Source of the DNA: Candidatus Aldehydirespiratoraceae bacterium
GTDB lineage: Bacteria > Actinomycetota > Acidimicrobiia > Acidimicrobiales > Aldehydirespiratoraceae
Reading direction: 5' to 3'
Assembly: GCA_965204595.1 (NCBI GenBank)
Contig: CBDBEW010000005.1
Location: forward strand, 614,565 to 678,564
Length of the DNA stretch: 64,000 bases
In this document: positions 1 through 64,000 of the stretch, piece after piece
Layout of the letters: each line of letters opens with the position of its first letter
How positions within the stretch are numbered: the stretch's first letter is position 1
Made by a program: the position numbers and the translations under genes
The notes under the pieces: generated by a model
Seen by the model: the letters and a program-made list of their open reading frames with translations, nothing else
The model's database searches: none
What the model was told of the DNA's origin: nothing

Positions 1-2
1 AT

Positions 3-1229
3 CGAGGGTCACAAGGCCCCCTTGTACTAGAACGAGGACCCGCCACCAACCCACTCTTTGAAGCCTTTCTTGAAGCCACCGTGCAGGCGGGACACCCACG
101 CACCACAGACGTAAACGGTGAGAAACAAGAAGGCTTCAATGCCTTTGACCGCAACGTTTTTCGTGGCCGCCGGCAAAGTGCTGCCAGAGCATATTTGCAT
201 CCAGTGTTATCTCGCAAGAACTTAGATTTAGCGACCCAAGCTTTCGTCACCAAAATAAACTTTGACGGCAACCAAGCCACGGGTGTGGAAATGATGCACT
301 ACCGAAGGCCTCGTTCTGTGACTGCCAACGAAGTCATCTTGAGTGGAGGTGCCATCAACTCACCGCAACTGCTGCAACTCTCAGGTGTTGGCCCCGCAAA
401 CCTGCTTGAACAACACGGTATTGGCGTAGTAGCCGATATTTGTGGGGTAGGGCAGAACTTGCAAGACCACTTGGAAGTCTACATTCAATACGCTTGCAAA
501 GAACCAGTCTCAATGCAACCAAATCTAGCCATCTGGAAACGCCCCTGGATTGGCCTCCAGTGGCTTACTCGTAGGGGGCCAGGTGCAACAAACCACTTTG
601 AAGCAGGTGGTTTTATTCGCAGCAACGACGAAGTTTCCTACCCCAATCTCATGTTTCACTTTTTACCGATCGCCATTCGCTACGACGGCTCAACACCGTC
701 AGGTGGTCACGGTTATCAAGTGCATGTCGGGCCAATGTATTCCGACTCACGGGGATTGGTTGAGATACGCAGCAACGATCCAAAAACCAAACCAGCAATA
801 CAATTCAATTACCTCTCAACCGACCAAGATAAAAGAGAATGGGTTGAAGCGATACGCCACGCCCGCCGACTACTCAACCAGCCTGCGATGACTAGATTCA
901 ATGGTGGCGAAATCTCACCAGGAGTCGAAGTTGAAACTGATGAACAGATACTTGACTGGGTTCGTGTAGATGCCGAAACAGCCCTGCACCCTTCATGCAC
1001 AGCAAAGATGGGAGTCGGTGACGATGCAGTACTAGACCCGCTATCTATGCGGGTTTACGGCACCGAGGGTTTGCGTGTTGTGGATGCATCATCCATGCCT
1101 TACATAACTAACGGAAACATTTATGCCCCAGTAATGATGATCGCTGAAAAAGCAGCCGACCTAATACTTGGTAATCAACCTTTAGCACCAGAAAACGTTG
1201 ATTACTATCGTCACCAGCACAGTCAATGA
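3..1229 (+). CDS. betA: choline dehydrogenase (GMC oxidoreductase), 5'-truncated by the window edge
   Basis: The frame is open from nt 3, with no stop before the listed GTG at 81. Blocks [71 protein letters not shown] and [11 protein letters not shown] match, from memory, the C-terminal two thirds of E. coli BetA. Confidence 0.9.
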
Positions 1230-2557
1230 CTAACCGCGAACCAAACGCCAAACCACCTAACCCGATGATAGAACCCGAGTTCCTAAAGTTCGACACGTTA
1301 AGCTTGCACGCAGGTCAACAAGTTGACCCAACCACTGGTGCTAGGGCGGTGCCGATATATATGACCACCTCCTATGTGTTTGAAGACACCGACCACGCCG
1401 CAGGTTTGTTCAACCTAGAAATACCCGGCCACCTCTACTCGCGGTTAACCAACCCAACTGTGGCCGTGCTTGAAGAACGTATCGCAGCACTAGAAGGGGG
1501 AGTAGGAGCGGTTTGTACTGCGAGTGGACAAGCCGCTTTTCATCTCGCGGTGGCCACATTGATGGGGCAAGGTGGCCACGTTGTGGCTAGCCGAAACATT
1601 TATGGTGGTACTCACCAGTTGCTGAACGTGACCCTACCCCGCTTTGGTATCACCACAACATTTGTCGATCCCCGCCAGCCCGCACAATTTGTGGCTGCTA
1701 TGCAACAAAACACCCGCTTAGTGTTTGCTGAAACTTTAGGCAACCCAGGTATTGAGGTGTTAGATGTTGCTGAGGTGGCAAAAGTAGCCCACGAAGCGGG
1801 TCTTCCGCTGATGGTGGACTCGACCTTCTCCACCCCGTATCTAATCCGCCCCATCGAGTATGGCGCGGATATCGTGATGCATTCGGTCACCAAGTTTCTT
1901 GGTGGGCACGGAGTCGCTTTAGGTGGCGTGCTCGTTGATGGAGGACGCTTTGATTGGGAAGCGTCGGGAAGGTTCGCAACCTTGACCGAACCTTATGTTG
2001 GGTATCACGGTATCTCATTTGCTGATGAGTTCGGGCCAAGTGCGTTCATAACCCGTGCCCGCGCCGAAGGACTACGTGATTTTGGTGCGTCTATGAGCCC
2101 GGCTAATGCCTTTCAGTTGCTGCAAGGCATCGAAACCTTACCGCTGCGTATGCAAAAACACGTTAGTAACACAGAACTAGTCGCCGAAATGCTTGCCGAC
2201 CACGCAGCGGTTAGTTGGGTAAAGTACCCAACCATTGCTAGTCACCCCGATCGAGAACTTGCAAAGCGGCTATACCCCAAAGGCGCGGGAGCTATCTTGA
2301 GCTTCGGCATCAAGGGAGGTCGTGAAGCGGGTCGCAAATTCATTGAGTCGCTTCGCTTAGCGTCACACTTAGCGAACGTGGGTGATGCTAAAACCTTAGT
2401 GTTGCATCCAGCAAGCACAACACATCAACAATTGTCAATAGCAGATTTGGATGCTGCTGGTGTGGGTGAAGACCTAATACGCGTATCGGTGGGGCTTGAA
2501 GACCCACAAGACATCATTAACGACTTGGCGCGTGCCTTGCGCGCTTCTCAACGTTAG
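1226..2557 (+). CDS. metY: O-acetylhomoserine sulfhydrylase / aminocarboxypropyltransferase (PLP-dependent)
   Basis: 443-aa ORF with an ATGA stop/start overlap with betA. It has the PLP-lysine block [11 protein letters not shown] and YSRLTNPT, typical of the Cys/Met-metabolism PLP family. The length fits MetY. Confidence 0.85.
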
Positions 2558-2573
2558 GCACGCTGGCAGCAAT

Positions 2574-3416
2574 ATGGAGGTAACGCTACATAACCGCAGG
2601 CTGCGTTATGCTGATGGTGGCAGGCCGCATCACAGCAGGGCAGGGGATGCAAATGAACCCCTTGAACCTTTAGTGATTATGTTGCATGGGGCGGGCATGA
2701 ACCGCACGGTGTGGCAATTACAAACCCGCTACCTTGCACACAAGGGCTACCGAGTTGCGGCGCTTGATTTACCGGGGCACGGGGGTACGCAAGGGCCACC
2801 CCTTGTAAGTATTAGCGAGCTAGCTGATTGGGTGGCTGACGTTATGGTTGGGTTTGAGTGGCATAAGGCGCATGTTGTGGGTCATTCAATGGGCAGTTTT
2901 ATTGCTTTGGAGTTGGCTTCACGCTATGGGACGATGGTGGATTCGTTGATGTTGTTGGGCACGGCAACCGAAATGCGGGTGCATCCGCAACTGCTTGAAG
3001 CTGCTACAACAGATTTGGCGAGAGCCGCGGCTTTGGTGACTTCTTGGGGATATGGTGCTCGTGCCCATATTGGTCAGCATCCCACTCCTGGTGCGTGGCA
3101 GCTAGGTGGCTCAAGGGCCCTGATTGAAACGGCGGAGCCGAGCAGCCTAGCGGTTGACTTAAATGCGTGTGCTAATTACCACGATGCAGCTGCTGCAGCG
3201 AAAACCGTTAACTGCCCTGTGTCTATTGTCTTGGGTGGTGAAGACAAAATGACCCCAACGCGTGCCGCGCAAGTGCTGTTAGCGGCCTTTGATCCTCCCG
3301 CTAGGGTTGAGGTTTTTGATGGGGTTGGTCATATGATTCCAGTTGAGGCACCCAATCAAACCCGTGTCGTTATAGCGCGAACTCTTGATGCTGTAACGGA
3401 GGAATCAGTTATTTAG
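2574..3416 (+). CDS. alpha/beta-fold hydrolase
   Basis: ORF 2496..3416. I prefer the ATG at 2574, just after the metY stop. It has the nucleophile elbow GHSMGS, an HGAG oxyanion block and a C-terminal GVGHM histidine block. Confidence 0.7.
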   Translation: MEVTLHNRRLRYADGGRPHHSRAGDANEPLEPLVIMLHGAGMNRTVWQLQTRYLAHKGYRVAALDLPGHGGTQGPPLVSISELADWVADVMVGFEWHKAHVVGHSMGSFIALELASRYGTMVDSLMLLGTATEMRVHPQLLEAATTDLARAAALVTSWGYGARAHIGQHPTPGAWQLGGSRALIETAEPSSLAVDLNACANYHDAAAAAKTVNCPVSIVLGGEDKMTPTRAAQVLLAAFDPPARVEVFDGVGHMIPVEAPNQTRVVIARTLDAVTEESVI

Positions 3417-3875
3417 GCTCGGACGAGTGAAGTTGTATGCATAGGAAATAAGCACCCAAAGTAGTGCTACTGGGGTTCCGACAAAATAGAAGTAGACGTA
3501 GACAAATCCTACGGTTGGTTCCTCACTGTAAGCATAAAGGCACTGTGGTACGAAATATGAGATCGATACGACTGCACAAACTATTGCAAGCGTAATTTTG
3601 TTCATTCTTGCCGCGCCCAGTATCAACAGATTAAAGGGGACTATAATGCCAACGATATATGCGGGGCGAACCCAATTGAATTGCTCCACTCCAGCAATAT
3701 GGATGATTATTTCTCCCAAGTACGCGCCTATAAGTGCAGCTACGCTCAACCAAATGAGGTTAATCAAATAAGTCCCAACTCTACGACGAAGATTGGCAAG
3801 CGACCATATACTCTCAGACCTGAGTGCAGGCTTGAACCTGCTACCAAGTTTAACGGTCTTGCTGTGTCCAATCAT
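3405..3875 (-). CDS. hypothetical multi-pass membrane protein
   Basis: 156-aa ORF with several hydrophobic segments. It is visibly more AT-rich than its neighbours. No family recognised. Confidence 0.4.
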   Translation of the reverse strand: MIGHSKTVKLGSRFKPALRSESIWSLANLRRRVGTYLINLIWLSVAALIGAYLGEIIIHIAGVEQFNWVRPAYIVGIIVPFNLLILGAARMNKITLAIVCAVVSISYFVPQCLYAYSEEPTVGFVYVYFYFVGTPVALLWVLISYAYNFTRPSLNN

Positions 3876-4150
3876 CGTTTAGTTTTCCGTGCATCTTTGC
3901 TAGCCATCACAGCCAGTTACGAACTCAGCGAACTATCGCTGTGAACGTTAACTATAGTGTAAAATCTATAACTTGTCAAATCTCACGAGAAGTGCCACAT
4001 TCAATTCTGGTTGCGACAGCAATCAACGGGTGAAGGATGGCACCTGTAGTGCCCCAGACAGTGTCGCCGCCGAGCTCAAAGAAAGTGACCACCGGCGGCT
4101 CCAGATACCGGAGTAATGGCGAGACCTCCTCGCGCTGCACCACGGCCACG

Positions 4151-5938
4151 CTATAGCGCAAGCTCTTGATGCGCCAACTGATGTACTTGTGCAGGAATCC
4201 AGCCACGAACCGAGTTGATTAGCCACACTTGATTAGCGCGGTGTAGGTCTGCGATGGTCAACACTGCTTCTTCAATGCGGTGGTGTGCTAGCAGTTCGGC
4301 TCGCAAAGTGCCCGGTAACAAGCCACTTGATGCCACAGGCGTGAGCATCATCCCAGCTATCTCTAGCACCACATTGGCGATGGTGGTTTCTGTGATTTCA
4401 CCACGTTCGTTCCACAACAACACATCGTCAACATCTCGTTGCCGGGCCAGTGCTTGATCGTAGCGGTCACGGCGAGTGGTTTTAAAGCGTAAGAATTCAT
4501 CTTCACTAGACACCGGCAAGGTATCTAAGGCGATCTTGTATTTTGTTGTGGCGCAAGGTGGAGCAAGGGTTGACACCTGAACTTCGATCGCCCCATCTGC
4601 TGCAACCAACAACCGCACCCGTGAGGTGGTTTTGCCACGAATGGCACCAAGCCTGCGTCGGACTTCGCCCACATCAACTTCAAACCCGAAGTGTTGTGCA
4701 GCCTCGGTGAGTCGCTTTAGGTGGCGGTCAAGCAAGATGGCACCCGCGCCGGGTTCCCAAGCGAGAGTTTCAAGCAAACGAAACGGTTTAGTTGCTTGGT
4801 GAAGTATTCGTGCTTTGGTGTGTGCTTCGCGCCATTCAGCACTAGGTTCAGAGTCCCACACGATGCCCCCCCCAACACCATAAGTTGCTTGCTTGGCGTG
4901 GCGGTCAACCCAGACGGTGCGAATGGCGATATTGAACTCAGCATCACCACCAGGTTCAACCACACCAATAGAACCTGTGTAGATGCCGCGTGGCTCATCT
5001 TCTAGCTGAGCAATGATGCGGCTCGCAGCGATTTTGGGGGCACCCGTTATTGATGCTCCAGGGAAGGTGGCTTGCAGCACCTCTTGAAGCGGTGCTTTGC
5101 TTTTTGCGGTGATTGTTGAGGTCATTTGATGCACGGTAGGGTAGCTCTCAACGGTGTGAAGTTTGGTTACTTGAACAGTTCCGGGTTGTGCGACTCTCCC
5201 TAAGTCGTTGCGAGCTATGTCGACAATCATGGTGTTCTCGGCACGGTCTTTTTCGCTACGAAAAAGTTCGTTAGCTAAATCACGGTCACACATGGGATCA
5301 AGATGACGGCCTCTCGTGCCCTTCATCGGGCGAGTGGTTAACGTGGTTCCCCTACGCACGATGAGTTGTTCTGGTGAGGCCGAACACACTGCTGATGAGC
5401 CAAAGTCCAAAAACGCGAGATGATCGCCGCGCTGGGCCCTACAAAGTGCTGCGAACAAACCTTCGGGATCACCACTGAAATCGCTGTGCAGCCTTAAGGT
5501 GTAGTTGACTTGGTAGGTTTCACCAGCGGCAATAAGCGACCGTATCTTCTGCAAATTTGTTTCGTATTCTTCTTGGCTAATGTTTGCTTTCCAAGACATC
5601 GCTGAGTAATTTCTGCCCGTGGGGCCGCGGCTTCGATGTGGCTGTTGGAAAGCACCAAAAGCAACTAAGGGCACCGTGGGATTGAGTTGGCTGCAAAGTG
5701 CGTTGTCAAATGCAGGTGCGGCATCGTAACTAATGAAGCCAACTAGCCAGAGTCCATGCTTGGCAGCTACTTCTATGTCATTTATGGTTGTGTTGACCTC
5801 GCCGTGATTTGTGGCAACAAAGTGCTCTATGGGATCGCGAAACTCTAACCAACTTCGTCCCTGCGCACACTCGTGGCGAACCAACGCTCGCCGCAGCTTT
5901 AATGGCAGAGTTGCGCCTCTAATGAACGGTGAAGCCAC
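4151..5938 (-). CDS. pabB: aminodeoxychorismate synthase component I fused to aminodeoxychorismate lyase (PabB-PabC fusion)
   Basis: 595-aa ORF. The N-terminal roughly 430 aa carry chorismate-binding blocks (PGASITGAPK, GIYTGSIGV, GVGGGIVWDSEP). The C-terminal roughly 165 aa look like a class IV aminotransferase/ADC lyase (VLLWNERGEITETTIANV, PGTLRAELL, LINSVRGW). Confidence 0.8.
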   Translation of the reverse strand: MASPFIRGATLPLKLRRALVRHECAQGRSWLEFRDPIEHFVATNHGEVNTTINDIEVAAKHGLWLVGFISYDAAPAFDNALCSQLNPTVPLVAFGAFQQPHRSRGPTGRNYSAMSWKANISQEEYETNLQKIRSLIAAGETYQVNYTLRLHSDFSGDPEGLFAALCRAQRGDHLAFLDFGSSAVCSASPEQLIVRRGTTLTTRPMKGTRGRHLDPMCDRDLANELFRSEKDRAENTMIVDIARNDLGRVAQPGTVQVTKLHTVESYPTVHQMTSTITAKSKAPLQEVLQATFPGASITGAPKIAASRIIAQLEDEPRGIYTGSIGVVEPGGDAEFNIAIRTVWVDRHAKQATYGVGGGIVWDSEPSAEWREAHTKARILHQATKPFRLLETLAWEPGAGAILLDRHLKRLTEAAQHFGFEVDVGEVRRRLGAIRGKTTSRVRLLVAADGAIEVQVSTLAPPCATTKYKIALDTLPVSSEDEFLRFKTTRRDRYDQALARQRDVDDVLLWNERGEITETTIANVVLEIAGMMLTPVASSGLLPGTLRAELLAHHRIEEAVLTIADLHRANQVWLINSVRGWIPAQVHQLAHQELAL

Positions 5939-6100
5939 TTCAGAAAATGTTACCCAATATGTGGAAATTTATTGCATCTGCTTGCAAGTATGTAATGGTG
6001 AAACGTGTGCCACAAAGCGCCACAAGTCTCTGTCTTCACTGAACTCAGCAACGTGAACACTGGTATAGCTTAGAAGCCTGTTAGGAGGAAAGGGCTATTG

Positions 6101-6152
6101 GCTGGTCTGGTGGTTTCAACGTTTGCTTTGGCGATACACTGGAGCGTTGCTG
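6101..6152. repeat. IS-associated repeat, copy 1 (near-identical to 11891..11942)
   Basis: ggctggtCtggtggttTcaacgTttgCtttggcgatacactggagcgttgctg. The last 26 nt (6127..6152) are identical to 11917..11942, and the upstream 26 nt differ at 4 positions. It lies just outside the low-coordinate end of the IS3 copy. Confidence 0.7.
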
Positions 6153-6185
6153 TGTGGGCTTCCCTCTGTTTGCTTGACACATAGT

Positions 6186-7068
6186 TTACGCGGCTTGTGC
6201 TAGTTGTTGGTGGTTTTCTGATTCTGTTGGGATTTGGTAGTTGAGGCTGGAGTGTAGCCGGTGGTTGTTGTAGCGGCTGATCCAGGCGAAGATAGCTCGT
6301 CTGGCTTGGTTGCGGGTCGCGAACCGTGTTTGTGAGATGAGTTCTCGTTTCAGGGTCGCGAACAACGACTCGGCGACGCTGTTGTCCCAGCAGTTGGCGA
6401 CGCGTCCCACTGAGTGACGCATCTGGTGATGTTTCAACGCGTCGGCGAACTCGCCCGACAGGTACTGACTGCCGCGGTCGCAGCAACACCACGCCAGCGG
6501 TGTGATGGCTCCTGGTGGCAGCCGCGGTGTGCAACGCGTCGCACACGAGTTCGGCGCGAACGTGGTTGGGCATCTGCTAGCCGATCGCTCTTCGCGACCT
6601 CAAGTCGAGGACCGCAGCTAGGTGCAGCCACCCCTCGGCGGTGTGCATGTGGGTGATGTCACCAACCCAGACACTGTCGGTATGTCCGACACCAAAATCG
6701 CGGCGCACCAGATCCCCAGGCGTTGACCGTTCCGTCGGTGCTTGCCCGTAGCGTGGTTTGCGGCACTTATACACACCGCAGATCCCGTTGATTGCCATGA
6801 GACGTTTGACGCGTTTGTGGTTCACGCGCACACCTTGCCGGCGCAGCTGTGCACACACCCTCGGCGAGCCGTACGCTCCGGCAGAGTCGGCGTGAATCCG
6901 CCGTATCTGCGCGACCAGCTCAACCTCAGCGTGGTTCTCGACGTTGAGGTCTCGGCCTCGTTTGTGCCACGCGTAGAACCCCTGCCGAATGACACCGGCG
7001 ACCCGGCAAGCTGATCTGGTTGGGAACCCTTCGGCCTTCCGGGAAGCGACCCAGCGGTAGCGGGTCAC
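6186..7068 (-). pseudogene. IS3-family transposase orfB (DDE/rve integrase), split across three frames
   Basis: Piece 6577..7068 (RYRWVASRKAEGFP..HTDSVWVGDITH) is followed by ELVCDALHTAAATR in a second frame (within 6070..6573). Piece 6186..6437 (CWDNSVAESLFATLKRE..YNNHRLHSSLNYQIP) follows in a third frame. At least two frameshifts are needed. Confidence 0.8.
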
Positions 7069-7382
7069 TGTCCCAACTCCAACACCGCGAAGGCCGTCGC
7101 TCGTTTGAGCAGTTCACGCTCCATCCGCAGCTTGGCGTTCTCACGACGCAGGCGAACCAGCTCGGTTCATTCGCTCGTCGTCAGCCCAGGCCGCTCTCCG
7201 CGGTCGATGCGGGCCTGGCGAACCCAGTTCCCCAAAGTTCCCTCACCGATCCCGAGATCGCGTGCCACCGCAGCGGCCGGCCGGTCCCCGTCCAGCACCA
7301 ACGCCACAGCATCAGCTTTGAACTCTTTACTGAACCGCCGCCGAGAAACCGGCGGCGGCCTATCTGTTTCCATCAATGACAT
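7065..7382 (-). pseudogene. IS3-family transposase orfA (HTH) with an in-frame TGA
   Basis: MSLMETDRPPPVSRRRFSKEFKADAVALV...TTSE is followed by TGA at 7167..7169. The same frame then continues as TELVRLRRENAKLRMERELLKRATAFAVLELGQ, a leucine-zipper-like orfA tail. The orfB GTG at 7068 overlaps the orfA stop. Confidence 0.8.
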
Positions 7383-7608
7383 GATTACCTACTAATCGAA
7401 GTGTCAAGCCAAAGGGGGGATGCTCAAATCCTCTCCCAGCCTCTCAGCCACGAACCCCGACCCCTTAAACAAATCAACCTGACACGGCTCCACATACATC
7501 GTAACGGCACGAAACTCCCCAGCTAAGCGAACTACACCCATGAAACTCTACCACCCGACACCACCACAACACACAAAAACACCAGCCACCTAGATGGCGA
7601 ATCGGCCC

Positions 7609-8952
7609 TCATTCCTGCCAGACGGCGCGGCGCACTCCTTGCGTGATGACGTTGAACCTGCCCTCCGCGATGGCAAGCGTTCCAATTCTCCCGTCCGACA
7701 ACGTGACTAGCAAATGACCGCGGACTAGGTCCATGTCGGCTACCACTCCGTCGATCTTGACTTCGTGCAGAGGCGTGAGGTCCGGTACGTCGACGATCAC
7801 AATCCGCGCCTCAGTCGCGCTGCAAGGGAACAGCGGCGCTGTGCATGGCTGCTCGGCGACCACAAGATTACCGGAATCATCACCGGTGGGAAACATCCAA
7901 CCCGATCCGCGGGAATTGATCGTGACCTTTGACTCCGAGTCAACGTAAACCACCCAAGACATCCACTCTCCTTCGCTGTACCTCCATAGTTGAGCTGCTA
8001 AGTTCGGAGCATCAAGCCACGACACGCCACTAACGAAATCAAGGTCAACGACTTCAGTGTCGGTTTGTTGCAATTCGCGAGTCGGCGGCTCTTCGATAAG
8101 ATAATAGTGGCGCTGCCCCAACGCTTTTGAAATCGCACCGGACATGTCAACCGTAGCAAACTTGATCACGCCCATAGGTCTAAGGATGGGGTCAACGTAC
8201 AGAAGTCGGTTTTGGCCGTCGATTGAAGGATCGGTACCGCTAGCTGTAAACCAGCCCATCTCACCGGTTACGGTGTCAAGGATCTCGAAACTACCGACTG
8301 CAGGTTCACAACAGGTACTCACTAGGACATAGCCAGGTTCAATCCACTCGAGATCATCAATGAACCCCGGAGGTATCTCCGCGAATTCCGGCATTATCTC
8401 TGCAGCATTGGCAACGCCTCTGTGATCGAATCCTGTCTCGCCACAATCAAATAGCGCGTAGTTGGGGGCCGGGTTGAGACCCGGGTACCGCCACAGTGTC
8501 ACCGCCTCGCCGGTTGCCGAATCTATAGCAACGATATCGCAGTTATCTGTCGAAGCGATTATCCCCGTTGGCATCGCACCGATGGGCTCGAACGGTTTAC
8601 CAGTCAACCGCAAACCTCCAACGAGCGGATCCCCCAGTACCGGCAACGAAATCGATGTCTCCTCTATACCCCACTCTTCACGATATCGAAGCCATTCATC
8701 ACCAACTTTAGGCTCATCACTAGAGCTAGCCTCTTCTTCAGAGCTATCTTCGTTCAGTCTCGAGCTAGTGGTCGTTGGCAATGACTCCAGCGGACGAGAA
8801 GTTAAGGTACCCAACACTGTCTCGCTATCGTACTGACTGGGACTGGCCGTTATAGTCGATTCGGTAGCGCGTTCGTTCGTCGCACATCCAACAGTGATCA
8901 GCACAAATAGAATCACCATCTGCTTCCCGACAAACGCAAAGTAGCTTGTCAT
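7609..8952 (-). CDS. hypothetical exported / membrane-anchored protein
   Basis: 447-aa ORF. The N-terminal hydrophobic segment ends in ITVGC (a lipobox-like cysteine, not canonical), followed by a Ser/Thr/Glu-rich linker. No family recognised. Confidence 0.5.
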   Translation of the reverse strand: MTSYFAFVGKQMVILFVLITVGCATNERATESTITASPSQYDSETVLGTLTSRPLESLPTTTSSRLNEDSSEEEASSSDEPKVGDEWLRYREEWGIEETSISLPVLGDPLVGGLRLTGKPFEPIGAMPTGIIASTDNCDIVAIDSATGEAVTLWRYPGLNPAPNYALFDCGETGFDHRGVANAAEIMPEFAEIPPGFIDDLEWIEPGYVLVSTCCEPAVGSFEILDTVTGEMGWFTASGTDPSIDGQNRLLYVDPILRPMGVIKFATVDMSGAISKALGQRHYYLIEEPPTRELQQTDTEVVDLDFVSGVSWLDAPNLAAQLWRYSEGEWMSWVVYVDSESKVTINSRGSGWMFPTGDDSGNLVVAEQPCTAPLFPCSATEARIVIVDVPDLTPLHEVKIDGVVADMDLVRGHLLVTLSDGRIGTLAIAEGRFNVITQGVRRAVWQE

Positions 8953-9025
8953 CTGTTGTAGCTAATTCGAGTATGTATCAAACATTCCCGCACGAACAAG
9001 ACAAATCCCAAGACCCAGATCCAAC

Positions 9026-9817
9026 TTACCTATATCGGCTCGCAAAGCCAGTATCTCTATAGGTAGCAAGACCAGTACTTCTAACGGGAGCAAACCCATT
9101 CTTCATCAGCAAATACAATAGTATATACATAGCCCAATAATTCGTAGTAGGAGACAAACGACCCATTCCCAGTTGAGCGAGAAGATTATCGTATGCTGTT
9201 TGGGTTTTCAGACCCCATTGGCCGTCAATAGACAAACTGGCGCTACTATACAAATTGCAAGATGTCTGTACTAATGTAGTATCTGTTTTTACGCTGGTCC
9301 GGAGAGCAGGGGGTAGAGACGTTCCATTTCCATTGTTATCTACATGAATGTGATCTTGGTGGGCAGGATTGTACGCGTTTGTCAAGACTGTCGCACAGTA
9401 TATTCTCAGACCTGCCCAAACTGCCAGGTAACCACGTCGTTGTGCAAGTGTCTGTGAACTCACCCAAGACACATTCATATCAAGCAACACATGATCAAAC
9501 TGAATTGCAGTGATATCTAAAGCACTGCCAGTACTATGGCATCCACTTTTATTGGCCTTAGCTCCCGCCGATCCCATCCACTTAATATCGCCATACGTCG
9601 TAGACGATGACCTTGACGTACTAGCAATTGAGCCAACAGCCCTGCTGATCTGAGTGTAAAACTGGGGGTCAAATCGATCACGGTGGTTTGGAGAGCCGTG
9701 AACTTGGTAGTTGCCGGGAAGTTTAGGTTCTTCAGTACGATATCGTAGGCCATAACTTGACGAAAAAATGTGGCCGCGACGGATATAGGGGGCATCATAA
9801 TTCGTAACACAGGTCAT
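9026..9817 (-). CDS. putative LAS-type zinc hydrolase with a C-terminal peptidoglycan-binding-like segment
   Basis: 263-aa ORF with an ATGA overlap with the upstream gene. It has H-x6-D (HSTGSALD) and H-x-H (HQDHIHVD) motifs as in LAS/M15-fold enzymes, and IDGQWGLKTQTAYDNLL resembles PG_binding_1. No signal peptide seen. Confidence 0.45.
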   Translation of the reverse strand: MTCVTNYDAPYIRRGHIFSSSYGLRYRTEEPKLPGNYQVHGSPNHRDRFDPQFYTQISRAVGSIASTSRSSSTTYGDIKWMGSAGAKANKSGCHSTGSALDITAIQFDHVLLDMNVSWVSSQTLAQRRGYLAVWAGLRIYCATVLTNAYNPAHQDHIHVDNNGNGTSLPPALRTSVKTDTTLVQTSCNLYSSASLSIDGQWGLKTQTAYDNLLAQLGMGRLSPTTNYWAMYILLYLLMKNGFAPVRSTGLATYRDTGFASRYR

Positions 9818-10812
9818 AGTTCGACTCCTCTATCTGATTCAATGACAAATTGGCCTGGAAGAATCTCCAAGACCCAAGTATTTTGACGTCCAGTTGAAGA
9901 GATTCGATCATGTGCAAACAGTCTCCTAGTACTCCCAAATCTTGAAACAGGCACTAAAGACTCCTTAGTCCCTCCATTCTCAAGATTAACATAGATCGTG
10001 CGAACACGCGAACCCTGCTCATTTAACAGAACAGCCACCCTTGCTCCATCGAGGTCAACGGTTTCTACCCCCAAAATAGAATGTCCATCAAAGCGAGACA
10101 ATTCGTGAAACGCAATCATCTGTCCATCCTCCGGAGACATCTCAACGCCCACCAACCGATTCGAAATATTCGTTTCCAGATCATCGCTAGCGATAAACAG
10201 TATAAACAAACGATTGCTAAAGAAATGCACAGATAATGGTTCATAGTGTCTTTCCGAAAATTGTGATTTCCATCTTTTATGTGGAGAGAAACGAGATAAA
10301 ATTCCGCCCTTATCGTTCAATAGTATCACTTCTGGAAATATCTGAGAGATAGTAACCAAATTGTGTCCACTAGTTTGCATTCCTTTGAGTTGGACATTTT
10401 CAGCATTCAAAAATTCCCGCATGCCAAAATCGAGGGCACGCGATTCTCTGTAGCTTCTAATACTGCTAACCGAAGTCTTCAGAATAAGTATTGCACCTGT
10501 GATTGGAGATACGCCAACTGCTACTGCGCCTTGTCCAACTGTAAGTCGTGCAATCTCAGGGCCATGATACACCAAGCGGTTTTGTTCAAGTCTCATCTTT
10601 CTAACGCTCACGTCCTGATCTCCAATAGCCATCAGTGCTACGGCTAAACTAGAGTCGACCCATGCCAGCGCCCGTAGTGAAATGTGGCTGCCTGCAATGA
10701 AGGAATCGTCATAAGCTGCTACCGCTTGACCGCCCACGTTGAAGCCTAACGCACCGATACCTACTGTAGCGGCAGCACCTACAACGAACGTTCTACGTCC
10801 GATTTCAACCAT
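9814..10812 (-). CDS. hypothetical protein with a twin-arginine (Tat) signal
   Basis: 332-aa ORF. The N-terminus MVEIGRRTFVVGAAATVGIGALG carries an RR-x-F motif plus an h-region. The gene is AT-richer than the backbone. Confidence 0.5.
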   Translation of the reverse strand: MVEIGRRTFVVGAAATVGIGALGFNVGGQAVAAYDDSFIAGSHISLRALAWVDSSLAVALMAIGDQDVSVRKMRLEQNRLVYHGPEIARLTVGQGAVAVGVSPITGAILILKTSVSSIRSYRESRALDFGMREFLNAENVQLKGMQTSGHNLVTISQIFPEVILLNDKGGILSRFSPHKRWKSQFSERHYEPLSVHFFSNRLFILFIASDDLETNISNRLVGVEMSPEDGQMIAFHELSRFDGHSILGVETVDLDGARVAVLLNEQGSRVRTIYVNLENGGTKESLVPVSRFGSTRRLFAHDRISSTGRQNTWVLEILPGQFVIESDRGVEL

Positions 10813-10845
10813 ATTTTGGCTCCTGGCTAACTAGATCCATACTAT

Positions 10846-10887
10846 ATGAGAGCCAAGAGCAGCCGCATGAGAGCCAAGAGCAGCCGC
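10846..10887. repeat. perfect 21-bp tandem duplication
   Basis: atgagagccaagagcagccgc occurs twice back to back (10846..10866 and 10867..10887), about 35 nt upstream of the Tat-signal gene start on the minus strand. Confidence 0.9.
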
Positions 10888-11028
10888 GCGGCAGCACCGA
10901 ATCCCACAAGTTCAAAGCCGCCTCACCGGCCGCAGCACGAAACTCGTCGGCATGCGACATCAAGGAATCGGTCAAAGTGATCACAGGGCTTCTTCTCTCG
11001 GACGGTGACTAAGATGCGGTTTTATAAT

Positions 11029-11675
11029 TTACCCGGCCGCACGTAGCAACGCAACCTGCGTGGCGCTATTTATCCGATACTTGGCCCCGTCCCCCCGTTG
11101 TTCACCACCAAATGCGTCTGTTAGGGGTTTATGCGCTCGTCGGCTGCTTCGGTGTCTGCTAAGCACTATAACGTCTGGGTCCTGAGTGAACCGATTCTGC
11201 ACGGCCTTGCACTGGTCTTGCCGTGTGTTGCAGGACATGTGCACGACTGCATCGTGGTCGCCGAGGAGGGTGTGCAACCGATCGACCAGATAGTTGACGA
11301 TGTCACGGTGCTCGGTGAACACGATCAACTTACGGCTAGTCGCAAGCCGCCGCATGCATCTCGGCCGCCTCCGAAAGAGTGTCGGAGAGTTGCTGCCACT
11401 TGGCATCAGTTCCAGCCCTCCGCGGATCGTAGCCCATCTGCTGCAACCGCTTGAGCGTTGCAATTGCGCCCTCCAACTCAGCGATCGTCTCGGCGGCGGT
11501 GGCCGCGTCAACCACTTTAGCGTCGATAATAGTCCTGCTCCTCATCGTCGAGTTCGTAGCAGGCATCCATATCTAAGTCCCGGAGTGCGTCTTCGTCTAC
11601 AGGGCCTCCTCCGCGACTGTCAGGTTCGGGTTGTGGGTCGGCAGGGTCTACCTTTAGAAGCTGCGACAATCGCAC
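11029..11675 (-). pseudogene. SNF2/DEAD-like helicase C-terminal domain remnant
   Basis: Three ORF fragments in different frames read ..IAELEGAIATLKRLQQ.., then KLIVFTEHRDIVNYLVDRLHTLLGDHDAVVHMSCNTRQDQCKAVQNRFTQDPDVIVL, then (shifted) LADTEAADERINP followed by a stop. This matches the helicase-C pattern ..IFTE.RDT..YL...L......IHG....ER...F......VL.ATDAAGEGINLQ. The 5' side is cut by the IS remnant at about 11680. Confidence 0.6.
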
Positions 11676-11679
11676 CTGT

Positions 11680-11984
11680 TGGCTTGTCAGTCTGAGCATC
11701 CTCCATTTGGTTAGGAGGTATTCATGTTATTTATGGAATCAGATAGCCCGCCGCCGGTGTCTTGGCGGTGGTCCAGTAAAGAGTTCAAAGCTGATGTTGC
11801 GGTATTGGTGTTCAAGCGGGAATCGGCCGGTTGCTACGGCGGCGTGCGAGGGGAAGCCCAGAGGCTCTCCTCGGGTGATGTTAGATGTTGGCTGGTGTGG
11901 TGGTTGCAACGGTTGGTTTGGCGATACACTGGAGCGTTGCTGGACTTGGCTATGGTGTGTTGTTCGTGAGCTATGTGTTGCTAC
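11680..11984 (+). mobile_element. internally deleted IS3-family remnant (related to 6171..7411, opposite orientation)
   Basis: It has the IRL-like TGGCTTGTCAG at 11680. The orfA N-terminus MLFMESDSPPPVSWRWSSKEFKADVAVLV (11724..) parallels MSLMETDRPPPVSRRRFSKEFKADAVALV. An IRR-like ctatgtgttgc lies at about 11971..11981. It contains repeat copy 11891..11942. Confidence 0.65.
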
Positions 11985-12073
11985 TTTCAGGGGTTGTGCC
12001 CACACTTTCAACCACAAGAGTCGATCCGGTGCGAGCACTTGGATAGGCAAAGATTGAGCTTGGAATATAAAGA

Positions 12074-13357
12074 TTGAGCTTGGTAAATGAAGAAGGGATT
12101 GAGGGTGGACCGATAGTTTCGGTAAGCCCGGTAGTGGCAGCTCGTGCCCTACTGGTAGGGGTGGCTTTGCTAATGGCTGGTAACGGGCTACAAAGTGCAT
12201 TAGTTGGCGTGCGTGCTGACGGCGAAGGATTCAGTGTTATTGCCACTGGCTTTGTGATGACCTGCTACTACGCGGGATTTTTTCTTGGTGGGCTTTACTC
12301 ACAACGGCTCATTGCACAAGTTGGACATATAAGAGTGTTCGCGGCTCTGGCATCGTTGGCTTCGGGCGCAGCTCTACTTTATTTGTTGGTTATATCTCCG
12401 ATTTCATGGGGTGTGATGCGCTTCGTAACAGGCATATGCATCGCTGGGTTAGTAGTTGTTGGCGAGTCGTGGCTAAACGATATGTCAACGAACGCTACCC
12501 GTGGACGCCTGCTCTCTTTGTACATGGTGGCAACGATGGGGGGAATGACCACCGGTCAGTTTCTGCTAACGACAGCAGACATCGACGGCTTTGAACTTTT
12601 TGTCTTGGCTTCGCTGCTGGTCTCGGCATCTTTGGTGCCGGTTACCTTGTCAGCTTCGAGCAACCCTCCGTTGGGTTTGCCAGAACCCCTGTCAATGAAA
12701 GAACTAGCGCGCAAGGTGCCCACTGGGGTGTTTTCAACATTTTGGGTTGGTACCTCCGCAGGGGTACTTTTGGGCTTGGGAGCGGTTTATGCGGTTGCGG
12801 TGGAGTTGCCGGCATCACGTATATCATTGTTTCTAGCAGCGCCACTTATTGGTTCGGTGGTGATGCAATGGCCGATTGGTTGGTTGTCTGACCGTGCGGG
12901 ACGCCGTGGAGTAATGCTTTGGGTAGCAACTGCGGCGAGTGTGATTTGTGTTGGCTTGGCATGGGTTTCGCCACAATCGTGGCTGGTGATCGTGTTGATG
13001 TTTGGTCTTGGGGGAACGACCTTTTCTTTGTATTCATTAACCATTGGTTACACCGCAGACTGGCTACCACAAACTCAGCTAACCGCCGCATCAGCATCGC
13101 TTGTGCGGGTTAATGGGATTGGCGCGGTAGTGGGTCCTTTGCTGGTGTCTCCAGTGATGGCATTTTCTTCGCCGAAGGCTTTCTATTGGGCATTGGTGGC
13201 CACGCACGCCCTGATCGCGTTGTATCTGTCGTGGAGGGTGGTGTTCCGCAACCCGGTACCCAAAGAACTACAACGCGCCTTCGTGGTGTTTCCAGCTCGC
13301 GCTTCAGCAGTGGCAGCCAATTTGATTGGTCGCCGTCGCCGCGTCCATCAGAGTTAG
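12074..13357 (+). CDS. MFS transporter
   Basis: 427-aa ORF with about 12 hydrophobic segments and an MFS-like loop (GWLSDRAGRRGVM). The listed start is TTG, so the true start is uncertain. Confidence 0.7.
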   Translation: MSLVNEEGIEGGPIVSVSPVVAARALLVGVALLMAGNGLQSALVGVRADGEGFSVIATGFVMTCYYAGFFLGGLYSQRLIAQVGHIRVFAALASLASGAALLYLLVISPISWGVMRFVTGICIAGLVVVGESWLNDMSTNATRGRLLSLYMVATMGGMTTGQFLLTTADIDGFELFVLASLLVSASLVPVTLSASSNPPLGLPEPLSMKELARKVPTGVFSTFWVGTSAGVLLGLGAVYAVAVELPASRISLFLAAPLIGSVVMQWPIGWLSDRAGRRGVMLWVATAASVICVGLAWVSPQSWLVIVLMFGLGGTTFSLYSLTIGYTADWLPQTQLTAASASLVRVNGIGAVVGPLLVSPVMAFSSPKAFYWALVATHALIALYLSWRVVFRNPVPKELQRAFVVFPARASAVAANLIGRRRRVHQS

Positions 13358-13419
13358 ATTATTTTCTCTAAAGATCAAAAATTAGCGTGGGGGGTCACTC
13401 TGCGGGCTTGGGAAAGTGG

Positions 13420-14988
13420 TTAGTAGGCTGCATCTGGCATGGAGGCTTTGCGGCGGGCAATAAATTCCAGTAGTTCTGCATCAATTGCTTCGTCTAGCGG
13501 CGGAGGTTCATAGTTGGCCAACATTTGTTTCCATTGAGCGTTGGCACGGTTAGCGGCACTTAGGCTGCCCTCGGCTTGCCATTGTTCAAAGCTGTTATTG
13601 TCGGCGGTAGTTGAACGGTAAAAAGCAGTCTCAAAATTCTCCAATGTGTGGGCATTGCCGAGAAAATGGTCTCCATGAGGGTTGGAGTGAAATGCTTCCA
13701 TCGCTTGACCATTGGTGCTCATGTCAATACCTTGAGCGTAAATTCCCATCATGCCTAACTGATCGTCATCCAAAATTAGCTTTTCAAAACTGAGAGCCAA
13801 ACCACCTTCAAGCCAGCCTGCAGCATGCAACACAAAGTTCACCCCCGCAGACAATGTTGGCAGAAGAGTAGATGCAGATTCATATGCCGCTTGAGCATCA
13901 ACAGTTTTTGATGAAGTGAACTGTCCACCAGAACGAAACGGAACACCCAAACGGCGAGCCAATGCTGCCATAACGTGAATGGCTTGACCTGCCTCGGGAG
14001 TACCAAAAGTTGGTGCACCTGTGGCCATAGACATCGACGAAGCGAAAGTTCCAAATATCACAGGTGCCCCCGGCCGCACCAATTGGTAAAAAGCAATACC
14101 AGAAAGTGCCTCGGCTAAAGCTTGGGTACACAATCCCGCCACCGTCACCGGCGACATCGCGCCCGCTAAAATAAACGGGGAGATGATGGCGGCTTGGTTC
14201 GCTCGGGCGTATTGGGTGGCCGCGCCCAACATGGTGGCATCCCAACGCAGCGGCGACGCAGCATTGATGAGGGAGGTCATCACCGTTTTGTCTTGCAAAT
14301 CTCCCCCGAAAGCAATACGCGAAAGTTCAATGGAGTCAGCGGCTCGCTCAGCAGAGGTGACCGAACCCATATAAGGCTTGTCGCTGAACTTGATATGTGA
14401 ATACACCATGTCAAGGTGCCGCTTGTTGACCGCAATGTCAACAGGCTCACAAACAGTTCCGCCTGAATGGTGAAGATTAGCGAGCATGTAGGTTAGCTTG
14501 ACAGCATTTTGAAAATCTTCCAGAGTTGCGTAGCGGCGCCCCTTGTCGAGATCAGTCACAAACGGTGACCCATAATTAGGCGCAAACACCGTTGCGTTGC
14601 CGCCAATCTTCACGTTGCGTGCAGGATTGCGGGCGTGTTGGGTGTAGCTACTTGGGGCGTTACGGGTGATTATTTCGCGGCACAAGCCGGGTGGGAACTT
14701 GACGAGTTCGCCCTCGACTTTAGCACCAGCCGCTCGCCACAAATCGAGTGCTTTCGGGAAGTCTTGGAATGCCACACCAACTTCGGCTAAGACAGTGTCA
14801 GCGTTTTGTTCTATCTGTGCTAGACCGTTTTCATCTAGCATTTCCACGGGGGGTAACTTGCGTTCAATGTAAGCAACGGTTTGAGCGGTGGCAGCGGCGC
14901 GCACAGCCCGGCGGTTAGCACGGCCACCGCTGCGCCGAGAGCGTTTGGCAGACGTTTTGCTAGCAGTCTCGGGTGGTTCTTTGGTCAT
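13420..14988 (-). CDS. MttB-superfamily methyltransferase (non-pyrrolysine; quaternary-amine:corrinoid methyltransferase)
   Basis: 522-aa uninterrupted ORF with no in-frame TAG. It has an Arg-rich N-terminal extension (KRSRRSGGRANRRAVRAAA) and is the last gene of the corrinoid operon. Family recognised from overall sequence character and context. Substrate not determinable. Confidence 0.75.
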   Translation of the reverse strand: MTKEPPETASKTSAKRSRRSGGRANRRAVRAAATAQTVAYIERKLPPVEMLDENGLAQIEQNADTVLAEVGVAFQDFPKALDLWRAAGAKVEGELVKFPPGLCREIITRNAPSSYTQHARNPARNVKIGGNATVFAPNYGSPFVTDLDKGRRYATLEDFQNAVKLTYMLANLHHSGGTVCEPVDIAVNKRHLDMVYSHIKFSDKPYMGSVTSAERAADSIELSRIAFGGDLQDKTVMTSLINAASPLRWDATMLGAATQYARANQAAIISPFILAGAMSPVTVAGLCTQALAEALSGIAFYQLVRPGAPVIFGTFASSMSMATGAPTFGTPEAGQAIHVMAALARRLGVPFRSGGQFTSSKTVDAQAAYESASTLLPTLSAGVNFVLHAAGWLEGGLALSFEKLILDDDQLGMMGIYAQGIDMSTNGQAMEAFHSNPHGDHFLGNAHTLENFETAFYRSTTADNNSFEQWQAEGSLSAANRANAQWKQMLANYEPPPLDEAIDAELLEFIARRKASMPDAAY

Positions 14989-15002
14989 ATGGATTCCAGT
15001 CT

Positions 15003-17045
15003 TTAGGATTGGCTTACTGCGCGTGGTGTTCGCCGTCGTTTGCGGTTGGCGGCAGTTACTTGTGTTGCGCGGTTCGGTAAGTCAACAACTTTAGATAGTT
15101 CATCTGAAGTGGCGGTTTGGTGGGGAAAGGCCATGGCATTCACAAATAGTTCTTGGAAGCGGAGCTCTGTTGCTGTTTCGATTTTATGGATTTCCTTGAC
15201 GTTGCGCGCTAGCTCTTGGCGTTGAGCTGCTGATACCAACATACGGATCGCACCCGCGCCTGAAGCATTACCAACAGCAACCACCGAATCTAGGGGACAA
15301 TCGGGCACGAGACCTAACACCAATGCATACAGTGGGTCAATATGGGTTCCGAACGCACCCGCGAGCCTAATATCGGAAACATAGCTCACACCCGCGTGTT
15401 CCATCAACAAGTCAACACCCGCGCGCAAGGCTGCGCCCGCAAGCTGGATTTGACGAATGTCGTTTTGGGTGATGTACAAAGGGGCATCCTCCTCACGAAT
15501 CACAAAGCGAAAGGTGCGTCCATCGGGTTGCACAAAACGGCGGTGTTGGGCGAGCGGCTCTTTGATTACCCCATTGTGGTCGCACACACCAGCTAAAAAC
15601 ATCTCTCCAACCACTTCGATTATTGCCGAACCACACAAGCCAGCAATATCTAGATCAACGGTGGCAGCAGTAAAGCCGGGATGGTCGCTCCACTGCTCGG
15701 CACCAATAACTTTGTAACGTGGTGCGAACGTTTCACGGTTGATGCGAATGCGTTCAATAGCACCCACTGTTGCACGCACACCACTTGATATTTGTGCACC
15801 CTCAAAAGCTGGACCTGTTGGCGAAGAAGCAGCATAAGTAGCTTGACTGGTGCCAAGTACTATTTCGGCGTTGGTGCCAATGTCAACCATCAACTGCGGC
15901 TCATCAGCTAAGTGGGTGCCCTCGTTTAGCACCGCAGCAGCAGCGTCCGCACCAACATGGCCAGCGATGCAAGGACCTATGTGAGCTTGTGCAAACGGTA
16001 AAGCAATCTCAAGTTCATCAGCCCGCATTTCAACAGGCTCACTGACTGTTAATGAAAATGGAGCAGCACCCAATGCGGTGGGGTCAATGCCTAGCACCAA
16101 GTGATGCATAATGGGGTTGCCAACCACCACCAAATCATGTGTGTGACTTCTCACTTCCTCTAATGGCAAGTCAGCTTGGTTCGCTAGATCAGGTATCAAA
16201 GCATCTAAGGCGTTGCGTACCGCGCTGGTTAGTTCCTTGTCTCCCCCTTTGTTCATCATCACATAGCTGACCCGACTCATCAGGTCTTCACCAAAGCGAA
16301 TTTGTGGGTTCATTGTGCCACAATGGGCAAGAACATCACCGGAGGTGAGGTCTACTAAATAAGCCGCGATGGTGGTGCTTCCAACGTCTATCGCAATCCC
16401 ATAGATTGCTTCATCAAATCCTGGTCGCAGTGCCACCACAGTTTGGTCTGAGTACAAAATTGCTGTGAGTGCTTTGTTGCCTGCGGCGATGATTGCCCCG
16501 AGGTTCGGTAGCACACGGGCATCAACGGTAACGTCTTGAATCTTCCACTGATCCCAAAGGGCTTGTGCAAGCAATTCGCTCTGTGAGCGTTCGTCACCAA
16601 GCACACTTTGCGGTAACTCAACATATCGTGGCACCACAAGCGGGTCGACGGTGAGCCCGGTGAGGTCAACTTTTTTGCGGACAACAGGCCGATGCACCGC
16701 ACTTTCGGCTGGAATGTCAATCACCACAGGTGCTCGCACAGCTACTTGACAACCTAAACGGTTACCTGCACTGATTGCACGCCGCCCCTTGTAATGTTGC
16801 TCGCCAATGCCCCACGGACTCAACGCTTCAACAGTTGAGGTGATACCCCATTTGGCGAATGCTCCAAAGGTTGGGGCGACCTGGCAGCGTCCGCAAAGCC
16901 CTCGCCCCCCGCAAGTTGAATCAAGATCAATACCTGCTTGGCGAGCAGCATCAAGCACAGAAGTACCAATTTTCGCAGTTGTCTTCACACCAGATGGGGT
17001 GAAAACTATGTCGACGGGAGTGCCCGCACCTTCAGTAGGAGACAT
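15003..17045 (-). CDS. corrinoid reductive-activation protein (RamA-like: 2Fe-2S ferredoxin + ASKHA/DUF4445 ATPase)
   Basis: ORF 15003..17147. I prefer the start at M35 (17045, MSPTEGAG..), which gives a 14-nt overlap with the upstream gene. It has the plant-type ferredoxin block CGGRGLCGRCQV followed by a long actin-like ATPase region (IAIDVGSTT, DIGTNAE). Confidence 0.8.
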   Translation of the reverse strand: MSPTEGAGTPVDIVFTPSGVKTTAKIGTSVLDAARQAGIDLDSTCGGRGLCGRCQVAPTFGAFAKWGITSTVEALSPWGIGEQHYKGRRAISAGNRLGCQVAVRAPVVIDIPAESAVHRPVVRKKVDLTGLTVDPLVVPRYVELPQSVLGDERSQSELLAQALWDQWKIQDVTVDARVLPNLGAIIAAGNKALTAILYSDQTVVALRPGFDEAIYGIAIDVGSTTIAAYLVDLTSGDVLAHCGTMNPQIRFGEDLMSRVSYVMMNKGGDKELTSAVRNALDALIPDLANQADLPLEEVRSHTHDLVVVGNPIMHHLVLGIDPTALGAAPFSLTVSEPVEMRADELEIALPFAQAHIGPCIAGHVGADAAAAVLNEGTHLADEPQLMVDIGTNAEIVLGTSQATYAASSPTGPAFEGAQISSGVRATVGAIERIRINRETFAPRYKVIGAEQWSDHPGFTAATVDLDIAGLCGSAIIEVVGEMFLAGVCDHNGVIKEPLAQHRRFVQPDGRTFRFVIREEDAPLYITQNDIRQIQLAGAALRAGVDLLMEHAGVSYVSDIRLAGAFGTHIDPLYALVLGLVPDCPLDSVVAVGNASGAGAIRMLVSAAQRQELARNVKEIHKIETATELRFQELFVNAMAFPHQTATSDELSKVVDLPNRATQVTAANRKRRRTPRAVSQS

Positions 17046-17952
17046 TGCTTGCTGAGGCAACCCTGCGACGGCTAGCACGTCTGCGTGGGCGACTTTCACC
17101 GCCGAGTGTGGGAGCGCGATATTCGCGAATCCAAGCAGCGCAGTCACGATCGTATCCAGCTAGCACATCGGCTGCCATTACCGCAGCCTTAACCTCGGGA
17201 TGCATTGGGTTCATTATTGCTGAACTCATACCCGCACCGGTCGCCATAGCTAAAAACGTGCCGGTAATGGCTTGCCTGTTGGGTAAACCAAAGCTCACAT
17301 TTGATGCCCCGCAAGTGGTGTTGACCCGCAGTTCTTCCCGTAGTCGCCGAACTAAGGAAAACACTTGTCGGCCTGCGGTTGCCATTGCTCCAATGGGCAT
17401 GACCAATGGGTCCACCACCACATCAGCAGTTGGGATGCCAAAATCAGCAGCGGCGTTCACAATTTTGCGGGCCACTTCAAAGCGCACGTCTGGGTCTTCG
17501 CTAATTCCGGTTTCGTCGTTGGAAATGGCTACCACAGCCGCACCAGCCTTAGCCACGAGTGGTAATACCCGTTCCAACACTTCATCCTCGCCAGTAACTG
17601 AGTTGATAAGTGGTTTACCTTGATAAACGGCTATGCCAGCTTCAAGCGCGGCGATGATAGATGAGTCGATCGCTAATGGCACATCTGTAACAGACTGGAC
17701 TAGCTTGATTGCTTGGCTTAGCAAGGCGGGTTCATCAGCGAGGGGGATGCCAGCATTCACATCAAGCATGTGGGCACCAGATTCAACTTGGGCGATAGCG
17801 TCTGCTTCCACCCGACTGAAGTCGCCTGCTTTCATTTCTTCAGCAAGCAATTTACGTCCAGTGGGGTTAATTCGCTCACCAATCATCACGAAAGGTTTGT
17901 CAAAACCAATCACGACCTCTTTGGTGGCGGAACTAATGACGGTGTTAGTCAT
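17032..17952 (-). CDS. methyltetrahydrofolate:corrinoid methyltransferase (pterin-binding, MtgA/MetH-pterin-domain-like)
   Basis: 306-aa ORF. IGERINPTGRK, LDVNAG and AISNDETG blocks are typical of the pterin-binding (DHPS-like) domain. Confidence 0.8.
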   Translation of the reverse strand: MTNTVISSATKEVVIGFDKPFVMIGERINPTGRKLLAEEMKAGDFSRVEADAIAQVESGAHMLDVNAGIPLADEPALLSQAIKLVQSVTDVPLAIDSSIIAALEAGIAVYQGKPLINSVTGEDEVLERVLPLVAKAGAAVVAISNDETGISEDPDVRFEVARKIVNAAADFGIPTADVVVDPLVMPIGAMATAGRQVFSLVRRLREELRVNTTCGASNVSFGLPNRQAITGTFLAMATGAGMSSAIMNPMHPEVKAAVMAADVLAGYDRDCAAWIREYRAPTLGGESRPRRRASRRRVASASNVSY

Positions 17953-18289
17953 CTTTTGCGGTACTTCCTTTGGGTTCTAGACCACCGTTTTTCACTAGGG
18001 TCTCAAGTCGGTTTTTGTGGTATTGCTGTTCGATTTTTTGCGCGGCGATTCGTGCGGCATCTCTAGCATCGCCTTGAACTGGAGTGTTCTCGCGCCGCCA
18101 CTGTTCAATATAAGGCTGGGTTTCGGTTAGACCCGCAACTTGTGCGGCGCGGTCGATGGCGTGCTGAAAACGTGGTTGCAGCAAAATCTTTTCGCTGTGC
18201 CCTTGGGCTGTGGTAGCGGTGATCTGGGCGGGGATGTCTCGCCAGTAAATTGTTTGGAAGCCGCCACTACGGCTTTGTCTGCGGCTCAT
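17945..18289 (-). CDS. small conserved protein of corrinoid clusters (virulence-factor-family-like, tentative)
   Basis: 114-aa ORF with 4-8 nt overlaps on both sides. IYWRDIPAQI...RFQHAIDRAA resembles what I remember of PF13769-type proteins found beside DUF1638. This is a low-certainty recollection. Confidence 0.45.
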   Translation of the reverse strand: MSRRQSRSGGFQTIYWRDIPAQITATTAQGHSEKILLQPRFQHAIDRAAQVAGLTETQPYIEQWRRENTPVQGDARDAARIAAQKIEQQYHKNRLETLVKNGGLEPKGSTAKDD

Positions 18290-18948
18290 GCGGGCACCAA
18301 CTCTTTTCTAGTAACTTGCAGTAGCGCAGTTTCCAATTCCCCATAGCCAACTTCGATACGTTCATACCTTAGACCCAACTTCTTGGCGGCAGCTTGCGCT
18401 TTGTGGTCTAAGCGAACGTCTTGTGTTTGAGCTAAGTAAATCAACTTGGTGTAGTTGCCAAAGTAGATGTCGAGCAATTCTGGGTGATCGTTAATTCCGA
18501 GTCCAGCCATGATTATGCGGTCAAAGTGTTTAGTAAGGTAGTCGGTTAGATAAAAAGCAGTTGGGTCATTGTGGTGCATCGTGGCGAAGTGCTCGTGGCC
18601 ACTGTAGAACTGATAGCAATGGTCGCCCGGTAGCATCGTCACATCTTGAGCACCGCCGAGGTTCTCGCAAATTTTTTTGATCTCACCTCCGCTGCCACAA
18701 TCGGCGTAGCCAATAAGAATGCGATCATATTTGCGGTAGCTGCGAAGTTTTTGCCTCAACGCTGGAGCTATCTGTTCGGGACGGTTATGCAAGATTGCCG
18801 GCAGACAGACAACATCAACATTTTTGAGTTGGTGCAAATTAGCGATGTCACGAATTTCTGAAGCTAGAGCACCACAAGCTACAACCAAAACGGTAGGCGC
18901 GTCAGTGAAGGTGACGTTACCTGCGTGGTTTTCGTTCGTTGAAGTCAT
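18286..18948 (-). CDS. DUF1638-like protein
   Basis: 220-aa ORF with 4-nt overlaps on both sides. Its position between the corrinoid protein and the pterin methyltransferase is typical for DUF1638. VVACGAL and GYADCGSGG blocks are present. Confidence 0.5.
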   Translation of the reverse strand: MTSTNENHAGNVTFTDAPTVLVVACGALASEIRDIANLHQLKNVDVVCLPAILHNRPEQIAPALRQKLRSYRKYDRILIGYADCGSGGEIKKICENLGGAQDVTMLPGDHCYQFYSGHEHFATMHHNDPTAFYLTDYLTKHFDRIIMAGLGINDHPELLDIYFGNYTKLIYLAQTQDVRLDHKAQAAAKKLGLRYERIEVGYGELETALLQVTRKELVPA

Positions 18949-19670
18949 GCCGCAACGCGCCGTTCTTGCACTAGTGCTGAGGCGACTTCTGCGGCAACAG
19001 CGGCATCGCGGCAGTAAGCATCGGCACCGATTGCTTCTCCGAACTCCTCATTGAGAGGCGCGCCACCAACGATAATAATGTAATCGTCACGCATGCCCTT
19101 TTCGATGAGTGTGTCTATCACCACCTTCATGTAGGGCATGGTCGTTGTGAGCAAAGCCGACATGCCCAACAGGTCGGGTTTGTGTTCTTCTAGCGCAGCT
19201 AAAAACTCGTCAACGTCGGTGTTGATGCCGAGATCAAAGACCTCAAATCCAGCACCTTCTAACATCATGCCAACAAGGTTCTTACCGATGTCGTGGATGT
19301 CGCCTTTGACGGTGCCGATCACAATGCTGCCTATCGGTTCGGCACCCGTTTCTGCGAGTAGCGGCCGCAAGATAGACATTCCTGCTTTCATGGCTTTAGC
19401 AGCAAGCAGAACCTCTGGAACGAAGAGTATGCCGTCACGAAAATCAATGCCCACGATGCGCATGCCTTCAACTAACGCATCGTTAAGCACTTTGTCGGCG
19501 GGCCAACCGCGTTTTAGAAGAATGCGGGTGCCTTCGTCGATCTCTTCTTCTAAACCATCGTAGAGATCATCATGCATTTGTGCAGTTAAATCCTCGTCGC
19601 TTAAGGCGTTCAAGTCAATCTCGTCTAGGTCTTCATCAACAACTAGATCGGGGTTGGGTTCTGTGTTCAT
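18945..19670 (-). CDS. cobalamin-binding corrinoid protein
   Basis: ORF 18945..19751. The start is preferred at ATG 19670, with AGGAG about 8 nt upstream. It has an acidic N-terminus and the B12-binding DxHxxG block (GDIHDIGKNLV), plus MSALLTTT and GGAPL. Confidence 0.85.
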   Translation of the reverse strand: MNTEPNPDLVVDEDLDEIDLNALSDEDLTAQMHDDLYDGLEEEIDEGTRILLKRGWPADKVLNDALVEGMRIVGIDFRDGILFVPEVLLAAKAMKAGMSILRPLLAETGAEPIGSIVIGTVKGDIHDIGKNLVGMMLEGAGFEVFDLGINTDVDEFLAALEEHKPDLLGMSALLTTTMPYMKVVIDTLIEKGMRDDYIIIVGGAPLNEEFGEAIGADAYCRDAAVAAEVASALVQERRVAA

Positions 19671-19859
19671 TGGACAGCTCCTGAGTGGGTTAACTGGAAC
19701 ATCCGCGATGCAACCGCAGTTGTACCGCATTGTGGAACAGTACCGTATCATGAAACAGACATTTCTAGTTCGGTTTTAAAAAATTTTTTTGGTAATTCAA
19801 CTTGTGCGTTTGGTGGGTTCTCATAGTCTGGCTTGCGTGTTGACTGCTAGCCTGTGTTT

Positions 19860-22652
19860 ATGTCCGATTCCTTGCTGCCACCATTTCGCTATGACGCCAA
19901 GATGGCAAACAAAATCGAATCGCACTGGCAGAACTATTGGCGCAAGCATGGCACCTATAACGCCCCAAACCCTAAAGGAGCGTTGTCAGATGACCCACTG
20001 GGATTAACTGATCGGCAAAAATTGTTCATAATGGACATGTTTCCTTATCCTTCTGGGGTGGGTTTGCATGTTGGGCACCCCCTCGGCTTTATCGCGACCG
20101 ATGTGTACGCACGGTTTAAGCGGATGAGCGGCTACAACGTTTTGCACACGATGGGTTTTGATGCCTTTGGCTTACCCGCAGAAGAACACGCCCGTCAAAC
20201 TGGTGAGCACCCCCGCAAAAACACCGAACGCAACATCGCCAATATGCGTAGGCAGTTGCAGCGACTAGGCCTCGGACACGATGAGCGGCGAACGTTCGCC
20301 ACAACAGACCCGCCATATTATCGCTGGACACAATGGATTTTCTTGCAACTCTTCAACTCGTGGTTTGATGTTGAGCAAAATCGCGCTCGTCCAATAGGCG
20401 AACTCGTTGATGAATTTAACGAAGGCAAAAGGGCACCTCAAAACGGCCAAGATTGGTCAAATGCCGATGACACGATGCGTTTGCGTATTTTGGAGTCTTA
20501 CCGTTTGGCATATGTTGACCAAGCACCAGTCAATTGGTGCCCTGGGCTTGGAACTGTGTTGTCTAACGAAGAGGTTACCGCTGAAGGATTATCTGAAAGA
20601 GGTAACTTCGCGGTTTTTCGTCGTCCACTCAAACAGTGGATGATGCGCATAACTGCTTATGCCGATCGCTTGCTTGATGATCTAGAACTGCTTGATTGGA
20701 GTGATGCCATCAAAACCATGCAGCGCAACTGGATTGGACGCAGTTATGGTGCCTACATCAACTTTGGTACGATCAGGGTATTCACCACGCGGCCCGACAC
20801 AATATTTGGCACAAAGTTTATGGTTTTAGCTCCTGAACACCCGCTAGTAGACGAACTAACTCCACCACAATGGCCTCAAAACACTAGTGAGCAGTTGCGT
20901 GGCGGATTTTCTGACCCGCGTGCTGCGGTGGCGGCCTATCGGCAGGGTGTGGCTGCGAAGAACAACCACGAACGGCAAGACAATACAGAAAAGACCGGGA
21001 CTTTTATTGGGGCAACTTGTCGTGTTCCAGTTAATGACCGCGAGGTTCCTGTGTTCATCGCCGATTATGCGCTAATGGATTATGGCACTGGCGCGGTGAT
21101 GGGTGTGCCCGGCGAAGACCAAAGAGATTGGGATTTCGCCAAGAAATATGGATTAGACATCATCCGCACGGTGCAACCCCCAAATGATTTTAGTGGTGAA
21201 GCATATGTCGGCGAAGGTTCAGCTATAAACAGCGGTTTTTTAAACGGATTGAGCAAGGCCGAAGCCATAACCACTGCCATCGAATGGCTTGAAGAGCATG
21301 ATTTTGGCGAGGGTGCAGTCACATATAAACTGCGCGACTGGTTGTTTAGCCGTCAACGTTATTGGGGTGAACCCTTTCCAGTTGTTTTTGGTGATGATGG
21401 CCTAGCCCGTGCGCTTCCTGAGGAGCACCTTCCGGTCACCTTGCCCGAACTGATTGATTGGGCACCCAGGTCTCTGGAGGAAGATTCTGAACCTGAACCA
21501 CCGCTGGGTCGGGTATCTAAGTGGCGAGAAGTCGAACTTGATTTGGGTGAAGGTGTGAAGACTTATCAACGTGAACTGAACACCATGCCGAACTGGGCTG
21601 GGTCGTGCTGGTATTACCTGCGCTACCTTGACCCCAACAACGATTGCTCCCTTGTTGATCCCGATATTGAAAAATACTGGATGAGCAATCCTGACGACCA
21701 AGTTGGCGGGGTTGACCTTTATGTCGGTGGAGTGGAACATGCGGTTCTGCATCTGCTTTATGCCAGATTCTGGCATAAGGTTTTGCACGATCTTGGTTAT
21801 GTCAGTGGCCCCGAACCATTTAAACGGCTGATCAACCAAGGTTATATTCAAGCAGCCGCGTTCCAAGATGCCCGCGGTGCGTATGTGAGAGCCGATGAAG
21901 TGGTTGGTGATGCCCAGTCTGGTTTTGTCTTTGAGGGCACTGAAGTGACGCAAACCTTTGGCAAGATGGGGAAATCCCTTAAGAATGCGGTCACACCAGA
22001 CGACATGTATCAAGCCTACGGTGCCGACACGCTAAGACTTTATGAGATGTCGATGGGTCCCATCGACCAAGACCGTCCCTGGGAAACCCGATCGGTGGTC
22101 GGCTCGTTTCGTTTGTTGCAGCGTGTTTGGCGAAACCTCATAGATGAACAAACTGGTGATTTGTTAGTTGACCACGGCGATGCCGATGAAGTGTTGCAGC
22201 AGTTGTTGCACCAAACGATAGCTGGTGTTTCAGCAGACATGGACAACCTGCGCTTCAACACCGCAGTTGCAAAAATTACCGAACTCAACAATTTCCTAAC
22301 CAAGGACTACGCAAAGATTCCACGACAAGTTGCCGAGGCGTTGGTGCTAATGCTGGCTCCGCTGGTGCCTCATTTAGCAGAAGAGCTTTGGTCACGACTT
22401 GGCAATACGAGTTCGGTGACCCAGGAAGCGTTCCCCAAAGCTGATCCCCGCTATCTCGTGGCGCATACGATTGAGATTCCAGTGCAAGTTAACGGTAAGT
22501 TGCGAGCCAGAATTTTTGTGTCACCACAAGCAAGTGACGACGATGTTGTCAAGTTGGCACTAGCTGAAGTGAATGTGCTAGAACATATCGGCATCAAGGA
22601 AATTCGTAAAACTATTGTGGTGCCTGGCCGCATGGTGAGCTTCGTGGTCTAG
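19860..22652 (+). CDS. leuS: leucine--tRNA ligase
   Basis: About 930-aa ORF (GTG 19854 or ATG 19860). It has the HIGH motif (HVGHPLG), the KMSKS motif (KMGKSLKN) and a CP1 editing-domain insertion. Confidence 0.95.
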   Translation: MSDSLLPPFRYDAKMANKIESHWQNYWRKHGTYNAPNPKGALSDDPLGLTDRQKLFIMDMFPYPSGVGLHVGHPLGFIATDVYARFKRMSGYNVLHTMGFDAFGLPAEEHARQTGEHPRKNTERNIANMRRQLQRLGLGHDERRTFATTDPPYYRWTQWIFLQLFNSWFDVEQNRARPIGELVDEFNEGKRAPQNGQDWSNADDTMRLRILESYRLAYVDQAPVNWCPGLGTVLSNEEVTAEGLSERGNFAVFRRPLKQWMMRITAYADRLLDDLELLDWSDAIKTMQRNWIGRSYGAYINFGTIRVFTTRPDTIFGTKFMVLAPEHPLVDELTPPQWPQNTSEQLRGGFSDPRAAVAAYRQGVAAKNNHERQDNTEKTGTFIGATCRVPVNDREVPVFIADYALMDYGTGAVMGVPGEDQRDWDFAKKYGLDIIRTVQPPNDFSGEAYVGEGSAINSGFLNGLSKAEAITTAIEWLEEHDFGEGAVTYKLRDWLFSRQRYWGEPFPVVFGDDGLARALPEEHLPVTLPELIDWAPRSLEEDSEPEPPLGRVSKWREVELDLGEGVKTYQRELNTMPNWAGSCWYYLRYLDPNNDCSLVDPDIEKYWMSNPDDQVGGVDLYVGGVEHAVLHLLYARFWHKVLHDLGYVSGPEPFKRLINQGYIQAAAFQDARGAYVRADEVVGDAQSGFVFEGTEVTQTFGKMGKSLKNAVTPDDMYQAYGADTLRLYEMSMGPIDQDRPWETRSVVGSFRLLQRVWRNLIDEQTGDLLVDHGDADEVLQQLLHQTIAGVSADMDNLRFNTAVAKITELNNFLTKDYAKIPRQVAEALVLMLAPLVPHLAEELWSRLGNTSSVTQEAFPKADPRYLVAHTIEIPVQVNGKLRARIFVSPQASDDDVVKLALAEVNVLEHIGIKEIRKTIVVPGRMVSFVV

Positions 22653-23402
22653 TAGCCATTCGTTGATAGGCGTACCGTTCTCATCAGCTTCTTCAATTGG
22701 GATGCTTGTGTCAACTGTGCCCTCAAGCCTTGATATCGATGCCCAAGCGCGTTCTCGTTCTGCGCGTTCGAGATATTTGGTGGCTAGTTTATTGTCGCAG
22801 CGTTTAGCGCAAGATTCGGCGCGCTTTAGGTACTTCTTGTTCCGCCTGTCGTTTCCTCGCGCCGCGAACTGTGACACGGAATAAAACATGCCACCGTGTT
22901 GGTTTTCTGGCGCAAGACCTTGTGATTTGAATTGATGGTGAACGTAATGCAACTTTGTTCGCATCGTCTCCAAGTGTTTTTCTTCTGTGCGTGCTCGACG
23001 CAACAATTCCTTACGTTCCTTATAGTGTTTGGCGTTCTCAGCTTTTAGTTCAAGTTTGGTGACTTGGTACATTAAGTATCTGACAGCAAATTCGTTGTAG
23101 CATAACCGTTCCTTCATGTCAAAAGGTATGACCCTCTTTGCAGTTACAGTCTTCGTGACGATCCGCAAACGGTACCTGGCCAGGAAATCAAGCGCAAGTC
23201 CTGCTAGCCAAGCCGCTATCCAGAATTCCCACCAATCTAGGAGACCAGCGAACGTCAATATTCCTAATATGGTCGCGGCAGTCAACATCACCACACCCAT
23301 CACATAAGCTATCAATGCTAAATTGTCTTGAGCAAAACTAGCTCGGTGACCATCCGGCCAGCAAACTCTATTCGCTAAACCCAACATGGCTCCACTCACC
23401 AC
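22578..23402 (-). CDS. hypothetical membrane-anchored coiled-coil protein
   Basis: 274-aa ORF with two N-terminal TM segments and a Lys/Arg/Glu-rich helical region. The 3' end overlaps the leuS 3' end by 75 nt (convergent). It directly abuts the upstream gene (stop 23403, start 23402). Confidence 0.45.
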   Translation of the reverse strand: MVSGAMLGLANRVCWPDGHRASFAQDNLALIAYVMGVVMLTAATILGILTFAGLLDWWEFWIAAWLAGLALDFLARYRLRIVTKTVTAKRVIPFDMKERLCYNEFAVRYLMYQVTKLELKAENAKHYKERKELLRRARTEEKHLETMRTKLHYVHHQFKSQGLAPENQHGGMFYSVSQFAARGNDRRNKKYLKRAESCAKRCDNKLATKYLERAERERAWASISRLEGTVDTSIPIEEADENGTPINEWLLDHEAHHAARHHNSFTNFLDADMF

Positions 23403-24236
23403 CTAACAACCAACCCTCACCCTCGGATTGCAACTGGGTGTGAATTTACGCTTCGAGGACTTATTTTCGTTTGAATTTTGGCTCAACTTACGAACAATTC
23501 GAGTTGCGGTAGCTATGCATTGTGTTTGTTGGCACACGTTATAGGCTGTGTACAGCTTAGGAGTTAGTAACGCAACCCTGAATGCCAAAGGCACGAATAT
23601 GGCAATCCATGCAGGGTCGGCAACTACTGGATACACTGCATTCTTATGCTCGACGGTCTGAATTAGAGTAGAACCATCAAGCCGGTAGCTTGTTGGCACT
23701 GCATTGCCTGTTGAGTCGAACGCCCATGGTGCAGCAATACCGCCGGATTCTCTGTTAAAATTGTCGTAGAATCTAATTGAGCCATCAGCAAGCGGTTTGG
23801 CAGAATAGCCCGCGGGTATCGCGTTATCAAAGTGATATTCAGTAGCGGCTTGGTTGTTTGCGATTTGAATAAGCGCAGCCAGATATGAATTATCGGTTGG
23901 CTTAACAATAATCAATTCGGCATTATCGTCGTCAACAACCACATCAATCTTGGACGGAATGTTCACACCGGGTACCCATACCGTGTCAAACGTTGGTATG
24001 CCTGTATTGCCGACCGGTCCAATCTGCCGATCATCTTCAAGGGCATCATTTGCTGGTGATTCTGTTTCGGTAAGCACGACATCGTTGATGGTGGCTGGCT
24101 GGTTAGTGTCGGGTTCAGCTTGATGTCTATCGGGATCCATGTCAGTTGCAGCAGTTGGTACAGCTATTGCAAGAGTCGCTATTATGGAAAATGCTGACAA
24201 AGACCGTAAGCAACGAAAGAATGATCTCCGCTTCAT
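23403..24236 (-). CDS. hypothetical secreted protein
   Basis: 277-aa ORF with an N-terminal signal-like segment (SAFSIIATLAIAVPTAA). No family recognised. Confidence 0.5.
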   Translation of the reverse strand: MKRRSFFRCLRSLSAFSIIATLAIAVPTAATDMDPDRHQAEPDTNQPATINDVVLTETESPANDALEDDRQIGPVGNTGIPTFDTVWVPGVNIPSKIDVVVDDDNAELIIVKPTDNSYLAALIQIANNQAATEYHFDNAIPAGYSAKPLADGSIRFYDNFNRESGGIAAPWAFDSTGNAVPTSYRLDGSTLIQTVEHKNAVYPVVADPAWIAIFVPLAFRVALLTPKLYTAYNVCQQTQCIATATRIVRKLSQNSNENKSSKRKFTPSCNPRVRVGC

Positions 24237-24505
24237 ATAGGTGCCTCTATTAAAGTTTTCACATTATCATACATACTGATTTTGTTGTGTGCAAATTACG
24301 CGATTTACCTCAGATTCTGTGTTGCGCCTGCAACCTTTCCCGAAACGACTCAGTGTTGAAATCCGATGTTTGCTGACTGATGGTAGTGTGATGGGGTGAG
24401 CGATTCTCTCCAATTTTGCCAATCCCACGTTATCGGACAGTGACTGCTCCTGACCTGCCCAAATCTGGCTCAAGCAGCGTTCTGCCCGTGCCGGGTGCCC
24501 ACGAG

Positions 24506-27500
24506 ATGCTTGAACGGTTGCGATTACTGCTGCGCGAGATGTTCCAACTTGATCGCGGCGACCTGGACTTCGGTTTGTACCGGATCATGAACTTAAAGGC
24601 GGCGCAGGTTGCTGAGTTCCTAGACAACGACCTGCTACCGCAGGTGCAACAGTCCCTGCAACTCGCCGGCAATCAGGAGCACGCTAATCTGGAGAAAGAG
24701 TTGGAGGAGGCCCTCGCCGACCTTGGACGGTTGGGTGTCGATCCCGAGGCTGGGCACTCGTCGAAGATCACCGAATTGAATCACAGGCTTACTGAGATCA
24801 AGAAGGATTCCGGTACCGAAGCCGATGTCTACAACCATCTCGCTAACTTCTTTTCCCGCTATTACGTTCAGGGCGACTACATCTCCCAGCGCCGCTACTC
24901 AAGCGGTGGTAGATCTTCCTATCTCATTCCGTACGACGGTGAGGAGTTGAAGCTGCACTGGGCCAACTCTGACCAGTACTACGTCAAGACCACGGACAAC
25001 TATACGGCCTATGCCTTCACGGTCGGGGCTGGAAGCACAACCCGAAGGGTGCGATTTGAAATCGCAGCAGCTGACAATCAACGAGACGACATCAAGGATC
25101 CCGATGGCAAGCAGCGCCGTTTTGTGCCCGCCCGAGGCGGGAACGCCATCGTGATGGAAGGGGAGGACCTAGTCATCCGTTTTGAGCACCGGCCGTTGAC
25201 CGAGGGCGAGAAGAAGTCCTATCCCGGCAACGGTTCCACGCAGCAAAGCCGTATCAACGAAGCGATGGTGGCACAGGTACTGAAAGCCGTCACCGATAAC
25301 TGGCAGGCTCATTTGACCGCCGCAGACCCCACCGAGACCAACGGTGGGCGCATGTTGCTGGCCAAACATGTCGAGCGTTACACCGCGAAAAATAGTTTCG
25401 ACTACTTCATTCACAAGGACCTGGGAGGGTTTCTGCGCCGCGAATTGGATCTATACCTAAAGACGGACGTGTTGAACCTTGACGATCTAGAGCAGGGCGA
25501 TGCGGCCCGACTCAATCGGGCACTGGCCCGGGTACGAGCAGTCCGCCACATCGGCGGGAAGATCATAGACCTACTAGCCCAACTCGAAGAGTTCCAAAAG
25601 CGGCTCTGGTTGAAGAAGAAGTTCGTGCTCGAAACCAACTGGTGCGTTACCTTGGATCGCGTCCCCGATGAGATGCACGCCGAGATCGCTACGAACACCG
25701 CCCAGTGCGATGAATGGGTTGAACTATACACCATCGATGAGGTCGAGGGTGACTTGACAAACGGCAATCTGACTTGGAGTAATCCGCCGAGCACAACGTT
25801 CCTGAAAGCCAATCCTTACCTCGTGCTCGACACTAAGCACTTCAACCGTGAATTCACCGACCGCCTGCTGGCATCACTCTCTGATGCGGGGCCGCTAGAC
25901 GAGCAAACGGACGGGTTACTCGTGCATGGTGAGAACTTTCAGGCGCTGAACTTGTTGCAGGCAAGATACCGAGAGCAAGTACAGTGCATCTACATTGACC
26001 CGCCTTACAACACGGGTACTGATGGATTCTTGTACAAGGACCAGTACAAGCATTCATCATGGATTTCAATGTTCTCAGACCGCGCCAAAGTTGCCAGACA
26101 ACTACAATCAGCTAGGGGTGTTTTCTTCTTCTCTATTGACGAGACAGAATGTGCTCGCGCCTGGCAATGTATGGAACAACTCTATGGTGTCGAGAACTTT
26201 GCTTCAGAGATTATCTGGGAAAAGAAGAAGAAGCCATCTTTTCTCCACCGCAACGTAGGTAAGCTCACAGATTTTATTCTGGCGTTTAATAAGCAGGCAA
26301 CATCGAGTCCGCCTTACTCCGTAGAAAGCACTACCGAGAACAAGCTCACACCACTGAATAATGCTGGCAACCAACTCGGCGTTCTGAAGTTTCCCGCAGA
26401 TTCCGTGAGATTTGGTTGCGAAGATGGAACTATTCGTGCTCAAGACATGTCAAAGGGCAACGTAGTGACACGCCTATTGGATGATGTAACTATCCGCAAT
26501 GGATCGAACGATAATGACTTCCAGATGGAAGGTGAGTGGAGGTATTCTCAAGCGAAACTGGATGAAGTGCTACAGACCGGCGAAAAATTGTACATAAATG
26601 GGGTTCCCTTTAGGCCAAACCATATCAAACCTGGAGGCAAAATCAAAAAGATGAAAAATATTCTGTCTCCAGATCACTATGGAATGGAGACGAACGAAGA
26701 TGCCTCTCAACAGATCCGCGACCTATTCGGTAATGATGCCTTCATCAATCCAAAACCGGAGAGACTAATGAGACACTTAGTCAAGAGTGTCACTCACGGC
26801 ATGAATGACGTAGTTGTGCTGGACTATTTTGCTGGTTCCGGTACGACTGGACATTCTGTAATAAACCTCAATCGTGAGGACCATTGTCACCGAAAATACA
26901 TCCTCGTAGAGATGGCCGACTACTTCGATACGGTCTTGTTGCCTCGCCTCAAGAAGATTATCTACTCGCCCGATTGGAAGAGCGGCAACCCAGTGAGCCG
27001 TGCAGGCAGCAGCCAGTTGCTAAAGTACGTTCGTCTGGAGGGGTACGAAGACACCCTAGACAGCCTCGAAGTCGCGTCGCTTTCGGATGGGCAGATGGAA
27101 TTGCTAGGCAGGAATCCTGACTTGGCTGAGGATTACCGGCTTCGCTACGCGCTTGATATTGAGACGACTGGTAGTGCTTGCTTGCTCGGTGATGAGCTAA
27201 CGGAACCGTTCTCCTACACGCTTTCTGTAGTACGAGATGGTGCGCGCCGGGAGGTCCAAGTGGACTTGCCCGAGACCTTCAACTACCTGATCGGCCTACG
27301 AATGGAGTCCCGCCGTCGAATCGACGGAATCCTGGCCATCACAGGGACAGATCCCGAAGGGCGTAGGTGTCTGGTGCTGTGGCGCAACCTCACGGAAATG
27401 AATCACTTGGCCTTGGACGCTTGGTTTCAGACCCACAGAGACCAATTTTCAGAGTCTCCAAATATTGTCTACGTGAACGGCGATCACACACTTCACGCGA

Positions 27501-27577
27501 CTCGTGAAGCAGACGAGAACTGGACTGTGAAGAACATCGAACCGATCTTCCGTCAATTGATGTTTGAAATGACGTGA
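24506..27577 (+). CDS. type III-like N6-adenine/N4-cytosine DNA methyltransferase (Mod) with long N- and C-terminal extensions
   Basis: ORF 24416..27577 (TTG); the ATG at 24506 is preferred. Motif IV (YIDPPYNTG) precedes motif I (VLDYFAGSGTTGH), which is the beta-class order. HGENFQALNLL, FFFSIDE and NFASEIIWEK blocks are typical of PF01555-type Mod proteins. About 480 aa upstream of the catalytic core and about 200 aa downstream are unassigned. Confidence 0.8.
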   Translation: MLERLRLLLREMFQLDRGDLDFGLYRIMNLKAAQVAEFLDNDLLPQVQQSLQLAGNQEHANLEKELEEALADLGRLGVDPEAGHSSKITELNHRLTEIKKDSGTEADVYNHLANFFSRYYVQGDYISQRRYSSGGRSSYLIPYDGEELKLHWANSDQYYVKTTDNYTAYAFTVGAGSTTRRVRFEIAAADNQRDDIKDPDGKQRRFVPARGGNAIVMEGEDLVIRFEHRPLTEGEKKSYPGNGSTQQSRINEAMVAQVLKAVTDNWQAHLTAADPTETNGGRMLLAKHVERYTAKNSFDYFIHKDLGGFLRRELDLYLKTDVLNLDDLEQGDAARLNRALARVRAVRHIGGKIIDLLAQLEEFQKRLWLKKKFVLETNWCVTLDRVPDEMHAEIATNTAQCDEWVELYTIDEVEGDLTNGNLTWSNPPSTTFLKANPYLVLDTKHFNREFTDRLLASLSDAGPLDEQTDGLLVHGENFQALNLLQARYREQVQCIYIDPPYNTGTDGFLYKDQYKHSSWISMFSDRAKVARQLQSARGVFFFSIDETECARAWQCMEQLYGVENFASEIIWEKKKKPSFLHRNVGKLTDFILAFNKQATSSPPYSVESTTENKLTPLNNAGNQLGVLKFPADSVRFGCEDGTIRAQDMSKGNVVTRLLDDVTIRNGSNDNDFQMEGEWRYSQAKLDEVLQTGEKLYINGVPFRPNHIKPGGKIKKMKNILSPDHYGMETNEDASQQIRDLFGNDAFINPKPERLMRHLVKSVTHGMNDVVVLDYFAGSGTTGHSVINLNREDHCHRKYILVEMADYFDTVLLPRLKKIIYSPDWKSGNPVSRAGSSQLLKYVRLEGYEDTLDSLEVASLSDGQMELLGRNPDLAEDYRLRYALDIETTGSACLLGDELTEPFSYTLSVVRDGARREVQVDLPETFNYLIGLRMESRRRIDGILAITGTDPEGRRCLVLWRNLTEMNHLALDAWFQTHRDQFSESPNIVYVNGDHTLHATREADENWTVKNIEPIFRQLMFEMT

Positions 27578-27580
27578 TCG

Positions 27581-30500
27581 ATGACTCAAAGTGGTGCGAC
27601 CGTCCTTGAGAACCGCCTAGTCCTGCACCGCTTTGTCTGTCAGGAGTTCGGATACGACGACTTGGGCGCGATGCTTGACCAACTGAACCAGGTGCGACCC
27701 GAACTAGGGTTCATCGGTGAAAGCGACTACGTCCAAGCGCTACGACTGCACAGTAAACGCGCCAAAATCCGTGTGGGACCCATGGAACTGGCTGAGTACG
27801 ACAGGAACATCGCGACGCACAGTCGCGAGTTGCGAATCACTCTAGAACATGGTCGAACCTGGAAGCCTCATCAATACCTGGCTCTGTTGTTTACCGAACA
27901 CTACTTGAGCCGCTACTTCGATGACCCTGAAGCACTCCGAAACGATCTAAACGACAAAAAGAGCAGCCACCGACTCACGAGTTTGATGCCGGACTACGAA
28001 CCGAACGACCTGCGTACGCTGGCCTTCCAGAGTGCCACCGGCTCGGGCAAGACGCTGCTGATGCACACCCACATCCTGCAATACCGGCACTACCTAGCTC
28101 GGGCCGGCGGTCGGCTCAACAACGTAGTGCTAGTGACACCCAACGAACAGATGTCGTCGCAGCATCAGCGCGAGATGCAAAGCAGCGGTATCCCCGCTCG
28201 CCTGTTCTCCATTGAGGCTGGCTCCGAGCTATTTTCCCCGGTCGAGATTATCGACGTGAACAAACTGGCCGAGAAGCAAGGCGTTAAACGAGTGGCGGTG
28301 GCGGACTTCGGCGACGATAATCTGGTGCTGGTGGACGAGGGCCATCTGGGTACGTCGGGCAAGGTGTGGCGGGAGCGGCGGCGAGAACTGGGGACCGGCG
28401 GGTTCACATTCGAGTACTCGGCCACCTTCAACCAAGTGGTGAACAAGAAGGAGGCAGACCTGCTCAACGCCTACGGCAGATGTCTGCTATTCGACTACTC
28501 CTACCGCCGGTTCTATGAGGACGGCTACGGCAAGGATTCCGTTATTCTGAACCTTCCAGGTGGTGCCGAAGACGAGAACAGCGACATGTACTTGCTCGGC
28601 TGCCTGTTGACTTTCTTCCAGCAGTGCCAAATCTGGGAGAACAACGCCAGAGTTTGGGAGGCGTACAATCCGGCAAAGCCGCTATGGGTGTTCCTAGGCA
28701 AGACGGTGACAGGATCAAGCCGAGCCGACAAGGCGACTCGGTCCGACGTGATCCAGATCGTGGATTTCCTCGGTCGGGTGCTAGCGCATCGTGACCAAGT
28801 GCTACCGATGATTGAACTACTGCTGGCTGGGCAGTCTGGCTTACTGGACGATGCGGGCGGCGATTTTTTTCGCGGCCGATTCTCACACCTGAAACAGGGC
28901 AGACCCGAAGCCCTCTACGCCGACCTGTGTGAGACGGTTTTCAACGGGTCGGGACGATTGCACGTCGCCTATCTGACCCAGGGCGAGGGGGAACTTCATC
29001 TTCGAACCACCGACAACGAACCCTTCGGCGTGATTAACGTCGGAGACTCGGCATCACTCTACAAGTTGCTTTCCGAGAGACCCGACTCCGACTTCGATGT
29101 CCGAAAGGAGATGGGCTTCGAAGCTCGGCTCTTTGCCGATGTAGACCGGCCGGACTCAACGGTGAACGTTGTCATCGGTGCCCGGCGTTTCATCGCGGGA
29201 TGGAATTCTTGGCGGGTTAGCACCATGGGACTCATGCATGTGGGTGTGGGGGAGGGACCCGAGATCATTCAGATGTTCGGTCGAGGCATCCGGTTGAGGG
29301 GCCGGAACATGAGCCTGAAACGCCATCGGGAGACGGATACAGACTTTCCTCCCTTAAGCGATCAATTACTGGAACTTGAGAAGCTGTACATCTTCGGCCT
29401 TCGGGCAAACTACATGCAGACCTTCCGGGACTTGCTGCGAATGGGAGGGGTTAGGATCGAGCAGGATACCTTCACCCTACCCGTCACCTGGAACTTCGCG
29501 CAGACAAGTGATCTGAAACTGATCCGACTGAAACAAGGCCGGAAATACGATGTCTGCAAGGAGAGGCCGGTGCTTCCGGCCCCCAACGGCGAGGACCGAC
29601 CCGCCATAGTGACCCTAGACCTTTATTCGCGGCTCCAGTCCATCACGTCCCAGGATGGCTCAAACGGTGCCAATATGGACAAGATCACGTTCGGAAGGCT
29701 CCCGGACTACGCAGCCTTCTTCGACATCGTGCGTATATTAGACCGGCTGCTGTCGCGGAAACAGCAGAAAGGATGGAGCAACCTCGTCATCGAGAGAGAG
29801 ACCGTGGAACAGTTGCTGCAATCCAAGAATTGGTACGAACTCTACTTGCCGCCCGATCGCCAAGACATCTTCGGATTCGACCAGGTGCGAGCACTGGAGG
29901 ACATCGCCGTCGAGTTGATCACCGAATACGCCGACCGCTTCTGGCGCAAGAAGCGACGCAATTGGGAACACGACCAGATTGAGGTCATGACGCTCGGCGA
30001 GGACGACCCCAACAGGATCCATGATTACAAGCTGTCGGTCGATGCTACCAAGGACCAGTTGGTGGAAGAAGCGGTCGCCCTTGCTCGAACGCTCAAGGAG
30101 AACGATCCAGACAACCTGAAGGCTTGGTATGAGCACCTAGAGATCGGCACTATCCAGGTGAGTTCCCACGCATACCAGCCCCTGCTCTACGCTAAGGAAA
30201 CCCGTGTCATCGCGATTCAGCCCGTCCCCATTAACGAGAGCGAAAAGCGCGTGGTCGAGGACTTAGCGGGGCTGGCTGAGCGCGATGACCCTTGCCTGCA
30301 GGGCAAGGAATTGTTCGTCATCCGCAACCTCACCGGGGGTCGCGGGGTGTCGTTCTTCGACGACTTCGGTTACTACCCCGACTTCATTGTCTGGCTGCGA
30401 GACGAAAGCTCCCAACACGTTTTGTTTCTCGATCCCAAAGGGTTGGCCCGGTTCGGGCGGAAGGAGCGCAGGAAGGTCAAACTACACCACGAAATCGCCG

Positions 30501-30694
30501 AAACTGGGAACCGGGTGCGAACGGAAGACCCGAACCTGGAACTACACGCCTACGTGCTTTCGGTGACACCAGCTTCCGAGATCGATGACGGAAACCGCAC
30601 CTTAGAACAATGGAAACGGGACGGCGTTTATTTTTTGAACGACCCCGATTGCCTGCAACAGGTGATCAAGCATGCTCTCACTCGTACCAAATAA
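27581..30694 (+). CDS. type III-like restriction subunit (Res): SF2 helicase + C-terminal PD-(D/E)xK nuclease
   Basis: 1037-aa ORF starting 4 nt after the Mod stop. It has Walker A (ATGSGKT), a DEAH-like box (LVDEGH) and motif VI (QMFGRGIRLRG). The C-terminal YYPDFIVW...VLFLDPKG fits a PD...D-x-K nuclease. Confidence 0.8.
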   Translation: MTQSGATVLENRLVLHRFVCQEFGYDDLGAMLDQLNQVRPELGFIGESDYVQALRLHSKRAKIRVGPMELAEYDRNIATHSRELRITLEHGRTWKPHQYLALLFTEHYLSRYFDDPEALRNDLNDKKSSHRLTSLMPDYEPNDLRTLAFQSATGSGKTLLMHTHILQYRHYLARAGGRLNNVVLVTPNEQMSSQHQREMQSSGIPARLFSIEAGSELFSPVEIIDVNKLAEKQGVKRVAVADFGDDNLVLVDEGHLGTSGKVWRERRRELGTGGFTFEYSATFNQVVNKKEADLLNAYGRCLLFDYSYRRFYEDGYGKDSVILNLPGGAEDENSDMYLLGCLLTFFQQCQIWENNARVWEAYNPAKPLWVFLGKTVTGSSRADKATRSDVIQIVDFLGRVLAHRDQVLPMIELLLAGQSGLLDDAGGDFFRGRFSHLKQGRPEALYADLCETVFNGSGRLHVAYLTQGEGELHLRTTDNEPFGVINVGDSASLYKLLSERPDSDFDVRKEMGFEARLFADVDRPDSTVNVVIGARRFIAGWNSWRVSTMGLMHVGVGEGPEIIQMFGRGIRLRGRNMSLKRHRETDTDFPPLSDQLLELEKLYIFGLRANYMQTFRDLLRMGGVRIEQDTFTLPVTWNFAQTSDLKLIRLKQGRKYDVCKERPVLPAPNGEDRPAIVTLDLYSRLQSITSQDGSNGANMDKITFGRLPDYAAFFDIVRILDRLLSRKQQKGWSNLVIERETVEQLLQSKNWYELYLPPDRQDIFGFDQVRALEDIAVELITEYADRFWRKKRRNWEHDQIEVMTLGEDDPNRIHDYKLSVDATKDQLVEEAVALARTLKENDPDNLKAWYEHLEIGTIQVSSHAYQPLLYAKETRVIAIQPVPINESEKRVVEDLAGLAERDDPCLQGKELFVIRNLTGGRGVSFFDDFGYYPDFIVWLRDESSQHVLFLDPKGLARFGRKERRKVKLHHEIAETGNRVRTEDPNLELHAYVLSVTPASEIDDGNRTLEQWKRDGVYFLNDPDCLQQVIKHALTRTK

Positions 30695-30986
30695 CCGGCC
30701 ACACGCCTCAACCTCTTCCAATCTGGCAATCAGTTCGTTCGCGGGAGAAATTTAACGATCAACACCGATCCTGCGGTTTTTGGTTCCTTCAATGCTGAAA
30801 TCGGGGATGCCTCGTGGTCAACTACAGATACTCACCGGAACACCGTCACTACCAGCTAATTTCCGAAGAACTTGCTAGCCTCAATCGAGCGAAAAACGTG
30901 TCCGAAGGAAGAATACCCAAACTTTGTAATCTTAACCTTGACATCAGAGAATCTGGCAAATATCGGGAAGTAACGAGGAGGCATCT

Positions 30987-31691
30987 GTGGCTTTCAGACG
31001 AAAAAGGGCCGACGACTCACTCAACGTGCAATTGCGAGGATGCCTGGCTATGAGACCGGATCTAGGTGACGACGAAGACCTGTATAGCATTTTCCGTTCA
31101 ACAGCGACCTACCTCGGTTTTGATAACGGAACTCTCGGTCTTTGGGGTATGAATTTTGCAGAGCATAATTCAATAAGTTCAGGGCTAGATGTGGTCGCTG
31201 AGTTTCAAGTTGGTCCCTGGGTGCATTCAACTGAAATTTTCCCACAATTTCTCAAATGTGTGGAAATATCGCTAATGCAGTTAGGGAAATTTGAGTTGGC
31301 TGAAGTTGAAGCTACATGTGCACCGGGCATAGCGCAGAACATGACTAATCGGCTTAGTAGTAGCCTGGGTTTGTTCCGCGCACTCATTCCGACCAAACCC
31401 GTTCAAGCTCGAGCAAGTCTGAACTGGTATTTTGATGCGAAACATAAGGTACCAGACTTAGCGAAGCTGTATTCCGAGTATCATATCGAACCGTTTCGGA
31501 TAGAGCTAGAGTCTGACCCGACCATTGATAAGTCCAATAGGCTTTCGCTTCCGAGGCGCGGACATGTAACCGCAGCTGCTGTCTTGCCTGAGTTATCGCT
31601 AGACTGTGTAGGTTGGCTTGTCTCATTTCTAATCTCATCACTCGTGCCTGCTAGAGCCGAAGATATCACAGTCCTCTTGGAGCTAGAATGA
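30987..31691 (+). CDS. hypothetical protein (AT-rich block downstream of Res)
   Basis: 234-aa ORF with a GTG start preceded by GAGGAGG at about 6 nt spacing. No family recognised. Composition differs from both flanks. Confidence 0.5.
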   Translation: MAFRRKRADDSLNVQLRGCLAMRPDLGDDEDLYSIFRSTATYLGFDNGTLGLWGMNFAEHNSISSGLDVVAEFQVGPWVHSTEIFPQFLKCVEISLMQLGKFELAEVEATCAPGIAQNMTNRLSSSLGLFRALIPTKPVQARASLNWYFDAKHKVPDLAKLYSEYHIEPFRIELESDPTIDKSNRLSLPRRGHVTAAAVLPELSLDCVGWLVSFLISSLVPARAEDITVLLELE

Positions 31692-31901
31692 CAGAGGTTA
31701 GGATAGCTTGGAATGCGGGTGATGCTAGGCCCCAGCGTGATTCTAGGCCCCAGCGGGTGTGGCCGTGACCGTTGACTCCAATATTACGCGATTTGGTCGT
31801 CCTGGGTCTTATCGGATATTGGTTACTAACGGGCTGTTCTTCAAGCAGCGAACAAAATGTAATAGTCGATCGAGATCACCTCGTGTCTATAGAGTGATGT
31901 T

Positions 31902-32480
31902 ATGTTGTTTACAGATACATCAATCAATACGAAGACTGCCACATCGGATGACGGGTTGGGGTGTGGTAATCCGACTTGTTTAGCGTTCGGTGATATAGCA
32001 TCGTTGGGTGATGCGGGGTTGGCTGTTGAGTTGTCTTTGTTGGGTCGCTGCGAATCGCGTCTTGCAGCTCGCAAAGCGAAACTGTTGGCTGAATTAGCGC
32101 GTCGTTCTAGTAGTGGTGATGCTCAACAGGTGGCGACTTCTGAGTTGTTGATTTCTAGGCGCGAAGCCAAAAAAGAAGTTGAAACTGCTAAACAGTTGGA
32201 GTCGTTGCCACAAACTTCTGAGGCGTTGGCTTCTGGTGATATAACTGTTGGTCATGCTAAGTTGATCGCCCGAACCGCGACGCAGGGTAAAATAGTTGAA
32301 CAAAAGTTGGTTGATAAAGCCAAAAGTGAGGGTTTTGATGATTTCGCTAAAACTGTTCGTAAACACCAAAATCAACAAGCAGACAAAGCTGGTGTTTCTG
32401 TTTTGGAACGTCAACGCAAAAAACGATTTGCTCAAGCTTTTGAAAGCCCCGCCCGCGCGAGGACTGGAGGGCCGGTTTAG
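31902..32480 (+). pseudogene. DUF222-type (HNH endonuclease family N-terminal domain) gene, 3'-truncated
   Basis: The LAARKAKLLAELARR...ISRREAKKEVETAKQLESLPQTSEALASGDITVGHAKLIA pattern is typical of actinobacterial DUF222/13E12-type proteins. The HNH half is absent, and the ORF runs into compositionally different GC-rich DNA at about 32450. Confidence 0.6.
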
Positions 32481-32781
32481 TTCTCAGCCACACATGCCAC
32501 AATCACGGCCCAGGTCCTGTGCTCGTGCGGCGGAGCGGAATGGACTTTGCGGGCGGCGTCGGTCGTCGTTTGCCTCCGCCGTGAACTGACCGAGGGGCGT
32601 ACGAAGGGACACACGACGGCGGCATCGGGTCGGTGCTTGCAATCAACAACAAAATTGAGTACAGTTTGAGTACAGTTAGAGAACCTAAGATAGTTTTTAG
32701 TGCCGTGCAAGCAACGGTGACAGAGAATATAGAAAAACAAAAGGAAGCATAGAACAATGAAGCACAAGAGCACCACCCCCA

Positions 32782-32796
32782 CCCCCCCCCCCCCCC
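32782..32796. repeat. poly-C tract (15 C; preceded by CCCCC-A)
   Basis: Direct count on rows 32761-32800. It lies between an SD-preceded ATG (32757) and the signal-peptide ATG (32822) of the surface-protein gene. Confidence 0.9.
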
Positions 32797-32821
32797 GAAC
32801 ACACGCTGCGGACGTTCAAAG

Positions 32822-35343
32822 ATGTCAGGTAAGCCGGCTCGGTCGTTGCTGGCGGTGGCGGTCGGATTGGCGGGGTTGGCGGCCCTGCCGCAGGCGTCGC
32901 CGGTGGGGGCGCAGAACGCCGAGACCGTCACGAGGACTCTGGAATCCGGCGTCGAGGTAGAAATGCCGGCAGGGAAATTCTACACGGTCGTGGACTCCAA
33001 GACAGGCGAACGGAGGCGGCGCCGTTCGTGAAGGAGACCTAATCGAGTTCACATTGTTGTTCGGCGAGGCTACCGACGTGAGCGACCCTCCAGAGTTGAC
33101 CTGCTCCACTATCGACGGCACCGCACGGCAAGCAGACAACGATTTCGTCGGGGGTGACTTTCCTGTGCGTGGTGTCAGTTCAATGAATCAGTCCGTTACA
33201 AAGGTCACTCTTCCCGTCTTGACCAAGACGGAGTTCCAAGCATCGCCCCTTCGCGTAAACGTTTACGACCCGAGCGAGTACTTTTCGGTTCTTTGTTTAA
33301 CAGACGCCGGCAGCCGCGACTGGACTCCTTGGCGCGCATCTTTGTTCCATATCACGATCCTGGATCAGGTGGAACCAGAGACTCCTCCGACAGTCACCGA
33401 TCCTCCCAACGTTGCTTCAGTATCTACCGGCCCGGTAATCATGGCTCCGGTGCCTGAGGGCAAGTTCTACTCGTTGACTTTCCACAATGGCGGCGACGGT
33501 ACGGTCGACGCTGAAGGTCGGATAGTCGAAGGCGATCTGGGCGAGTTCGTTCTAGCACGCGGTCAACAGACAGGGGAGGACGTGACCTTCACCTGCACCA
33601 CGAGCGACGGCACAGCCGACGAATCCGACTACGTGGGAGGATCCTTCCCGGGCACCGCGTTCGCGGGCACGGGCGGGTTCACTCTGCCGCTGGTCACCAA
33701 GCACGACACCGTGGTCGAACTCGACGAGTACTTCTGGATTGAATGCATGCCGACTAGCGGAGACGACATGTTCGATTGGCGTGTCTGGGGGGTCGCCGCG
33801 GGCAAGGATACGGTTGGTCGACGATACCACAGAGGTGCGTTTCCACGAAACTGGCGTCACCATCGAAGAAGGCGCGACCGGCACCGTGTCGGTGATCGCC
33901 GACGGCAAAAGGCGCACGCGCGAAAGGCACCCGGAACTCCACGGTGAGCGCGGTGGTCTCGTTCTTCGACGAAGGCACGGGCGCGCTGCACCCCGAAGAC
34001 GTCAGGTTCAGCGGAACCCAGGCTGCGAGCATGACGCACGCGCTCGGCGGGACGTCGATCGAACCACAAGCAATCACGCTTCAAGCAGTTGACAACAGTG
34101 TCTGCGAGGGACCGAAGATCGGAATCGTGGGACGTCTCTTCACCTTCAGCATCGGATTGGGCGAGTGCCGGGGCGATTCTAGGAGGCTTGCAGAGAGCCT
34201 ATCTCAGGATCGTTGACGACGAGGACGCCCCGTCCGCTCCGCCTGCGGTGGCTGCGGACGTCAACGGCAGCAATCTGGCGGTCGAGTGGCTCGAGCCGTC
34301 GTGTCCATATCTCAAGGGCGTGGAGATGGAGTACCAGACCGTTGGGGCCGCGTCGTGGACGAGCGGGCTCAAGGCCGGCCGCCAATGGGACTACGACGGC
34401 GACGGCGACCCCTCGAACAACGCTGCGTTGACGATGTCGCACACGGCGGCCGGAGTCGCTGCCGGCGCCGAGTACAACGTGCGGGTGCGTTATCACAACG
34501 ACGGCGGCGCCGGCGCCTGGAGACAAGTGCTCTCAGGCACGACGGCCATCGTCAGGACCACGAGTCCCTCCTCGTCGGGAGGCGGACCAGTTGCGCCGCC
34601 GCTAGGAGGCGGCACTTTCACGCCGCCGCCGACCACGCCTACTGGCGGAGGCGACCCGCCCCCCGACTCCTCTGATACCGGGGAGGGTGACGAGCCGCCG
34701 GATCCACCGCCGGCCCCGGAGTCGCCGAGGTACACGATCTCTGTGCGCGACCCTGCCTGCGAGCCTAACGCGGGGCTTGAGAACTTCCCGTTCGCGGACG
34801 TGGCGGAGACCTCCTACGCCAGAGGCGACGTGGGCTGTCTGACAGCGCTTGAAGTCACCACCGGGACCAGCCCCACGACCTACTCGCCGGCCCGGGAAGT
34901 CACCCGTGCCCCAGATGGCGTCGTTTCTGGCGCGGCTCTTCGGATCGGTCACCGGCGAGCAGGCCCCGGTGGGGCAGACTCCGTTCACAGACGTCGCGGC
35001 GGGCTCGACCCACGCGGCCGACGTCGCTCGCCTGTACGGGCTCGGGATCACCCCCGGCGCCGGCGCCACGGCCTACTTCCCCGACCAGACAGTCGACCGT
35101 GCCCGGATGGCTTCGTTCCTAGCAGGGCTCTACGAGGTAGTGACCGGCGCGCCCGCCCCGGTCGTAGAGACACCGTTCACTGATCTGCCGGCAGACTCCG
35201 CCGCCGCGGACGACGTCGCCCGCATCTACGGGTTCGGGATCACCACCGGTACCGACGCCACCACCTACTCACCGGACCTGCCGGTGAACCGCGAGCAGAT
35301 GGCGTCGTTTCTAGCACGCCTCTACCGCGTCCTCACCGAGTAA
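32822..35343 (+). pseudogene. surface protein: signal peptide, Calx-beta-like repeats, FN3-like domain and three SLH modules; needs five +1 frame changes
   Basis: The signal is MSGKPARSLLAVAVGLAGLAALPQASPVGA. There are two repeats of ..GKFY...EGDL.EF......TC.T.DGTA...D(F/Y)VGG.FP, and Calx-beta-like ends (DEYFWIE; RIRLVDD; YLRIVDDEDAP). SLH modules fit F.D......A.DV..LY..GIT.G......Y.P...V.R.QMASFLARL. Reading continuity requires frame changes near 33011, 33787-33792 (G6), 33907-33910 (A4), 34165-34173 and 34909-34912 (C4). Confidence 0.7.
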
Positions 35344-35456
35344 CCCCAACCCGCGCCGCCAACCCACTGCAGCACCTTGTAGGATAGTGACGGTAGGCTT
35401 GGGACGCAAAGAGGTAACGGAGTAAAGATATTCGCGATAATTTTGAAGGCAAACCC

Positions 35457-37613
35457 GTGCTAGCATTGACGAAAGAGCGCTACCGAGACCTGCTGGCAGG
35501 CTCGGCGGCGGTCGTCGGGCCGTTGCTGCTCTACGCCGCCACCATGCCGCGGGGTGGTCTCGCTCGAAGACGACGGCCTGTTCCTGCTAGTCGGCAAGTA
35601 CCTGGGGATCGGGCACCCGTCCGGCTATCCGATCCACACGCTGCTCGCCAATGTGTTCCTCAAAATCCCCTGGGGGAGCGAGGCCTTCTTGGGGCACCTG
35701 CTCTCAGGCGTGCTGGGCGGGTTCGCCTGCGGCGCCGTCTACGCCTGCGCACGGCTCTACCGCGCCGGGCCGCTCGCCGCATTGGCGGGGGCGTGGCTCT
35801 TCGGCGCCTCGGAGCACTTCTGGGCACAAGCCATCATCACCGAGGTCTACACGCTCAACGCCACTGTTCTTCTTCGTCATCCTGGCGCTGCTGCTGCACC
35901 TGCGCCGCAACCGGGACAACGACCAAGACAACGACCGAGCCTGGCTGGCGCTGGCATTCATCTCCGGGCTAAGCCTCGCCAACCACTGGCCGCTGATGGG
36001 GCTCGCCGCCCCCGGCCTTGTGCTGGCACTGCTGCCGATGTGGCGGCAAGTCCTGCGCCGTTGGTGGCAGCTGGCCGCGGCGTTTCTGCCCGCAGTGGTC
36101 GCCCCCTATCTGTGGATGGCCGCACGCTCAGCGCAGGAGCCGACCTTCAGCTTCCCCGGCCCGCTCGACACTTTGGGACAGTTTCTCGACTCACATCGCA
36201 CGCAGCGGATACAGCGAAGTCGACACGTCCATCTCAGCGGGATGGTCCGACCGCTTCAAGTTCCTCGAATGGTTCGCCACCGACCTGGTGTGGCTGATGA
36301 CCCTGCCGGGCTTTTTGCTGGCACTGGTCGGACTCGGCGCCCTGCTCACGCGCCGCCAACCGGAGCCGGAACCGCAGCCGCAGAAGCGCCAGTCACGGAG
36401 GCGCAACGCACGCCGAGGCCGAGGACGCCGCCGCTACAACGGCAGCGTCTTGGACCCGACACTCGACAGGCTGGCGGCCTGGGCCGGTCCGGTGGTGTTC
36501 CTGTCGCAGAGCGTGGCGATCATCGTGATCCTGCAGTTCGACTTCGACTTCCAGCGCACATTCGTCTTCCGCGCCTACCCGTCGGTCAGCTACGGGCTGC
36601 TCGGCATCTGGATCGCCGTGGGGCTGCACCAGGCGGGCGCCAAGCTCGCTGAGACGGTGAACCCCCCCAAGCTCGCGCTGCCGGCGGCCACGGCGGCGGT
36701 CGGCGCGCTGCTGGTGGCGTGGACGGTGGCGTCTCACTGGGACAGCAACAACCGTGCCGACGCAGACTTCGCGCAGCGCTACGCCGAGATGGTCTATGAG
36801 ATCCTGCCGGACGACGCGGTGCTGATCACCTTCGGCGACGAGGTCGTGCTGCCGCTGGGCTACCTCCATCACGGGGAGGGAGTGCGGCCCGACGTCCGCT
36901 TCGCGGAGGCTCACGGGATCATGTTCCCCGGCAACATCTACGACAGCATCGCCAACATTACGGTCGAACAGCAGCAGGCCGACCTGCTCAGATTCCTCGA
37001 AACCACCGACCGCCCCGTGTTCACCACGTACCGGAACAACAGGGTCGACCACGGCCGGGCAGTGAAGGACTGGGGATTTCTGCGCGAAGTCTTAGCCGAG
37101 GGCGACCCGGCCGAGACGATCCAGCTGCAGCCCCACGACAAGACCGCGGAGTACTTCCGTCACATAGTCGCCCAGAGCGACCTCGACGGCTGGGAGCGCG
37201 TCGCCCGCGGTCACCAGGTGATCGACTACGGCCAGTTCCTCGGCTACGCGCTGCTGAGCCGCGACGAGGCGATCATCGAGTCCACCGCCGTCGAGCGCGG
37301 GCTCGCCGAGGCGGACTACTTCGGTCTCAACGGCATGGCCGGCGTGCTCGCCCGCTTCGGCGACGACGAGCACCTTGAGCAGGCGATGGAGTACCTGCGA
37401 GCCGCCCTGCCGTTACGGGATGCCGCAGTGACCAAGCAGGCGCAGGCGGAGGTCTACAACAACATCGGCATCGTGCACTGGCGACAAGGCCGGTCCGAGG
37501 AGGCCATCGAGATGTTCGAGACTTCACGAGATCTGATCGACGACCCCGCCAACCCCGGCGTGGACTTCCTCAACCAACTAGCGAACGACCAGCTCGAAGC
37601 CACCCAACCCTGA
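35457..37613 (+). pseudogene. DUF2723-like multi-pass membrane protein (glycosyltransferase-C fold family) with C-terminal TPR; needs three +1 frame changes
   Basis: Pieces are MLALTKERYRDLLAGSAAVVGPLLLYAATMPRG, then VSLEDDGLFLLVGKYLGIGHPSGYPIHTLL.., then LFFFVILALLLHL..LANHWPLMGL.., then THIARSGYSEVD...TPR (AEVYNNIGIVHWRQGRSEEAIEMFE). Shifts lie near 35551-35554 (G4), about 35860 and about 36185. Confidence 0.65.
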
Positions 37614-37721
37614 TCGCCACCCAGAACCCGCCTCCTAGAGCACCCCCCCACAAAGCCAAAAAGGTTCCACAAAACCGTTTGGTGGTGCGATCGTAAAAAA
37701 TATTGGTAAGCTACATGACTT

Positions 37722-38885
37722 GTGCGTTTGAGACTGCTGCGTGAGCAAGCACCCACAGAAAAACGAGTAGCACTAGTCCCCAAAGGTGTTGAACGGCTAT
37801 CCAACAACGGTTGCCAAGTCTTCGTTGACAGAGATGCGGGACTTAGCTCAGGCATAACAAACGAAGCCTACGAGAGTGCTGGCGCGCAAATCATCACCGA
37901 AGCCAACCAAGTTCAGGCCGACCTGATGGTTTCAGTTAGCAATACTTTGTCATCAAAAGGCACCAAGCCCGACAATAAAAACAACAAACCCTCAGAGGTG
38001 TTTGTGGGCGTGTTTGACCCTCTCTGGACCCCAGAACTAGCTCAAGAGCACGCGAAGGCGGGTATCACAGCTTTTTCGTTAGATCTGGTGCCCCGGATAA
38101 CCCGGGCACAGTCTATGGATGTGCTGTCGTCGATGGCAACGATAGCTGGTTACGAGGCGGTGCTATTGGCAGCAGGGCGGCTACCGCAAATGTTTCCGCT
38201 TATGATGACCGCAGCTGGCACTCTGGCACCAGCGAAAGTGTTGGTGCTCGGCGCGGGCGTGGCAGGCTTAACTACGATTGGTACTGCGAGAAGGCTTGGT
38301 GGGGTAGTGGATGCCTACGATGTGCGACCCGAAGCGGCCGAACAGATACGCTCGCTAGGAGCGCGCGCGCTTGAGATCACACACGGCACTAACGAAGACG
38401 CAAAACCTGCCACCGACAAGAGCGGCTATGCGGCTGTGCAGAGCGAAGATAAAACGCAAACCCAACGTGAAATGCTCACAGAACATGTGGCTGATGCCGA
38501 TGTTGTGATAACGACGGCCGCCGTTCCCGGCCGCCGCTCCCCTCTGCTAGTTACCACCGAAATGGTTGATGGCATGATTGAAGGCTCAGTCATAGTGGAT
38601 TTAGCGGCCGAACGTGGGGGCAACTGCGAACTCACCAAACCTGATCAAGAAGTCAACCACCACGGTGTGACCATCCTCGGCCCAACAGACCTGACCTCCA
38701 AATGTGCGCGCCACGCTAGCCAAATGTTCTCGGGCAACCTAGTGGCTTTTCTTGAGCATTTAGCTCCAGATGGCACTATAGATATCCGCCTTGATGACGA
38801 AATCCTGTCAGCCATGCTTGTTGCCCACCAAGGGGAAATAGTTCACGAAGCGGTCGTTGCCGCCCTAAGCGAGAAGGATAACTGA
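37722..38885 (+). CDS. pntAA: NAD(P) transhydrogenase subunit alpha, part 1
   Basis: 387-aa ORF (GTG start). It has an alanine-dehydrogenase/PNT-type fold and the Rossmann block VLVLGAGVAGL. It is followed by the small alpha-2 subunit and the beta subunit. Confidence 0.9.
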   Translation: MRLRLLREQAPTEKRVALVPKGVERLSNNGCQVFVDRDAGLSSGITNEAYESAGAQIITEANQVQADLMVSVSNTLSSKGTKPDNKNNKPSEVFVGVFDPLWTPELAQEHAKAGITAFSLDLVPRITRAQSMDVLSSMATIAGYEAVLLAAGRLPQMFPLMMTAAGTLAPAKVLVLGAGVAGLTTIGTARRLGGVVDAYDVRPEAAEQIRSLGARALEITHGTNEDAKPATDKSGYAAVQSEDKTQTQREMLTEHVADADVVITTAAVPGRRSPLLVTTEMVDGMIEGSVIVDLAAERGGNCELTKPDQEVNHHGVTILGPTDLTSKCARHASQMFSGNLVAFLEHLAPDGTIDIRLDDEILSAMLVAHQGEIVHEAVVAALSEKDN

Positions 38886-38888
38886 CGA

Positions 38889-39206
38889 ATGGACGTGCTG
38901 ATTGCGCTAACCCTGTTTGTATTGGCGGTTTTTTTGGGGGTAGAGTTGATAACTAAAGTACCCCCCACGCTACACACCCCGTTAATGTCGGGTTCTAACG
39001 CTATTTCTGGTATTACTGTGGTGGGTGCTTTGTTAGCGGCTGGAGCTGACCACACAACCTTCACATCGGCCTTGGGTTTCGCGGCGGTGACTTTGGCAAT
39101 GATTAACGTGGTTGGCGGCTTTTTGGTGACCCACCGAATGTTGCATATGTTTGGCCCCAAGCACCGCCGGTCTCAGCGAGCACCGAGCGCAGTCAACAAC
39201 GATTGA
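38889..39206 (+). CDS. pntAB: NAD(P) transhydrogenase subunit alpha, part 2 (membrane)
   Basis: 105-aa, three-TM ORF between pntAA and pntB. The SGSNAISGITVVGAL block is present. Confidence 0.85.
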   Translation: MDVLIALTLFVLAVFLGVELITKVPPTLHTPLMSGSNAISGITVVGALLAAGADHTTFTSALGFAAVTLAMINVVGGFLVTHRMLHMFGPKHRRSQRAPSAVNND

Positions 39207-39218
39207 GAGGCTTAGAAA

Positions 39219-40595
39219 ATGGATGATTGGGCGACACTTGGGTACCTTGTTGCTGCGGTGCTGTTTATTCTGGGGCTGAAAGGCCTTAGCCGCCCCCGAA
39301 CTGCGGTTCGTGGCAACCGTTTGGGTGCCGCGGGGATGCTCGTGGCGGTGGTTGTTACACTCGCCAACAATGAGATAATCAGTTTCGCTTGGATCGCTGC
39401 TGGGTTGGCGTTAGGAACGATAGTGGGTGTGACCTTAGCGGTGAGGGTGCAGATGACATCCATGCCCGAGTTGGTGGCGTTGTTTAACGGGTTTGGTGGG
39501 GGAGCCTCGGTTCTGGTAGCTGCTGCGTCCTACTCGCGAGCAAGCGACTTAGCACAAGACACAGCTAGGCTTTCGGCTGCTGCAGCGTTGGCTGCTCTTA
39601 TTGGTGTTGTCACCTTCACAGGAAGCTTGATCGCGTTTGCGAAACTCAGGGAAGTTCTTCGCTGGTCGGGTTTTGCTCAAATGCATTACCTTTCGGCACT
39701 TTTTGCGTTAGCAGCATTGGTTTTTGCCGTCTTGATGGTGGTGAACACCGATCTAAAGGTTTGGTTGTGGCTATTGGTTGGTATAGGTGCGGTTTTGGGT
39801 GTGTTGTTGGTTGTGCCGATTGGTGGTGCCGACATGCCTGTGGTGATCGCATTGTTGAACTCGTTGTCGGGTACCGCAGCGGTGGCGGCTGGTTTTGTGC
39901 TTGAGAACTCTCTACTGATAATCGCTGGATCGCTTGTGGGTGCAAGTGGTCTCATCTTGACACAGATCATGTGTGTGGCAATGAACCGCAGTTTGTTGGC
40001 GGTTATCTTTACCCGTGCGCCTGTGGCTGGTTCAAGTCAAGACGACAATGATGTGTATGCCGGCAAGGTCAGGGCCACCTCACCTGATGATGTGTCGATG
40101 TTGCTTGAGTCCGCTGAGCGGGTGGTGATAGTTCCTGGCTATGGTCTGGCGGTGGCTCAAGCACAGCATGCGGTTCGTGATTTGAGCAGGCGTTTAGAAG
40201 AACGTGGCGTTGAGGTGGCTTTTGGTATTCATCCTGTTGCTGGCAGGATGCCGGGCCATATGAATGTTTTGCTCGCCGAGGCAGAAATCAGCTATGAACG
40301 CCTTGTTGAGATGGATGACATAAACCCAACCTTTGATCAAACTGATGTGACAATCGTGATCGGTGCAAACGATGTGGTGAACCCATTGGCACGCACCGAT
40401 CCTGATAGCCCGATTGCGGGGATGCCGATACTTGATGTGGACAAAAGTGGTGTTGTGGTGGTGGTGAAGCGCAGCTTAAGTCCGGGTTTTGCTGGCATCC
40501 CCAACCCGTTGTTTGCCGCCGAAAATGCGTTGATGCTTTTCGGCGACGGACGTGAAGCTGTAGTAAACATCACCAAGTCGTTGCAGCAACTCTAA
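39219..40595 (+). CDS. pntB: NAD(P) transhydrogenase subunit beta
   Basis: 458-aa ORF with an N-terminal multi-TM region and a C-terminal NADP(H) domain (PGYGLAVAQAQH, HPVAGRMPGHMNVLLAEA). Confidence 0.9.
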   Translation: MDDWATLGYLVAAVLFILGLKGLSRPRTAVRGNRLGAAGMLVAVVVTLANNEIISFAWIAAGLALGTIVGVTLAVRVQMTSMPELVALFNGFGGGASVLVAAASYSRASDLAQDTARLSAAAALAALIGVVTFTGSLIAFAKLREVLRWSGFAQMHYLSALFALAALVFAVLMVVNTDLKVWLWLLVGIGAVLGVLLVVPIGGADMPVVIALLNSLSGTAAVAAGFVLENSLLIIAGSLVGASGLILTQIMCVAMNRSLLAVIFTRAPVAGSSQDDNDVYAGKVRATSPDDVSMLLESAERVVIVPGYGLAVAQAQHAVRDLSRRLEERGVEVAFGIHPVAGRMPGHMNVLLAEAEISYERLVEMDDINPTFDQTDVTIVIGANDVVNPLARTDPDSPIAGMPILDVDKSGVVVVVKRSLSPGFAGIPNPLFAAENALMLFGDGREAVVNITKSLQQL

Positions 40596-40630
40596 TACGC
40601 GCGCAGTACTCTTAGCTGAGCACCTTGGGG

Positions 40631-42127
40631 TCAGTTGTTGGTTGGGAAACCGAGATTTACAGAACTGCCGGCAGGGTCGGGCCAACGGGTGGTGAGCACC
40701 TTAGGTCGGGTGTAGAAATGGATTCCCTCAGGCCCGTAAATTGTGGTATCGCCGAACGCCGAATCTTTCCAACCCCCAAAGGAATGGTAACCCACTGGCA
40801 CTGGTATTGGCACGTTGATGCCAACCATACCTGCGTCTGCGTCCCGCTGGAACTGGCGTGCCGCCCCACCATCTCGAGTAAAGATCGCAGCACCATTACC
40901 CCATTGGTTGGCAGCGATTAACTCTGCCGCCTCGCGATAAGTTTCAACTCTAACAACGCTCAGCACTGGGCCAAAGATCTCATCTTGGTAGACACTCATT
41001 TCAGGGGTCACATGATCAAGTAAACTCACACCCAAAAAGAAGCCATCGTTTTTGAACTCTGCCTCGCGACCGTCCACAATCACTGAAGCCCCCGCAGCGC
41101 GACCAGCTTCAACATAGCTCGCCACACGATCACGGTGTTCGAGGGTGATTAGCGGACCCATCTCAGAAGCGGGGTCGCTGCCGTCACCTATAGTTAATTT
41201 TTCCATTCGCACCTTGATAGCATCCACAAGTGGGTCTGCAACGTCACCCACAGCCACGACCACTGACACGGCCATACATCGTTCGCCTGCTGAGCCATAT
41301 GCAGCCGACACAGCAGAGTCAGCCGATAGGTCTATGTCGGCATCGGGAAGCACCACCATGTGGTTTTTAGCTCCGCCTAAGGCTTGCACCCGCTTATGGT
41401 TAGCACTTCCTGTCTCATAAACATATTGCGCTATCGGAGTTGAACCCACGAAACTGAGTGCCTTTATGTCTTGATGGTTGAGTAAACGGTCGACAGCTAC
41501 TTTGTCGCCGTTTAGCACATTGAGCACACCAGCGGGAAAACCCGCTTCGCAGAAAAGTTCCGCCATCAACAAAGGTGCCGAAGGGTCACGTTCCGACGGC
41601 TTCAGGACGAAAGTGTTGCCGCAAGCCACGGCGTTAGGTATCATCCACATGGGCACCATCGCAGGGAAATTGAAGGGTGTGATTCCAGCAACCACGCCTA
41701 GGGGTCGGCGCAGCGAATAAACATCAACGCCGGTGGAGGCATTTTCGTTGTGATGACCTTTTAGGTGCTCAGCCAAGCCGCAAGCGAACTCAATATTTTC
41801 AATCGCACGAGCCACCTCACCAGCAGCATCTGCGCTGACTTTGCCGTGTTCGGCAGTGAGCCGTGCAGCTATTTCGGTGGCATTGTCCACCACCAAGTTT
41901 CGGAAGGCAAACATTAGTTTGGTGCGCTGCGCGATGCTCACCTCACTCCATTGCGCGAACGCTGCCTTGGCCGAAGCAACCGCATTATCCACCTCCGCGG
42001 CTGATGCTAAGGCAACCTCTGCGGTTTGTTGTCCTGTGGCTGGATTGAAAACCGCTGAGTGACGGCCAGACACACCGTCCACAAATTCGTTGTCAATAAG
42101 GTGGGGTATTTGCGCTAGAGCGTTCAT
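40631..42127 (-). CDS. mmsA: CoA-acylating methylmalonate-semialdehyde dehydrogenase
   Basis: 498-aa aldehyde dehydrogenase. It has the catalytic Cys block (GERCMA) and FVLKPSERDP. The length and the 4-nt overlap with an upstream aminotransferase fit MmsA context. Confidence 0.8.
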   Translation of the reverse strand: MNALAQIPHLIDNEFVDGVSGRHSAVFNPATGQQTAEVALASAAEVDNAVASAKAAFAQWSEVSIAQRTKLMFAFRNLVVDNATEIAARLTAEHGKVSADAAGEVARAIENIEFACGLAEHLKGHHNENASTGVDVYSLRRPLGVVAGITPFNFPAMVPMWMIPNAVACGNTFVLKPSERDPSAPLLMAELFCEAGFPAGVLNVLNGDKVAVDRLLNHQDIKALSFVGSTPIAQYVYETGSANHKRVQALGGAKNHMVVLPDADIDLSADSAVSAAYGSAGERCMAVSVVVAVGDVADPLVDAIKVRMEKLTIGDGSDPASEMGPLITLEHRDRVASYVEAGRAAGASVIVDGREAEFKNDGFFLGVSLLDHVTPEMSVYQDEIFGPVLSVVRVETYREAAELIAANQWGNGAAIFTRDGGAARQFQRDADAGMVGINVPIPVPVGYHSFGGWKDSAFGDTTIYGPEGIHFYTRPKVLTTRWPDPAGSSVNLGFPTNN

Positions 42128-43419
42128 TGTTTCTCCATTTCTGTAATGGTTTCGGTTATTGCCCAGATGCCCTCGTCTAGTTCGCTAGCTGAGACATCAA
42201 GCATTGGTGTTATGCGAATAGTGTTGTTGTATAATCCGCCTTTACCAACAAGCAAACCACGATTTTTGCAACCCTCAAGCAGGGCGTTAGCGCGCAGCGG
42301 ATCTGGTTCAAGAGAGCCTGGATGCACGATCTCAATGGCTTGCATCAAGCCTTTGCCTCGCACCTCCGCAATCCAAGGTGTGTTCTCAGTGAGTGGGCTG
42401 AGGGCTTCTTTGAGTTGTTGTCCTCTAGTAAGTGCGTTGCCTTGCAAGTCGTTGTTGAGGACGTAACGTAAGGTGGCCAAGCCGGCAGCCGCGGAAAGTG
42501 GGTTACCGCCGAAGGTGCTAAAAGACAAGACCTTAATCGTGTCCATAATCTCGGCTCTAGCGACGATTCCAGCGAGCGTTGCTCCATTGCCAACTCCTTT
42601 AGCGAAGGTCAACATGTCGGGCACCACATCATGGGCTTGGTATCCCCAGAAGTGCTCGCCGGTGCGTCCCCAACCAGTCTGCACCTCATCCACGCTAAGC
42701 AGTATTTGATGGTTGGAAAGCACCTTTTGAAGTTCACCGAAGAATCCATCTGGTGGAGTTGCAAACCCGCCAACTCCTTGAATGGGTTCAGCTATGAGGC
42801 AGGCAACATCACCTGCTGTCATCATGTCTAACACCTGCGTTAGGTCATCAACGCAAGCTTGGGTGAAGTTGTCGTCTGAGAGGTGGCGAAACGGGCTGCG
42901 CAGACGGTATCCGCCATGCACAAAGTTGACCGAAAGACCCGACAGGCTAGTTGACGACCAAGATGAATGTGCGGTTATGGCTTGGGAGGTGAAGGAACGG
43001 CCGTGATAACTGTTGCGCATGGCCAGCACTTGGTTGGATTTTCGGTAGCTAGTTGCTAGCAGTATTGCGGTATCGTTTGCTTCGCTACCCGATGTGGTGA
43101 AAAAAACTCTGGCATCTGGAATGCCAGAGACTGCGGCGATTTCTTCAGCTAACTCAATCATGGGTTCAGAGAGATATAGCGTTGAGGTGTGCATCACTTT
43201 AGCAGCTTGGTTTTGCACAGCAGCGACCACATCGGGGTTGCTGTGCCCGATCATTGTGGTTAGTACTCCACCAAAAAAGTCAAGGTAACGGGTACCTTCC
43301 ACATCCCAGACATAGCCACCTTCGCCGCGTTCGATAGAAATTGGTTCACCGTATAACGGGTTGACATATGAAGGCAGGACCGCTCGGTAGCGCTTCAGCA
43401 GTTCTTTGTTGGTAGTCAT
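42124..43419 (-). CDS. class III (omega) aminotransferase
   Basis: 431-aa ORF. DEVQTGWGRTG and TFAKGVGNG (PLP Lys) blocks are present. Substrate (beta-alanine, GABA or aminoisobutyrate) not determinable. Confidence 0.8.
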   Translation of the reverse strand: MTTNKELLKRYRAVLPSYVNPLYGEPISIERGEGGYVWDVEGTRYLDFFGGVLTTMIGHSNPDVVAAVQNQAAKVMHTSTLYLSEPMIELAEEIAAVSGIPDARVFFTTSGSEANDTAILLATSYRKSNQVLAMRNSYHGRSFTSQAITAHSSWSSTSLSGLSVNFVHGGYRLRSPFRHLSDDNFTQACVDDLTQVLDMMTAGDVACLIAEPIQGVGGFATPPDGFFGELQKVLSNHQILLSVDEVQTGWGRTGEHFWGYQAHDVVPDMLTFAKGVGNGATLAGIVARAEIMDTIKVLSFSTFGGNPLSAAAGLATLRYVLNNDLQGNALTRGQQLKEALSPLTENTPWIAEVRGKGLMQAIEIVHPGSLEPDPLRANALLEGCKNRGLLVGKGGLYNNTIRITPMLDVSASELDEGIWAITETITEMEKQ

Positions 43420-43517
43420 TAGTCTTTAGTGTATCTCTAGGTGCGAAATCGTGCCCGCGTTGGCGACACGATTCCACACAAACTCAGCACTAATTTCGCC
43501 AAATGATCTGCAATGAT

Positions 43518-44750
43518 TTAGCGGCCAGTGGTCGACCAATGCCAAGGTTCACTAGGAAGGTTTATGAGTCCATACTGTGGAGCAATACGTTGCATAGCCT
43601 TAAACACCGCCGAATTGCGACTACTCACAATCCTGCCCCGGTAGGTGAAATCAACCGCTAACCCCACTTCGTGTTGAGACCTGCCTGGTCGAGCTGTTGG
43701 CGGTCTGCATCGTGAAGCCGACATCTCATAGACAGCGAAATCGCTGGTTCCGCAATGGTGGCGCCTCAACTGAATTTGCCTAGCGTTGGTTCGATAGCCG
43801 TAACCACCGAGCGGAAAACCAGCTTGCTCCATAGCCGCTAAGAAGCCTGCTAGGTTGTCGGCGAGGGAGACATTCACAACGATATCCATTACTGGACCCG
43901 CAACCGTAGTTAAATCAACAGGGGCGTTTTTAGGCACTGAAACACGGCGCGCTCGCCGTTTCGCAGCTGCGATTGCGTCAGCAATACGTTTTTCTTCAAC
44001 ACGAATTTGTCTTGCCAACTCCGCATCTATTTGTTCAAGAAACGCCGCCTCCTCAAGACGTTGATCTAGGCGGTTGTCTAACTCGTCAAGAGCATCCTGT
44101 TCACGGGAATAAGCCGCTTCAAGTGAGTATTGGATAGCTAACCTCTCGTTGCGCAAAAGTTCAACTTCAGCCAAAGCGGCGTTTGCCGTTTCCTTCAAGG
44201 CCGATAGTTCAGCTTCTTGAGCGCGGAAACTATCAAGCAAGTCTTCGGTGTTTTGGTTAACAAAGCCACGCAGCGCATTGTTGCGCGCGTTGTTCCACGG
44301 GTCGTCGCCCAAAGCAGTTTGCTCACTATTTGGACCTTGATGAGAGGTGAACGCAGCAATGGCGGATTGGCGCAATAGAGCCTCGGTTTGAGCCTCCAAT
44401 TCTTCAAGTTCGGCAATTCTTGCTATCGCCTGAGCTTGGCGACGCTCTGCGTCGGCTACCGCAACTTTGGCACTATCAACCGCGACTTGAGCCCGATCTC
44501 GTTGTTCACTGACAGTACCGATCGCTCGCAACGAATCTTCAACGCTCGCGGTCAGATAATCAACTTGTGCTTCGGTTTGTTCAATTTGCTCCTGATTCGC
44601 CTCACGTTTTTTCTTTAGCTCGCTGCGTTTGGAACTGTCTTGCGCTGTCGCGCTTGTGCTACTGATTGCCAAAGTAAGAAAAACTAGAAATGCGGCACGA
44701 AGCCAACGGCGCGCACTGAACAGTAATGGCAATAAAGCAGTGTTTCTCAT
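43518..44750 (-). CDS. M15B/VanY-type D-alanyl-D-alanine carboxypeptidase family protein with a coiled-coil N-terminal region
   Basis: ORF 43518..44786. The start is preferred at M13 (44750), giving a signal peptide. A long Ala/Glu/Gln-rich coiled coil is followed by GYRTNARQ, SQHEVGLAVDF and SEPWHW blocks. Confidence 0.75.
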   Translation of the reverse strand: MRNTALLPLLFSARRWLRAAFLVFLTLAISSTSATAQDSSKRSELKKKREANQEQIEQTEAQVDYLTASVEDSLRAIGTVSEQRDRAQVAVDSAKVAVADAERRQAQAIARIAELEELEAQTEALLRQSAIAAFTSHQGPNSEQTALGDDPWNNARNNALRGFVNQNTEDLLDSFRAQEAELSALKETANAALAEVELLRNERLAIQYSLEAAYSREQDALDELDNRLDQRLEEAAFLEQIDAELARQIRVEEKRIADAIAAAKRRARRVSVPKNAPVDLTTVAGPVMDIVVNVSLADNLAGFLAAMEQAGFPLGGYGYRTNARQIQLRRHHCGTSDFAVYEMSASRCRPPTARPGRSQHEVGLAVDFTYRGRIVSSRNSAVFKAMQRIAPQYGLINLPSEPWHWSTTGR

Positions 44751-44829
44751 AGATGGTTTTGTCACACAAATGAAATATTTGCTCAATACGCTACCAAACC
44801 CTTTAGTTTAAACAATCCCCAAATGCTGA

Positions 44830-46425
44830 TCAATGGTGTTTGCGGTGAATGTTCCATTGGTGGCGTTCATCGTCAGCCAACTCCTCCAACAACGGCACCC
44901 CATGACGTCCACCGAGGTGAGCAGCGAGAGCTCTTTTAGCGTGAGGCGCAATGTTAATGATGTCAACCGTAAGCCCTGCATCAACTGCATCGTCAACTAG
45001 CTGTGCCAACGTTGCCGCGCCCCCATAATCAACTCTGCCAACGTTTGCAAAATCTATCACCAGCTTGCGTAGCTCACTATGCATAGCTCGAGCGGCCATA
45101 AACTTTGCTTCTAAATGGGGCGCGGTAATGAACCAGATAATTCCTTTAGGTCGCATCACCAAAGTGTCATCTTTTACTTCATGGGTGTGGTCAACACGCA
45201 ACTCACGAATCAGATGAACCCCAATGGCCAAACCAACACCAGCGATCACACCCCGCTCAATATTAGGGGCGGCAATCAAAGTGGCCACAATCGTACCAAA
45301 CACCACCATTCCTTGCAGCCTCGAACCACGAACAATCTTGGCCATCTCTGGCAAATCAATAAGGCGATAAGCAGCACAAAGCACAACCGCGCCCAACACA
45401 GCGGTTGGCAAAGGCTCCAAAGCCACCACCAGTGGTATGGCAGCCAAAGCACAAACACCTGTGATCGCACCAGACCAAGCAGTCTGAGCCCCTGCTAGGC
45501 GGTTTAGTGAACTACGCGAAAACGAACCACCAACCGGGAACCCACCCGAAATACCAGAAGCAATGTTGGCCACCCCCTGGCTCAAAAACTCACGGTTGGC
45601 TGACCAATGCAAACGGTCTTGGGTAGCGAACGTGCGGGCGATAGATGCTGGTTCGGCGAAACCCACCAAAGCAATGACCAAACCAGCAAGCAAAAGCGAA
45701 GGAGTTTGAGCATAAGGTAGGTCTAAACTCAACGAAACAAAGCTCACCGGCAACTCACCCACCACCGAACCGGCATAATTAGTTAGGTCGCTCCAAATGA
45801 CCGAAGCAACCACAGCCACTAGCACCCCAGGAAACAGTGGATGAACAAACTTCGCTCCCAAGATTATTGCAACTGTTGTGACGCTAAGCAGCAGCGCAGC
45901 CACACTCCAATCGTTAGGGTGACTCAACACCCACCAAGCTCGTGCCAACAACCCCTCAGTTGTTGTTGAAACACCAAACAGTGCAGGCACCTGAGAAGCT
46001 ATGATGAGTATCGCCGCGCTAGCAGTTAAACCAGTCAGCACCGGCGCAGACATGACGTAGGCAACAATACCGACGCGAAGCAAACCCAACAGCGTTCGTA
46101 TCACCCCCACAATGAGAGCTAACAAGGCCGCTAGTTTGATGTAGTGCGATGTGCCAGTGTTTTCCAAACCCGCAAGGGCACCAAAAGTTAGTAAAGCTGT
46201 GAGCGTTACCGGGCCGGTCTGTAGGTAAGGCGAAGAAACAAAAGGAGCGGCAAGTAAAGCAGGCAGTGCCGCAGCAAACAAACCCACATACGCTGGCACA
46301 CCAGCAATTTCGGCATAAGCTAGAGACTGCGGAATCAAGACTAGCGCAACCGAAACCCCGGCAATCAAATCCCCTAAATGTGGTGCGGGCAGCCTGGTAA
46401 TGAGCGATGTTATTTTCGTAGCCAC
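44830..46425 (-). CDS. SulP-family anion transporter with a C-terminal STAS domain
   Basis: 531-aa ORF. The SLAYAEIAGVP block near the N-terminus is followed by many TM segments and a soluble C-terminal domain. Confidence 0.85.
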   Translation of the reverse strand: MATKITSLITRLPAPHLGDLIAGVSVALVLIPQSLAYAEIAGVPAYVGLFAAALPALLAAPFVSSPYLQTGPVTLTALLTFGALAGLENTGTSHYIKLAALLALIVGVIRTLLGLLRVGIVAYVMSAPVLTGLTASAAILIIASQVPALFGVSTTTEGLLARAWWVLSHPNDWSVAALLLSVTTVAIILGAKFVHPLFPGVLVAVVASVIWSDLTNYAGSVVGELPVSFVSLSLDLPYAQTPSLLLAGLVIALVGFAEPASIARTFATQDRLHWSANREFLSQGVANIASGISGGFPVGGSFSRSSLNRLAGAQTAWSGAITGVCALAAIPLVVALEPLPTAVLGAVVLCAAYRLIDLPEMAKIVRGSRLQGMVVFGTIVATLIAAPNIERGVIAGVGLAIGVHLIRELRVDHTHEVKDDTLVMRPKGIIWFITAPHLEAKFMAARAMHSELRKLVIDFANVGRVDYGGAATLAQLVDDAVDAGLTVDIINIAPHAKRALAAHLGGRHGVPLLEELADDERHQWNIHRKHH

Positions 46426-46438
46426 AATTCCTGAAGGC

Positions 46439-48457
46439 TCACGTTAGCTGTTGGTGCGTAGCAGCGAGCTGCAGCCGTGCTCGGTATAGGAATGCTGCCA
46501 TTTGTGCTCTTGTTACGGGTTGGTTGGGGCAGAAACGGTTGGTGTCACAGCCGGTGGTGATTTGTGATTCTCTTAGTCGGTTGATGTGGTCGTGGAAGGC
46601 GGAGGTGTTGTCGTCTGTGAAGTAGTCTTGTGGGGTTGGTGCGAGTTTTAGGGTTCGGCTTAGGAATGCTGCCATTTGTGCTCTTGTTACTGGTTGGTTG
46701 GGGCAGAAACGGTTGGTGTCACAGCCGGTGGTGATTTGTGATTCTCTTAGTCGGTTGATGTGGTCGTGGAAGGTGGAGGTGTTGTCGTCTGTGAAGTAGT
46801 CTTGTGGGGTTGGTGCGAGTTTTAGGGTTCGGCTTAGGAATGCTGCCATTTGTGCTCTTGTTAAGGGTTGGTTGGGGCAGAAACGGTTGGTGTCACAGCC
46901 GGTCGTAATGCCCTGCTGAGCAAGCCAGTTGATGGCATCAGCAAAGGAGGTGTTGGCGATATCATCAAAGTACTCATCCGCTGGGATGGGTTCGGGTTCG
47001 TTGTTGATGGAATCAAGCTGCTCTACAACAGGTGCCGGTTGCGCGGCAATGGGTTCGGGTTCGCCTGGAATGGGTTCGGACTCATTTGCGACGGGATCGG
47101 CAGACAACGCCACAACCGCCTCACGAACCACACCAATCGGATGCAAACAATCGGAGATGGGTAGCAAAATATCAGGCTCGATTCCATCCCGAGCACTCAA
47201 ATTGTTAGGCCCGAATAAGCGGATACTCGTGACCTGGATAGCCCCCAATAATGAACCATCGTCAGCATCCACCTCCTCGGTTATCTGCCCAGTGAACTTA
47301 CCGAAGGTTGTGGTTCCAACTATTTTGGCTCTCCCATGACCTCGCAAAGCGTTCACAACAACCTCAGAAGCTGAGGCTGACAGACCATTCACCACCACAA
47401 CCACGGGCAGTTGTTCTTCATCTGCAGCAGCAATACCATCGTGCTGTGCAAACTCTTCATCGCTGCCATGTGCAGAACTGATGCGGAAAATAAGATCGTT
47501 TTGTTTCAAAAAAAGTGACGCAATGGTTTGAGCTTCGGTGAGATAGCCGCCTAGGTTGTTGCGCAAATCAATAACTAGAGCATCCACACCAGCGAAAATG
47601 AGCCGCTCTAGGTGTTCTGAAAAATTATTCGCTGACATCTCTGAAAACTGGTCGTACTGAAGGTAACCAACGTTGTCCACCACCTCGCTGTATACAACAG
47701 GGTCAACCACGACAGCGGTGGTTAGGTATATTTCCTGGGTGATGCCATCGCGCATCACCTTGACCCTCACTGTTGTGCCTGGGCTGTTGCCGTAATCTAA
47801 AGCTAGTGCCGCAGGGCAGGTTAAACCTGCAATCGCTTCATTGTATTCAACAAGTACGTCACCAACGCGCAACCCCGCAGACTCAGCGGAGCTTTTCGGA
47901 TAGACCTCAATAATAACCATACGGCAAGTGGTGCTAGGAGTAATGCACGGGCTGCCTATGGTATCTAGCAGGGCAAACTCAATACCAATGCCCGATCTTT
48001 GCACCTCGTTGTCAATGCTGCGGTTAAAGCTATTCACCGCAGCCGCAGACAGGCGACGGGTTTGAACATCTTTTACTGATGCCAACATTGCGTCAGTAGC
48101 AGCCAAGGCTGCTGCTTTAGTGTCTAGTGCTTTGTCGATCTCCAAACACATCGCCTCAAACTCAGGCGCAGGCAAGGCACAAGCAGGGGGACTCGTTGAC
48201 CTAGGTGCCAACGAGGCATCAACTACTCCTTGTTGAGCGGCTGTGGCAAGCTCGGCGATCACAACCCCATCCACGAAATACTGTTTAAGTGCCGTAAATG
48301 CCGCGCAAAACAGCTTAAAATCGTCGGCAGGGTTGGTGCAGTCGGTGCGCCCGGCTGGTGGTGTTTGAGCAGAACCAACAGAGGTGGGGGCAAAACTCGT
48401 AAACATCAAAAGCACAGTTAAAACAGCGACTTTTGCCCGTTGGTTAGCAACTTTCAT
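46439..48457 (-). CDS. S41 (C-terminal processing) peptidase with PDZ domain and three C-terminal SLH-like modules
   Basis: 672-aa ORF with a signal peptide, PDZ-like GLRVGDVLVEYN, and S41 blocks DLRNNLGGYL, NGLSASASEVV and TTFGKFTGQ. The C-terminus has three copies of ..ITTGCDTNRFCPNQP(L/V)TRAQMAAFL.R. Confidence 0.85.
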   Translation of the reverse strand: MKVANQRAKVAVLTVLLMFTSFAPTSVGSAQTPPAGRTDCTNPADDFKLFCAAFTALKQYFVDGVVIAELATAAQQGVVDASLAPRSTSPPACALPAPEFEAMCLEIDKALDTKAAALAATDAMLASVKDVQTRRLSAAAVNSFNRSIDNEVQRSGIGIEFALLDTIGSPCITPSTTCRMVIIEVYPKSSAESAGLRVGDVLVEYNEAIAGLTCPAALALDYGNSPGTTVRVKVMRDGITQEIYLTTAVVVDPVVYSEVVDNVGYLQYDQFSEMSANNFSEHLERLIFAGVDALVIDLRNNLGGYLTEAQTIASLFLKQNDLIFRISSAHGSDEEFAQHDGIAAADEEQLPVVVVVNGLSASASEVVVNALRGHGRAKIVGTTTFGKFTGQITEEVDADDGSLLGAIQVTSIRLFGPNNLSARDGIEPDILLPISDCLHPIGVVREAVVALSADPVANESEPIPGEPEPIAAQPAPVVEQLDSINNEPEPIPADEYFDDIANTSFADAINWLAQQGITTGCDTNRFCPNQPLTRAQMAAFLSRTLKLAPTPQDYFTDDNTSTFHDHINRLRESQITTGCDTNRFCPNQPVTRAQMAAFLSRTLKLAPTPQDYFTDDNTSAFHDHINRLRESQITTGCDTNRFCPNQPVTRAQMAAFLYRARLQLAATHQQLT
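46487..46905. repeat. 174-bp tandem repeats inside the S41 peptidase gene
   Basis: Units 46487..46660 and 46661..46834 differ at only two positions that I can see (one synonymous, one Ala/Thr). A third unit from 46835 matches for about 70 nt and then diverges. Confidence 0.9.
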
Positions 48458-48522
48458 AAAGAAATCCTACCAACTTCGCACCAGCCTAAACCTCAAGCCC
48501 AACTGCAACTTAGACTATAGGT

Positions 48523-49116
48523 GTGCCTAACTGGTGTCAGCGAACCGATGTGCCCAAAGGAGCAGCTTATGACTCGCGTTGGGCTGCTCTCAAAGCAACG
48601 GGGCAGAACGTTCATGGTGAAGCTGACCTGGTTTCTGAATTGCTTACAAGCGAAGGTGCTGATCAGAAGAACAAAAGGGTGCTAGACGCGGGTTGTGGCA
48701 CAGGCAGAGTTGCCATTGAACTAAACCGCCGGGGGGTAGCGACCGTTGGCGTTGACCTTGACCCCAGCATGCTCACAGAAGCTAAACGCAAGTCCCCCGA
48801 CATTGTTTGGTTGCAAGCCGACCTTAGCTCAGTGAATTTGAACCAACAATTCGATTTGATAGTGATGGCAGGTAACGTGATGATCTTTTTAGACCCTGGC
48901 ACTGAACCACTTGTGCTAGCCAACCTGTCGTCTCACCTTAAACCCGCGGGGATGCTTTTGGCTGGCTTCCAACTCGGCAAATTAGACCTTGCATCATACG
49001 ACCGTCACGCTAAATCAGCGGGACTAGTTCTCTGCGATCGCTGGGCGACTTGGCAGCGAGAACCTTATCGTGGTGGAAACTACGCGGTGTCTTTGCATCG
49101 CCGTAACAATGAGTGA
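48523..49116 (+). CDS. class I SAM-dependent methyltransferase
   Basis: 197-aa ORF with motif I VLDAGCGTGR, followed by DLDPSML and the acidic loop ADL. Confidence 0.75.
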   Translation: MPNWCQRTDVPKGAAYDSRWAALKATGQNVHGEADLVSELLTSEGADQKNKRVLDAGCGTGRVAIELNRRGVATVGVDLDPSMLTEAKRKSPDIVWLQADLSSVNLNQQFDLIVMAGNVMIFLDPGTEPLVLANLSSHLKPAGMLLAGFQLGKLDLASYDRHAKSAGLVLCDRWATWQREPYRGGNYAVSLHRRNNE

Positions 49117-49119
49117 CTA

Positions 49120-49509
49120 ATGAAAATAAAATACCAAAGTCGCTCACTTGAACAACAAATCAACGCTCCCCGCACGCGCGCTTGGCAAGTACTAGACAAC
49201 TTGCTATCCCAAACACCAAGCCATTACGCATCAGCTAGCCACCCCCCCGGCTCAACAGGAACGACGAAAGAAACTCTTTTGTCCTATGAACCACCGTGGC
49301 GCCGCGCTTATGCACTAAGTGGCACCGCAAGTGGGTTAGAGTTGTGTCATTGCACCTTCTTTTTGCGTGACGACGGGCCGACCTGTTTGCTCAGTTGGGG
49401 AGTGGTGATAGACCCCGAACCATCGCCAGCGGGTTTCGAGTTTCTAGACTTCACGATCACAACCACCGCAAAATTGCTCAAAGAGATCGCTGAACAATGC
49501 GAACAGTAG
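49120..49509 (+). CDS. hypothetical protein, possibly SRPBCC/START-like
   Basis: 129-aa ORF. The N-terminal I.AP....W..L.D.. pattern is common in SRPBCC proteins. Weak call. Confidence 0.35.
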   Translation: MKIKYQSRSLEQQINAPRTRAWQVLDNLLSQTPSHYASASHPPGSTGTTKETLLSYEPPWRRAYALSGTASGLELCHCTFFLRDDGPTCLLSWGVVIDPEPSPAGFEFLDFTITTTAKLLKEIAEQCEQ

Positions 49510-51326
49510 ATTTTGGCAAAGTCACCATCGCCGATTGGGAGCAAGTGGTTGCAGCATCTTTAGGAGGACGAGACTTCACTGAGGAGTTGGTTTCACGAAC
49601 CAGAGATGGCATTGCCATAAAGCCGCTCTACACGGCCGCAGACGCGCCGCACCCTGCACCCATTAGCCCAACCCCAAGCTCCCAAGCACGCCTTGAGCGT
49701 GGTTGGGATGTGCGCCAGCAATTTGATGCCAGCGATGCACAATGCAACCACGGGATTTTGCGTGAACTCGAAAGGGGAGTAACCTCCATTGAGTTGTTGC
49801 CCCCAACTGAAGGGTGGACACTCGCAACCCTGCGCCAAGTTACCGCTGGGGTGCTATTTGACTTAGCGGGGGTGGCACTAGCACCCCACGCCAACATCAA
49901 CGCAGCTCACGCTTTACTTGCAGTTGTCAGCGAACAAAATGCCACACCCGCACTTGTTTGGCTAGGTCTTGACCCCATTGGGGAGATGCTCAGAGAAGGC
50001 GCAACAGATTCGGGCGCACAAGCTGATGTGCTCAAGGCAGTGGCTGTACTAATTCCAAAGATGTGTGAAGGCAAGACACTAACCGTAGACACAACTCACT
50101 ACGCCGAGGCAGGTGCCACACCAGTCCAAGAACTCAGTTTCAGCATCGCAACAGCCGTCGACTATATGCGGTGTTTAGAACGCTTTGATGTGAGTCCATC
50201 ACGATGCGCGCGAAGCATTGGTTTTAGACTGAGCGTGGATGCCGACTTGTTTGTCAACATCGCTAAACTAAGGGCGGCGAGAAGAATCTGGTCAAGAGCA
50301 CTCCAAGCTTCAGGCGTGGAACCCGCCTCTGCGCCACAGAGCCAACATGTGGTGACGAACCCCATCATGTATAGCCCCATCGATGAATCAGTCAACATAT
50401 TGAGAGCCACAACCGCTGCCTTCGCCGCTGCCACAGCGGGTGCCGATGCTCTAACGGTCATACCCTTCAACGAAACTTTGGATACAAGCAATGAGTTCGC
50501 TCGGCGGATAGCTCGCAACACCCAAACGCTTCTAATTGACGAAGCGCATCTTTGTCGTGTAGTTGACCCGGCTGCTGGCTCATGGTTTATTGAATCCCTC
50601 ACCCAAGAACTAGCTGTGGCAGCCTGGAGCAAATTCCAAGCAATAGAAGCAGACGGAGGGATAGTTGCCGCGATCGCTTCTGGATCGGTTCAATCCGCCC
50701 TTGACACAGCTTGGCAAAAACGGCTCAACACAATACGTTCCCGCGCTGAAGTTTTGACTGGGGTGTCAAGTTACCCCAACCTGAGCGAGCAAGTAAACCC
50801 CAGAGCAGTCACCGAAGGCACTACTAGACGGGCGAACCTACCGAAACGGCGACTAGCGGGACCATTTGTGGCATTACACGAAACGAGCGACCGCTACCTG
50901 CAAGTAACAGGTGAACGACCAAGAGTTCACATTGCTGTGCTCGGCGATTCGTTTGGTCATCGCACCCGCAGCACCTGGGTAGAAAACTTGTTGGCGATGG
51001 CAGGGATCGTAGGCTTGGGCTCACAAGCTCCCGGTGCCACATCTCCTTTGCAGGCGCAAGCTCGCTTCATTGCATCGGGTCTGACCACAGCAATCATATG
51101 TGCAACCAACGAATACCTATCACAACGCGGCAGCGCCACAGTATTAGCTCTGCGTGAAGCGTGCGCCACCCAAATAATCCTAGTAGGTCAACAAAGCGAA
51201 CTTCCCGCTTCGTTACACAACTCAGACATCGATGAGTTCTGGTATCACGGCATGGATGTGGTAGCAGCATTAACCCGTCTCCAAAAGTATCTAGACCTAC
51301 ACCGAACCCAAAGTGCTAAGCCATGA
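49497..51326 (+). CDS. mutA: methylmalonyl-CoA mutase small (beta) subunit
   Basis: 609-aa ORF immediately upstream of mutB and overlapping it. It is mutase-like (RIARNTQ block) but lacks the B12 DxHxxG motif. Confidence 0.8.
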
Positions 51327-53473
51327 GTCCAATCCCAGATTTCACAAAAATCGACTTTGAACAACGCCGAAACGAAAGTCCACGCATCAGCAGTGTGCGA
51401 GACGAACTTCGCGAGCACAAGAGCGTCACCCCAGAAGGTATAGAGATTACTGCCCACACCGACCCTGCCGAAACGACCCAATTCGAAGCTCAACACAGCC
51501 TGCCCGGGTTCGCTCCCTACCTGCGCGGCCCCTACCCAACAATGTATGTCAACCAACCCTGGACAATCCGCCAATACGCGGGTTTCTCAACTGCGGAGGA
51601 ATCCAACGCATTTTACCGAGCCAACCTAGCAGCAGGACAAAAAGGCCTCTCAGTAGCATTTGACTTAGCCACACATCGGGGTTTTGATTCAGACAACCCA
51701 CGAGTGGTTGGTGACGTGGGCATGGCGGGAGTTGCAATCGACTCGATACTAGATATGCGTGAGTTGTTTGCAGGCATCCCGCTAGGCGAGATGAGCGTGT
51801 CAATGACCATGAACGGTGCGGTGTTGCCCATTTTGGCACTATATGTGGTGGCAGCCCAAGAACAAGGCGTGAAACCCGCGCAGCTAAAAGGCACCATCCA
51901 AAACGATATTCTCAAAGAGTTCATGGTACGCAACACCTACATTTATCCCCCCAAACCAAGCATGCGAATCATCTCCGATATTTTCGCTTACGCCTCAAAA
52001 AACATGCCCAAGTTCAACTCAATATCAATATCGGGCTACCACATGCAAGAAGCTGGTGCCACAGCCGACCTTGAACTGGCATACACCCTCGCTGACGGCA
52101 TTGAATATGTACGGGCTGGCTTGGCTGCTGGATTGTCTGTCGACTCGTTTGCGCCACGGCTCAGCTTTTTTTGGGGTATAGGAATGGATTTTTTTATGGA
52201 AGTCGCCAAACTGCGAGCCGCTCGCTTGATGTGGGCAACGCTTATGTCCGATTTTGGATGCGAAAACCCCAAGTCTTTGTCGTTGCGAACCCACTGTCAA
52301 ACCAGTGGTTGGAGCCTCACCGCTCAAGACGTTTACAACAATGTGGTGCGAACCTGTGTGGAAGCCATGGCCGCCACCCAAGGCCACACCCAGTCGCTGC
52401 ACACCAACGCTTTAGATGAAGCACTCGGCTTACCCACAGAGACATCCGCACGCCTCGCTCGCAACACTCAACTTTTTTTGCAACAAGAAAGTGGCACCAC
52501 CCGCACGGTAGACCCGTGGGGGGGTAGCTACCATGTGGAGAAACTGACATCCGATTTAGCCAAGCGAGCGTGGCAGCACATAGAAGAAGTTGAAGCCTCA
52601 GGCGGTATGGCTGCCGCGATAGAGGCGGGCATACCAAAAATACGTATCGAAACAGCAGCAGCGCGCACCCAAGCACGCATAGACTCCAGAACACAAGCGG
52701 TTATTGGTGTCAACAAATACCCGGTCGAGCACGCCCAAGATGAACCTATTGAGGTCTTGCGGATCGATAATGTAGAAGTGCGCGCCGCCCAAATCGCTAA
52801 ACTACAAACTCTGCGGGCTGAACGTGACCAAACTAGGGTTGCCCAAGCTCTCACCGCATTGACTAATGCGGCCGAGTCTGGGCGAGGCAACCTTCTAGCT
52901 CTTGCAGTCGACGCGGCTCAAGCAAAAGCGACTGTGGGGGAGATGAGCGAAGCTCTTGAAACAGTTTACGGTCGGCATCAAGCAAAAATCCATACCATAG
53001 AGGGGGTGTATCGAGCCGAGATTGATCAAAACGACGAAGCCATAGGTTTGGTGAGGGCACAAACGGCTGCATTTGCTGTGCGAAGCGGGCGCCGTCCACG
53101 TATTTTGGTGGCAAAAATGGGCCAAGATGGACACGACCGTGGGCAAAAAGTAATCGCCACGGCATTTGCCGATCTCGGCTTCGATGTTGACATCGGCTCG
53201 CTTTTCTTGACCCCTGCTGAGGTGGCACGCCAAGCTATAGAAGCTGACGTGCATGTGGTGGGCATCTCGTCTCTAGCTGCAAGCCACCTTACTTTGGTTC
53301 CTGAGTTGTTGCGTGAACTAGCACGGCTCGGGCGTGCCGATCTCAAGGTGATAGTGGGTGGTGTGATACCACCTGAAGACACCAAAGAATTGCTTGAGAT
53401 GGGTGTGGCTGCGGTGTACCCACCGGGCACGGTTATCGCCGAAGCAGCCGCGAGTTTACTTGAATTATTGTAG
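51323..53473 (+). CDS. mutB: methylmalonyl-CoA mutase large (alpha) subunit
   Basis: 716-aa ORF. It has FTRGPY-like [22 protein letters not shown] and RLARNTQ blocks, and a C-terminal B12 domain with GQDGHDRG (DxHxxG). Confidence 0.95.
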
Positions 53474-54460
53474 ATGCGAATGGAACCCCCCCCGTCCACA
53501 GATGAAGCACTTCGTGACTTGATAGGGGGAGTGCAGGCTTCAGATCGCGGCGCGTTGGGGCGTGCTATCACCCTCGTTGAGTCCACCAAACACCGCAGCC
53601 AAGCAACACAATTACTACAGGCATTGCTGCCCCACACAGGCAAAGCCCACCGCATTGGGATCACTGGTGTGCCTGGCGTGGGCAAGTCCACCTTCATTGA
53701 AACGCTGGGTGTGCAGTTAGTGGAGCTTGGTCATCGAGTGGCGGTTGTGGCTGTTGACCCGTCAAGCCCCCGCAGTGGCGGATCGATTCTGGCTGACAAG
53801 ACCCGCATGTCTCGTCTCGCCAGAGACGACCGTGCATTCATTCGACCAGTCGCCACAGGTTGCACTCTCGGGGGAGTGGGACACTCAACCCGCGAGACGA
53901 TCTTGCTACTTGAAGCAGCGGGATATGACATCGTGATTGTGGAAACGGTGGGTGTGGGGCAATCAGAAACTCTGGTGGCAGCAATGGTCGACACATTTTT
54001 GGTGTTGATGTTGGCTGGTGCTGGTGACGATATACAAGGGATCAAGCGAGGGGTTTTGGAGTTGGCGGATTTGGTGGCGGTCAACAAAGCTGATGGCGAT
54101 AACGTTGCACCCACTAATCTCGCCGCGGCCGACTACCGCCGTGCTATAGAAATCTTGGCTCCGCCAAACCCGCACTGGCGGGTACCTGTTGTGACCTGTT
54201 CTTCGCTGCAAGGACTTACCGAGATATGGCAACTTGTTCAACAACATCATGAAGTGCAAATCGCTAGCGGTGAACATCAAAAGCGCCGCAACCAACAACA
54301 ACTTGGCTGGCTTCAAGATATGGTGAAAGAGCGACTACTAGCGGCGGTCGCTGCCGACAGTTCATTCGCAACTCGTCTTGCAGAACTTGAGCTGGCAGTT
54401 GAAGTTGGGGAGTTGCACCCTACGGTTGCTGTAGAGCTTTTGTTTGAAACAAAAATCTAG
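53474..54460 (+). CDS. meaB: methylmalonyl-CoA mutase-associated GTPase
   Basis: 328-aa ORF starting right after the mutB stop. It has the P-loop GVPGVGKST, ETVGVGQSE and NKAD. Confidence 0.9.
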   Translation: MRMEPPPSTDEALRDLIGGVQASDRGALGRAITLVESTKHRSQATQLLQALLPHTGKAHRIGITGVPGVGKSTFIETLGVQLVELGHRVAVVAVDPSSPRSGGSILADKTRMSRLARDDRAFIRPVATGCTLGGVGHSTRETILLLEAAGYDIVIVETVGVGQSETLVAAMVDTFLVLMLAGAGDDIQGIKRGVLELADLVAVNKADGDNVAPTNLAAADYRRAIEILAPPNPHWRVPVVTCSSLQGLTEIWQLVQQHHEVQIASGEHQKRRNQQQLGWLQDMVKERLLAAVAADSSFATRLAELELAVEVGELHPTVAVELLFETKI

Positions 54461-54524
54461 AACAACTGCAAATATTTGGGCACAAGGTCAAAGAGCAGAA
54501 TTCACATAGCAGGATAAGGAGATA

Positions 54525-55640
54525 TTGATGCAGATAGCACCCCCAGGACTCAAAGGTTTAGCGGTAGCGGACACGATGCTTGGTTCGGTTAGAGGTCAAG
54601 AAGGGTTCTTTCATTACCGGCAGCATGATGCTGCCGAACTTGCTCGCACCCGTTCGTTGGAAGATGTATGGACGCTACAAGTTGATGGTGCGTTACCTCC
54701 TGAGCTTCCCCAAGTATCGCCGGGGCATCTGCGAATCTTGCCTGGACCGATTGTGGCGTTGTTAGATGGGTGTGCTAGTCGGGTGGCTGATTCAACGGTG
54801 GCTTTACGGATCGGCATGTTGGGGTTAGGCGATTATGAACAGCGAGGGCCGATACTTGACCGCAGCCCGGCTGAAATACATGACGATGCTTTGCGTTTGG
54901 CGGCGGTTGTGCCGACCGTGCTGGCTCGCCATTATCGACTCCGTCATGGGTTGGTTCCGCTAGACCCCGACCCCACGATAAGCCACGCAGCCGACTATTT
55001 TCGTATGGTGACAGGTGCGCGAGCTTCGCTTGTTGCGGAACGGGCCATTGAGCAGTATCTCGTGGCTACTCTTGACCACGGTTTCAACGCTTCAACGTTC
55101 ACTAGTCGGGTGGTGGCGAGCACAGGCGCGGACATGGCTGGTTGTTTGGTGGCTGCAGTGGGGGCTTTGTCTGGGCCGTTGCATGGCGGAGCACCGAGTC
55201 GTTCGATGCAGATGATCGATGAGATAGGTGAACCAGAATCTGCTGGGGAGTGGACGCTTGGTCGCCTAAAGGCGGGGGAGAAAATTATGGGTTTCGGTCA
55301 CGCTGTGTATCGTGCTGAAGACCCCCGTGGGGTGGTTTTGCGTGAGGCTGCGGAGCGTATCGGTGGTGATCTGGTGAGACGTGCGGCTGGTATTGAGCAG
55401 GAGATTTTGGCGGTTTTGGCGCAGTGGCGTCCCGGGCAGAGGATCGTCACGAATGTTGAATACTGGGCTGGTGTGGTGCTGGAGCTCATTGGTTTGCCTC
55501 GTGAAATGTTTACTCCAACCTTTTCGGTTAGCCGCTCGATTGGTTGGTCAGCTCATGTGATCGAACAACACGGTGAAGGCAAAATCATGCGCCCCAGTGC
55601 CCGCTACATCGGCCCCACCCCATCACCCCCCACACCCTAA
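54525..55640 (+). CDS. citrate synthase family protein (CitA / 2-methylcitrate-synthase-like)
   Basis: 371-aa ORF. It has LDHGFNASTF and the catalytic His block GFGHAVYRAEDPR. Citrate versus methylcitrate specificity not determinable. Confidence 0.8.
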   Translation: MMQIAPPGLKGLAVADTMLGSVRGQEGFFHYRQHDAAELARTRSLEDVWTLQVDGALPPELPQVSPGHLRILPGPIVALLDGCASRVADSTVALRIGMLGLGDYEQRGPILDRSPAEIHDDALRLAAVVPTVLARHYRLRHGLVPLDPDPTISHAADYFRMVTGARASLVAERAIEQYLVATLDHGFNASTFTSRVVASTGADMAGCLVAAVGALSGPLHGGAPSRSMQMIDEIGEPESAGEWTLGRLKAGEKIMGFGHAVYRAEDPRGVVLREAAERIGGDLVRRAAGIEQEILAVLAQWRPGQRIVTNVEYWAGVVLELIGLPREMFTPTFSVSRSIGWSAHVIEQHGEGKIMRPSARYIGPTPSPPTP

Positions 55641-55708
55641 CCAACCTCACCACTTTTGTTGCACCCCCGCACTCATCCGCCATCTTCGCGACTCACGGCA
55701 CCACGCGC

Positions 55709-56478
55709 TCAAATGTCGGTTCCCGGCAGGACATCAGAGATGTCTGACGCTAGGTCACTTCTTGTGCCCGCCATCCCTTCGACCCTCTTGACCGTTAGTT
55801 TCTCGTCTCCAACATCGATTTGGACACTTTCGGAATTGAGCGTCAATCGCAACTCCGGCAGTTCGCTCGGAGTATCAGAGAGAAGTTGTGCAAGGGGACT
55901 CCGAACATACCGTTCTATGAAAAGGCCCATAGCGTACCCCGCTTCGTGCTGTAGGTGGGACCAAGCGTCGTCACCCACGCGATCATCGGCTCAAACAGGT
56001 ATCCGGTTTCTTGAACAGCTCTGTTGTCGATGTCGAACATCCATTTTCGCAAAATAAGGAGAGATCCCAAAGCTTTGCTGTCTAGGTCTCCGAACTGGAG
56101 GAGGCCCCGGGGACCGACCTGCTCGAGAGACGGGATTGCTTGCAAAGCAACGATATTAGCGAATTTAAGCCTAGCTCGATGAAGAGCGGCGAGTGAAAAG
56201 AAGAACATATCTGTATCAATTGGTCCCAACTCCAGTAATCTTTCGAACGAACCAAGCGCAGAAATCTCGCCGTCGAGTGCTAGCGAGTCAACCGGAATTT
56301 CAAAATAAGAGCGATCCTCGAACGGATCTGGATCCACTACACCCTCAAGAGCGAGATCACGTGAGACGACAGCAACAAGTCCTCTTATTGCACTGTCAGA
56401 CAGAGAAATACCCTGATCTCCTGCACCACGGCGCCGAGCCTTCTCAAACAGTGTCATCTGACTCTTGGTCAAGACCAC
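55709..56478 (-). pseudogene. candidate type II restriction endonuclease partner of the C5-MTase, interrupted by a frameshift
   Basis: The 187-aa ORF (55915..56478, overlapping the MTase stop) reads ..MFDIDNRAVQETGYLFEPMIA. The reading continues plausibly in another frame as VGDDAWSHLQHEAGYAMGLFIERYV.. (ORF 55709..55978). The nuclease call rests on position and size only, with no motif recognised with certainty. Confidence 0.4.
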
Positions 56479-57797
56479 AACGACATCTCTCCAAGGTTGT
56501 ATCTGTCGCTAATTCGTGAGACCACATTTCGCAAGGATGGACTCATTGCTGATCCATTGGTGACGTAGAATTCGAGGAGTCTGCCAGGTACAGAATGGTC
56601 GTTGTTCGTGTCCATCCTGGAACCTATCCAATGCCCGATGATTTCTCCGAACACCGGAGGGACAGAGTTGCCGATGAGCGTAGCCTGCTCCGTTCGGTTA
56701 CCGACGAATTCGAAATCGTCAGGGAAACCTTGCAGTCGCGCGCACTCTCGGAGACTGAGGAACCGATTCAATCGAGGGTGAACAAACTCTCGCCCAGCTC
56801 CGCTGGTGATAGCTTTTGACGGCTCGTCAGGTCTGAGCCTTCGCAGACCGTATGGTGCCCCGCCCCGACGATGCGTCGGCATACCGTCTGCGACCCGGCG
56901 GTTGGCTCGCCGAGAGTAGCTCGGATGCTGGAGGCTCGGAGGCAGATCTCCCATCGTCTGACCGCACTGTAGTGATTCGATGCGTTGCAGTTCGTCTCCG
57001 GTACTTGGTGTCACGAAATGGCCTTGCACCTTGGCTTCCGCGACGCTCGCGGCGACAGGAGGGAGTCCGACGAGCGCATCATGAACGCATGGTGCAAGCG
57101 GAAGACTCTCGGTGCGCTTGAGTTGCGCGCCCGGCGCGCCGTACGCGTGGTGCGACGGACTGGGAAAACCAGGATCGGTGTGCAGAGCGCCGATCACAAC
57201 TACCCGCTTCCGCAACTGCGGAACACCGTAGTTGGCGATGTTCACCTTGCGGAGCCTCACCTGGTACCCGCACTCAATCAGGTCGTCTAGCAGATCTGTT
57301 ACAAAATCACCGCCCGACATGGTCAGGAAGCCTTCTACATTCTCAAACAGGAACCACTTTGGACTCAACTCGACGACCAACCGAGAAAACTCACGTACTA
57401 GGGTGTTGCGCTTATCGAAGGCCCTTCTGGCACCTGCCGAGGTGAACCCCTGACACGGTGCTCCACCGACGACTAGCGAAGGGCGCACGTTCCCGGACAA
57501 CTCAAGGATGTCCATTCCAGTCAGCCCTCGAACGTCGTCTCTAGAGACGACCACCCCCTCGAAGTTGCGATTCAAGGTCGAGATCGCGGGATCCCAATTG
57601 TCGTTGAGCACCATCGCCTTGAACCCAGCCCACTGCAGGCCGAGTGTCAGTCCGCCCGCGCCGGCGAACAGGTCGACGCACGCAATCGACTCGCTACTCA
57701 ATTCGTTGGGAGTGCAGATCAAACTCACAACCCGATCATAGTACGGTAATGCGACAAGCACGTTGAGTCCCGCGTTGTCATGCATACTAGCCCGCAA
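56469..57797 (-). CDS. DNA (cytosine-5)-methyltransferase
   Basis: 442-aa ORF (TTG 57797; alternative ATG 57785). It has motif I DLFAGAGGLTLG, motif IV GGAPCQGFT, motif VI FLFENVEGF, motif VIII QLRKRVVVIG and motif X GNSVPP. Confidence 0.9.
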   Translation of the reverse strand: MRASMHDNAGLNVLVALPYYDRVVSLICTPNELSSESIACVDLFAGAGGLTLGLQWAGFKAMVLNDNWDPAISTLNRNFEGVVVSRDDVRGLTGMDILELSGNVRPSLVVGGAPCQGFTSAGARRAFDKRNTLVREFSRLVVELSPKWFLFENVEGFLTMSGGDFVTDLLDDLIECGYQVRLRKVNIANYGVPQLRKRVVVIGALHTDPGFPSPSHHAYGAPGAQLKRTESLPLAPCVHDALVGLPPVAASVAEAKVQGHFVTPSTGDELQRIESLQCGQTMGDLPPSLQHPSYSRRANRRVADGMPTHRRGGAPYGLRRLRPDEPSKAITSGAGREFVHPRLNRFLSLRECARLQGFPDDFEFVGNRTEQATLIGNSVPPVFGEIIGHWIGSRMDTNNDHSVPGRLLEFYVTNGSAMSPSLRNVVSRISDRYNLGEMSLWS

Positions 57798-57812
57798 ACG
57801 AACCTCGTCTTT

Positions 57813-57872
57813 CTATAAGGGATTCTAACCGAATATAAGAAATAGGTTAGATTTGTAGATATTTCCTTATAG
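57813..57872. promoter_or_regulatory. paired inverted repeats in the divergent MTase/ATPase intergenic region
   Basis: The outer repeat is ctataagg (57813..57820) / ccttatag (57865..57872). The inner repeat is tctaacc (57824..57830) / ggttaga (57845..57851). The region is AT-rich and lies between two divergent starts. Confidence 0.3.
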
Positions 57873-57880
57873 TTGACGCG

Positions 57881-59062
57881 ATGGACCCTTCAACAAACCC
57901 GTATGCCCCTAAAGCTGGAACGCCGCCACCGCATTTGGCGGGACGCAACGACCTGCTACGCGATTTTGATGTGATACTGGCTCGCGCAGCTATGGCTCAC
58001 TCGGTGCAGCCTCCGATTCTGTCGGGACTTCGTGGTGTTGGTAAGACCGTTCTTCTGCTGCAGTTCAGATCGAAGGCGCGTCAAGCCGGTTGGGTGGCTG
58101 AAATGTTTGAGACCCGACCGGAAGGCAACCTGCGACGGCAGGTCTCAGACGCGCTCATTCCGATGGTCAGAGCTCTCAACCGAAAATGGCGCAACAAGGA
58201 GAGGGTGACGCAAATCGGCCGGATCGCGGCGAGTTTTGTGCAGGCCACGACAACGACGCTCACGCGAGGCGGAATCGCGCTCCACTTCGAGCCCGAAGGG
58301 GGGATCGCTGATTCGGGCGACTTTGAAACCGACCTGATCGAACTTGTGGTTGCGTTGGGCGAGGGTGCCCGCGCCGAGAAAACCGGTGCGTTGTTGCTTA
58401 TCGACGAAATACAGGATGCCCAACTCGAAGGGCTTGCTGCAGTAGCTGGCGCAGCACATCGGATCAACCAAGAGCAATTGCCAGTGGTGATTAGTGGTGC
58501 CGGCCTCCCTCCCGCGGGCCGCCACCTGTCAGAAGCGCGCTCCTACTCCGAGCGACTATTTTCGATCAAACCGGTTGACAAGCTCAACGACGACGACACC
58601 GCTGTCGCGTTGTCGCAACCCGCCCACACGTGTGGGATTTCCTTTGACGAGGACGCTCTGCAGGCACTAGTGAAAGCTTCGGGTGGATATCCATTTTTTA
58701 TCCAGACACACGGCAAACACGTTTGGAACCGAGCGACCGCATCACCCATCACGCTTGCAGACATAGACGAATCGGTTCCAGAAGCCAACCGGGAACTAGT
58801 TGAATCGTTTTTCACACCCCGCTACGAGCGGGCAACCCGCGCTGAGCGCCGCTACCTGCATGCTATGGCCCGCGCCGACACCGAACCAGCCTCATCAAGT
58901 GAAGTGACACGGTTACTAGGGCACAAAAAACCGGAGCGGGCATCACCGCATAGAGACTCACTTATCAGCAAAGGCCTAATCTACGCCCCCGAACGAGGCC
59001 GTGTTGCGTTCACCGTACCCAACATGTCGGACTTCTTGCGGAACCTTCCAACCCCAGAATAA
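57881..59062 (+). CDS. AAA ATPase (Orc1/Cdc6- or AAA_16-like) with a C-terminal winged-helix-like region
   Basis: 393-aa ORF. LAGRNDLLRDF is followed by Walker A GLRGVGKT and Walker B LLLIDEIQ. The C-terminal ..SSEVTRLLGHKKPERASPHRDSLISKGLIY fits a wHTH. Confidence 0.7.
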   Translation: MDPSTNPYAPKAGTPPPHLAGRNDLLRDFDVILARAAMAHSVQPPILSGLRGVGKTVLLLQFRSKARQAGWVAEMFETRPEGNLRRQVSDALIPMVRALNRKWRNKERVTQIGRIAASFVQATTTTLTRGGIALHFEPEGGIADSGDFETDLIELVVALGEGARAEKTGALLLIDEIQDAQLEGLAAVAGAAHRINQEQLPVVISGAGLPPAGRHLSEARSYSERLFSIKPVDKLNDDDTAVALSQPAHTCGISFDEDALQALVKASGGYPFFIQTHGKHVWNRATASPITLADIDESVPEANRELVESFFTPRYERATRAERRYLHAMARADTEPASSSEVTRLLGHKKPERASPHRDSLISKGLIYAPERGRVAFTVPNMSDFLRNLPTPE

Positions 59063-59316
59063 CAAACTACTCCACAACCAACCCGACCCCCAATTTCCCA
59101 ACCCGCCAATCCACCACCCATCGGAATAGAGAATCCATTTAGGCTCGCGATACCGTCAATGGTAGCTTGTTTTACTTCTGCTGAAATAGTAGACAGATCG
59201 TTGACAACGATCAAGCCTTTGTTCACAGCATATGTGTAACCATCAATCGTTACCCGACCTGCAGTCACTGCAAATTCTCGCCCACGAATAACAACTTTAG
59301 CCACGGATCGAGCCAC
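58981..59316 (-). CDS. hypothetical small protein downstream of the cassette array
   Basis: 111-aa ORF. The last 27 codons overlap the ATPase 3' end antisense. No family recognised, and it may be spurious. Confidence 0.25.
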   Translation of the reverse strand: MARSVAKVVIRGREFAVTAGRVTIDGYTYAVNKGLIVVNDLSTISAEVKQATIDGIASLNGFSIPMGGGLAGWEIGGRVGCGVVCYSGVGRFRKKSDMLGTVNATRPRSGA

Positions 59317-59332
59317 AGATTCCTTCCAAAAA

Positions 59333-59419
59333 TCACGAGACTGCGTCGAAACAGAACCATATTACCAGTTGAGTTGCGCTGTATCGTTGTGTTGCGTCGT
59401 GTTGGTCGCGTGTCGTCAT
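59333..59419 (-). pseudogene. B-type cassette gene stump (28 codons)
   Basis: MTTRDQHDATQRYSATQLVIWFCFDAVS followed by a stop. It parallels the first about 25 residues of 63314..63697 (MTTRDRDVDRERFSATQLAISFCLGAV) and starts 5 nt after the upstream stop. Confidence 0.55.
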
Positions 59420-59720
59420 GTCGGTTATCTCGCCTCAATAATGACTCTGTCTTGCAAAATAATGACGTTGTCTTCCAGCGTTTTCCAGAATTTGTTGGTT
59501 TTTTTGGGTAAGGGTGGGTGCCAGGGTAGGTCTGGGATGTTGGTGTTGGGGTCAGGGCAGGTTCCGTCGTTGTCTTGGAGGTCGTTGGTGTCGCCGTCGC
59601 CGTTTACGTCGTGGGTGAAGCAGTGGCGATGCGGGGTTGTTGCCGCTTTGCCGCTGCTGTCTTTGTAGACATGCAAGAATTCGGCTCCATGGGCGTGAAA
59701 GCTTCCATGGTGGAGGTCTC
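59414..59720 (-). repeat. cassette junction/A-domain DNA repeat, copy a
   Basis: Near-identical by eye to 63690..64000. Shared strings include gtcatgtcggttatctcgcctcaataatgac and ttttccagaatttgttggtt..gggtaagggtgggtgccagggtaggtctgggatgttggtgt. Confidence 0.85.
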
Positions 59721-59892
59721 TAATCATGGCGTCGGTTAAATTGGTGGGTAGCCCACGAATCTGCACCATCCACGTCAACAAGACACCAAGCACAAGACCA
59801 AAAACCAAGCCAACACAAGAATATTTGAACAGTTGAGTTTCGGTGAAGCGTTTTCGTTCGTCGTGTTGTTCGCGGGTTGCCATGTCGGTCAT
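59425..59892 (-). CDS. cassette chimera: B-type N-terminus/TM helix fused to the A-type Cys/His/Asp-rich domain
   Basis: 155 aa. MTDMATREQHDE..VGLVFGLVLGVLLTWMVQIRG parallels the N-terminus of 60089..60508. LTDAMIRDLHHGSFHAHGAEFLHVYKDSSGKAATTPHRHCFTHDVNGDGDTNDLQDNDGTCPDPNTNIPDLPWHPPLPKKTNKFWKTLEDN..EAR then parallels the other A copies. Confidence 0.6.
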   Translation of the reverse strand: MTDMATREQHDERKRFTETQLFKYSCVGLVFGLVLGVLLTWMVQIRGLPTNLTDAMIRDLHHGSFHAHGAEFLHVYKDSSGKAATTPHRHCFTHDVNGDGDTNDLQDNDGTCPDPNTNIPDLPWHPPLPKKTNKFWKTLEDNVIILQDRVIIEAR

Positions 59893-60010
59893 CTCGCCTC
59901 TTTTTTCTCACAGTAGTGGATGATGTGTTTGGTGTTTTCCAGTGTTTGCCAGAATTTGTTGTTTTTTTGGGTAAGGGTGGGTGCCATGGGTAGGTCTGGG
60001 ATGTTGGTGT
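59880..60010 (-). repeat. cassette junction DNA repeat, copy b (short, more diverged)
   Basis: catgtcggtcatctcgcctc ... ccagaatttgttgtttttttgggtaagggtgggtgccatgggtaggtctgggatgttggtgt. Confidence 0.8.
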
Positions 60011-60074
60011 CAGGGTCGGGGCAGGTTCCGGTCTTCCTCAGTCGAGCGGTGCTAGTTTCCGGTTCTTCACTCAT
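59889..60074 (-). CDS. mini A-type cassette ORF (61 aa)
   Basis: MSEEPETSTARLRKTGTCPDPDTNIPDLPMAPTLTQKNNKFWQTLENTKHIIHYCEKKEAR. The stop overlaps the next start (ATGA). A homologous start (MNEEPASSAARPRKT..) follows the other B gene at 63300 but is truncated there. Confidence 0.35.
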   Translation of the reverse strand: MSEEPETSTARLRKTGTCPDPDTNIPDLPMAPTLTQKNNKFWQTLENTKHIIHYCEKKEAR

Positions 60075-60088
60075 CAACAAATTCTCTG

Positions 60089-60508
60089 CTACATCCGCCG
60101 CAACAGACTGTGGATCTCTGCTACATCCTCTCCAGCAGACTGTGGAGACGAGTTTGCTGGTTTCTCTGCTATAACGCTCTCTTCCGCGTCCCCAGCCGGT
60201 GTCGACGAATCGGTCCAATCAGAAAGCCGCTGGTCGGTGGCTTCTGTCGATGCGCCGTCGCTGTGCCGTCGGGAAAGCCACTTCGCACCGAAATTAGATT
60301 CAGAAGCGGCAACACCGATAGTGCTACCAACAGCAGCCGGCAGAATCATCAGCAATGTGGCAACCACTCCACGAGTATGCACCATCCACGTACACATGGC
60401 ACCAAGTGCAAATCCCAGCACTATGGCAACGATCAAGCATATGGTCAGATGAGTTTTGGTAACCCATTGGTGTTCGTCGTGTTCGTCGCGGGTTGCCATG
60501 TCGGTCAT
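60089..60508 (-). CDS. B-type cassette protein (small 2-TM protein with an acidic C-terminal tail)
   Basis: 139 aa from ATG 60508, which overlaps the upstream stop as ATGA. It has two hydrophobic helices and the tail ..DWTDSSTPAGDAEESVIAEKPANSSPQSA, paralogous to 63314..63697. Confidence 0.6.
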   Translation of the reverse strand: MTDMATRDEHDEHQWVTKTHLTICLIVAIVLGFALGAMCTWMVHTRGVVATLLMILPAAVGSTIGVAASESNFGAKWLSRRHSDGASTEATDQRLSDWTDSSTPAGDAEESVIAEKPANSSPQSAGEDVAEIHSLLRRM

Positions 60509-61521
60509 CTCGCCTCTATTTTCTTGCAGTAGTGGATGATGTGTTTGTAGACGACTGCGTAGTCTTGCGTTTGTTTGGTTTCGGTGATAACGTGTTGGCG
60601 TGTTGCCCAGCGGTCCGACCGCCAACGGTTGCCTTGGGGCGGATTCAGGCAACCCGTGTGCCCGGCGATAGTGATCACAGGCCCGTCGTCTCCTCTCGAC
60701 GAAAGGATAACCGCGGCAATAACACTAACTGCGAAACCGGCAAAACCCACCGCGCCACTCCTAAAGGATCTGGACGCGCGGGCGAGTCTCTTGAGTGCTG
60801 CGTTGGTAGCCGCACCTGCGGCAGGGCCGGCGCTTGTAGTAATGACGGTGTTTTCTAGTGTTTGCCAGAATTTGTCGGTTTTGTTGGGTAAGGGTGGGTG
60901 CCAGGGTAGGTCTGGGATGTTGGTGTTGGGACCGGGGCAGGCTCCGTCGTTGCCTTGGGGGTCGTTGGTGTCGCCGTCGCCGTTTACGTCGTGGGTGGCG
61001 CAGTGACGGTGCGGGTTTGTTGTTGCTTTGCCGCTGCTGTTTTTGTGGACATGCCAAAAGTCGGCTCCGTGGGCGTTGTTGCTTGCGTGGCTGAGGTCTC
61101 CGATCATGGCGTCGGTGAGGGCGATGTTCAACGGTTCTGTCCATGCGAACGTACACGTTCGGGTATGTCCCCCAACAGTTTTGGGTATGCTCGCCGTGCA
61201 GTTGTGAGCGCCTGAGTTCATCGTGGCCTCATCGGTGACAAGCCTGACAAGATTCGGGTTGAACCAACGCGTGGTCGTGTCGACTGGGTCTTTCCCAAGA
61301 CGTCCGTTGGGACTGCGCCAAGCCTCACCATCGGCCGGGTTAGCTGGATCAAGCCCATCACAGGTGACGGTGTCTGTTTCGGCATAAGTCACCCAGCCTG
61401 TTTTGTGGCTAGCGGTGACTGTGACTTGGTATTGTTGTCCGAACTCGGCGGGGTAGACCTCGGTGTTGTTGATGCTATGACGCACGATTATCTTTGTGTC
61501 CCCAGTTTTGCCGATACGCAA
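60505..61521 (-). CDS. 5'-truncated FN3-stem + A-type domain + inserted TM segment (orphan cassette)
   Basis: Homology to 62049..63050 starts mid-domain (..GTGLIPVRYTLRIGKTGDT..YPAEFGQQYQVTVTASHKTGWVTY) directly after an in-frame TGA at 61567..61569. There is no ATG or SD, and the listed start is TTG. It continues into the A domain, a 100-aa insertion (60547..60846) with a TM helix, and the shared tail KHIIHYCKKIEAR. Confidence 0.5.
   Translation of the reverse strand: MRIGKTGDTKIIVRHSINNTEVYPAEFGQQYQVTVTASHKTGWVTYAETDTVTCDGLDPANPADGEAWRSPNGRLGKDPVDTTTRWFNPNLVRLVTDEATMNSGAHNCTASIPKTVGGHTRTCTFAWTEPLNIALTDAMIGDLSHASNNAHGADFWHVHKNSSGKATTNPHRHCATHDVNGDGDTNDPQGNDGACPGPNTNIPDLPWHPPLPNKTDKFWQTLENTVITTSAGPAAGAATNAALKRLARASRSFRSGAVGFAGFAVSVIAAVILSSRGDDGPVITIAGHTGCLNPPQGNRWRSDRWATRQHVITETKQTQDYAVVYKHIIHYCKKIEAR
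60847..61130 (-). repeat. A-domain DNA repeat, copy c (its junction part sits at 60497..60546, separated by a 300-nt insertion)
   Basis: ccagaatttgtcggttttgttgggtaagggtgggtgccagggtaggtctgggatgttggtgttggg... through ..gtctccgatcatggcgtcggtgagg. Confidence 0.8.
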
Positions 61522-61566
61522 AGTGTAGCGTACCGGTATGAGGCCGGTGCCTACTGCACTGACTAG

Positions 61567-61818
61567 TCATTGAGCAAGTGGAGATGATTCTTCAAATTGC
61601 CGTCTTTTCCTGTGGAGCAAGACTCTTCTATATTCTTTAGTTGCAATAACTGTCCTGTACATAGCATGCACCACATGAAACGAATAGATTAAAATGTAGA
61701 GCAAACTATACTCAATAAATATCCAGTGAATCAAACCAAAGGTGCCACCGCAATAAAATCCGAGTGCAAAAAGTGCAGAACAAGCAAATCGAAAACTCGA
61801 AGGTTTTTCAGATCGCAT
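61567..61818 (-). CDS. hypothetical small membrane protein in an AT-rich insert
   Basis: 83-aa ORF with two or three hydrophobic segments and a basic tail. It is strikingly AT-rich compared with both flanks. Confidence 0.4.
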   Translation of the reverse strand: MRSEKPSSFRFACSALFALGFYCGGTFGLIHWIFIEYSLLYILIYSFHVVHAMYRTVIATKEYRRVLLHRKRRQFEESSPLAQ

Positions 61819-62048
61819 TAGCTTGCATTTTCCTCGCTAGGATCACAGTAGTGGTATGTTGATATTCGAGTGTCGGTGAATGATCCAAACGTTGAAGTTT
61901 CGGTTACTGTGTCTGACATCGGGGTTATATTATAGTTATATTATAGTTGGAGAGACAACCAGCAGCTGTGTCGCTGCGAAGCGGATTATTTGCCGCTACC
62001 AACGCAGAGACGGTGGGGAACAACTTCAACATCTCGGTGTCGCTGCGT

Positions 62049-63050
62049 TTAGTATAGTAACCGATGTGGGTCAATGTGCTCCCCTGTTCCAGCACCAACC
62101 ACCAAAATCCAAGCAGTCACAGTAGCCTTACTTAACACTGCGTAGTGCAGACTCGCAACGGAAATAATCGTAGATAAGTTTCTACCCCAATCATCCCAAG
62201 TCTTCCATTCGGTTCGTCCGAGTGCTTGGCATACTGTATCAGGGTCTTTGAGGAGTGTTATGTTTTCTGCCCAAGTTTCAGTACAGGTTCGGCTAGTCGT
62301 TGAGGGGGTTGTGCATGATCGGGACAACAATACTCGCTCAGCTGATTGAGGTGAGAAACGTGGACCGCGGAGTCGCCACGTCTCACTACGCAACCTATCT
62401 GTATATCCCTTTGTGCACATCGCACGACTAACAATGTTGCTGGGGCAGTCTTCGTCTGGGTCAAAGAAGTTGGGACTGTTCCAGTTGTCGGTGTGGGTGG
62501 GGCAGGTGATGGTGTCGGTGTCTGTGTAGGTCGCCCAGCCTGTTTTGTGGCTGGCGGTGACGGTGACTTGATATTGTTGTCCGAACTCGGCGGGGTAGAC
62601 TTCGATGTTGTTGCGCGTGTTTCGAACGCTGGTTTGGGTGTCGCTGGTTTTGCCTGTCTGCACCTTGTAGCTGGTCGGTGTAAGGCCAGTACCGGCATAT
62701 GGGTCGCTGAATTTGGCGACTAGCAACGCGTTGGTGGTGCATTCAAGTGTCAAAATGTTCCGCGGTGTGGTGGAACATTTCACTTTCGCGGCGGTTCCAG
62801 TTGTGCTTTGGTTGTCTATAGCGCGCACAGCCAACGTGAACACCTGCCCAGTGCCTAGAGAGTTGAATGTGTGGGTGTAGACACCACCGAGTCGGGTGCC
62901 TGCGGTGTCCCATGGCACTAGGTGTGGTGCTTCTGGCAAAGTAGATGCCTGCACTTCATAACGCACCGCGCCAGATGCTGGCATCCATGTAGCAGTCAAA
63001 CTGTTGCTAGACGCAGCGATGCACTTAAATCCAGTGACCTCTGGCGACAC
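62049..63050 (-). CDS. FN3-like repeat protein with a distinct Cys-rich C-terminal domain
   Basis: 333-aa ORF (GTG start). It has two FN3-like modules (..SLTATWMPASGAVRYEVQ..; ..YKVQTGKTSDT..YPAEFGQQYQVTVTASHKTGWATY), then an unrelated roughly 170-aa C-terminal region. There is no signal peptide, and an in-frame TAG lies at 63066..63068 just upstream. Confidence 0.55.
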   Translation of the reverse strand: MSPEVTGFKCIAASSNSLTATWMPASGAVRYEVQASTLPEAPHLVPWDTAGTRLGGVYTHTFNSLGTGQVFTLAVRAIDNQSTTGTAAKVKCSTTPRNILTLECTTNALLVAKFSDPYAGTGLTPTSYKVQTGKTSDTQTSVRNTRNNIEVYPAEFGQQYQVTVTASHKTGWATYTDTDTITCPTHTDNWNSPNFFDPDEDCPSNIVSRAMCTKGYTDRLRSETWRLRGPRFSPQSAERVLLSRSCTTPSTTSRTCTETWAENITLLKDPDTVCQALGRTEWKTWDDWGRNLSTIISVASLHYAVLSKATVTAWILVVGAGTGEHIDPHRLLY

Positions 63051-63313
63051 CGCGGTCGATGTGGCCTAGTTTCTCGGCACGGTCGTTGTCGACGTGGTCA
63101 TTGTGGTGGTGGTTGGGACGTATCGGGCGTGGCCTTGCATCTCGTGTTCTTGCGGGCCGTTGCGTGTGTGGATTTTGGGTGTGCTTCTTTGAATCGGAGC
63201 GTGGCGATAACGAGCGGAGTGGGTTGGGGGTCTGTCAGTTGGGTTTGCGGCCACGAGTCTTCCTCGGTCGAGCGGCACTACTTGCCGGTTCTTCGTTCAT
63301 CAACAATTCTCTG

Positions 63314-63697
63314 CTACGTCTCCGCAGCAGACTGTGGAGAGGAGTTTGCTGGTTTCTCTGCTAGAACGCTCTCTTCCGCGTCCTCAGCCGGTGGCGACGA
63401 ATCGATCCAATCAGAAACGCGCTGGTCGGCGGCTTCTGTAGAAGCCCAGTTGCTGTGCAGTCGAGAGCACCACTTCGCACCGAAATAAGATTTCAGAAGC
63501 AGCAACACCGGTATTAACGCCCCCACCACCGAATAGTATAGAAGAGTCGTCAATGCGTTTTCCACTCCACGCTTCTGCGCCAACAACACGAACATGACAC
63601 CAAACGCAGATCCCGGGACTGCGCCTAAGCAGAACGATATTGCTAGTTGAGTTGCACTGAAGCGTTCCCGGTCAACGTCTCGGTCGCGTGTCGTCAT
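63314..63697 (-). CDS. B-type cassette protein (small 2-TM protein with an acidic C-terminal tail)
   Basis: 127 aa. It starts 5 nt after the upstream TAA and is paralogous to 60089..60508 (shared FGAKW.SR.HS..ASTEA.DQR.SDW.DSS.PA.DAEESV.AEKPANSSPQSA). Confidence 0.6.
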   Translation of the reverse strand: MTTRDRDVDRERFSATQLAISFCLGAVPGSAFGVMFVLLAQKRGVENALTTLLYYSVVGALIPVLLLLKSYFGAKWCSRLHSNWASTEAADQRVSDWIDSSPPAEDAEESVLAEKPANSSPQSAAET

Positions 63698-64000
63698 GTC
63701 GGTTATCTCGCCTCAATAATGACTTTGTCTTCCAGAATAATGACGTTGTCTTCCAATGTTTTCCAGAATTTGTTGGTTTTGTTGGGTAAGGGTGGGTGCC
63801 AGGGTAGGTCTGGGATGTTGGTGTCAGGGTCGGGGCAGGTTCCGTCGTTGTCTTGGAGGTCGTTGGTGTCACCGTCGCCGTTCACGTCGTGGGTGAAGCA
63901 GTGCCGATGCGGGGTTGTTGCCGCTTTGCCGCTGCTGTTTTCATAAACATGCAAGAATTCGGCTCCGTGGGCGTAAAGGCTTCCATGGTCGAGATCTCTA
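63690..64000 (-). repeat. cassette junction/A-domain DNA repeat, copy d (runs off the window)
   Basis: See copy a. Confidence 0.85.
63703..64000 (-). CDS. A-type Cys/His/Asp-rich domain protein, 5' end beyond the window
   Basis: The frame is open to the window edge: ..RDLDHGSLYAHGAEFLHVYENSSGKAATTPHRHCFTHDVNGDGDTNDLQDNDGTCPDPDTNIPDLPWHPPLPNKTNKFWKTLEDNVIILEDKVIIEAR. Confidence 0.6.
   Translation of the reverse strand, partial: RDLDHGSLYAHGAEFLHVYENSSGKAATTPHRHCFTHDVNGDGDTNDLQDNDGTCPDPDTNIPDLPWHPPLPNKTNKFWKTLEDNVIILEDKVIIEAR

What the first reader, a model, noticed from the sequence alone, without database searches (positions are those of the whole stretch)
24416..31691. Type III-like Mod/Res pair with a roughly 1020-aa Mod (large unassigned N- and C-terminal regions) and a trailing unknown gene
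The core is a classical type III arrangement. Mod is a beta-class methyltransferase (DPPY before FxGxG) with a presumptive target-recognition region between the motifs. Res follows 4 nt later, with SF2 helicase motifs and a C-terminal PD..D-x-K nuclease, as in EcoP15I-type enzymes. What is unusual is the roughly 480 aa ahead of the Mod catalytic core (coiled-coil-rich, with blocks LDRGDLDFGLYRIMN and FDYFIHKDLGGFLRRELDLYLK). There is also a roughly 200-aa C-terminal extension and a roughly 150-aa N-terminal extension on Res. I have seen such blocks in long methyltransferases next to helicases but cannot name a characterised system. Downstream lies an SD-preceded 234-aa gene of unknown function in compositionally different DNA, which could be an accessory component or an unrelated hitch-hiker.
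Basis: partly seen in the sequence, partly recalled or inferred. Interest (0 to 1): 0.6.

Follow-up and report, generated by a model that had tools for sequence, protein, structure and literature searches.

The report
Type III restriction system, long methylase
This is an intact two-gene DNA restriction-modification (self-marking and foreign-DNA-cutting) system of a widespread type whose E. coli relative Eco86II was characterised in 2021, so it is ordinary in kind; the gene after it is an unrelated neighbour, and the job of the methylase's large extra front domain is still unknown.

Summary
A Mod gene (24416/24506..27577, 1023-1053 aa) is followed 3 nt later by a Res gene (27581..30694, 1037 aa), and all quoted motifs are present.

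The lengths are not unusual for the family. At least 8,000 Mod clusters and about 4,900 Res clusters share them end to end. PADLOC's REBASE-derived Type III models of matching length (1057 and 1154 positions) fit both proteins.

A characterised relative exists. Both proteins align end to end (34% and 33% identity) with the single Type III locus of E. coli NCTC86. That locus is Eco86II (m4C at GAGCC, cleavage about 25 bp from the site; Murray et al. 2021).

The window belongs to a well-supported sub-clade that lacks Eco86II's extra SNF2 ATPase gene.

- Only about 375 N-terminal residues of Mod are truly extra compared with EcoP15I Mod.
- This module folds confidently (pLDDT 84) but matches nothing in PDB or BFVD.
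- Res is not detectably related to EcoP1I Res beyond shared motifs.
- The target-recognition domain is a recombined cassette (GC3 0.48 against 0.70).
- The 234-aa downstream gene never co-occurs with the pair (0 of 80 loci), so it is a hitch-hiker.

Verdict: new member of a known kind.

The parts
24416..27577 (+). mod gene: long Type III Mod methyltransferase. The ORF opens at TTG 24416; candidate starts are GTG 24488 and ATG 24506 (1023 aa). Residue numbers in this report count from ATG 24506.
   Evidence: PADLOC MTase_III PDLC03646, 653 bits. Pfam N6_N4_Mtase, 3e-30. 34% identity end to end with the E. coli NCTC86 (Eco86II) Mod.
24506..25900 (+). N-terminal module of Mod (aa 1-465). It is the signature domain of the long-Mod family and its function is unknown. 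It holds the blocks LDRGDLDFGLYRIMN (24548-24592) and FDYFIHKDLGGFLRRELDLYLK (25397-25462).
   Evidence: 2545 representative clusters (921 at E<=1e-30); in the 150 best hits listed it lies at the N-terminus, in proteins up to about 1170 aa. Median 71% identity to relatives. AF2 pLDDT 83.6. No Foldseek match at E<=1e-3 in PDB or BFVD. No Pfam family.
25997..26008 (+). Catalytic motif IV, DPPY (aa 498-501).
   Evidence: D498, P499 and P500 invariant and Y501 nearly invariant in alignment A1.
26141..26740 (+). Target-recognition domain (aa 546-745), a swapped cassette.
   Evidence: 8-16% identity to most relatives but 68-73% to five of them, including one with a diverged backbone. GC3 0.48 against 0.70 in the N-terminal module.
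26828..26851 (+). AdoMet-binding motif I, FAGSGTTG (aa 775-782).
27056..27577 (+). Conserved C-terminal module of Mod (aa 851-1023), with no named family.
   Evidence: Median 63% identity. Aligned with the Eco86II Mod C-terminus. No Pfam hit.
27581..30694 (+). res gene: SF2 helicase-nuclease subunit, 1037 aa, starting 3 nt after the mod stop.
   Evidence: PADLOC REase_III PDLC03654, 493 bits. Pfam ResIII, 5e-7. 33% identity end to end with the NCTC86 (Eco86II) Res. 4882 homolog clusters.
28028..28345 (+). Helicase motif I QSATGSGKT (28028-28054) through motif II DEGH (28334-28345).
   Evidence: near-invariant in the family (D252 nearly invariant, all other positions invariant).
29270..29293 (+). 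Helicase motif VI, QMFGRGIR.
30374..30439 (+). PD-(D/E)xK nuclease motif, YPDF...FLDPK (aa 932-953).
   Evidence: P933, D934, D951, P952 and K953 are invariant.
30987..31691 (+). 234-aa gene of unknown function. It is NOT part of the system and lies in a separate compositional block.
   Evidence: 0 of 80 related Mod loci carry it. Its homologs sit elsewhere. Six same-genus genomes have a homolog but no long Mod.

Best explanation
This is an intact, horizontally acquired two-gene Type III restriction-modification system of the Eco86II-like long-Mod family.

Inferred mechanism, by homology with Eco86II and EcoP15I:
- A Mod dimer recognises a short asymmetric site through its swappable TRD and methylates one strand. 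The base may be m6A or m4C; both characterised relatives make m4C.
- Res docks on Mod and uses ATP to switch the complex into a sliding state.
- Res cuts unmethylated DNA about 25 bp from a site when two inversely oriented sites communicate.

The conserved 465-aa N-terminal and 170-aa C-terminal modules of Mod co-evolve with this Res lineage. Most likely they form the scaffold that binds or controls Res; this is inference only. The downstream 234-aa gene is an unrelated neighbour.
For: - Mod core: it is homologous to solved Type III Mods by sequence (6k0w, 4zcf, 7dsu) and by fold.
- PADLOC assigns MTase_III and REase_III models.
- Mod and Res align end to end with the E. coli NCTC86 locus. That locus holds the only long beta-class methylase in that chromosome. 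It has the SNF2-Mod-Res layout described for Eco86II, for which methylation and cleavage were shown (PMC8259958).
- All catalytic motifs are invariant or nearly invariant in the family and present here.
- Res lies downstream on the same strand in 71 of 80 related loci. Of the other nine, eight are cut by a contig end within about 700 nt and one (L087) has only 2.4 kb of downstream sequence.
- The distribution is patchy: a clear homolog in 1 of 17 other same-genus genomes.
- The third gene is absent from all 80 loci and from the nearest relatives. Its own homologs lack a Mod/Res neighbour.
Against:
- Identity to Eco86II is only 33-34%. The window's clade lacks the SNF2 gene that accompanies Eco86II.
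- Res shows no detectable similarity to the classical EcoP1I Res, so extrapolating from the EcoP15I mechanism is indirect.
- Two Type III systems in the same paper needed Res for methylation, so the division of labour can differ.
- The role of the N-terminal module is pure inference.
Confidence: 0.85

Rival explanations
1. A methylation-marked defence system that does not work by classical Type III two-site cleavage. It would be DISARM- or BREX-like, with the large Mod N-terminal module and the divergent Res acting by another route.
For: Res is unrelated in sequence to EcoP1I Res. The N-terminal module has no known fold relative. Sister-clade systems carry a DrmD-like SNF2 gene (PDLC02619, 652 bits).
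Against: Eco86II, a full-length homolog, cut about 25 bp 3' of its site on plasmids with head-to-head sites without the SNF2 protein (PMC8259958). There are no DrmA/B/C, PglZ or BrxC hits. The window's clade has no SNF2 gene.
Confidence: 0.07
2. A three-component system in which the 234-aa downstream gene is an accessory subunit or regulator.
For: It lies on the same strand 292 nt downstream and has a Shine-Dalgarno-like AGGAGG before its GTG start.
Against: 0 of 80 related loci carry it, and the closest Mod relatives lack it. Its 71% homolog has no Res upstream. Distant homologs follow a TauD-BKACE-3HCDH operon. Six same-genus genomes have it without the Mod, and the one with a Mod lacks it. 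Its composition differs (GC3 0.44 against 0.71).
Confidence: 0.03
3. Functionally an orphan epigenetic methylase, with a Res that is silent or decaying.
For: Type III mod genes are known to act as epigenetic regulators (stated in PMC8259958; the mechanism is established knowledge). No expression data exist here.
Against: Both ORFs are full length and carry every family-invariant catalytic residue. mod has no simple-sequence repeat that could drive phase variation. The 3-nt spacing suggests co-translation.
Confidence: 0.05

Closest known systems
Eco86II (E. coli NCTC86) and BspHIV (Acinetobacter sp. H), the third group of m4C Type III R-M systems of Murray et al. 2021 (PLoS One 16:e0253267, PMC8259958)
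   Same: Same Mod family end to end, including the N- and C-terminal modules (34% identity, E=0). Same Res family end to end (33%, E=8e-166). Same PADLOC models, PDLC03646 and PDLC03654. Same mod-then-res order, same DPPY and FxGxG motifs, and same GSGKT, DEGH and YPDF...DPK motifs.
   Different: The window has no SF2/SNF2 ATPase gene 5' of mod. It sits in a separate clade (SH-aLRT 100) of 39 rows, 38 of which lack that gene. The TRD is unrelated, so the recognition site differs, and the methylated base (m4C or m6A) is unknown.
EcoP15I / EcoP1I, the classical Type III R-M enzymes (Mod2Res1; PDB 4zcf)
   Same: The Mod catalytic core is homologous (4e-46 by profile; Foldseek 8e-12). The gene order is the same. 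Res has the same layout of helicase motifs followed by a C-terminal PD-(D/E)xK motif and a similar length (970 against 1037 aa).
   Different: Mod has about 375 extra N-terminal residues of unknown fold. Res has no detectable sequence similarity to EcoP1I Res (hhalign probability 0.6) or to any PDB chain. The two Res proteins fall in different PADLOC REase_III models.
Class 1 DISARM (DrmD SNF2 + DrmMI methylase + DrmA/B/C)
   Same: Sister-clade loci of this family place a DrmD-like SNF2 gene next to a large methylase.
   Different: The window's three proteins have no DrmA, DrmB, DrmC or DrmD hits, and there is no SNF2 gene at the locus. That DrmMI belongs to a different methylase class is my own recollection and was not tested.

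Membership tests
Type III restriction-modification | Adjacent, co-oriented mod and res genes | tested here: met
   The mod stop is at 27577 and the res start at 27581. Res lies downstream on the same strand in 71 of 80 related loci.
Type III restriction-modification | Mod is a beta-class amino-methyltransferase with an internal TRD and is homologous to known Type III Mods | tested here: met
   DPPY at aa 498 precedes FAGSG at aa 775. PDB hits are 6k0w, 7dsu and 4zcf. Twelve PADLOC MTase_III models score at E<=1e-20.
Type III restriction-modification | Res has SF2 helicase motifs plus a C-terminal PD-(D/E)xK nuclease | tested here: met
   GSGKT at 154, DEGH at 252, QxxGRxxR at 564, YPDF at 932 and DPK at 951, all family-invariant or nearly so. 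Pfam ResIII 5e-7.
Type III restriction-modification | Res is homologous to the classical EcoP1I/EcoP15I Res | tested here: not met
   hhalign of the Res profile against EcoP1I Res gives probability 0.6. There are no PDB sequence hits even at E<=1. The two fall in different PADLOC models. REBASE-derived models still class this lineage as Type III.
Type III restriction-modification | Single-strand methylation of an asymmetric site, and ATP-dependent cleavage about 25 bp away that needs inversely oriented sites | not testable with these tools
   Shown only for the homolog Eco86II (PMC8259958).
Eco86II/BspHIV group (Murray et al. 2021, third group) | Full-length homology of Mod and Res | tested here: met
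   The NCTC86 locus is the only long PF01555 methylase in that chromosome.
Eco86II/BspHIV group (Murray et al. 2021, third group) | A conserved SF2/SNF2 ATPase gene immediately 5' of mod | tested here: not met
   Upstream are two minus-strand ORFs with no family match. The genome's SNF2 genes lie elsewhere and reach at most 31-43% identity over partial stretches. The window's whole clade lacks the gene.
Eco86II/BspHIV group (Murray et al. 2021, third group) | m4C rather than m6A methylation | not testable with these tools
   This needs SMRT or LC-MS data.
DISARM / BREX | Core genes DrmA/DrmB/DrmC, or PglZ/BrxC/PglX | tested here: not met
   The PADLOC scan of the three proteins and the two upstream ORFs gave only RM models.

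The most novel reading that the evidence does not exclude
The 465-aa N-terminal module of Mod folds confidently, has no relative in PDB or BFVD, and is the most conserved part of the protein. It may be a functional module absent from classical Type III enzymes, for example the docking and control platform for this unrelated Res lineage, and for the SNF2 motor in the sister clade. If so, the long-Mod systems would form a mechanistically distinct class rather than a length variant. The SNF2-less clade would then be the minimal form in which to dissect it.
Probability: 0.3. Interest if true: 0.5.

Novelty: new member of a known kind. Interest (0 to 1): 0.27.

Why it matters
For this locus alone, little: it adds one more putative Type III system of unknown specificity to a patchy defence repertoire. 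More broadly, a family with thousands of members has one partly characterised enzyme, no structure and no Pfam domain for over a third of its Mod. Its Res lineage cannot be linked by sequence to the EcoP15I paradigm. A two-gene member such as this one is a simpler starting point than Eco86II for three questions:
- what the N-terminal module does;
- whether these enzymes make m4C;
- why the sister clade needs an SNF2 motor.

Tried and rejected
- Pfam and NCBIfam on the Mod N- and C-terminal pieces, the Res pieces and the third gene, up to E=10: only noise.
- PDB sequence and profile searches for Res: nothing.
- Full-length AF2 model of Mod with a shallow 40-sequence alignment: poor (pLDDT 59). 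It was usable only to confirm the core fold.
- Foldseek of the good N-terminal model against PDB and BFVD: best E=0.17 and 0.44, TM about 0.1, that is nothing.
- A PD-(D/E)xK or HKD reading of the conserved N-terminal blocks (PYDGEELK, IHKD) was considered and dropped. The spacing is atypical, there is no fold support, and Res already carries the nuclease.
- Phase-variation repeats in mod and flanking repeats of the island: none.
- Promoter and terminator scans: not above shuffled expectation.
- Literature searches by accession numbers and by DrmD / three-gene terms found nothing. The Eco86II paper was reached through an earlier scan note and then verified.
Full report
**1. What is there**

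The window holds two tightly spaced plus-strand ORFs, 24416..27577 and 27581..30694. A third ORF, 30987..31691, follows after a 292-nt spacer.

The first ORF can start at TTG 24416, GTG 24488 or ATG 24506, giving 1053, 1029 or 1023 aa. Homologs conserve a PxPG just upstream of the ATG, so the start stays open. Residues are numbered here from ATG 24506.

**2. Assignment**

Mod findings:
- Pfam sees only N6_N4_Mtase in Mod, covering aa 492-805.
- PADLOC's REBASE-derived models fit. Mod matches MTase_III PDLC03646 (profile length 1057, 653 bits).
- By sequence, profile and fold, the Mod core matches the solved Type III Mods 6k0w, 7dsu (Mbo45V) and 4zcf (EcoP15I).

Res findings:
- Pfam gives a weak ResIII hit.
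- Res matches PADLOC REase_III PDLC03654 (profile length 1154, 493 bits).
- Neither Res alone nor a 31-sequence profile hits any PDB chain, even at E<=1.
- The profile shows no similarity to EcoP1I Res fetched from phage P1 (hhalign probability 0.6). EcoP1I Res belongs to other PADLOC models.
- The motif layout is nevertheless the same as in EcoP1I Res, as the table shows. No PD-type motif was picked up by pattern in EcoP1I Res, so only its DxK position is given.

| Motif | Window Res (1037 aa) | EcoP1I Res (970 aa) |
|---|---|---|
| Walker A | 154 | 87 |
| DExH | 252 | 226 |
| Motif VI | 564 | 530 |
| Nuclease motif | PD 933, DPK 951 | DSK 921 |

**3. The lengths are the family norm**

- The Mod query found 7998 clusters (the candidate cap), all about 1010-1110 aa.
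- Res found 4882 clusters, mostly 1015-1150 aa, at 63-70% identity over the whole length.
- The N-terminal 470 aa alone hit 2545 representative clusters at 50% identity, 921 of them at E<=1e-30. In the 150 best hits listed it lies at the N-terminus of proteins up to about 1170 aa; shorter hits look like fragments.
- The family occurs on 29 plasmids of Klebsiella, E. coli, Priestia, Hymenobacter, haloarchaea and others.

Against EcoP15I Mod (644 aa), only the N-terminus is really extra. EcoP15I has about 92 aa before and about 175 aa after the aligned core. Here the figures are about 467 aa before and about 218 aa after.

**4. A characterised relative**

An earlier scan note pointed to Murray et al. 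2021 (PMC8259958). I read the paper and it reports the following:
- Eco86II of E. coli NCTC86 methylates GAGCC to m4C, and Mod alone is sufficient.
- Partly purified enzyme cuts about 25 bp 3' of the site on plasmids with head-to-head sites.
- The locus has an extra helicase-like ATPase 5' of mod. That protein was absent from the active preparation.

I checked the link directly:
- The NCTC86 chromosome carries SNF2 - Mod (1040 aa) - Res (1126 aa).
- This Mod is the only long PF01555 methylase in that chromosome. That agrees with the paper's statement of a single Type III system.
- The window Mod aligns with it end to end (34% identity, E=0). The alignment covers the N-terminal blocks and the C-terminal module.
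- The window Res aligns with its Res end to end (33% identity, E=8e-166).

**5. Position within the family**

Eighty loci from species-representative genomes were fetched and scanned by tblastn.
- Res lies downstream on the same strand in 71 of them. Of the other nine, eight are cut by a contig end within about 700 nt and one (L087) has only 2.4 kb of downstream sequence.
- An SNF2 gene matched in 26 loci. It lies 5' of mod in all but one, where the match is a weak downstream hit. With that one exception, these loci are the members more distant from the window (Mod 37-43% identical).
- That SNF2 protein is DrmD-like by PADLOC (652 bits).

A quick maximum-likelihood tree of the N-terminal module places the window in a 39-row clade (SH-aLRT 100). 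In that clade 38 rows lack SNF2 and one is undecidable. The clade spans Pseudomonadota, Acidobacteriota, Nitrospirota, Latescibacterota, Spirochaetota and Actinomycetota. The remaining 44 rows split into 27 with SNF2, 11 without and 6 undecidable.

The window's own genome has only unrelated SNF2 genes elsewhere. Because this clade keeps the N-terminal module, the module cannot be merely a docking site for SNF2. That last step is inference.

**6. Mosaic Mod**

The table gives identity of the window Mod to 39 relatives, by region.

| Region | Median identity |
|---|---|
| N-terminal module | 71% |
| Core-a | 64% |
| TRD | 12% |
| Core-b | 58% |
| C-terminal module | 63% |

- Five relatives share the TRD at 68-73% identity.
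- One of those five has an N-terminal module only 50% identical.
- TRD GC3 is 0.48, against 0.70 in the N-terminal module and 0.71 in Res.

This is the TRD cassette exchange expected of Type III mod alleles. The constant backbone (N-terminal module, cores, C-terminal module and Res) co-varies.

**7. The N-terminal module**

With a 90-sequence diverse alignment, AF2 gives pLDDT 83.6 and pTM 0.63. The predicted layout is:
- a long helical hairpin (aa 23-119);
- a beta-sheet plus helices region (aa 157-295);
- a long helix (aa 333-369);
- a small mixed C-terminal part.

Foldseek finds nothing at E<=1e-3 in PDB or BFVD. The strongly conserved stretch at aa 119-163 is poorly modelled in both models. 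That pattern would fit an interface that orders only on binding a partner, but this is speculation. PADLOC model PDLC03638 (816 positions) aligns from about aa 285 on. The second half of the module is therefore shared with a shorter Mod cluster.

**8. The third gene**

It is a real gene, with 10 homolog clusters, but it is not linked to the pair.
- It is absent from all 80 related loci and from the three nearest Mod relatives.
- Its 71% homolog has no Res upstream. Similarity to the window starts only about 115 nt before the gene.
- Homologs at 38-42% identity follow a TauD-BKACE-3HCDH operon.
- Six same-genus genomes carry a homolog but no long Mod. The one same-genus genome with a long Mod lacks it.
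- Its composition differs from the pair.

The two upstream minus-strand ORFs are likewise never linked to the pair (0 of 80).

**9. Acquisition**

A clear Mod homolog is found in 1 of 17 other same-genus genomes and in none of 13 genomes further out. The pair is more GC-rich than its flanks. It lies in the leuS-pntAA interval, which another first-stage note calls a mosaic. No integrase, flanking repeats or phase-variation repeats were found.

**10. Verdict**

This is an intact Type III R-M system, a new member of the Eco86II-like long-Mod family in its SNF2-less clade. The recognition site and the methylated base are unknown. The open question lies at family level: what the N-terminal module and the divergent Res do.

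Noticed in passing
Related loci L011-L090, between mod and res (e.g. L011:13086-14423, L024:13063-14337, L039:12978-14141, L042:7273-8385, L049:11062-12246, L069:13452-14468, L071:13086-14234): In many relatives the mod-res junction holds 0.8-3.5 kb of varied cargo. The inserted genes encode AbiJ_NTD4 (14 loci), CAP12/Pycsar-type TIR, Shedu SduA_C, AAA_21 ATPases, IrrE/HTH, GmrSD_N, YhcG/DUF1016, Fic, RhuM and Bro-N proteins. The slot acts as a hotspot for defence or toxin-like genes, much as in Type I hsd operons. The window has none, with a 3-nt gap.
   Followed up: partly
window 26141-26740: The TRD of mod has GC3 0.48 against 0.70-0.71 in the rest of the pair. It is shared at about 70% identity with a relative whose backbone is only 50% identical. 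This points to recent cassette exchange across diverged backbones.
   Followed up: yes
window 24860-24994 (Mod aa 119-163): YYVQGDYISQRRY...IPYDGEELKLHWANSDQYYVKT is one of the most conserved stretches of the family. It nevertheless has the lowest confidence in both AF2 models, so it may be an interface that orders only in the complex.
   Followed up: no
L028:14632-16059: One relative has a second, shorter N6_N4_Mtase gene (475 aa) between the long mod and res, that is, two methylases in one Type III-like operon.
   Followed up: no
L005:5892-9840 and L006:5945-9828: Distant homologs of the 234-aa third gene sit directly after a TauD - BKACE - 3-hydroxyacyl-CoA dehydrogenase operon. This hints at a metabolic rather than a defence role for that family.
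   Followed up: partly
window 31719-31754: An 18-nt unit (GTGATGCTAGGCCCCAGC) is duplicated in tandem just after the stop of the 234-aa gene.
   Followed up: no
window 22578-24236 (minus strand): Two adjacent ORFs of 274 and 277 aa have no match in Pfam or PADLOC. The 277-aa ORF has paralogs and homologs in several same-genus genomes, up to five copies in one. The 274-aa ORF overlaps the 3' end of leuS by 75 nt.
   Followed up: partly

Follow-up and report, generated by a model that had tools for sequence, protein, structure and literature searches.

The last 4.7 kb of the window, as we call the whole stretch of 64,000 nucleotides under analysis, hold a row of short minus-strand genes, in which a His/Cys domain recurs as three long copies and one decayed fragment, all of them on the minus strand according to the open reading frame (ORF) listing and alignment (Table 1). 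A tblastn search of the whole 3.2-Mb assembly recovered a fourth full copy (copy D) at C5:679061-679342, ~0.5 kb past the window end, and no further copy elsewhere in that assembly; every copy falls within a single 8-kb locus (C5:673992-682273). In the 155-aa ORF 59425-59892 the domain (copy A) reads LTDAMIRDLHHGSFHAHGAEFLHVYKDSSGKAATTPHRHCFTHDVNGDGDTNDLQDNDGTCPDPNTNIPDLPWHPPLPKKTNKFWKTLEDNVIILQDRVIIEAR, with the core motifs H11, H17, H23, H37-R-H-C40, the DVNGDGDT loop, D58-G-T-C61-P, D70-L-P-W73-H74-P and F84-W85. Copies B and C are 77% and 91% identical to it, respectively, and the copies altogether share 77-92% identity in protein and 75-93% in DNA over 300 nt, so that the repeat is real and a chance pattern is excluded. 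Three long copies of one domain, at 59425, 60847 and 63703, had been claimed in the original prediction, and they are confirmed by the ORF listing, the alignment and the identity of DNA and protein alike. The DNA of the domain is, furthermore, the best conserved repeat at the locus.

Table 1. Genes, gene remnants and copies of the His/Cys domain at the end of the window (TM, transmembrane).
Feature	Position	Strand	Description and basis
155-aa gene	59425..59892	minus	Partner-like N-terminal segment, TM helix (residues 25-43), domain, 12-residue module-tail remnant (..VIIEAR)
Copy A of the domain (104 aa, LTDAMI..IIEAR)	59428..59739	minus	Inside 155-aa ORF 59425-59892; alignment
Decayed C-terminal domain fragment	59919..60035	minus	GTCPDPDTNIPDLPMAPTLTQKNNKFWQTLEN fused straight to tail end KHIIHYCEKKEAR; inside 109-aa ORF 59889-60218
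Small two-TM partner gene	60089..60508	minus	Without domain; ORF listing, hydropathy
Headless (orphan) C-terminal cassette, 338 aa	60505..61521	minus	ORF listing, alignment
Copy B of the domain (93-aa core)	60841..61119	minus	Inside 338-aa ORF 60505-61521
Headless FN3 gene, 333 aa	62049..63050	minus	Different C-terminal module without the domain; same cassette array
Small two-TM partner gene, 127 aa	63314..63697	minus	After the second 155-aa gene
Second 155-aa gene, 3' part	63703..64000	minus	TM helix and copy C
Copy C of the domain	63706 to window end	minus	Its ORF continues outside the window

The head of the locus is a 743-aa gene (C5:680045-682273, equal to L001 7478-9709 (-)), whose product has a signal-like N-terminus, repeats and a Thr-rich linker. 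Downstream of it follow, in the order of transcription, a frameshifted headless domain cassette (80 + 237 aa), a 155-aa TM+domain gene (ATGA overlap), the 127-aa two-TM gene, the headless 333-aa FN3 gene with its different tail, the 338-aa headless domain cassette, a two-TM gene, the decayed fragment and the first 155-aa gene; the array includes both broken and headless pieces. The second 155-aa gene extends ~170 nt beyond the window, where it shares an ATGA overlap with the stop of the second orphan cassette (copy D), and the likely start of the partner at 60089..60508 (MTDMATRDEH) overlaps the stop of the 338-aa ORF in the same manner. Within the 338-aa cassette an FN3 remnant is followed by a pre-domain (C..TC.F.WTEP), the His/Cys domain, a hydrophobic segment and a Cys-containing tail (..HIIHYCKKIEAR). 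As for the head gene itself, it was found in 1 of 30 other genomes of the family, it has no Pfam match, and many short repeats of the (R)VPY..Y.V and RTEQRTRTAYR type stand in a long row in its product, encoded by 30/60-nt periodic DNA (repeat family D7), after which the linker is of the poly-Thr/Pro kind.

The complete architecture can be seen in three full-length genes from other loci (L002, L007 and L015). The 1009-aa protein of L002 begins with a signal-like N-terminus, a Pro/Thr linker, Cys/His-rich repeats and FN3 domains, continues with the pre-domain (NP..R.V..E.T...G...C......G..RTC.F.WTEP), the His/Cys domain and the hydrophobic segment, and ends with a two-Cys tail (..I.G..GC..... 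..H.I..C...); a 113-aa two-TM gene comes directly after it, with an ATGA overlap. The 555-aa protein of L015 follows the same plan, and for the 548-aa protein encoded by L007 a lipoprotein-like start is found in a neighbouring frame. Since these relatives share their plan, the 338-aa ORF of the window is read as a headless copy of their tail module. The 155-aa genes and the 109-aa fragment are short forms, devoid of the hydrophobic segment and of most of the tail; as all full-length relatives have the long form, they are read as deletions, the long form not being an insertion. In this sense, the claim that the domain of 59425..59892 sits directly behind a single TM helix was correct but incomplete: one hydrophobic segment does precede it, yet this is a derived small-protein form, the native site in the relatives being the C-terminal module of large FN3 proteins. 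Other modules, without the domain, are found behind the FN3 domains of the 743-aa protein of L001, the 1194-aa protein of L003 and the 333-aa protein of the window; the modules with the His/Cys domain, built as pre-domain, His/Cys domain, hydrophobic or glycine-zipper segment and Cys tail, make up one class among the exchangeable C-terminal ends of Sec-exported FN3 surface proteins. The domain was also considered as an optional insert in a scaffold common to all tail modules; a tail HMM matched the L003 module weakly (E 0.008, small set) and a pre-domain HMM missed the 333-aa module of the window (E 7), so that the domain-bearing module is treated as one of several distinct classes. Separately, the 1009-aa protein (L002 7586-10615 (+)) carries, upstream of its FN3 domains, ~12 Cys/His-rich units (C-H-A-D-H-x-C-x-x-G-x-x-L..H), a further His/Cys repeat which is likewise unassigned and whose sequence is not related to that of the domain described here.

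Conservation was counted over 40 non-identical domain sequences aligned to the family HMM. The His/Arg/Cys block is almost invariant (H11 38/39, H17 39/39, H23 40/40, H37 40/40, R38 39/40, H39 40/40, C40 40/40), as are the second Cys block (D58 39/40, G59 40/40, T60 38/40, C61 40/40, P62 38/38) and the C-terminal block (D70 39/39, W73 38/39, H74 39/39, P78 38/39). The fixed features of the domain are six His, one Arg, one Cys pair, two Asp and a W-H-P..P motif; it opens with F.W.EP, presents D70-L-x-W73-H74-P..P78 toward its C-terminus and closes with F-W. The invariants first noticed among the window copies (H, HG, H, HRHC and THD) mostly survived the alignment of more homologues: the glycine of HG (19/39) and the His of THD (26/36) did not, and the other His/Cys positions did. 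The spacing H-x-H-x-D-H of metallo-beta-lactamase-type sites is absent from the domain, which reads H-R-H-C-x-T-H-D with its third His (H43) in those same 26 of 36 members, and neither a fold nor a profile match supports a site of that type. We rate the chances that the His residues build a metal site as close to even, though slightly below.

Between C40 and C61 lies the acidic loop D44-V-N-G-D-G-D-T-x-D..D-N, nearly invariant where present and single in the copies of the window. It is absent from P0014, P0017/L008 and L007, which read HRHC-x5-8-DGTC and keep the Cys pair (C-x5-8-C), shortened in P0016, and doubled in L004 and P0018, which have exactly four Cys, one pair flanking each loop. 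The number of Cys is always even and tracks the number of loops, as predicted by one disulfide closing each loop. A disulfide between "two remaining" Cys had been anticipated; there are only two conserved Cys, one of them being the C of HRHC, and what stands of the claim is that the pair acts as one unit, in the manner expected of a disulfide, in the loop-less and double-loop members. If engaged in a disulfide, C40 cannot double as a metal ligand. The acidic loop looks like an optional, disulfide-closed insert of the calcium type, and a calcium loop closed in this manner may be considered rather probable.

The kinship of this loop deserves some caution. In the EF-hand/dockerin pattern (PROSITE), the 12-residue loop has a hydrophobic residue at position 8 and Asp/Glu at position 12, and dockerin type I loops begin with DVNGDG, as does the loop of the domain. 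The latter (D-V-N-G-D-G-D-T-N-D-L-Q) has Thr at position 8 and Q/E/G/V/A among members at position 12; it does not fit the pattern, has no Pfam match, and comes without the paired F-hand helix of dockerins and EF-hands. With the thrombospondin type-3 repeats (TSP3; PF02412, and bacterial TSP3, PF18884) it shares a Cys-bracketed D-x-[DN]-x-D-G-D..D..D-N loop beside C-P, a loop number that varies among members (0, 1 or 2) and a probable extracytoplasmic location. On the other hand, a scan of the whole genome with the TSP_3 and TSP3_bac profiles at E<=10 gave no match, most members have a single loop instead of an array, and here it is embedded in a larger His-rich domain which is missing from TSP3 repeats. 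Of the proposed resemblance to EF-hand, dockerin and TSP3 loops, the motif-level likeness is retained, and the unmatched profiles together with positions 8 and 12 speak against more; as far as the sequences tell, it is a lead at the level of the motif, not family membership.

No described family among those searched accommodates the domain, which the original prediction could not place in a known family either. Searches against Pfam at E<=0.1, and with 20 family members at E<=5, returned only fn3 in the upstream parts and none in the domain; NCBIfam, PADLOC and PHROGs gave no domain match above noise; and PDB sequences yielded no meaningful match to the profile, to a 42-residue loop peptide or to a double-loop homologue. 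Structure prediction, suggested earlier as a check, was run with AlphaFold2 and gave low-confidence models: the domain alone, from a 20-row alignment, reached pLDDT 62.7 and was mostly irregular with two short helices, and the whole tail module reached pLDDT 55.7, its best parts being strands before the domain and C-terminal hairpins. Foldseek found no fold match to these models in the PDB (best E 0.46, TM below 0.25). The "unassigned" status of the domain thus holds at the sensitivity of HMMER and Foldseek, and we have very little doubt that it is a real new domain family: a previously undescribed domain of ~100-105 residues, restricted to Acidimicrobiia.

Its distribution is narrow. A word-indexed search of 5.8 billion clusters (~15 billion proteins) retrieved, besides the proteins of the window itself, a single protein of 152 aa, which comes from another sample. 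When 1.84 billion representatives were searched exhaustively with a profile, 18 matches (~16 real) were obtained, and a profile search of 90% clusters gave 26 domain-bearing clusters; those with a source name are "hypothetical protein" entries from Acidimicrobiia or unclassified "bacterium" MAGs. At 90% identity the family comprises ~26 clusters out of 5.8 billion; it is tiny and its reach correspondingly limited. Species-representative genomes contain three domain loci (in a Candidatus Aldehydirespiratoraceae MAG, an Acidimicrobiales MAG and a Sva0996 marine-group MAG), the domain is present in 3 of the 401 genomes of the window's order, and it was found in none of 5 other genomes of the genus and none of 4 other genomes of the family. 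This is the distribution of an accessory, patchy element.

Small membrane genes are recurrent companions of the domain-bearing modules. ATGA-coupled small membrane genes and headless cassettes occur in the window and in L003, and, on a contig from another sample, the module tail is again followed by a small TM+domain gene and then by the start of the partner, in intact order and with open frames. In L015, P0010 (three TM helices and then the domain) comes directly after the 555-aa gene, with whose domain it shares 68% identity over 114 residues and a private TPPKDQ insertion. L005 is syntenic with L002, and its partner gene has the domain in place of the second TM helix, the N- and C-terminal parts being unchanged; the junctions of the chimeras coincide with shared short motifs. 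In a maximum-likelihood tree the domains of small proteins cluster with the large-protein domains of their own lineage (window clade 100/98), and this grouping by lineage indicates repeated origin or homogenisation. Recurrent chimeras could in part be by-products of recombination at the most conserved stretch of DNA.

The two 155-aa paralogues allow selection on the domain to be appraised. Their domains differ by 14 synonymous and 9 non-synonymous changes (dS 0.26, dN 0.038, dN/dS 0.14), and their TM parts by 8.2 synonymous and 22.8 non-synonymous changes (dN/dS 0.85). The domain is under purifying selection and, as both paralogues have the same chimeric architecture, the constraint acted on the small protein itself. 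This result weighs on two alternative explanations. The first takes the domain for a passive structural spacer, and the small TM+domain genes for functionless by-products of cassette recombination, for which the broken and headless pieces of the array, the domain DNA as likely crossover site and the position of the chimera junctions at shared motifs would be natural; we regard it as improbable, since the low dN/dS was found between paralogues which were already chimeric, the architecture is intact in another sample, TM+domain proteins come after domain-bearing modules in other lineages too, and a well-conserved stand-alone clade of two-domain proteins exists (see below). The second regards the copies in the window as dead remains of a locus in decay, with frames left open by chance. 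Headless cassettes, the decayed fragment and the frameshifted copy just outside the window are what such decay would leave; the open frames with their excess of synonymous change, and the presence of the invariant residues in all four full copies, make it highly improbable.

Stand-alone proteins of 346-374 aa are built as TM, domain, TM, linker, TM, domain, TM, and constitute a well-supported clade (98/98, ~ten 90% clusters). Their genes are far from any FN3 gene, which implies that the domain has a role not requiring the large protein in cis. Two of these genes (L013 7139-7801 and L019 11092-12273, from different samples and syntenic) lie beside a PIN toxin with its ParD/RHH antitoxin and SnoaL_4, and another copy (L021) resides in an island with an integrase, defence genes, a ubiquitin-like Bub module, PIN and Fic. 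In P0023 (411 aa) a domain-bearing tail module is joined to a C-terminal membrane part, which matches a 154-aa membrane protein (L013 6487-6951) encoded upstream of a stand-alone gene; this match links the stand-alone loci to former cassette arrays. It might be argued from the His-rich ectodomains between TM helices, and from the conserved chromosomal neighbourhoods without FN3 genes, that metal sensing, buffering or uptake was the primary function, the stand-alone 4-TM form being the original and the FN3 proteins having borrowed the domain later. We hold this to be quite unlikely: no metal homeostasis genes adjoin, the neighbours being PIN/ParD, SnoaL_4 and housekeeping genes, and the extreme patchiness within the order fits accessory conflict genes better.

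The 4-TM proteins are also informative on topology. According to hydropathy and K/R counts, their K/R-rich linker and tail are on one side of the membrane and both domains on the opposite one, which under the positive-inside rule places the domains outside. The large proteins have signal-like N-termini, with the domain downstream of exported FN3 domains, and the 155-aa protein has four K/R before its helix and two after it. From FN3 order, signal-like N-termini and K/R distribution we infer, in agreement with the original prediction, that the domain is probably extracytoplasmic.

Considered as a whole, the explanation that we prefer, tentatively and with somewhat less than even confidence, is that of a metal-stabilised ectodomain for docking or recognition at the membrane surface. 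The two Cys would form a disulfide closing a loop which in most members holds the optional acidic insert of the Ca2+ type (DVNGDGDTxDxxDN); the His residues would form one or two metal sites, holding together a domain poor in secondary structure; and the domain would sit right at the membrane surface, on its outer face. The tail module, which would be membrane-active, and the small membrane protein with the same domain would then make contact through the domain, leading to self-protection or self-recognition, and the entire locus would operate in the manner of polymorphic toxin loci (PMC3482391). In favour of a membrane-active tail are the hydrophobic, glycine-rich segments after the domain, which would act like glycine-zipper toxins that have membrane immunity proteins (PMC10434224, PMC12744356). 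Homotypic docking or immunity, taken separately, is a possibility that we consider doubtful. The unmatched calcium-loop profiles and the loop-less members count against the preferred explanation, as does the finding of ordinary two-TM partners without the domain in L002 and L007, a domain-bearing small gene not being present at every locus.

Orphan C-terminal toxin/immunity cassettes are well described in polymorphic toxin loci, such as cdiA-CT/cdiI and Rhs-CT (Zhang et al. 2012, PMC3482391). The present loci resemble them in having a large repeat protein that is exported and whose conserved upstream part precedes a variable C-terminal module, a small cognate gene directly downstream, often with stop/start overlap, headless spare cassettes, and a patchy phyletic distribution. 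They differ in lacking a recognisable dedicated secretion system, and in that the ectodomain of the module can recur in the small protein encoded downstream. No toxin, pre-toxin or immunity domain was found in the modules and partners with Pfam, NCBIfam and PADLOC, and a literature search for Acidimicrobiia together with polymorphic toxins found no paper. Six invariant His and invariant Asp residues, located in a C-terminal module which is polymorphic and cassette-like and has partner genes as well as orphan copies, are also what would be expected if a toxin had its catalytic centre in the domain, which would then be a metal-dependent hydrolase attacking the envelope of neighbour cells with those His/Asp as active site. 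Retention of every invariant residue in the small downstream proteins and in the stand-alone 4-TM proteins, unexpected for protectors against an enzyme, speaks against a toxic enzyme, as do the missing likeness to any hydrolase family or fold and a low-confidence model nearly without regular secondary structure; we thus attribute a low probability to this alternative.

Membrane-depolarising glycine-zipper toxins with small membrane immunity proteins have been documented in TelE/TipE (PMC10434224) and EsxX (PMC12744356), which share with the domain-bearing modules a C-terminal, hydrophobic, glycine-rich segment and a small membrane protein encoded adjacently. Those proteins, however, are LXG/T7SS substrates of Firmicutes without an ectodomain of the His/Cys kind, whereas the carrier here is a Sec-type FN3 protein of Acidimicrobiia, and in the copies of the window the glycine zipper is weakly developed. 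The most specific form of our reading joins several claims: a new metal-dependent ectodomain fold, and small proteins that protect or identify the producer by binding the identical domain of the membrane-active tail module, be it incoming or resident, i.e., mimicry of the docking domain, serving immunity or kin recognition in a Sec-dependent polymorphic surface-protein system of Acidimicrobiia. As a joint claim this is unlikely to be right in full.

Should the docking and recognition reading be correct, an uncharacterised putative metal-binding ectodomain, with six invariant His and a disulfide-closed acidic loop, would be added to the catalogue, along with a system by which surface proteins of Acidimicrobiia exchange cassettes; this class is poorly studied and mostly known from environmental genomes. 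The recurrence of the domain in the tail of the large protein and in the adjacent small protein would furthermore suggest that partners are matched by a shared domain; we know of no described toxin/immunity pair that matches its partners in this way.

Some further genes around the head of the locus can be mentioned. A tyrosine recombinase adjoins the FN3/cassette locus both in the window's genome (L001 10203-11198 (+), ~0.5 kb from the head gene) and in the Aldehydirespiratoraceae MAG (L002 11879-12904 (-)); the two are 48% identical over 301 residues, and NCBIfam gives weak XerA/integron-integrase matches only. Such a recombinase may mobilise the island or act on the cassettes. At L001 12235-14405 (+) there is an FG-GAP/VCBS-like repeat protein with C-terminal SLH-type repeats, apparently split into ORFs of 195 and 525 aa, which has D-[VI]-[DN]-G-D-G loops followed by hydrophobic strands, unlike the loop of the His/Cys domain. 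Finally, a 731-aa AAA-type protein and a 373-aa protein are encoded one after the other at L001 14964-18277 (+), a few kb past the recombinase that flanks the head gene, in an order reminiscent of McrBC-type restriction.

Follow-up and report, generated by a model that had tools for sequence, protein, structure and literature searches.

What is encoded by a run of FN3-containing open reading frames that share one near-identical stretch, diverge abruptly at the C-terminus and carry no N-terminus of their own? Are such copies genes or fragments? Do their C-terminal parts move between genomes? If so, is the product an effector, a recognition protein or neither? The sequence considered here, referred to as the window, is a 64-kb stretch of DNA from a Candidatus Aldehydirespiratoraceae bacterium. 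In Proteobacteria, Bacillota and Streptomyces, polymorphic effector/immunity systems have been well charted. Soil, marine and wastewater communities are rich in Acidimicrobiia, and a full-text literature search for this system in that group found nothing.

An array of 5′-truncated modules

At 59336-64000 the window contains the distal portion of an array whose members are displaced, 5′-truncated C-terminal modules of a polymorphic FN3 surface-protein family. The array lies on the minus strand, leaves the window at its end and is larger than the 60505-63050 given in a preliminary description of this DNA; the first two and the last three features below are further copies of A-core or small ORFs.

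63706..63999, minus strand: short 'TM + A-core' ORF, truncated by the window end to its 3′ part, with the stop at 63703-63705; the translation matches the A-core
63314..63697, minus strand: 127-aa small ORF with two TM (hydrophobic) segments, the kind of partner found after A-type modules
63069..63191, minus strand: decayed remnant, the end of the Cys/His repeats and poly-Thr linker of the full-length gene (tblastn with the N-terminal part of L007, direct reading)
62502..63065, minus strand: FN3a (63065-62781) and FN3b (62780-62502) of the CT1 orphan, stem tract 62503-62615 (Pfam fn3, stem alignment)
62052..62501, minus strand: CT1 ectodomain, Cys-containing, starting PTHTDNWNSPNFFDPDEDC (alignment with P0010-P0018)
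61821..62071, minus strand: CT1 hydrophobic segment and tail, ending ...STYHYCDPSEENAS and stop, legible in two other frames only (tblastn split frames, sequence)
61567..61818, minus strand: 83-aa small membrane ORF whose start is coupled to the end of CT1 by a TAATG overlap (61820-61816) (ORF and hydrophobicity)
61360..61551, minus strand: 5′-truncated FN3b stem of the A-type orphan, near-identical tract 61361-61473 (stem alignment)
60508..61359, minus strand: A-type C-terminal module, uninterrupted, made up of a pre-core (61359-61132), a His-rich/Ca-loop-like A-core (61131-60844) and, at 60843-60508, a hydrophobic segment with its tail (...YKHIIHYCKKIEAR); about 312 aa align with the C-terminus of the 1009-aa L002 protein at 48-51% aa identity
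60089..60508, minus strand: 139-aa small ORF with two TM segments, its start coupled by an ATGA overlap (60508-60505) to the A-type module
59892..60029, minus strand: end of an A-core joined straight to the end of a tail (...FWQTLENTKHIIHYCEKKEAR and stop), an internally deleted A-type module
59425..59892, minus strand: complete 155-aa 'TM + A-core' ORF, P0041; an ATGA overlap couples it to the remnant before it
59336..59434, minus strand: truncated start of another small TM ORF, the distal array end

The ORF at 62049..63050 has a GTG start and encodes 333 residues. The preliminary description read it as two FN3 domains plus a Cys-bearing domain, and the ORF does contain a Pfam fn3 match (E 3.7e-7), then a second beta-sandwich, then a Cys-containing domain. 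Its FN3 part shares 57-64% aa identity with L005, L006 and L007. The reading of this ORF as an FN3 gene, parent to the copy downstream, fails: it has no N-terminus, a TAG lies upstream and there are two frameshifts in the tail. Homology to full-length relatives extends upstream to about 63191, across the in-frame TAG (63066-63068) that separates the 63069..63191 remnant from the FN3 part, and the copy contains neither signal peptide nor N-domain. The real C-terminus of the CT1 copy continues to 61821 in two other frames, owing to the two frameshifts; an 11-bp tandem duplication (AACTATAATAT twice) at 61927-61948 accounts for one of these. Intact homologues of this tail are P0010 and P0012. The first frameshift, near 62060-62085 and beside a GGGG run, may be a sequencing error; for the 11-bp duplication, and likewise for the TAG stop, such error was rejected. 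The CT1 copy is a pseudogene, a 5′-truncated orphan bearing a stop and frameshifts.

The A-type copy at 60505..61521 is intact but has no start. The frame is open from 61566, homology to the other copy begins at about 61551, midway through the second FN3, and the only candidate starts are TTG and GTG codons with no SD, in keeping with the earlier view that it begins mid-FN3 without ATG or SD. It runs for 353 codons without interruption and retains 48-51% identity to distant relatives; the invariant A-type residues are H...H...HRHCxTHDVNGDGDTxD...NDGxCP...PDLxWHP. Might it be a stand-alone gene? Its homologues in the relatives are the C-terminal parts of proteins of 316-1009 aa. The A-core has only 18 matches among 1.84 billion representatives, every one in the architecture of the FN3-protein family, and the A-type module has no match in a plasmid collection.

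Nucleotide alignment of the two orphans places 61361-61473 against 62503-62615 (register +1142) with 98 of 113 positions identical (87%), rising to 64 of 67 in the core at 61392-61458. A 29-mer from this stem occurs exactly twice in the 64-kb window against 0 expected. The stem of about 110 nt noted previously is therefore real, its second coordinate range being 2 nt out of register. On the 5′ side of the tract identity between the copies is about 50-65%. Directly 3′ of the Cys codon of TDT(I/V)TC it drops to chance, 1-5 of 20, and the sharp switch described there is borne out. The stem of the A-type orphan is 64-70% identical (aa) to CT1-lineage stems and 23-27% to stems bearing A-type domains elsewhere. 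This tract would supply the homology by which an orphan is re-joined to an expressed gene.

A small membrane ORF follows each C-terminus, as had been noticed; both 61567..61818 and 60089..60508 overlap the preceding stop, and start/stop coupling to small ORFs is kept at every array junction. The former shows weak similarity to ORFs after CT1a in L005 and L007. The latter has a 32-nt tandem duplication (60083-60146) at its 3′ end, and its product is 52% identical (aa) to that of 63314..63697. Sequence conservation of the A-linked small ORFs across genomes is not significant; position, topology and shared termini are the sole support for their kinship. The 63706..63999 copy is 93% nt identical to 59398-59697. 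An independent scaffold of 878 bp (L011), obtained from a related sample, matches 64000-63618 at 94% identity; in it an A-type tail precedes the 63706..63999-type ORF, indirect evidence on the DNA upstream of 64000. The architecture of P0041 is also seen in P0006, P0007, P0028 and P0030.

In the window no array module is joined to a secretion-competent N-terminus. No intact parent gene from the 809-kb source contig came up in protein searches, and so the array may be a relic. Is it simply debris? In that case tandem surface-gene paralogues would have been broken by deletions, duplications and IS elements, leaving fragments with no cassette role that are never re-used, and the stem identity would record recent duplication or gene conversion only. 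The undetected parent, the decay of the CT1 copy (stop, two frameshifts, 5′ truncation), the internally deleted A remnant and the truncated small ORF are all as expected for debris, and IS elements or deletion joints are frequent in related loci (L003, L005, L006, L007, L012 and L013). However, the 353 uninterrupted codons of the A-type orphan and the coupling preserved at every junction do not fit, nor do the recurrence of the layout in distant genomes and the cassette exchange demonstrated below. In addition, the GC content of the array equals that of the genome, and the array is therefore not fresh junk. We regard debris as distinctly improbable.

Full-length relatives and block exchange

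The relatives are Acidimicrobiia MAGs, in which complete proteins have 980-1194 aa (1009 aa in L002, 1194 aa in L003, a 980-aa ORF in L005); the L007 gene is split by an IS. A complete gene starts with a putative signal peptide, continues through Cys/His-rich repeats and a Pro/Thr linker into an FN3 stalk, and ends in one C-terminal module out of several that are unrelated. The N-termini are signal-peptide-like as judged by eye; no window copy has an N-terminus. Each C-terminal module of the FN3 family consists of an ectodomain, a hydrophobic segment and a tail of about 60-80 aa ending ...HYC, and a module-specific small membrane ORF comes next, its start codon overlapping the stop of the module. 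In L003 and in L004/L008, too, a stem that is truncated and bears a different C-terminus lies downstream of another copy, and in L010 the last 146 nt of the gene are duplicated in tandem together with the small ORF. The N-domain family bears further C-termini. Most A-type relatives have glycine-zipper-like hydrophobic segments. The zipper was rejected as a universal feature, being absent from the A copy of the window and from the CT1 types.

Do the modules move between genomes? The phylogenies of stem and C-terminal domain are discordant. At the orthologous loci of L002 and L005 the DNA upstream (77% nt), the N-domain (52% aa) and a lipoprotein gene downstream (72-86% nt) are held in common, whereas the FN3 part, C-terminal module and small ORF differ. 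L005 and L013 occupy one chromosomal site, with flanks at 91% identity (6.6 kb) and 88% identity (2.9 kb). Their FN3 part is 86% identical up to ...NWNSPNFFDxDEDC. Past this point about 1 kb is without nucleotide similarity, CT1a and an 88-aa ORF in L005 standing against CT1b and an 85-aa ORF in L013, and similarity returns at the lipoprotein gene. The type of small ORF co-varies with that of the module, differing between A-type, CT1a and CT1b. On these sequence comparisons, module and small ORF are replaced as a block between genomes. The breakpoints lie in conserved coding junctions, namely the end of the FN3s (...TDTxTC), ...NWNSPNFFDxDEDC, or the linker before the FN3s. The preliminary description had suggested a search for swaps at the junction, and exchange does occur. 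Its orphan-module layout, as a structural reading, is supported by the block exchange in L005/L013 and elsewhere, by the displaced, truncated copies and by the coupled small ORFs. The loci of L002, L005 and L013 provide clean allelic pairs for experiments.

Could the exchange be programmed? A Cre-like tyrosine recombinase might shuffle or excise cassettes at specific sites, in the manner of a shufflon or integron, and so alter the expressed C-terminus. Cre-like recombinase genes that are homologues of one another (47-56% identity) adjoin the locus in L002, L003, L007 and L010, and in L002 a fragment of the 5′ region of the gene (aa 44-77) is repeated beside the recombinase gene. However, the 64-kb window has no recombinase gene, and all copies are direct with no inverted repeats in 58500-64000; on these two grounds a shufflon was rejected. 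No short conserved crossover site was identified, and the breakpoints fall in conserved coding sequence, as homologous recombination predicts. The recombinase may merely mobilise the whole island of about 5 kb; the L002 and L005 loci are in different chromosomal contexts. Programmed switching is very improbable indeed.

Candidate functions

Our preferred explanation, with a probability of roughly 60%, is an array of displaced modules that are exchanged as blocks with their small ORFs and may encode an exported membrane-active effector and its neutralising partner. A new module recombining in would push the old ones downstream, as for Rhs and CdiA orphans; the model of orphan displacement is taken from the Rhs and CDI literature (PMC3967940, PMC3482391). 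The most likely function, at a little under even odds, is that of an exported effector with a membrane-active C-terminus, which the cognate small membrane protein would neutralise in the producer. Glycine-zipper, membrane-depolarising or pore-forming toxin C-termini have been described (PMC12744356, PMC10684867).

Several observations count against an effector. The hydrophobic segment and conserved tail would also fit a simple membrane anchor. The C-terminal modules are not common to other delivery systems; classical polymorphic toxin domains are promiscuous. The ORFs after A-type modules bear a membrane-anchored copy of the A-core, which is unusual for immunity proteins, and the glycine zipper is lacking in the copies of the window. 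In Pfam, NCBIfam and PADLOC, neither the C-terminal domains nor the small ORFs match a family linked to toxins, immunity or defence.

Against PDB sequences, the A-type and CT1 module profiles also gave no match. The absence of a recognisable toxin fold in either C-terminal domain had been anticipated, and searches likewise found no housekeeping homologues. AlphaFold2 models are of too low a confidence to be of use, with pLDDT 32.6 for the A-type module and 48.9 for a CT1 homologue. With the window copies and full-length relatives Pfam reports fn3 only, with no RHS/YD matches, and no VENN motif, PxxxxDPxGL demarcation or YD repeats occur in the window frames or in L002, L003 and L005.

Would a non-toxin product suit the same exchangeable architecture? 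The protein could be a variable surface adhesin, or serve self or kin recognition, its C-terminal ectodomain working with a small membrane partner that co-evolves. Specificity of recognition, or pressure from phages or predators, would then drive diversity. The membrane-anchored A-core of the A-type partner would then suggest homotypic or decoy binding. FN3 stalks, Cys-rich ectodomains and the hydrophobic segment with conserved tail resemble an anchored surface protein, no toxin fold was found and the C-terminal families are confined to the FN3-protein architecture. 'TM + A-core' ORFs recur beside A-type modules in the window, L001 and L011, with termini in common with the small ORFs. For the A-core ORF at 59425..59892, dN/dS is 0.17 against the 63706-63999 copy and 0.42 against L011, although we caution that values overall are intermediate (0.17-0.88) and derive from few sites. 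On the other hand, replacement of a C-terminal module as a block with a tightly coupled ORF is most typical of effector/immunity pairs, as are tandem extra copies of the small ORF (PMC3482391). We consider an adhesin or recognition protein unlikely.

A further reading can be put forward, an effector/immunity or self-recognition system of the Acidimicrobiia that has gone unrecognised. It would combine four features: an FN3 stalk protein exported by Sec, whose membrane-active C-terminal modules are exchangeable and entirely new in fold; a small membrane partner for every module, with start and stop overlapping; a membrane-anchored His-rich, Ca-loop-like core in the A-type partner, acting as a decoy or homotypic recognition element; and mobility of the whole unit of about 5 kb (gene, partner and lipoprotein) with the Cre-like recombinase. 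That all four hold together is doubtful.

Comparison with known systems

Surface variation by silent cassettes or recombinases is known from Neisseria pilE/pilS, the R64 shufflon and Mycoplasma vsa. Points in common are promoterless, 5′-truncated copies that have a conserved segment in common with an expression locus, and a tyrosine recombinase nearby in four relatives. Unlike in these systems, the cassettes bear their own coupled partner ORF, the copies are direct, not inverted, there are no sfx-like sites and the window has no recombinase. Proteus mirabilis IdsD/IdsE is also similar, a variable membrane-associated protein with a small membrane partner, in which co-varying variable regions define identity; the present locus differs in having an FN3 stalk and Sec signal architecture, no T6SS and no sequence similarity.

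TspA/TsaI and EsxX (PMC9484751, PMC12744356) are Gram-positive polymorphic toxins that depolarise membranes or form pores, accompanied by membrane immunity proteins and by runs of immunity paralogues, and Tse5 is an Rhs pore-former (PMC10684867). Likenesses to this group are a hydrophobic C-terminal segment, often with a glycine zipper, small multi-TM partner genes directly downstream and tandem duplication of the partner gene (L010). As differences, no LXG/WXG domains or T7SS genes are seen at the FN3 loci, export would be by the Sec signal peptide of the relatives, and the window copies are without a zipper.

Rhs/YD-repeat toxins with orphan rhs-CT/immunity modules (PMC3967940) are comparable in their tandem arrays and in displaced C-termini homologous to the main gene, and recombination at that homology can re-activate an orphan (PMC3967940). 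The FN3 locus differs in its lack of YD repeats, the PxxxxDPxGL motif and T6SS context, and no parent gene is seen in the genome. The resemblance to orphan cdiA-CT/cdiI modules of contact-dependent growth inhibition loci (reviewed in PMC3482391, PMC9086364) extends to 5′-truncated copies downstream of a large surface-protein gene that keep a conserved stretch before the variable C-terminus, a small cognate ORF next to them, and exchange of the two as a unit at a conserved junction. Unlike CDI, the host is actinobacterial, the stalk is FN3, the C-terminus has a hydrophobic segment and conserved tail with no toxin fold found, and CdiB/two-partner secretion, FHA repeats and the VENN motif are lacking.

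As judged from sequence, three hallmarks of polymorphic toxins (Zhang et al. 2012, PMC3482391) are present: the exchanged unrelated C-termini, the co-varying small downstream gene and the 5′-truncated cassettes; a C-terminal domain of recognised toxin fold or family is absent (Pfam, NCBIfam and PADLOC, with PDB for A-type and CT1). The locus has the genetic signature of effector/immunity systems, with domains that match no known family. Its delivery scaffold, composed of signal peptide, Cys/His repeats and FN3 stalk, had not been connected with such systems before. Should the modules be effectors, they would represent new membrane-targeting families of toxins and immunity proteins; should they serve recognition, the locus would exemplify cell-surface identity encoded by cassettes in bacteria.

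Anatomy of the array

The array lies at 59336-64000 on the minus strand of the window. It combines fragments of an FN3 surface protein, two unrelated C-terminal modules of that protein (CT1 and A-type, the latter with a His-rich, Ca-loop-like A-core) and short membrane-protein ORFs.

Pieces of the array, in coding order
63999-63706, minus: end of short A-core ORF, cut by the window edge
63697-63314, minus: small two-TM ORF
63191-63069, minus: decayed linker remnant, then an in-frame TAG at 63068-63066
63065-62052, minus: FN3a, FN3b and CT1 ectodomain
62071-61821, minus: CT1 hydrophobic segment and tail, open only in two other frames
61818-61567, minus: 83-aa membrane ORF; ATG overlaps the CT1 stop (TAATG)
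61551-61360, minus: FN3b stem, 5'-truncated
61359-60508, minus: A-type module without interruption (pre-core, A-core, hydrophobic segment, tail ...YKHIIHYCKKIEAR)
60508-60089, minus: two-TM ORF overlapping the A-type stop (ATGA)
60029-59892, minus: A remnant with internal deletion
59892-59425, minus: complete 155-aa ORF, N-terminal TM then A-core; ATGA overlap again
59434-59336, minus: small-ORF start, truncated

Direct-repeat families link these pieces; there are no inverted repeats among them and no further copies elsewhere in the 64 kb. The GC content is that of the window itself, 53.5%.

The preliminary description read the locus as an FN3 gene followed by a 5'-truncated copy of its stem bearing a different C-terminal domain. 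The stem and the switch stand; the upstream copy, however, proves not to be intact, and the array extends further than was noted. Segments 61361-61473 and 62503-62615 (register +1142) agree at 98 of 113 positions. In the core, 61392-61458, 64 of 67 are identical, all three differences being synonymous third positions, and one of its 29-mers is present at exactly two places in the window, zero being expected. Identity drops to chance level 3' of the Cys codon in TDT(I/V)TC, a genuinely sharp switch. On the 5' side it is about 50-65% and reaches back to approximately 61551, where homology to the other copy begins, so the downstream copy does lack its start. Both small membrane ORFs, 61818-61567 and 60508-60089, are likewise real.

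The upstream copy had been taken as the parent. Its homology to the N-terminal part of L007, a related locus in another genome, runs to about 63191, across the TAG stop, and the N-terminal domain and signal peptide are absent. Intact homologues (P0010-P0012) indicate that the CT1 C-terminus should run to ...STYHYCDPSEENAS* at 61821. Two frame changes are needed to reach this point, one of them caused by an 11-bp tandem duplication (AACTATAATAT x2, 61927-61948). The CT1 copy is therefore a truncated, inactivated orphan. Since this copy is dead and protein searches gave no intact parent for the window's genome, the array there may be largely a relic. Complete decay is, however, at odds with an A-type orphan intact over 353 codons and with the preserved start/stop overlaps.

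Two local details may be recorded. The 83-aa ORF (61818-61570) and the A-type orphan (61566-60508) share a frame with a single TGA (61567-61569) between them, read-through of which would fuse the two; a shared frame has a chance of 1 in 3, and coincidence is probable. At the 3' end of small ORF 60089-60508 a tandem duplication of 32 nt (60083-60146, copies 88% identical) makes its C-terminus longer than that of the 63314-63697 copy.

The family and its accessory ORFs

Homologues are extremely rare. The A-type and CT1 queries found 8 and 11 homologous proteins, respectively, in the same 5.8 billion clusters, and an A-core profile found 18 in 1.84 billion representatives. Genome-scan matches were MAGs named Acidimicrobiales, Ca. 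Aldehydirespiratoraceae and Sva0996, with a GC content of 60-65% compared to 53.5% in the window. Complete genes occur in L002 (1009 aa), L003 (1194 aa) and L005 (980-aa ORF), and in L007, where the gene is split by an IS. Their order is a signal-peptide-like N-terminus, Cys/His-rich repeats, a Pro/Thr linker, two to seven FN3 domains and the C-terminal module. There are at least three module kinds: A-type; a CT1-like group made up of subtypes a and b and of variants in L003 and L004; and a non-FN3 type (P0019/P0020). Common to them are a hydrophobic segment and a two-Cys tail ending ...HYC or similar. No module matched Pfam, NCBIfam or PADLOC, nor did the A-type and CT1 profiles match PDB sequences. 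Neither AlphaFold model was usable.

Among the small ORFs, those linked to CT1a (window, L005, L007) can be aligned with one another at a weak E of about 1e-3, and those linked to CT1b differ from them. Similarity of the A-linked two-TM ORFs between genomes is not significant. A second A-linked kind joins an N-terminal TM to a copy of the A-core (window 59892-59425 and 63999-63706, P0006, P0007, P0028, P0030); the termini that P0030 shares with the L002 two-TM ORF at both ends relate this kind to the first. In L011, a scaffold from a different sample that is 94% identical to window 64000-63618, an A-type tail is followed by the TM + A-core ORF and then by the small ORF. Judged by this order and identity, an A-type module very probably lies upstream of the window end; P0002 is the likely candidate and, starting at MNSGAHNC, is also truncated. 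For dN/dS, every value comes from few sites: the window's two TM + A-core copies give 0.17 (0.42-0.63 against L011), the stems 0.21 and the TM half of the small ORFs 0.77-0.88.

Exchange of modules and possible mobility

Cross-genome evidence favours the orphan-module interpretation. Stem and module disagree: the stem that bears the A-type module in the window shares 64-70% identity with CT1-carrying stems and only 23-27% with the A-type-carrying stems of L001-L003; in L004, conversely, a CT1-like domain sits on a stem of the A lineage. L002 and L005 have in common upstream DNA and the gene 5' end (77% nt; N-domain 52% aa) and a downstream lipoprotein gene (72-86% nt). Between these L002 carries FN3x2, A-type and a 113-aa two-TM ORF, whereas L005 carries FN3x4, CT1a and a different small ORF. 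The strain-to-strain swap that had been proposed as a check is seen in L005 and L013, which occupy one chromosomal site (left flank 91% over 6.6 kb, right flank 88% over 2.9 kb). Across the FN3 part identity is 86%, as far as L005 position 11062, right after ...NWNSPNFFDxDEDC; for about 1 kb nucleotide similarity is then undetectable, and it returns at the lipoprotein gene. The unit is CT1a with an 88-aa ORF in L005 and CT1b with an 85-aa ORF in L013, so C-terminal domain and small ORF move together.

The layout recurs. In L003 a complete gene is followed by a truncated FN3-FN3-A-type copy and a hybrid ORF (10657-11094), in which the A-type hydrophobic segment (...YAWLKDDKP) runs directly into the CT1 ectodomain (NFYDPGEDC...). 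This is a deletion joint between adjacent cassettes; beyond it come an IS insertion and, at a further 1.5 kb, the CT1 tail. L004/L008 shows A-type, two-TM ORF, then truncated stem with a CT1-like domain. L010 has an 835-bp tandem duplication (11311-12958, 94-100% identical) that takes in the final 146 nt of the surface-protein gene together with its small two-TM ORF; the two resulting ORF copies differ chiefly in the second TM segment. Separately, a deletion in L013 (10001-11281, P0013) fused the N-terminus of a neighbouring UPF0014 membrane-protein gene to mid-FN3a, so that two things present at the site in L005 are gone, the recombinase gene and the surface-protein gene's 5' half.

A Cre-like tyrosine recombinase gene adjoins the locus in L002, L003, L007 and L010. 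As the window has none and the chromosomal context differs between L002 and L005, the enzyme more likely mobilizes the island than shuffles cassettes. In L002 some 100 nt from the 5' region of the big gene (aa 44-77, DPPLF...HCGPGD..WLC) occur twice, at 8036-8140 and 12017-12121, the second copy following the lipoprotein gene directly beside the recombinase gene. These could be att-like direct repeats bounding a mobile unit.

Elsewhere in the window, conflict-type genes directly adjoin the array (55915-59062). The housekeeping citrate synthase gene ends at 55640, hence the variable region begins at about 55.7 kb.

Other features of the window
24416-30694: pair of large ORFs, 1053 and 1037 aa; domains N6/N4 DNA methylase, type III restriction (ResIII)
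34089-35183: FN3 match
34849-35343: SLH-like repeats
36018-37613: TPR protein
55915-56478: 187-aa ORF overlapping the methyltransferase gene, no family match
56469-57797, minus: type II C5 cytosine DNA methyltransferase
57881-59062, plus: AAA_16 ATPase

The ORFs at 24416-30694 form a second restriction-modification-like system. Region 33000-37700 is high in GC (0.64-0.67 against about 0.52 around it), and several of its ORFs overlap one another in different frames. It may be a surface-protein region that is foreign or frameshifted, and it has no similarity to the FN3 orphan-module family.

Toxin or recognition module?

Membership of the CDI and Rhs families themselves is ruled out: FHA and VENN are absent in the one case, YD and PxxxxDPxGL motifs in the other, and Pfam recognizes fn3 alone. 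A toxin/immunity function is an inference, at a little under even odds (roughly 0.4-0.45). Two features speak for it: the small membrane ORFs are coupled and co-vary, and many A-type relatives have glycine-zipper-like hydrophobic segments of the sort known from toxin C-termini that depolarise membranes or form pores (PMC12744356, PMC10684867). On the other side, no toxin fold is recognized, the C-terminal-domain families are limited to this single architecture, the design is tail-anchor-like and partner ORFs bear the same A-core; a role in recognition or adhesion would account for these points about as well.

A full-text literature search returned no description of such a system in Acidimicrobiia. 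As in polymorphic toxin loci and their orphan modules (PMC3482391, PMC3967940), junctions in this family are conserved, a C-terminal domain and its coupled partner are exchanged as a block, 5'-truncated copies are displaced and partner genes are duplicated.
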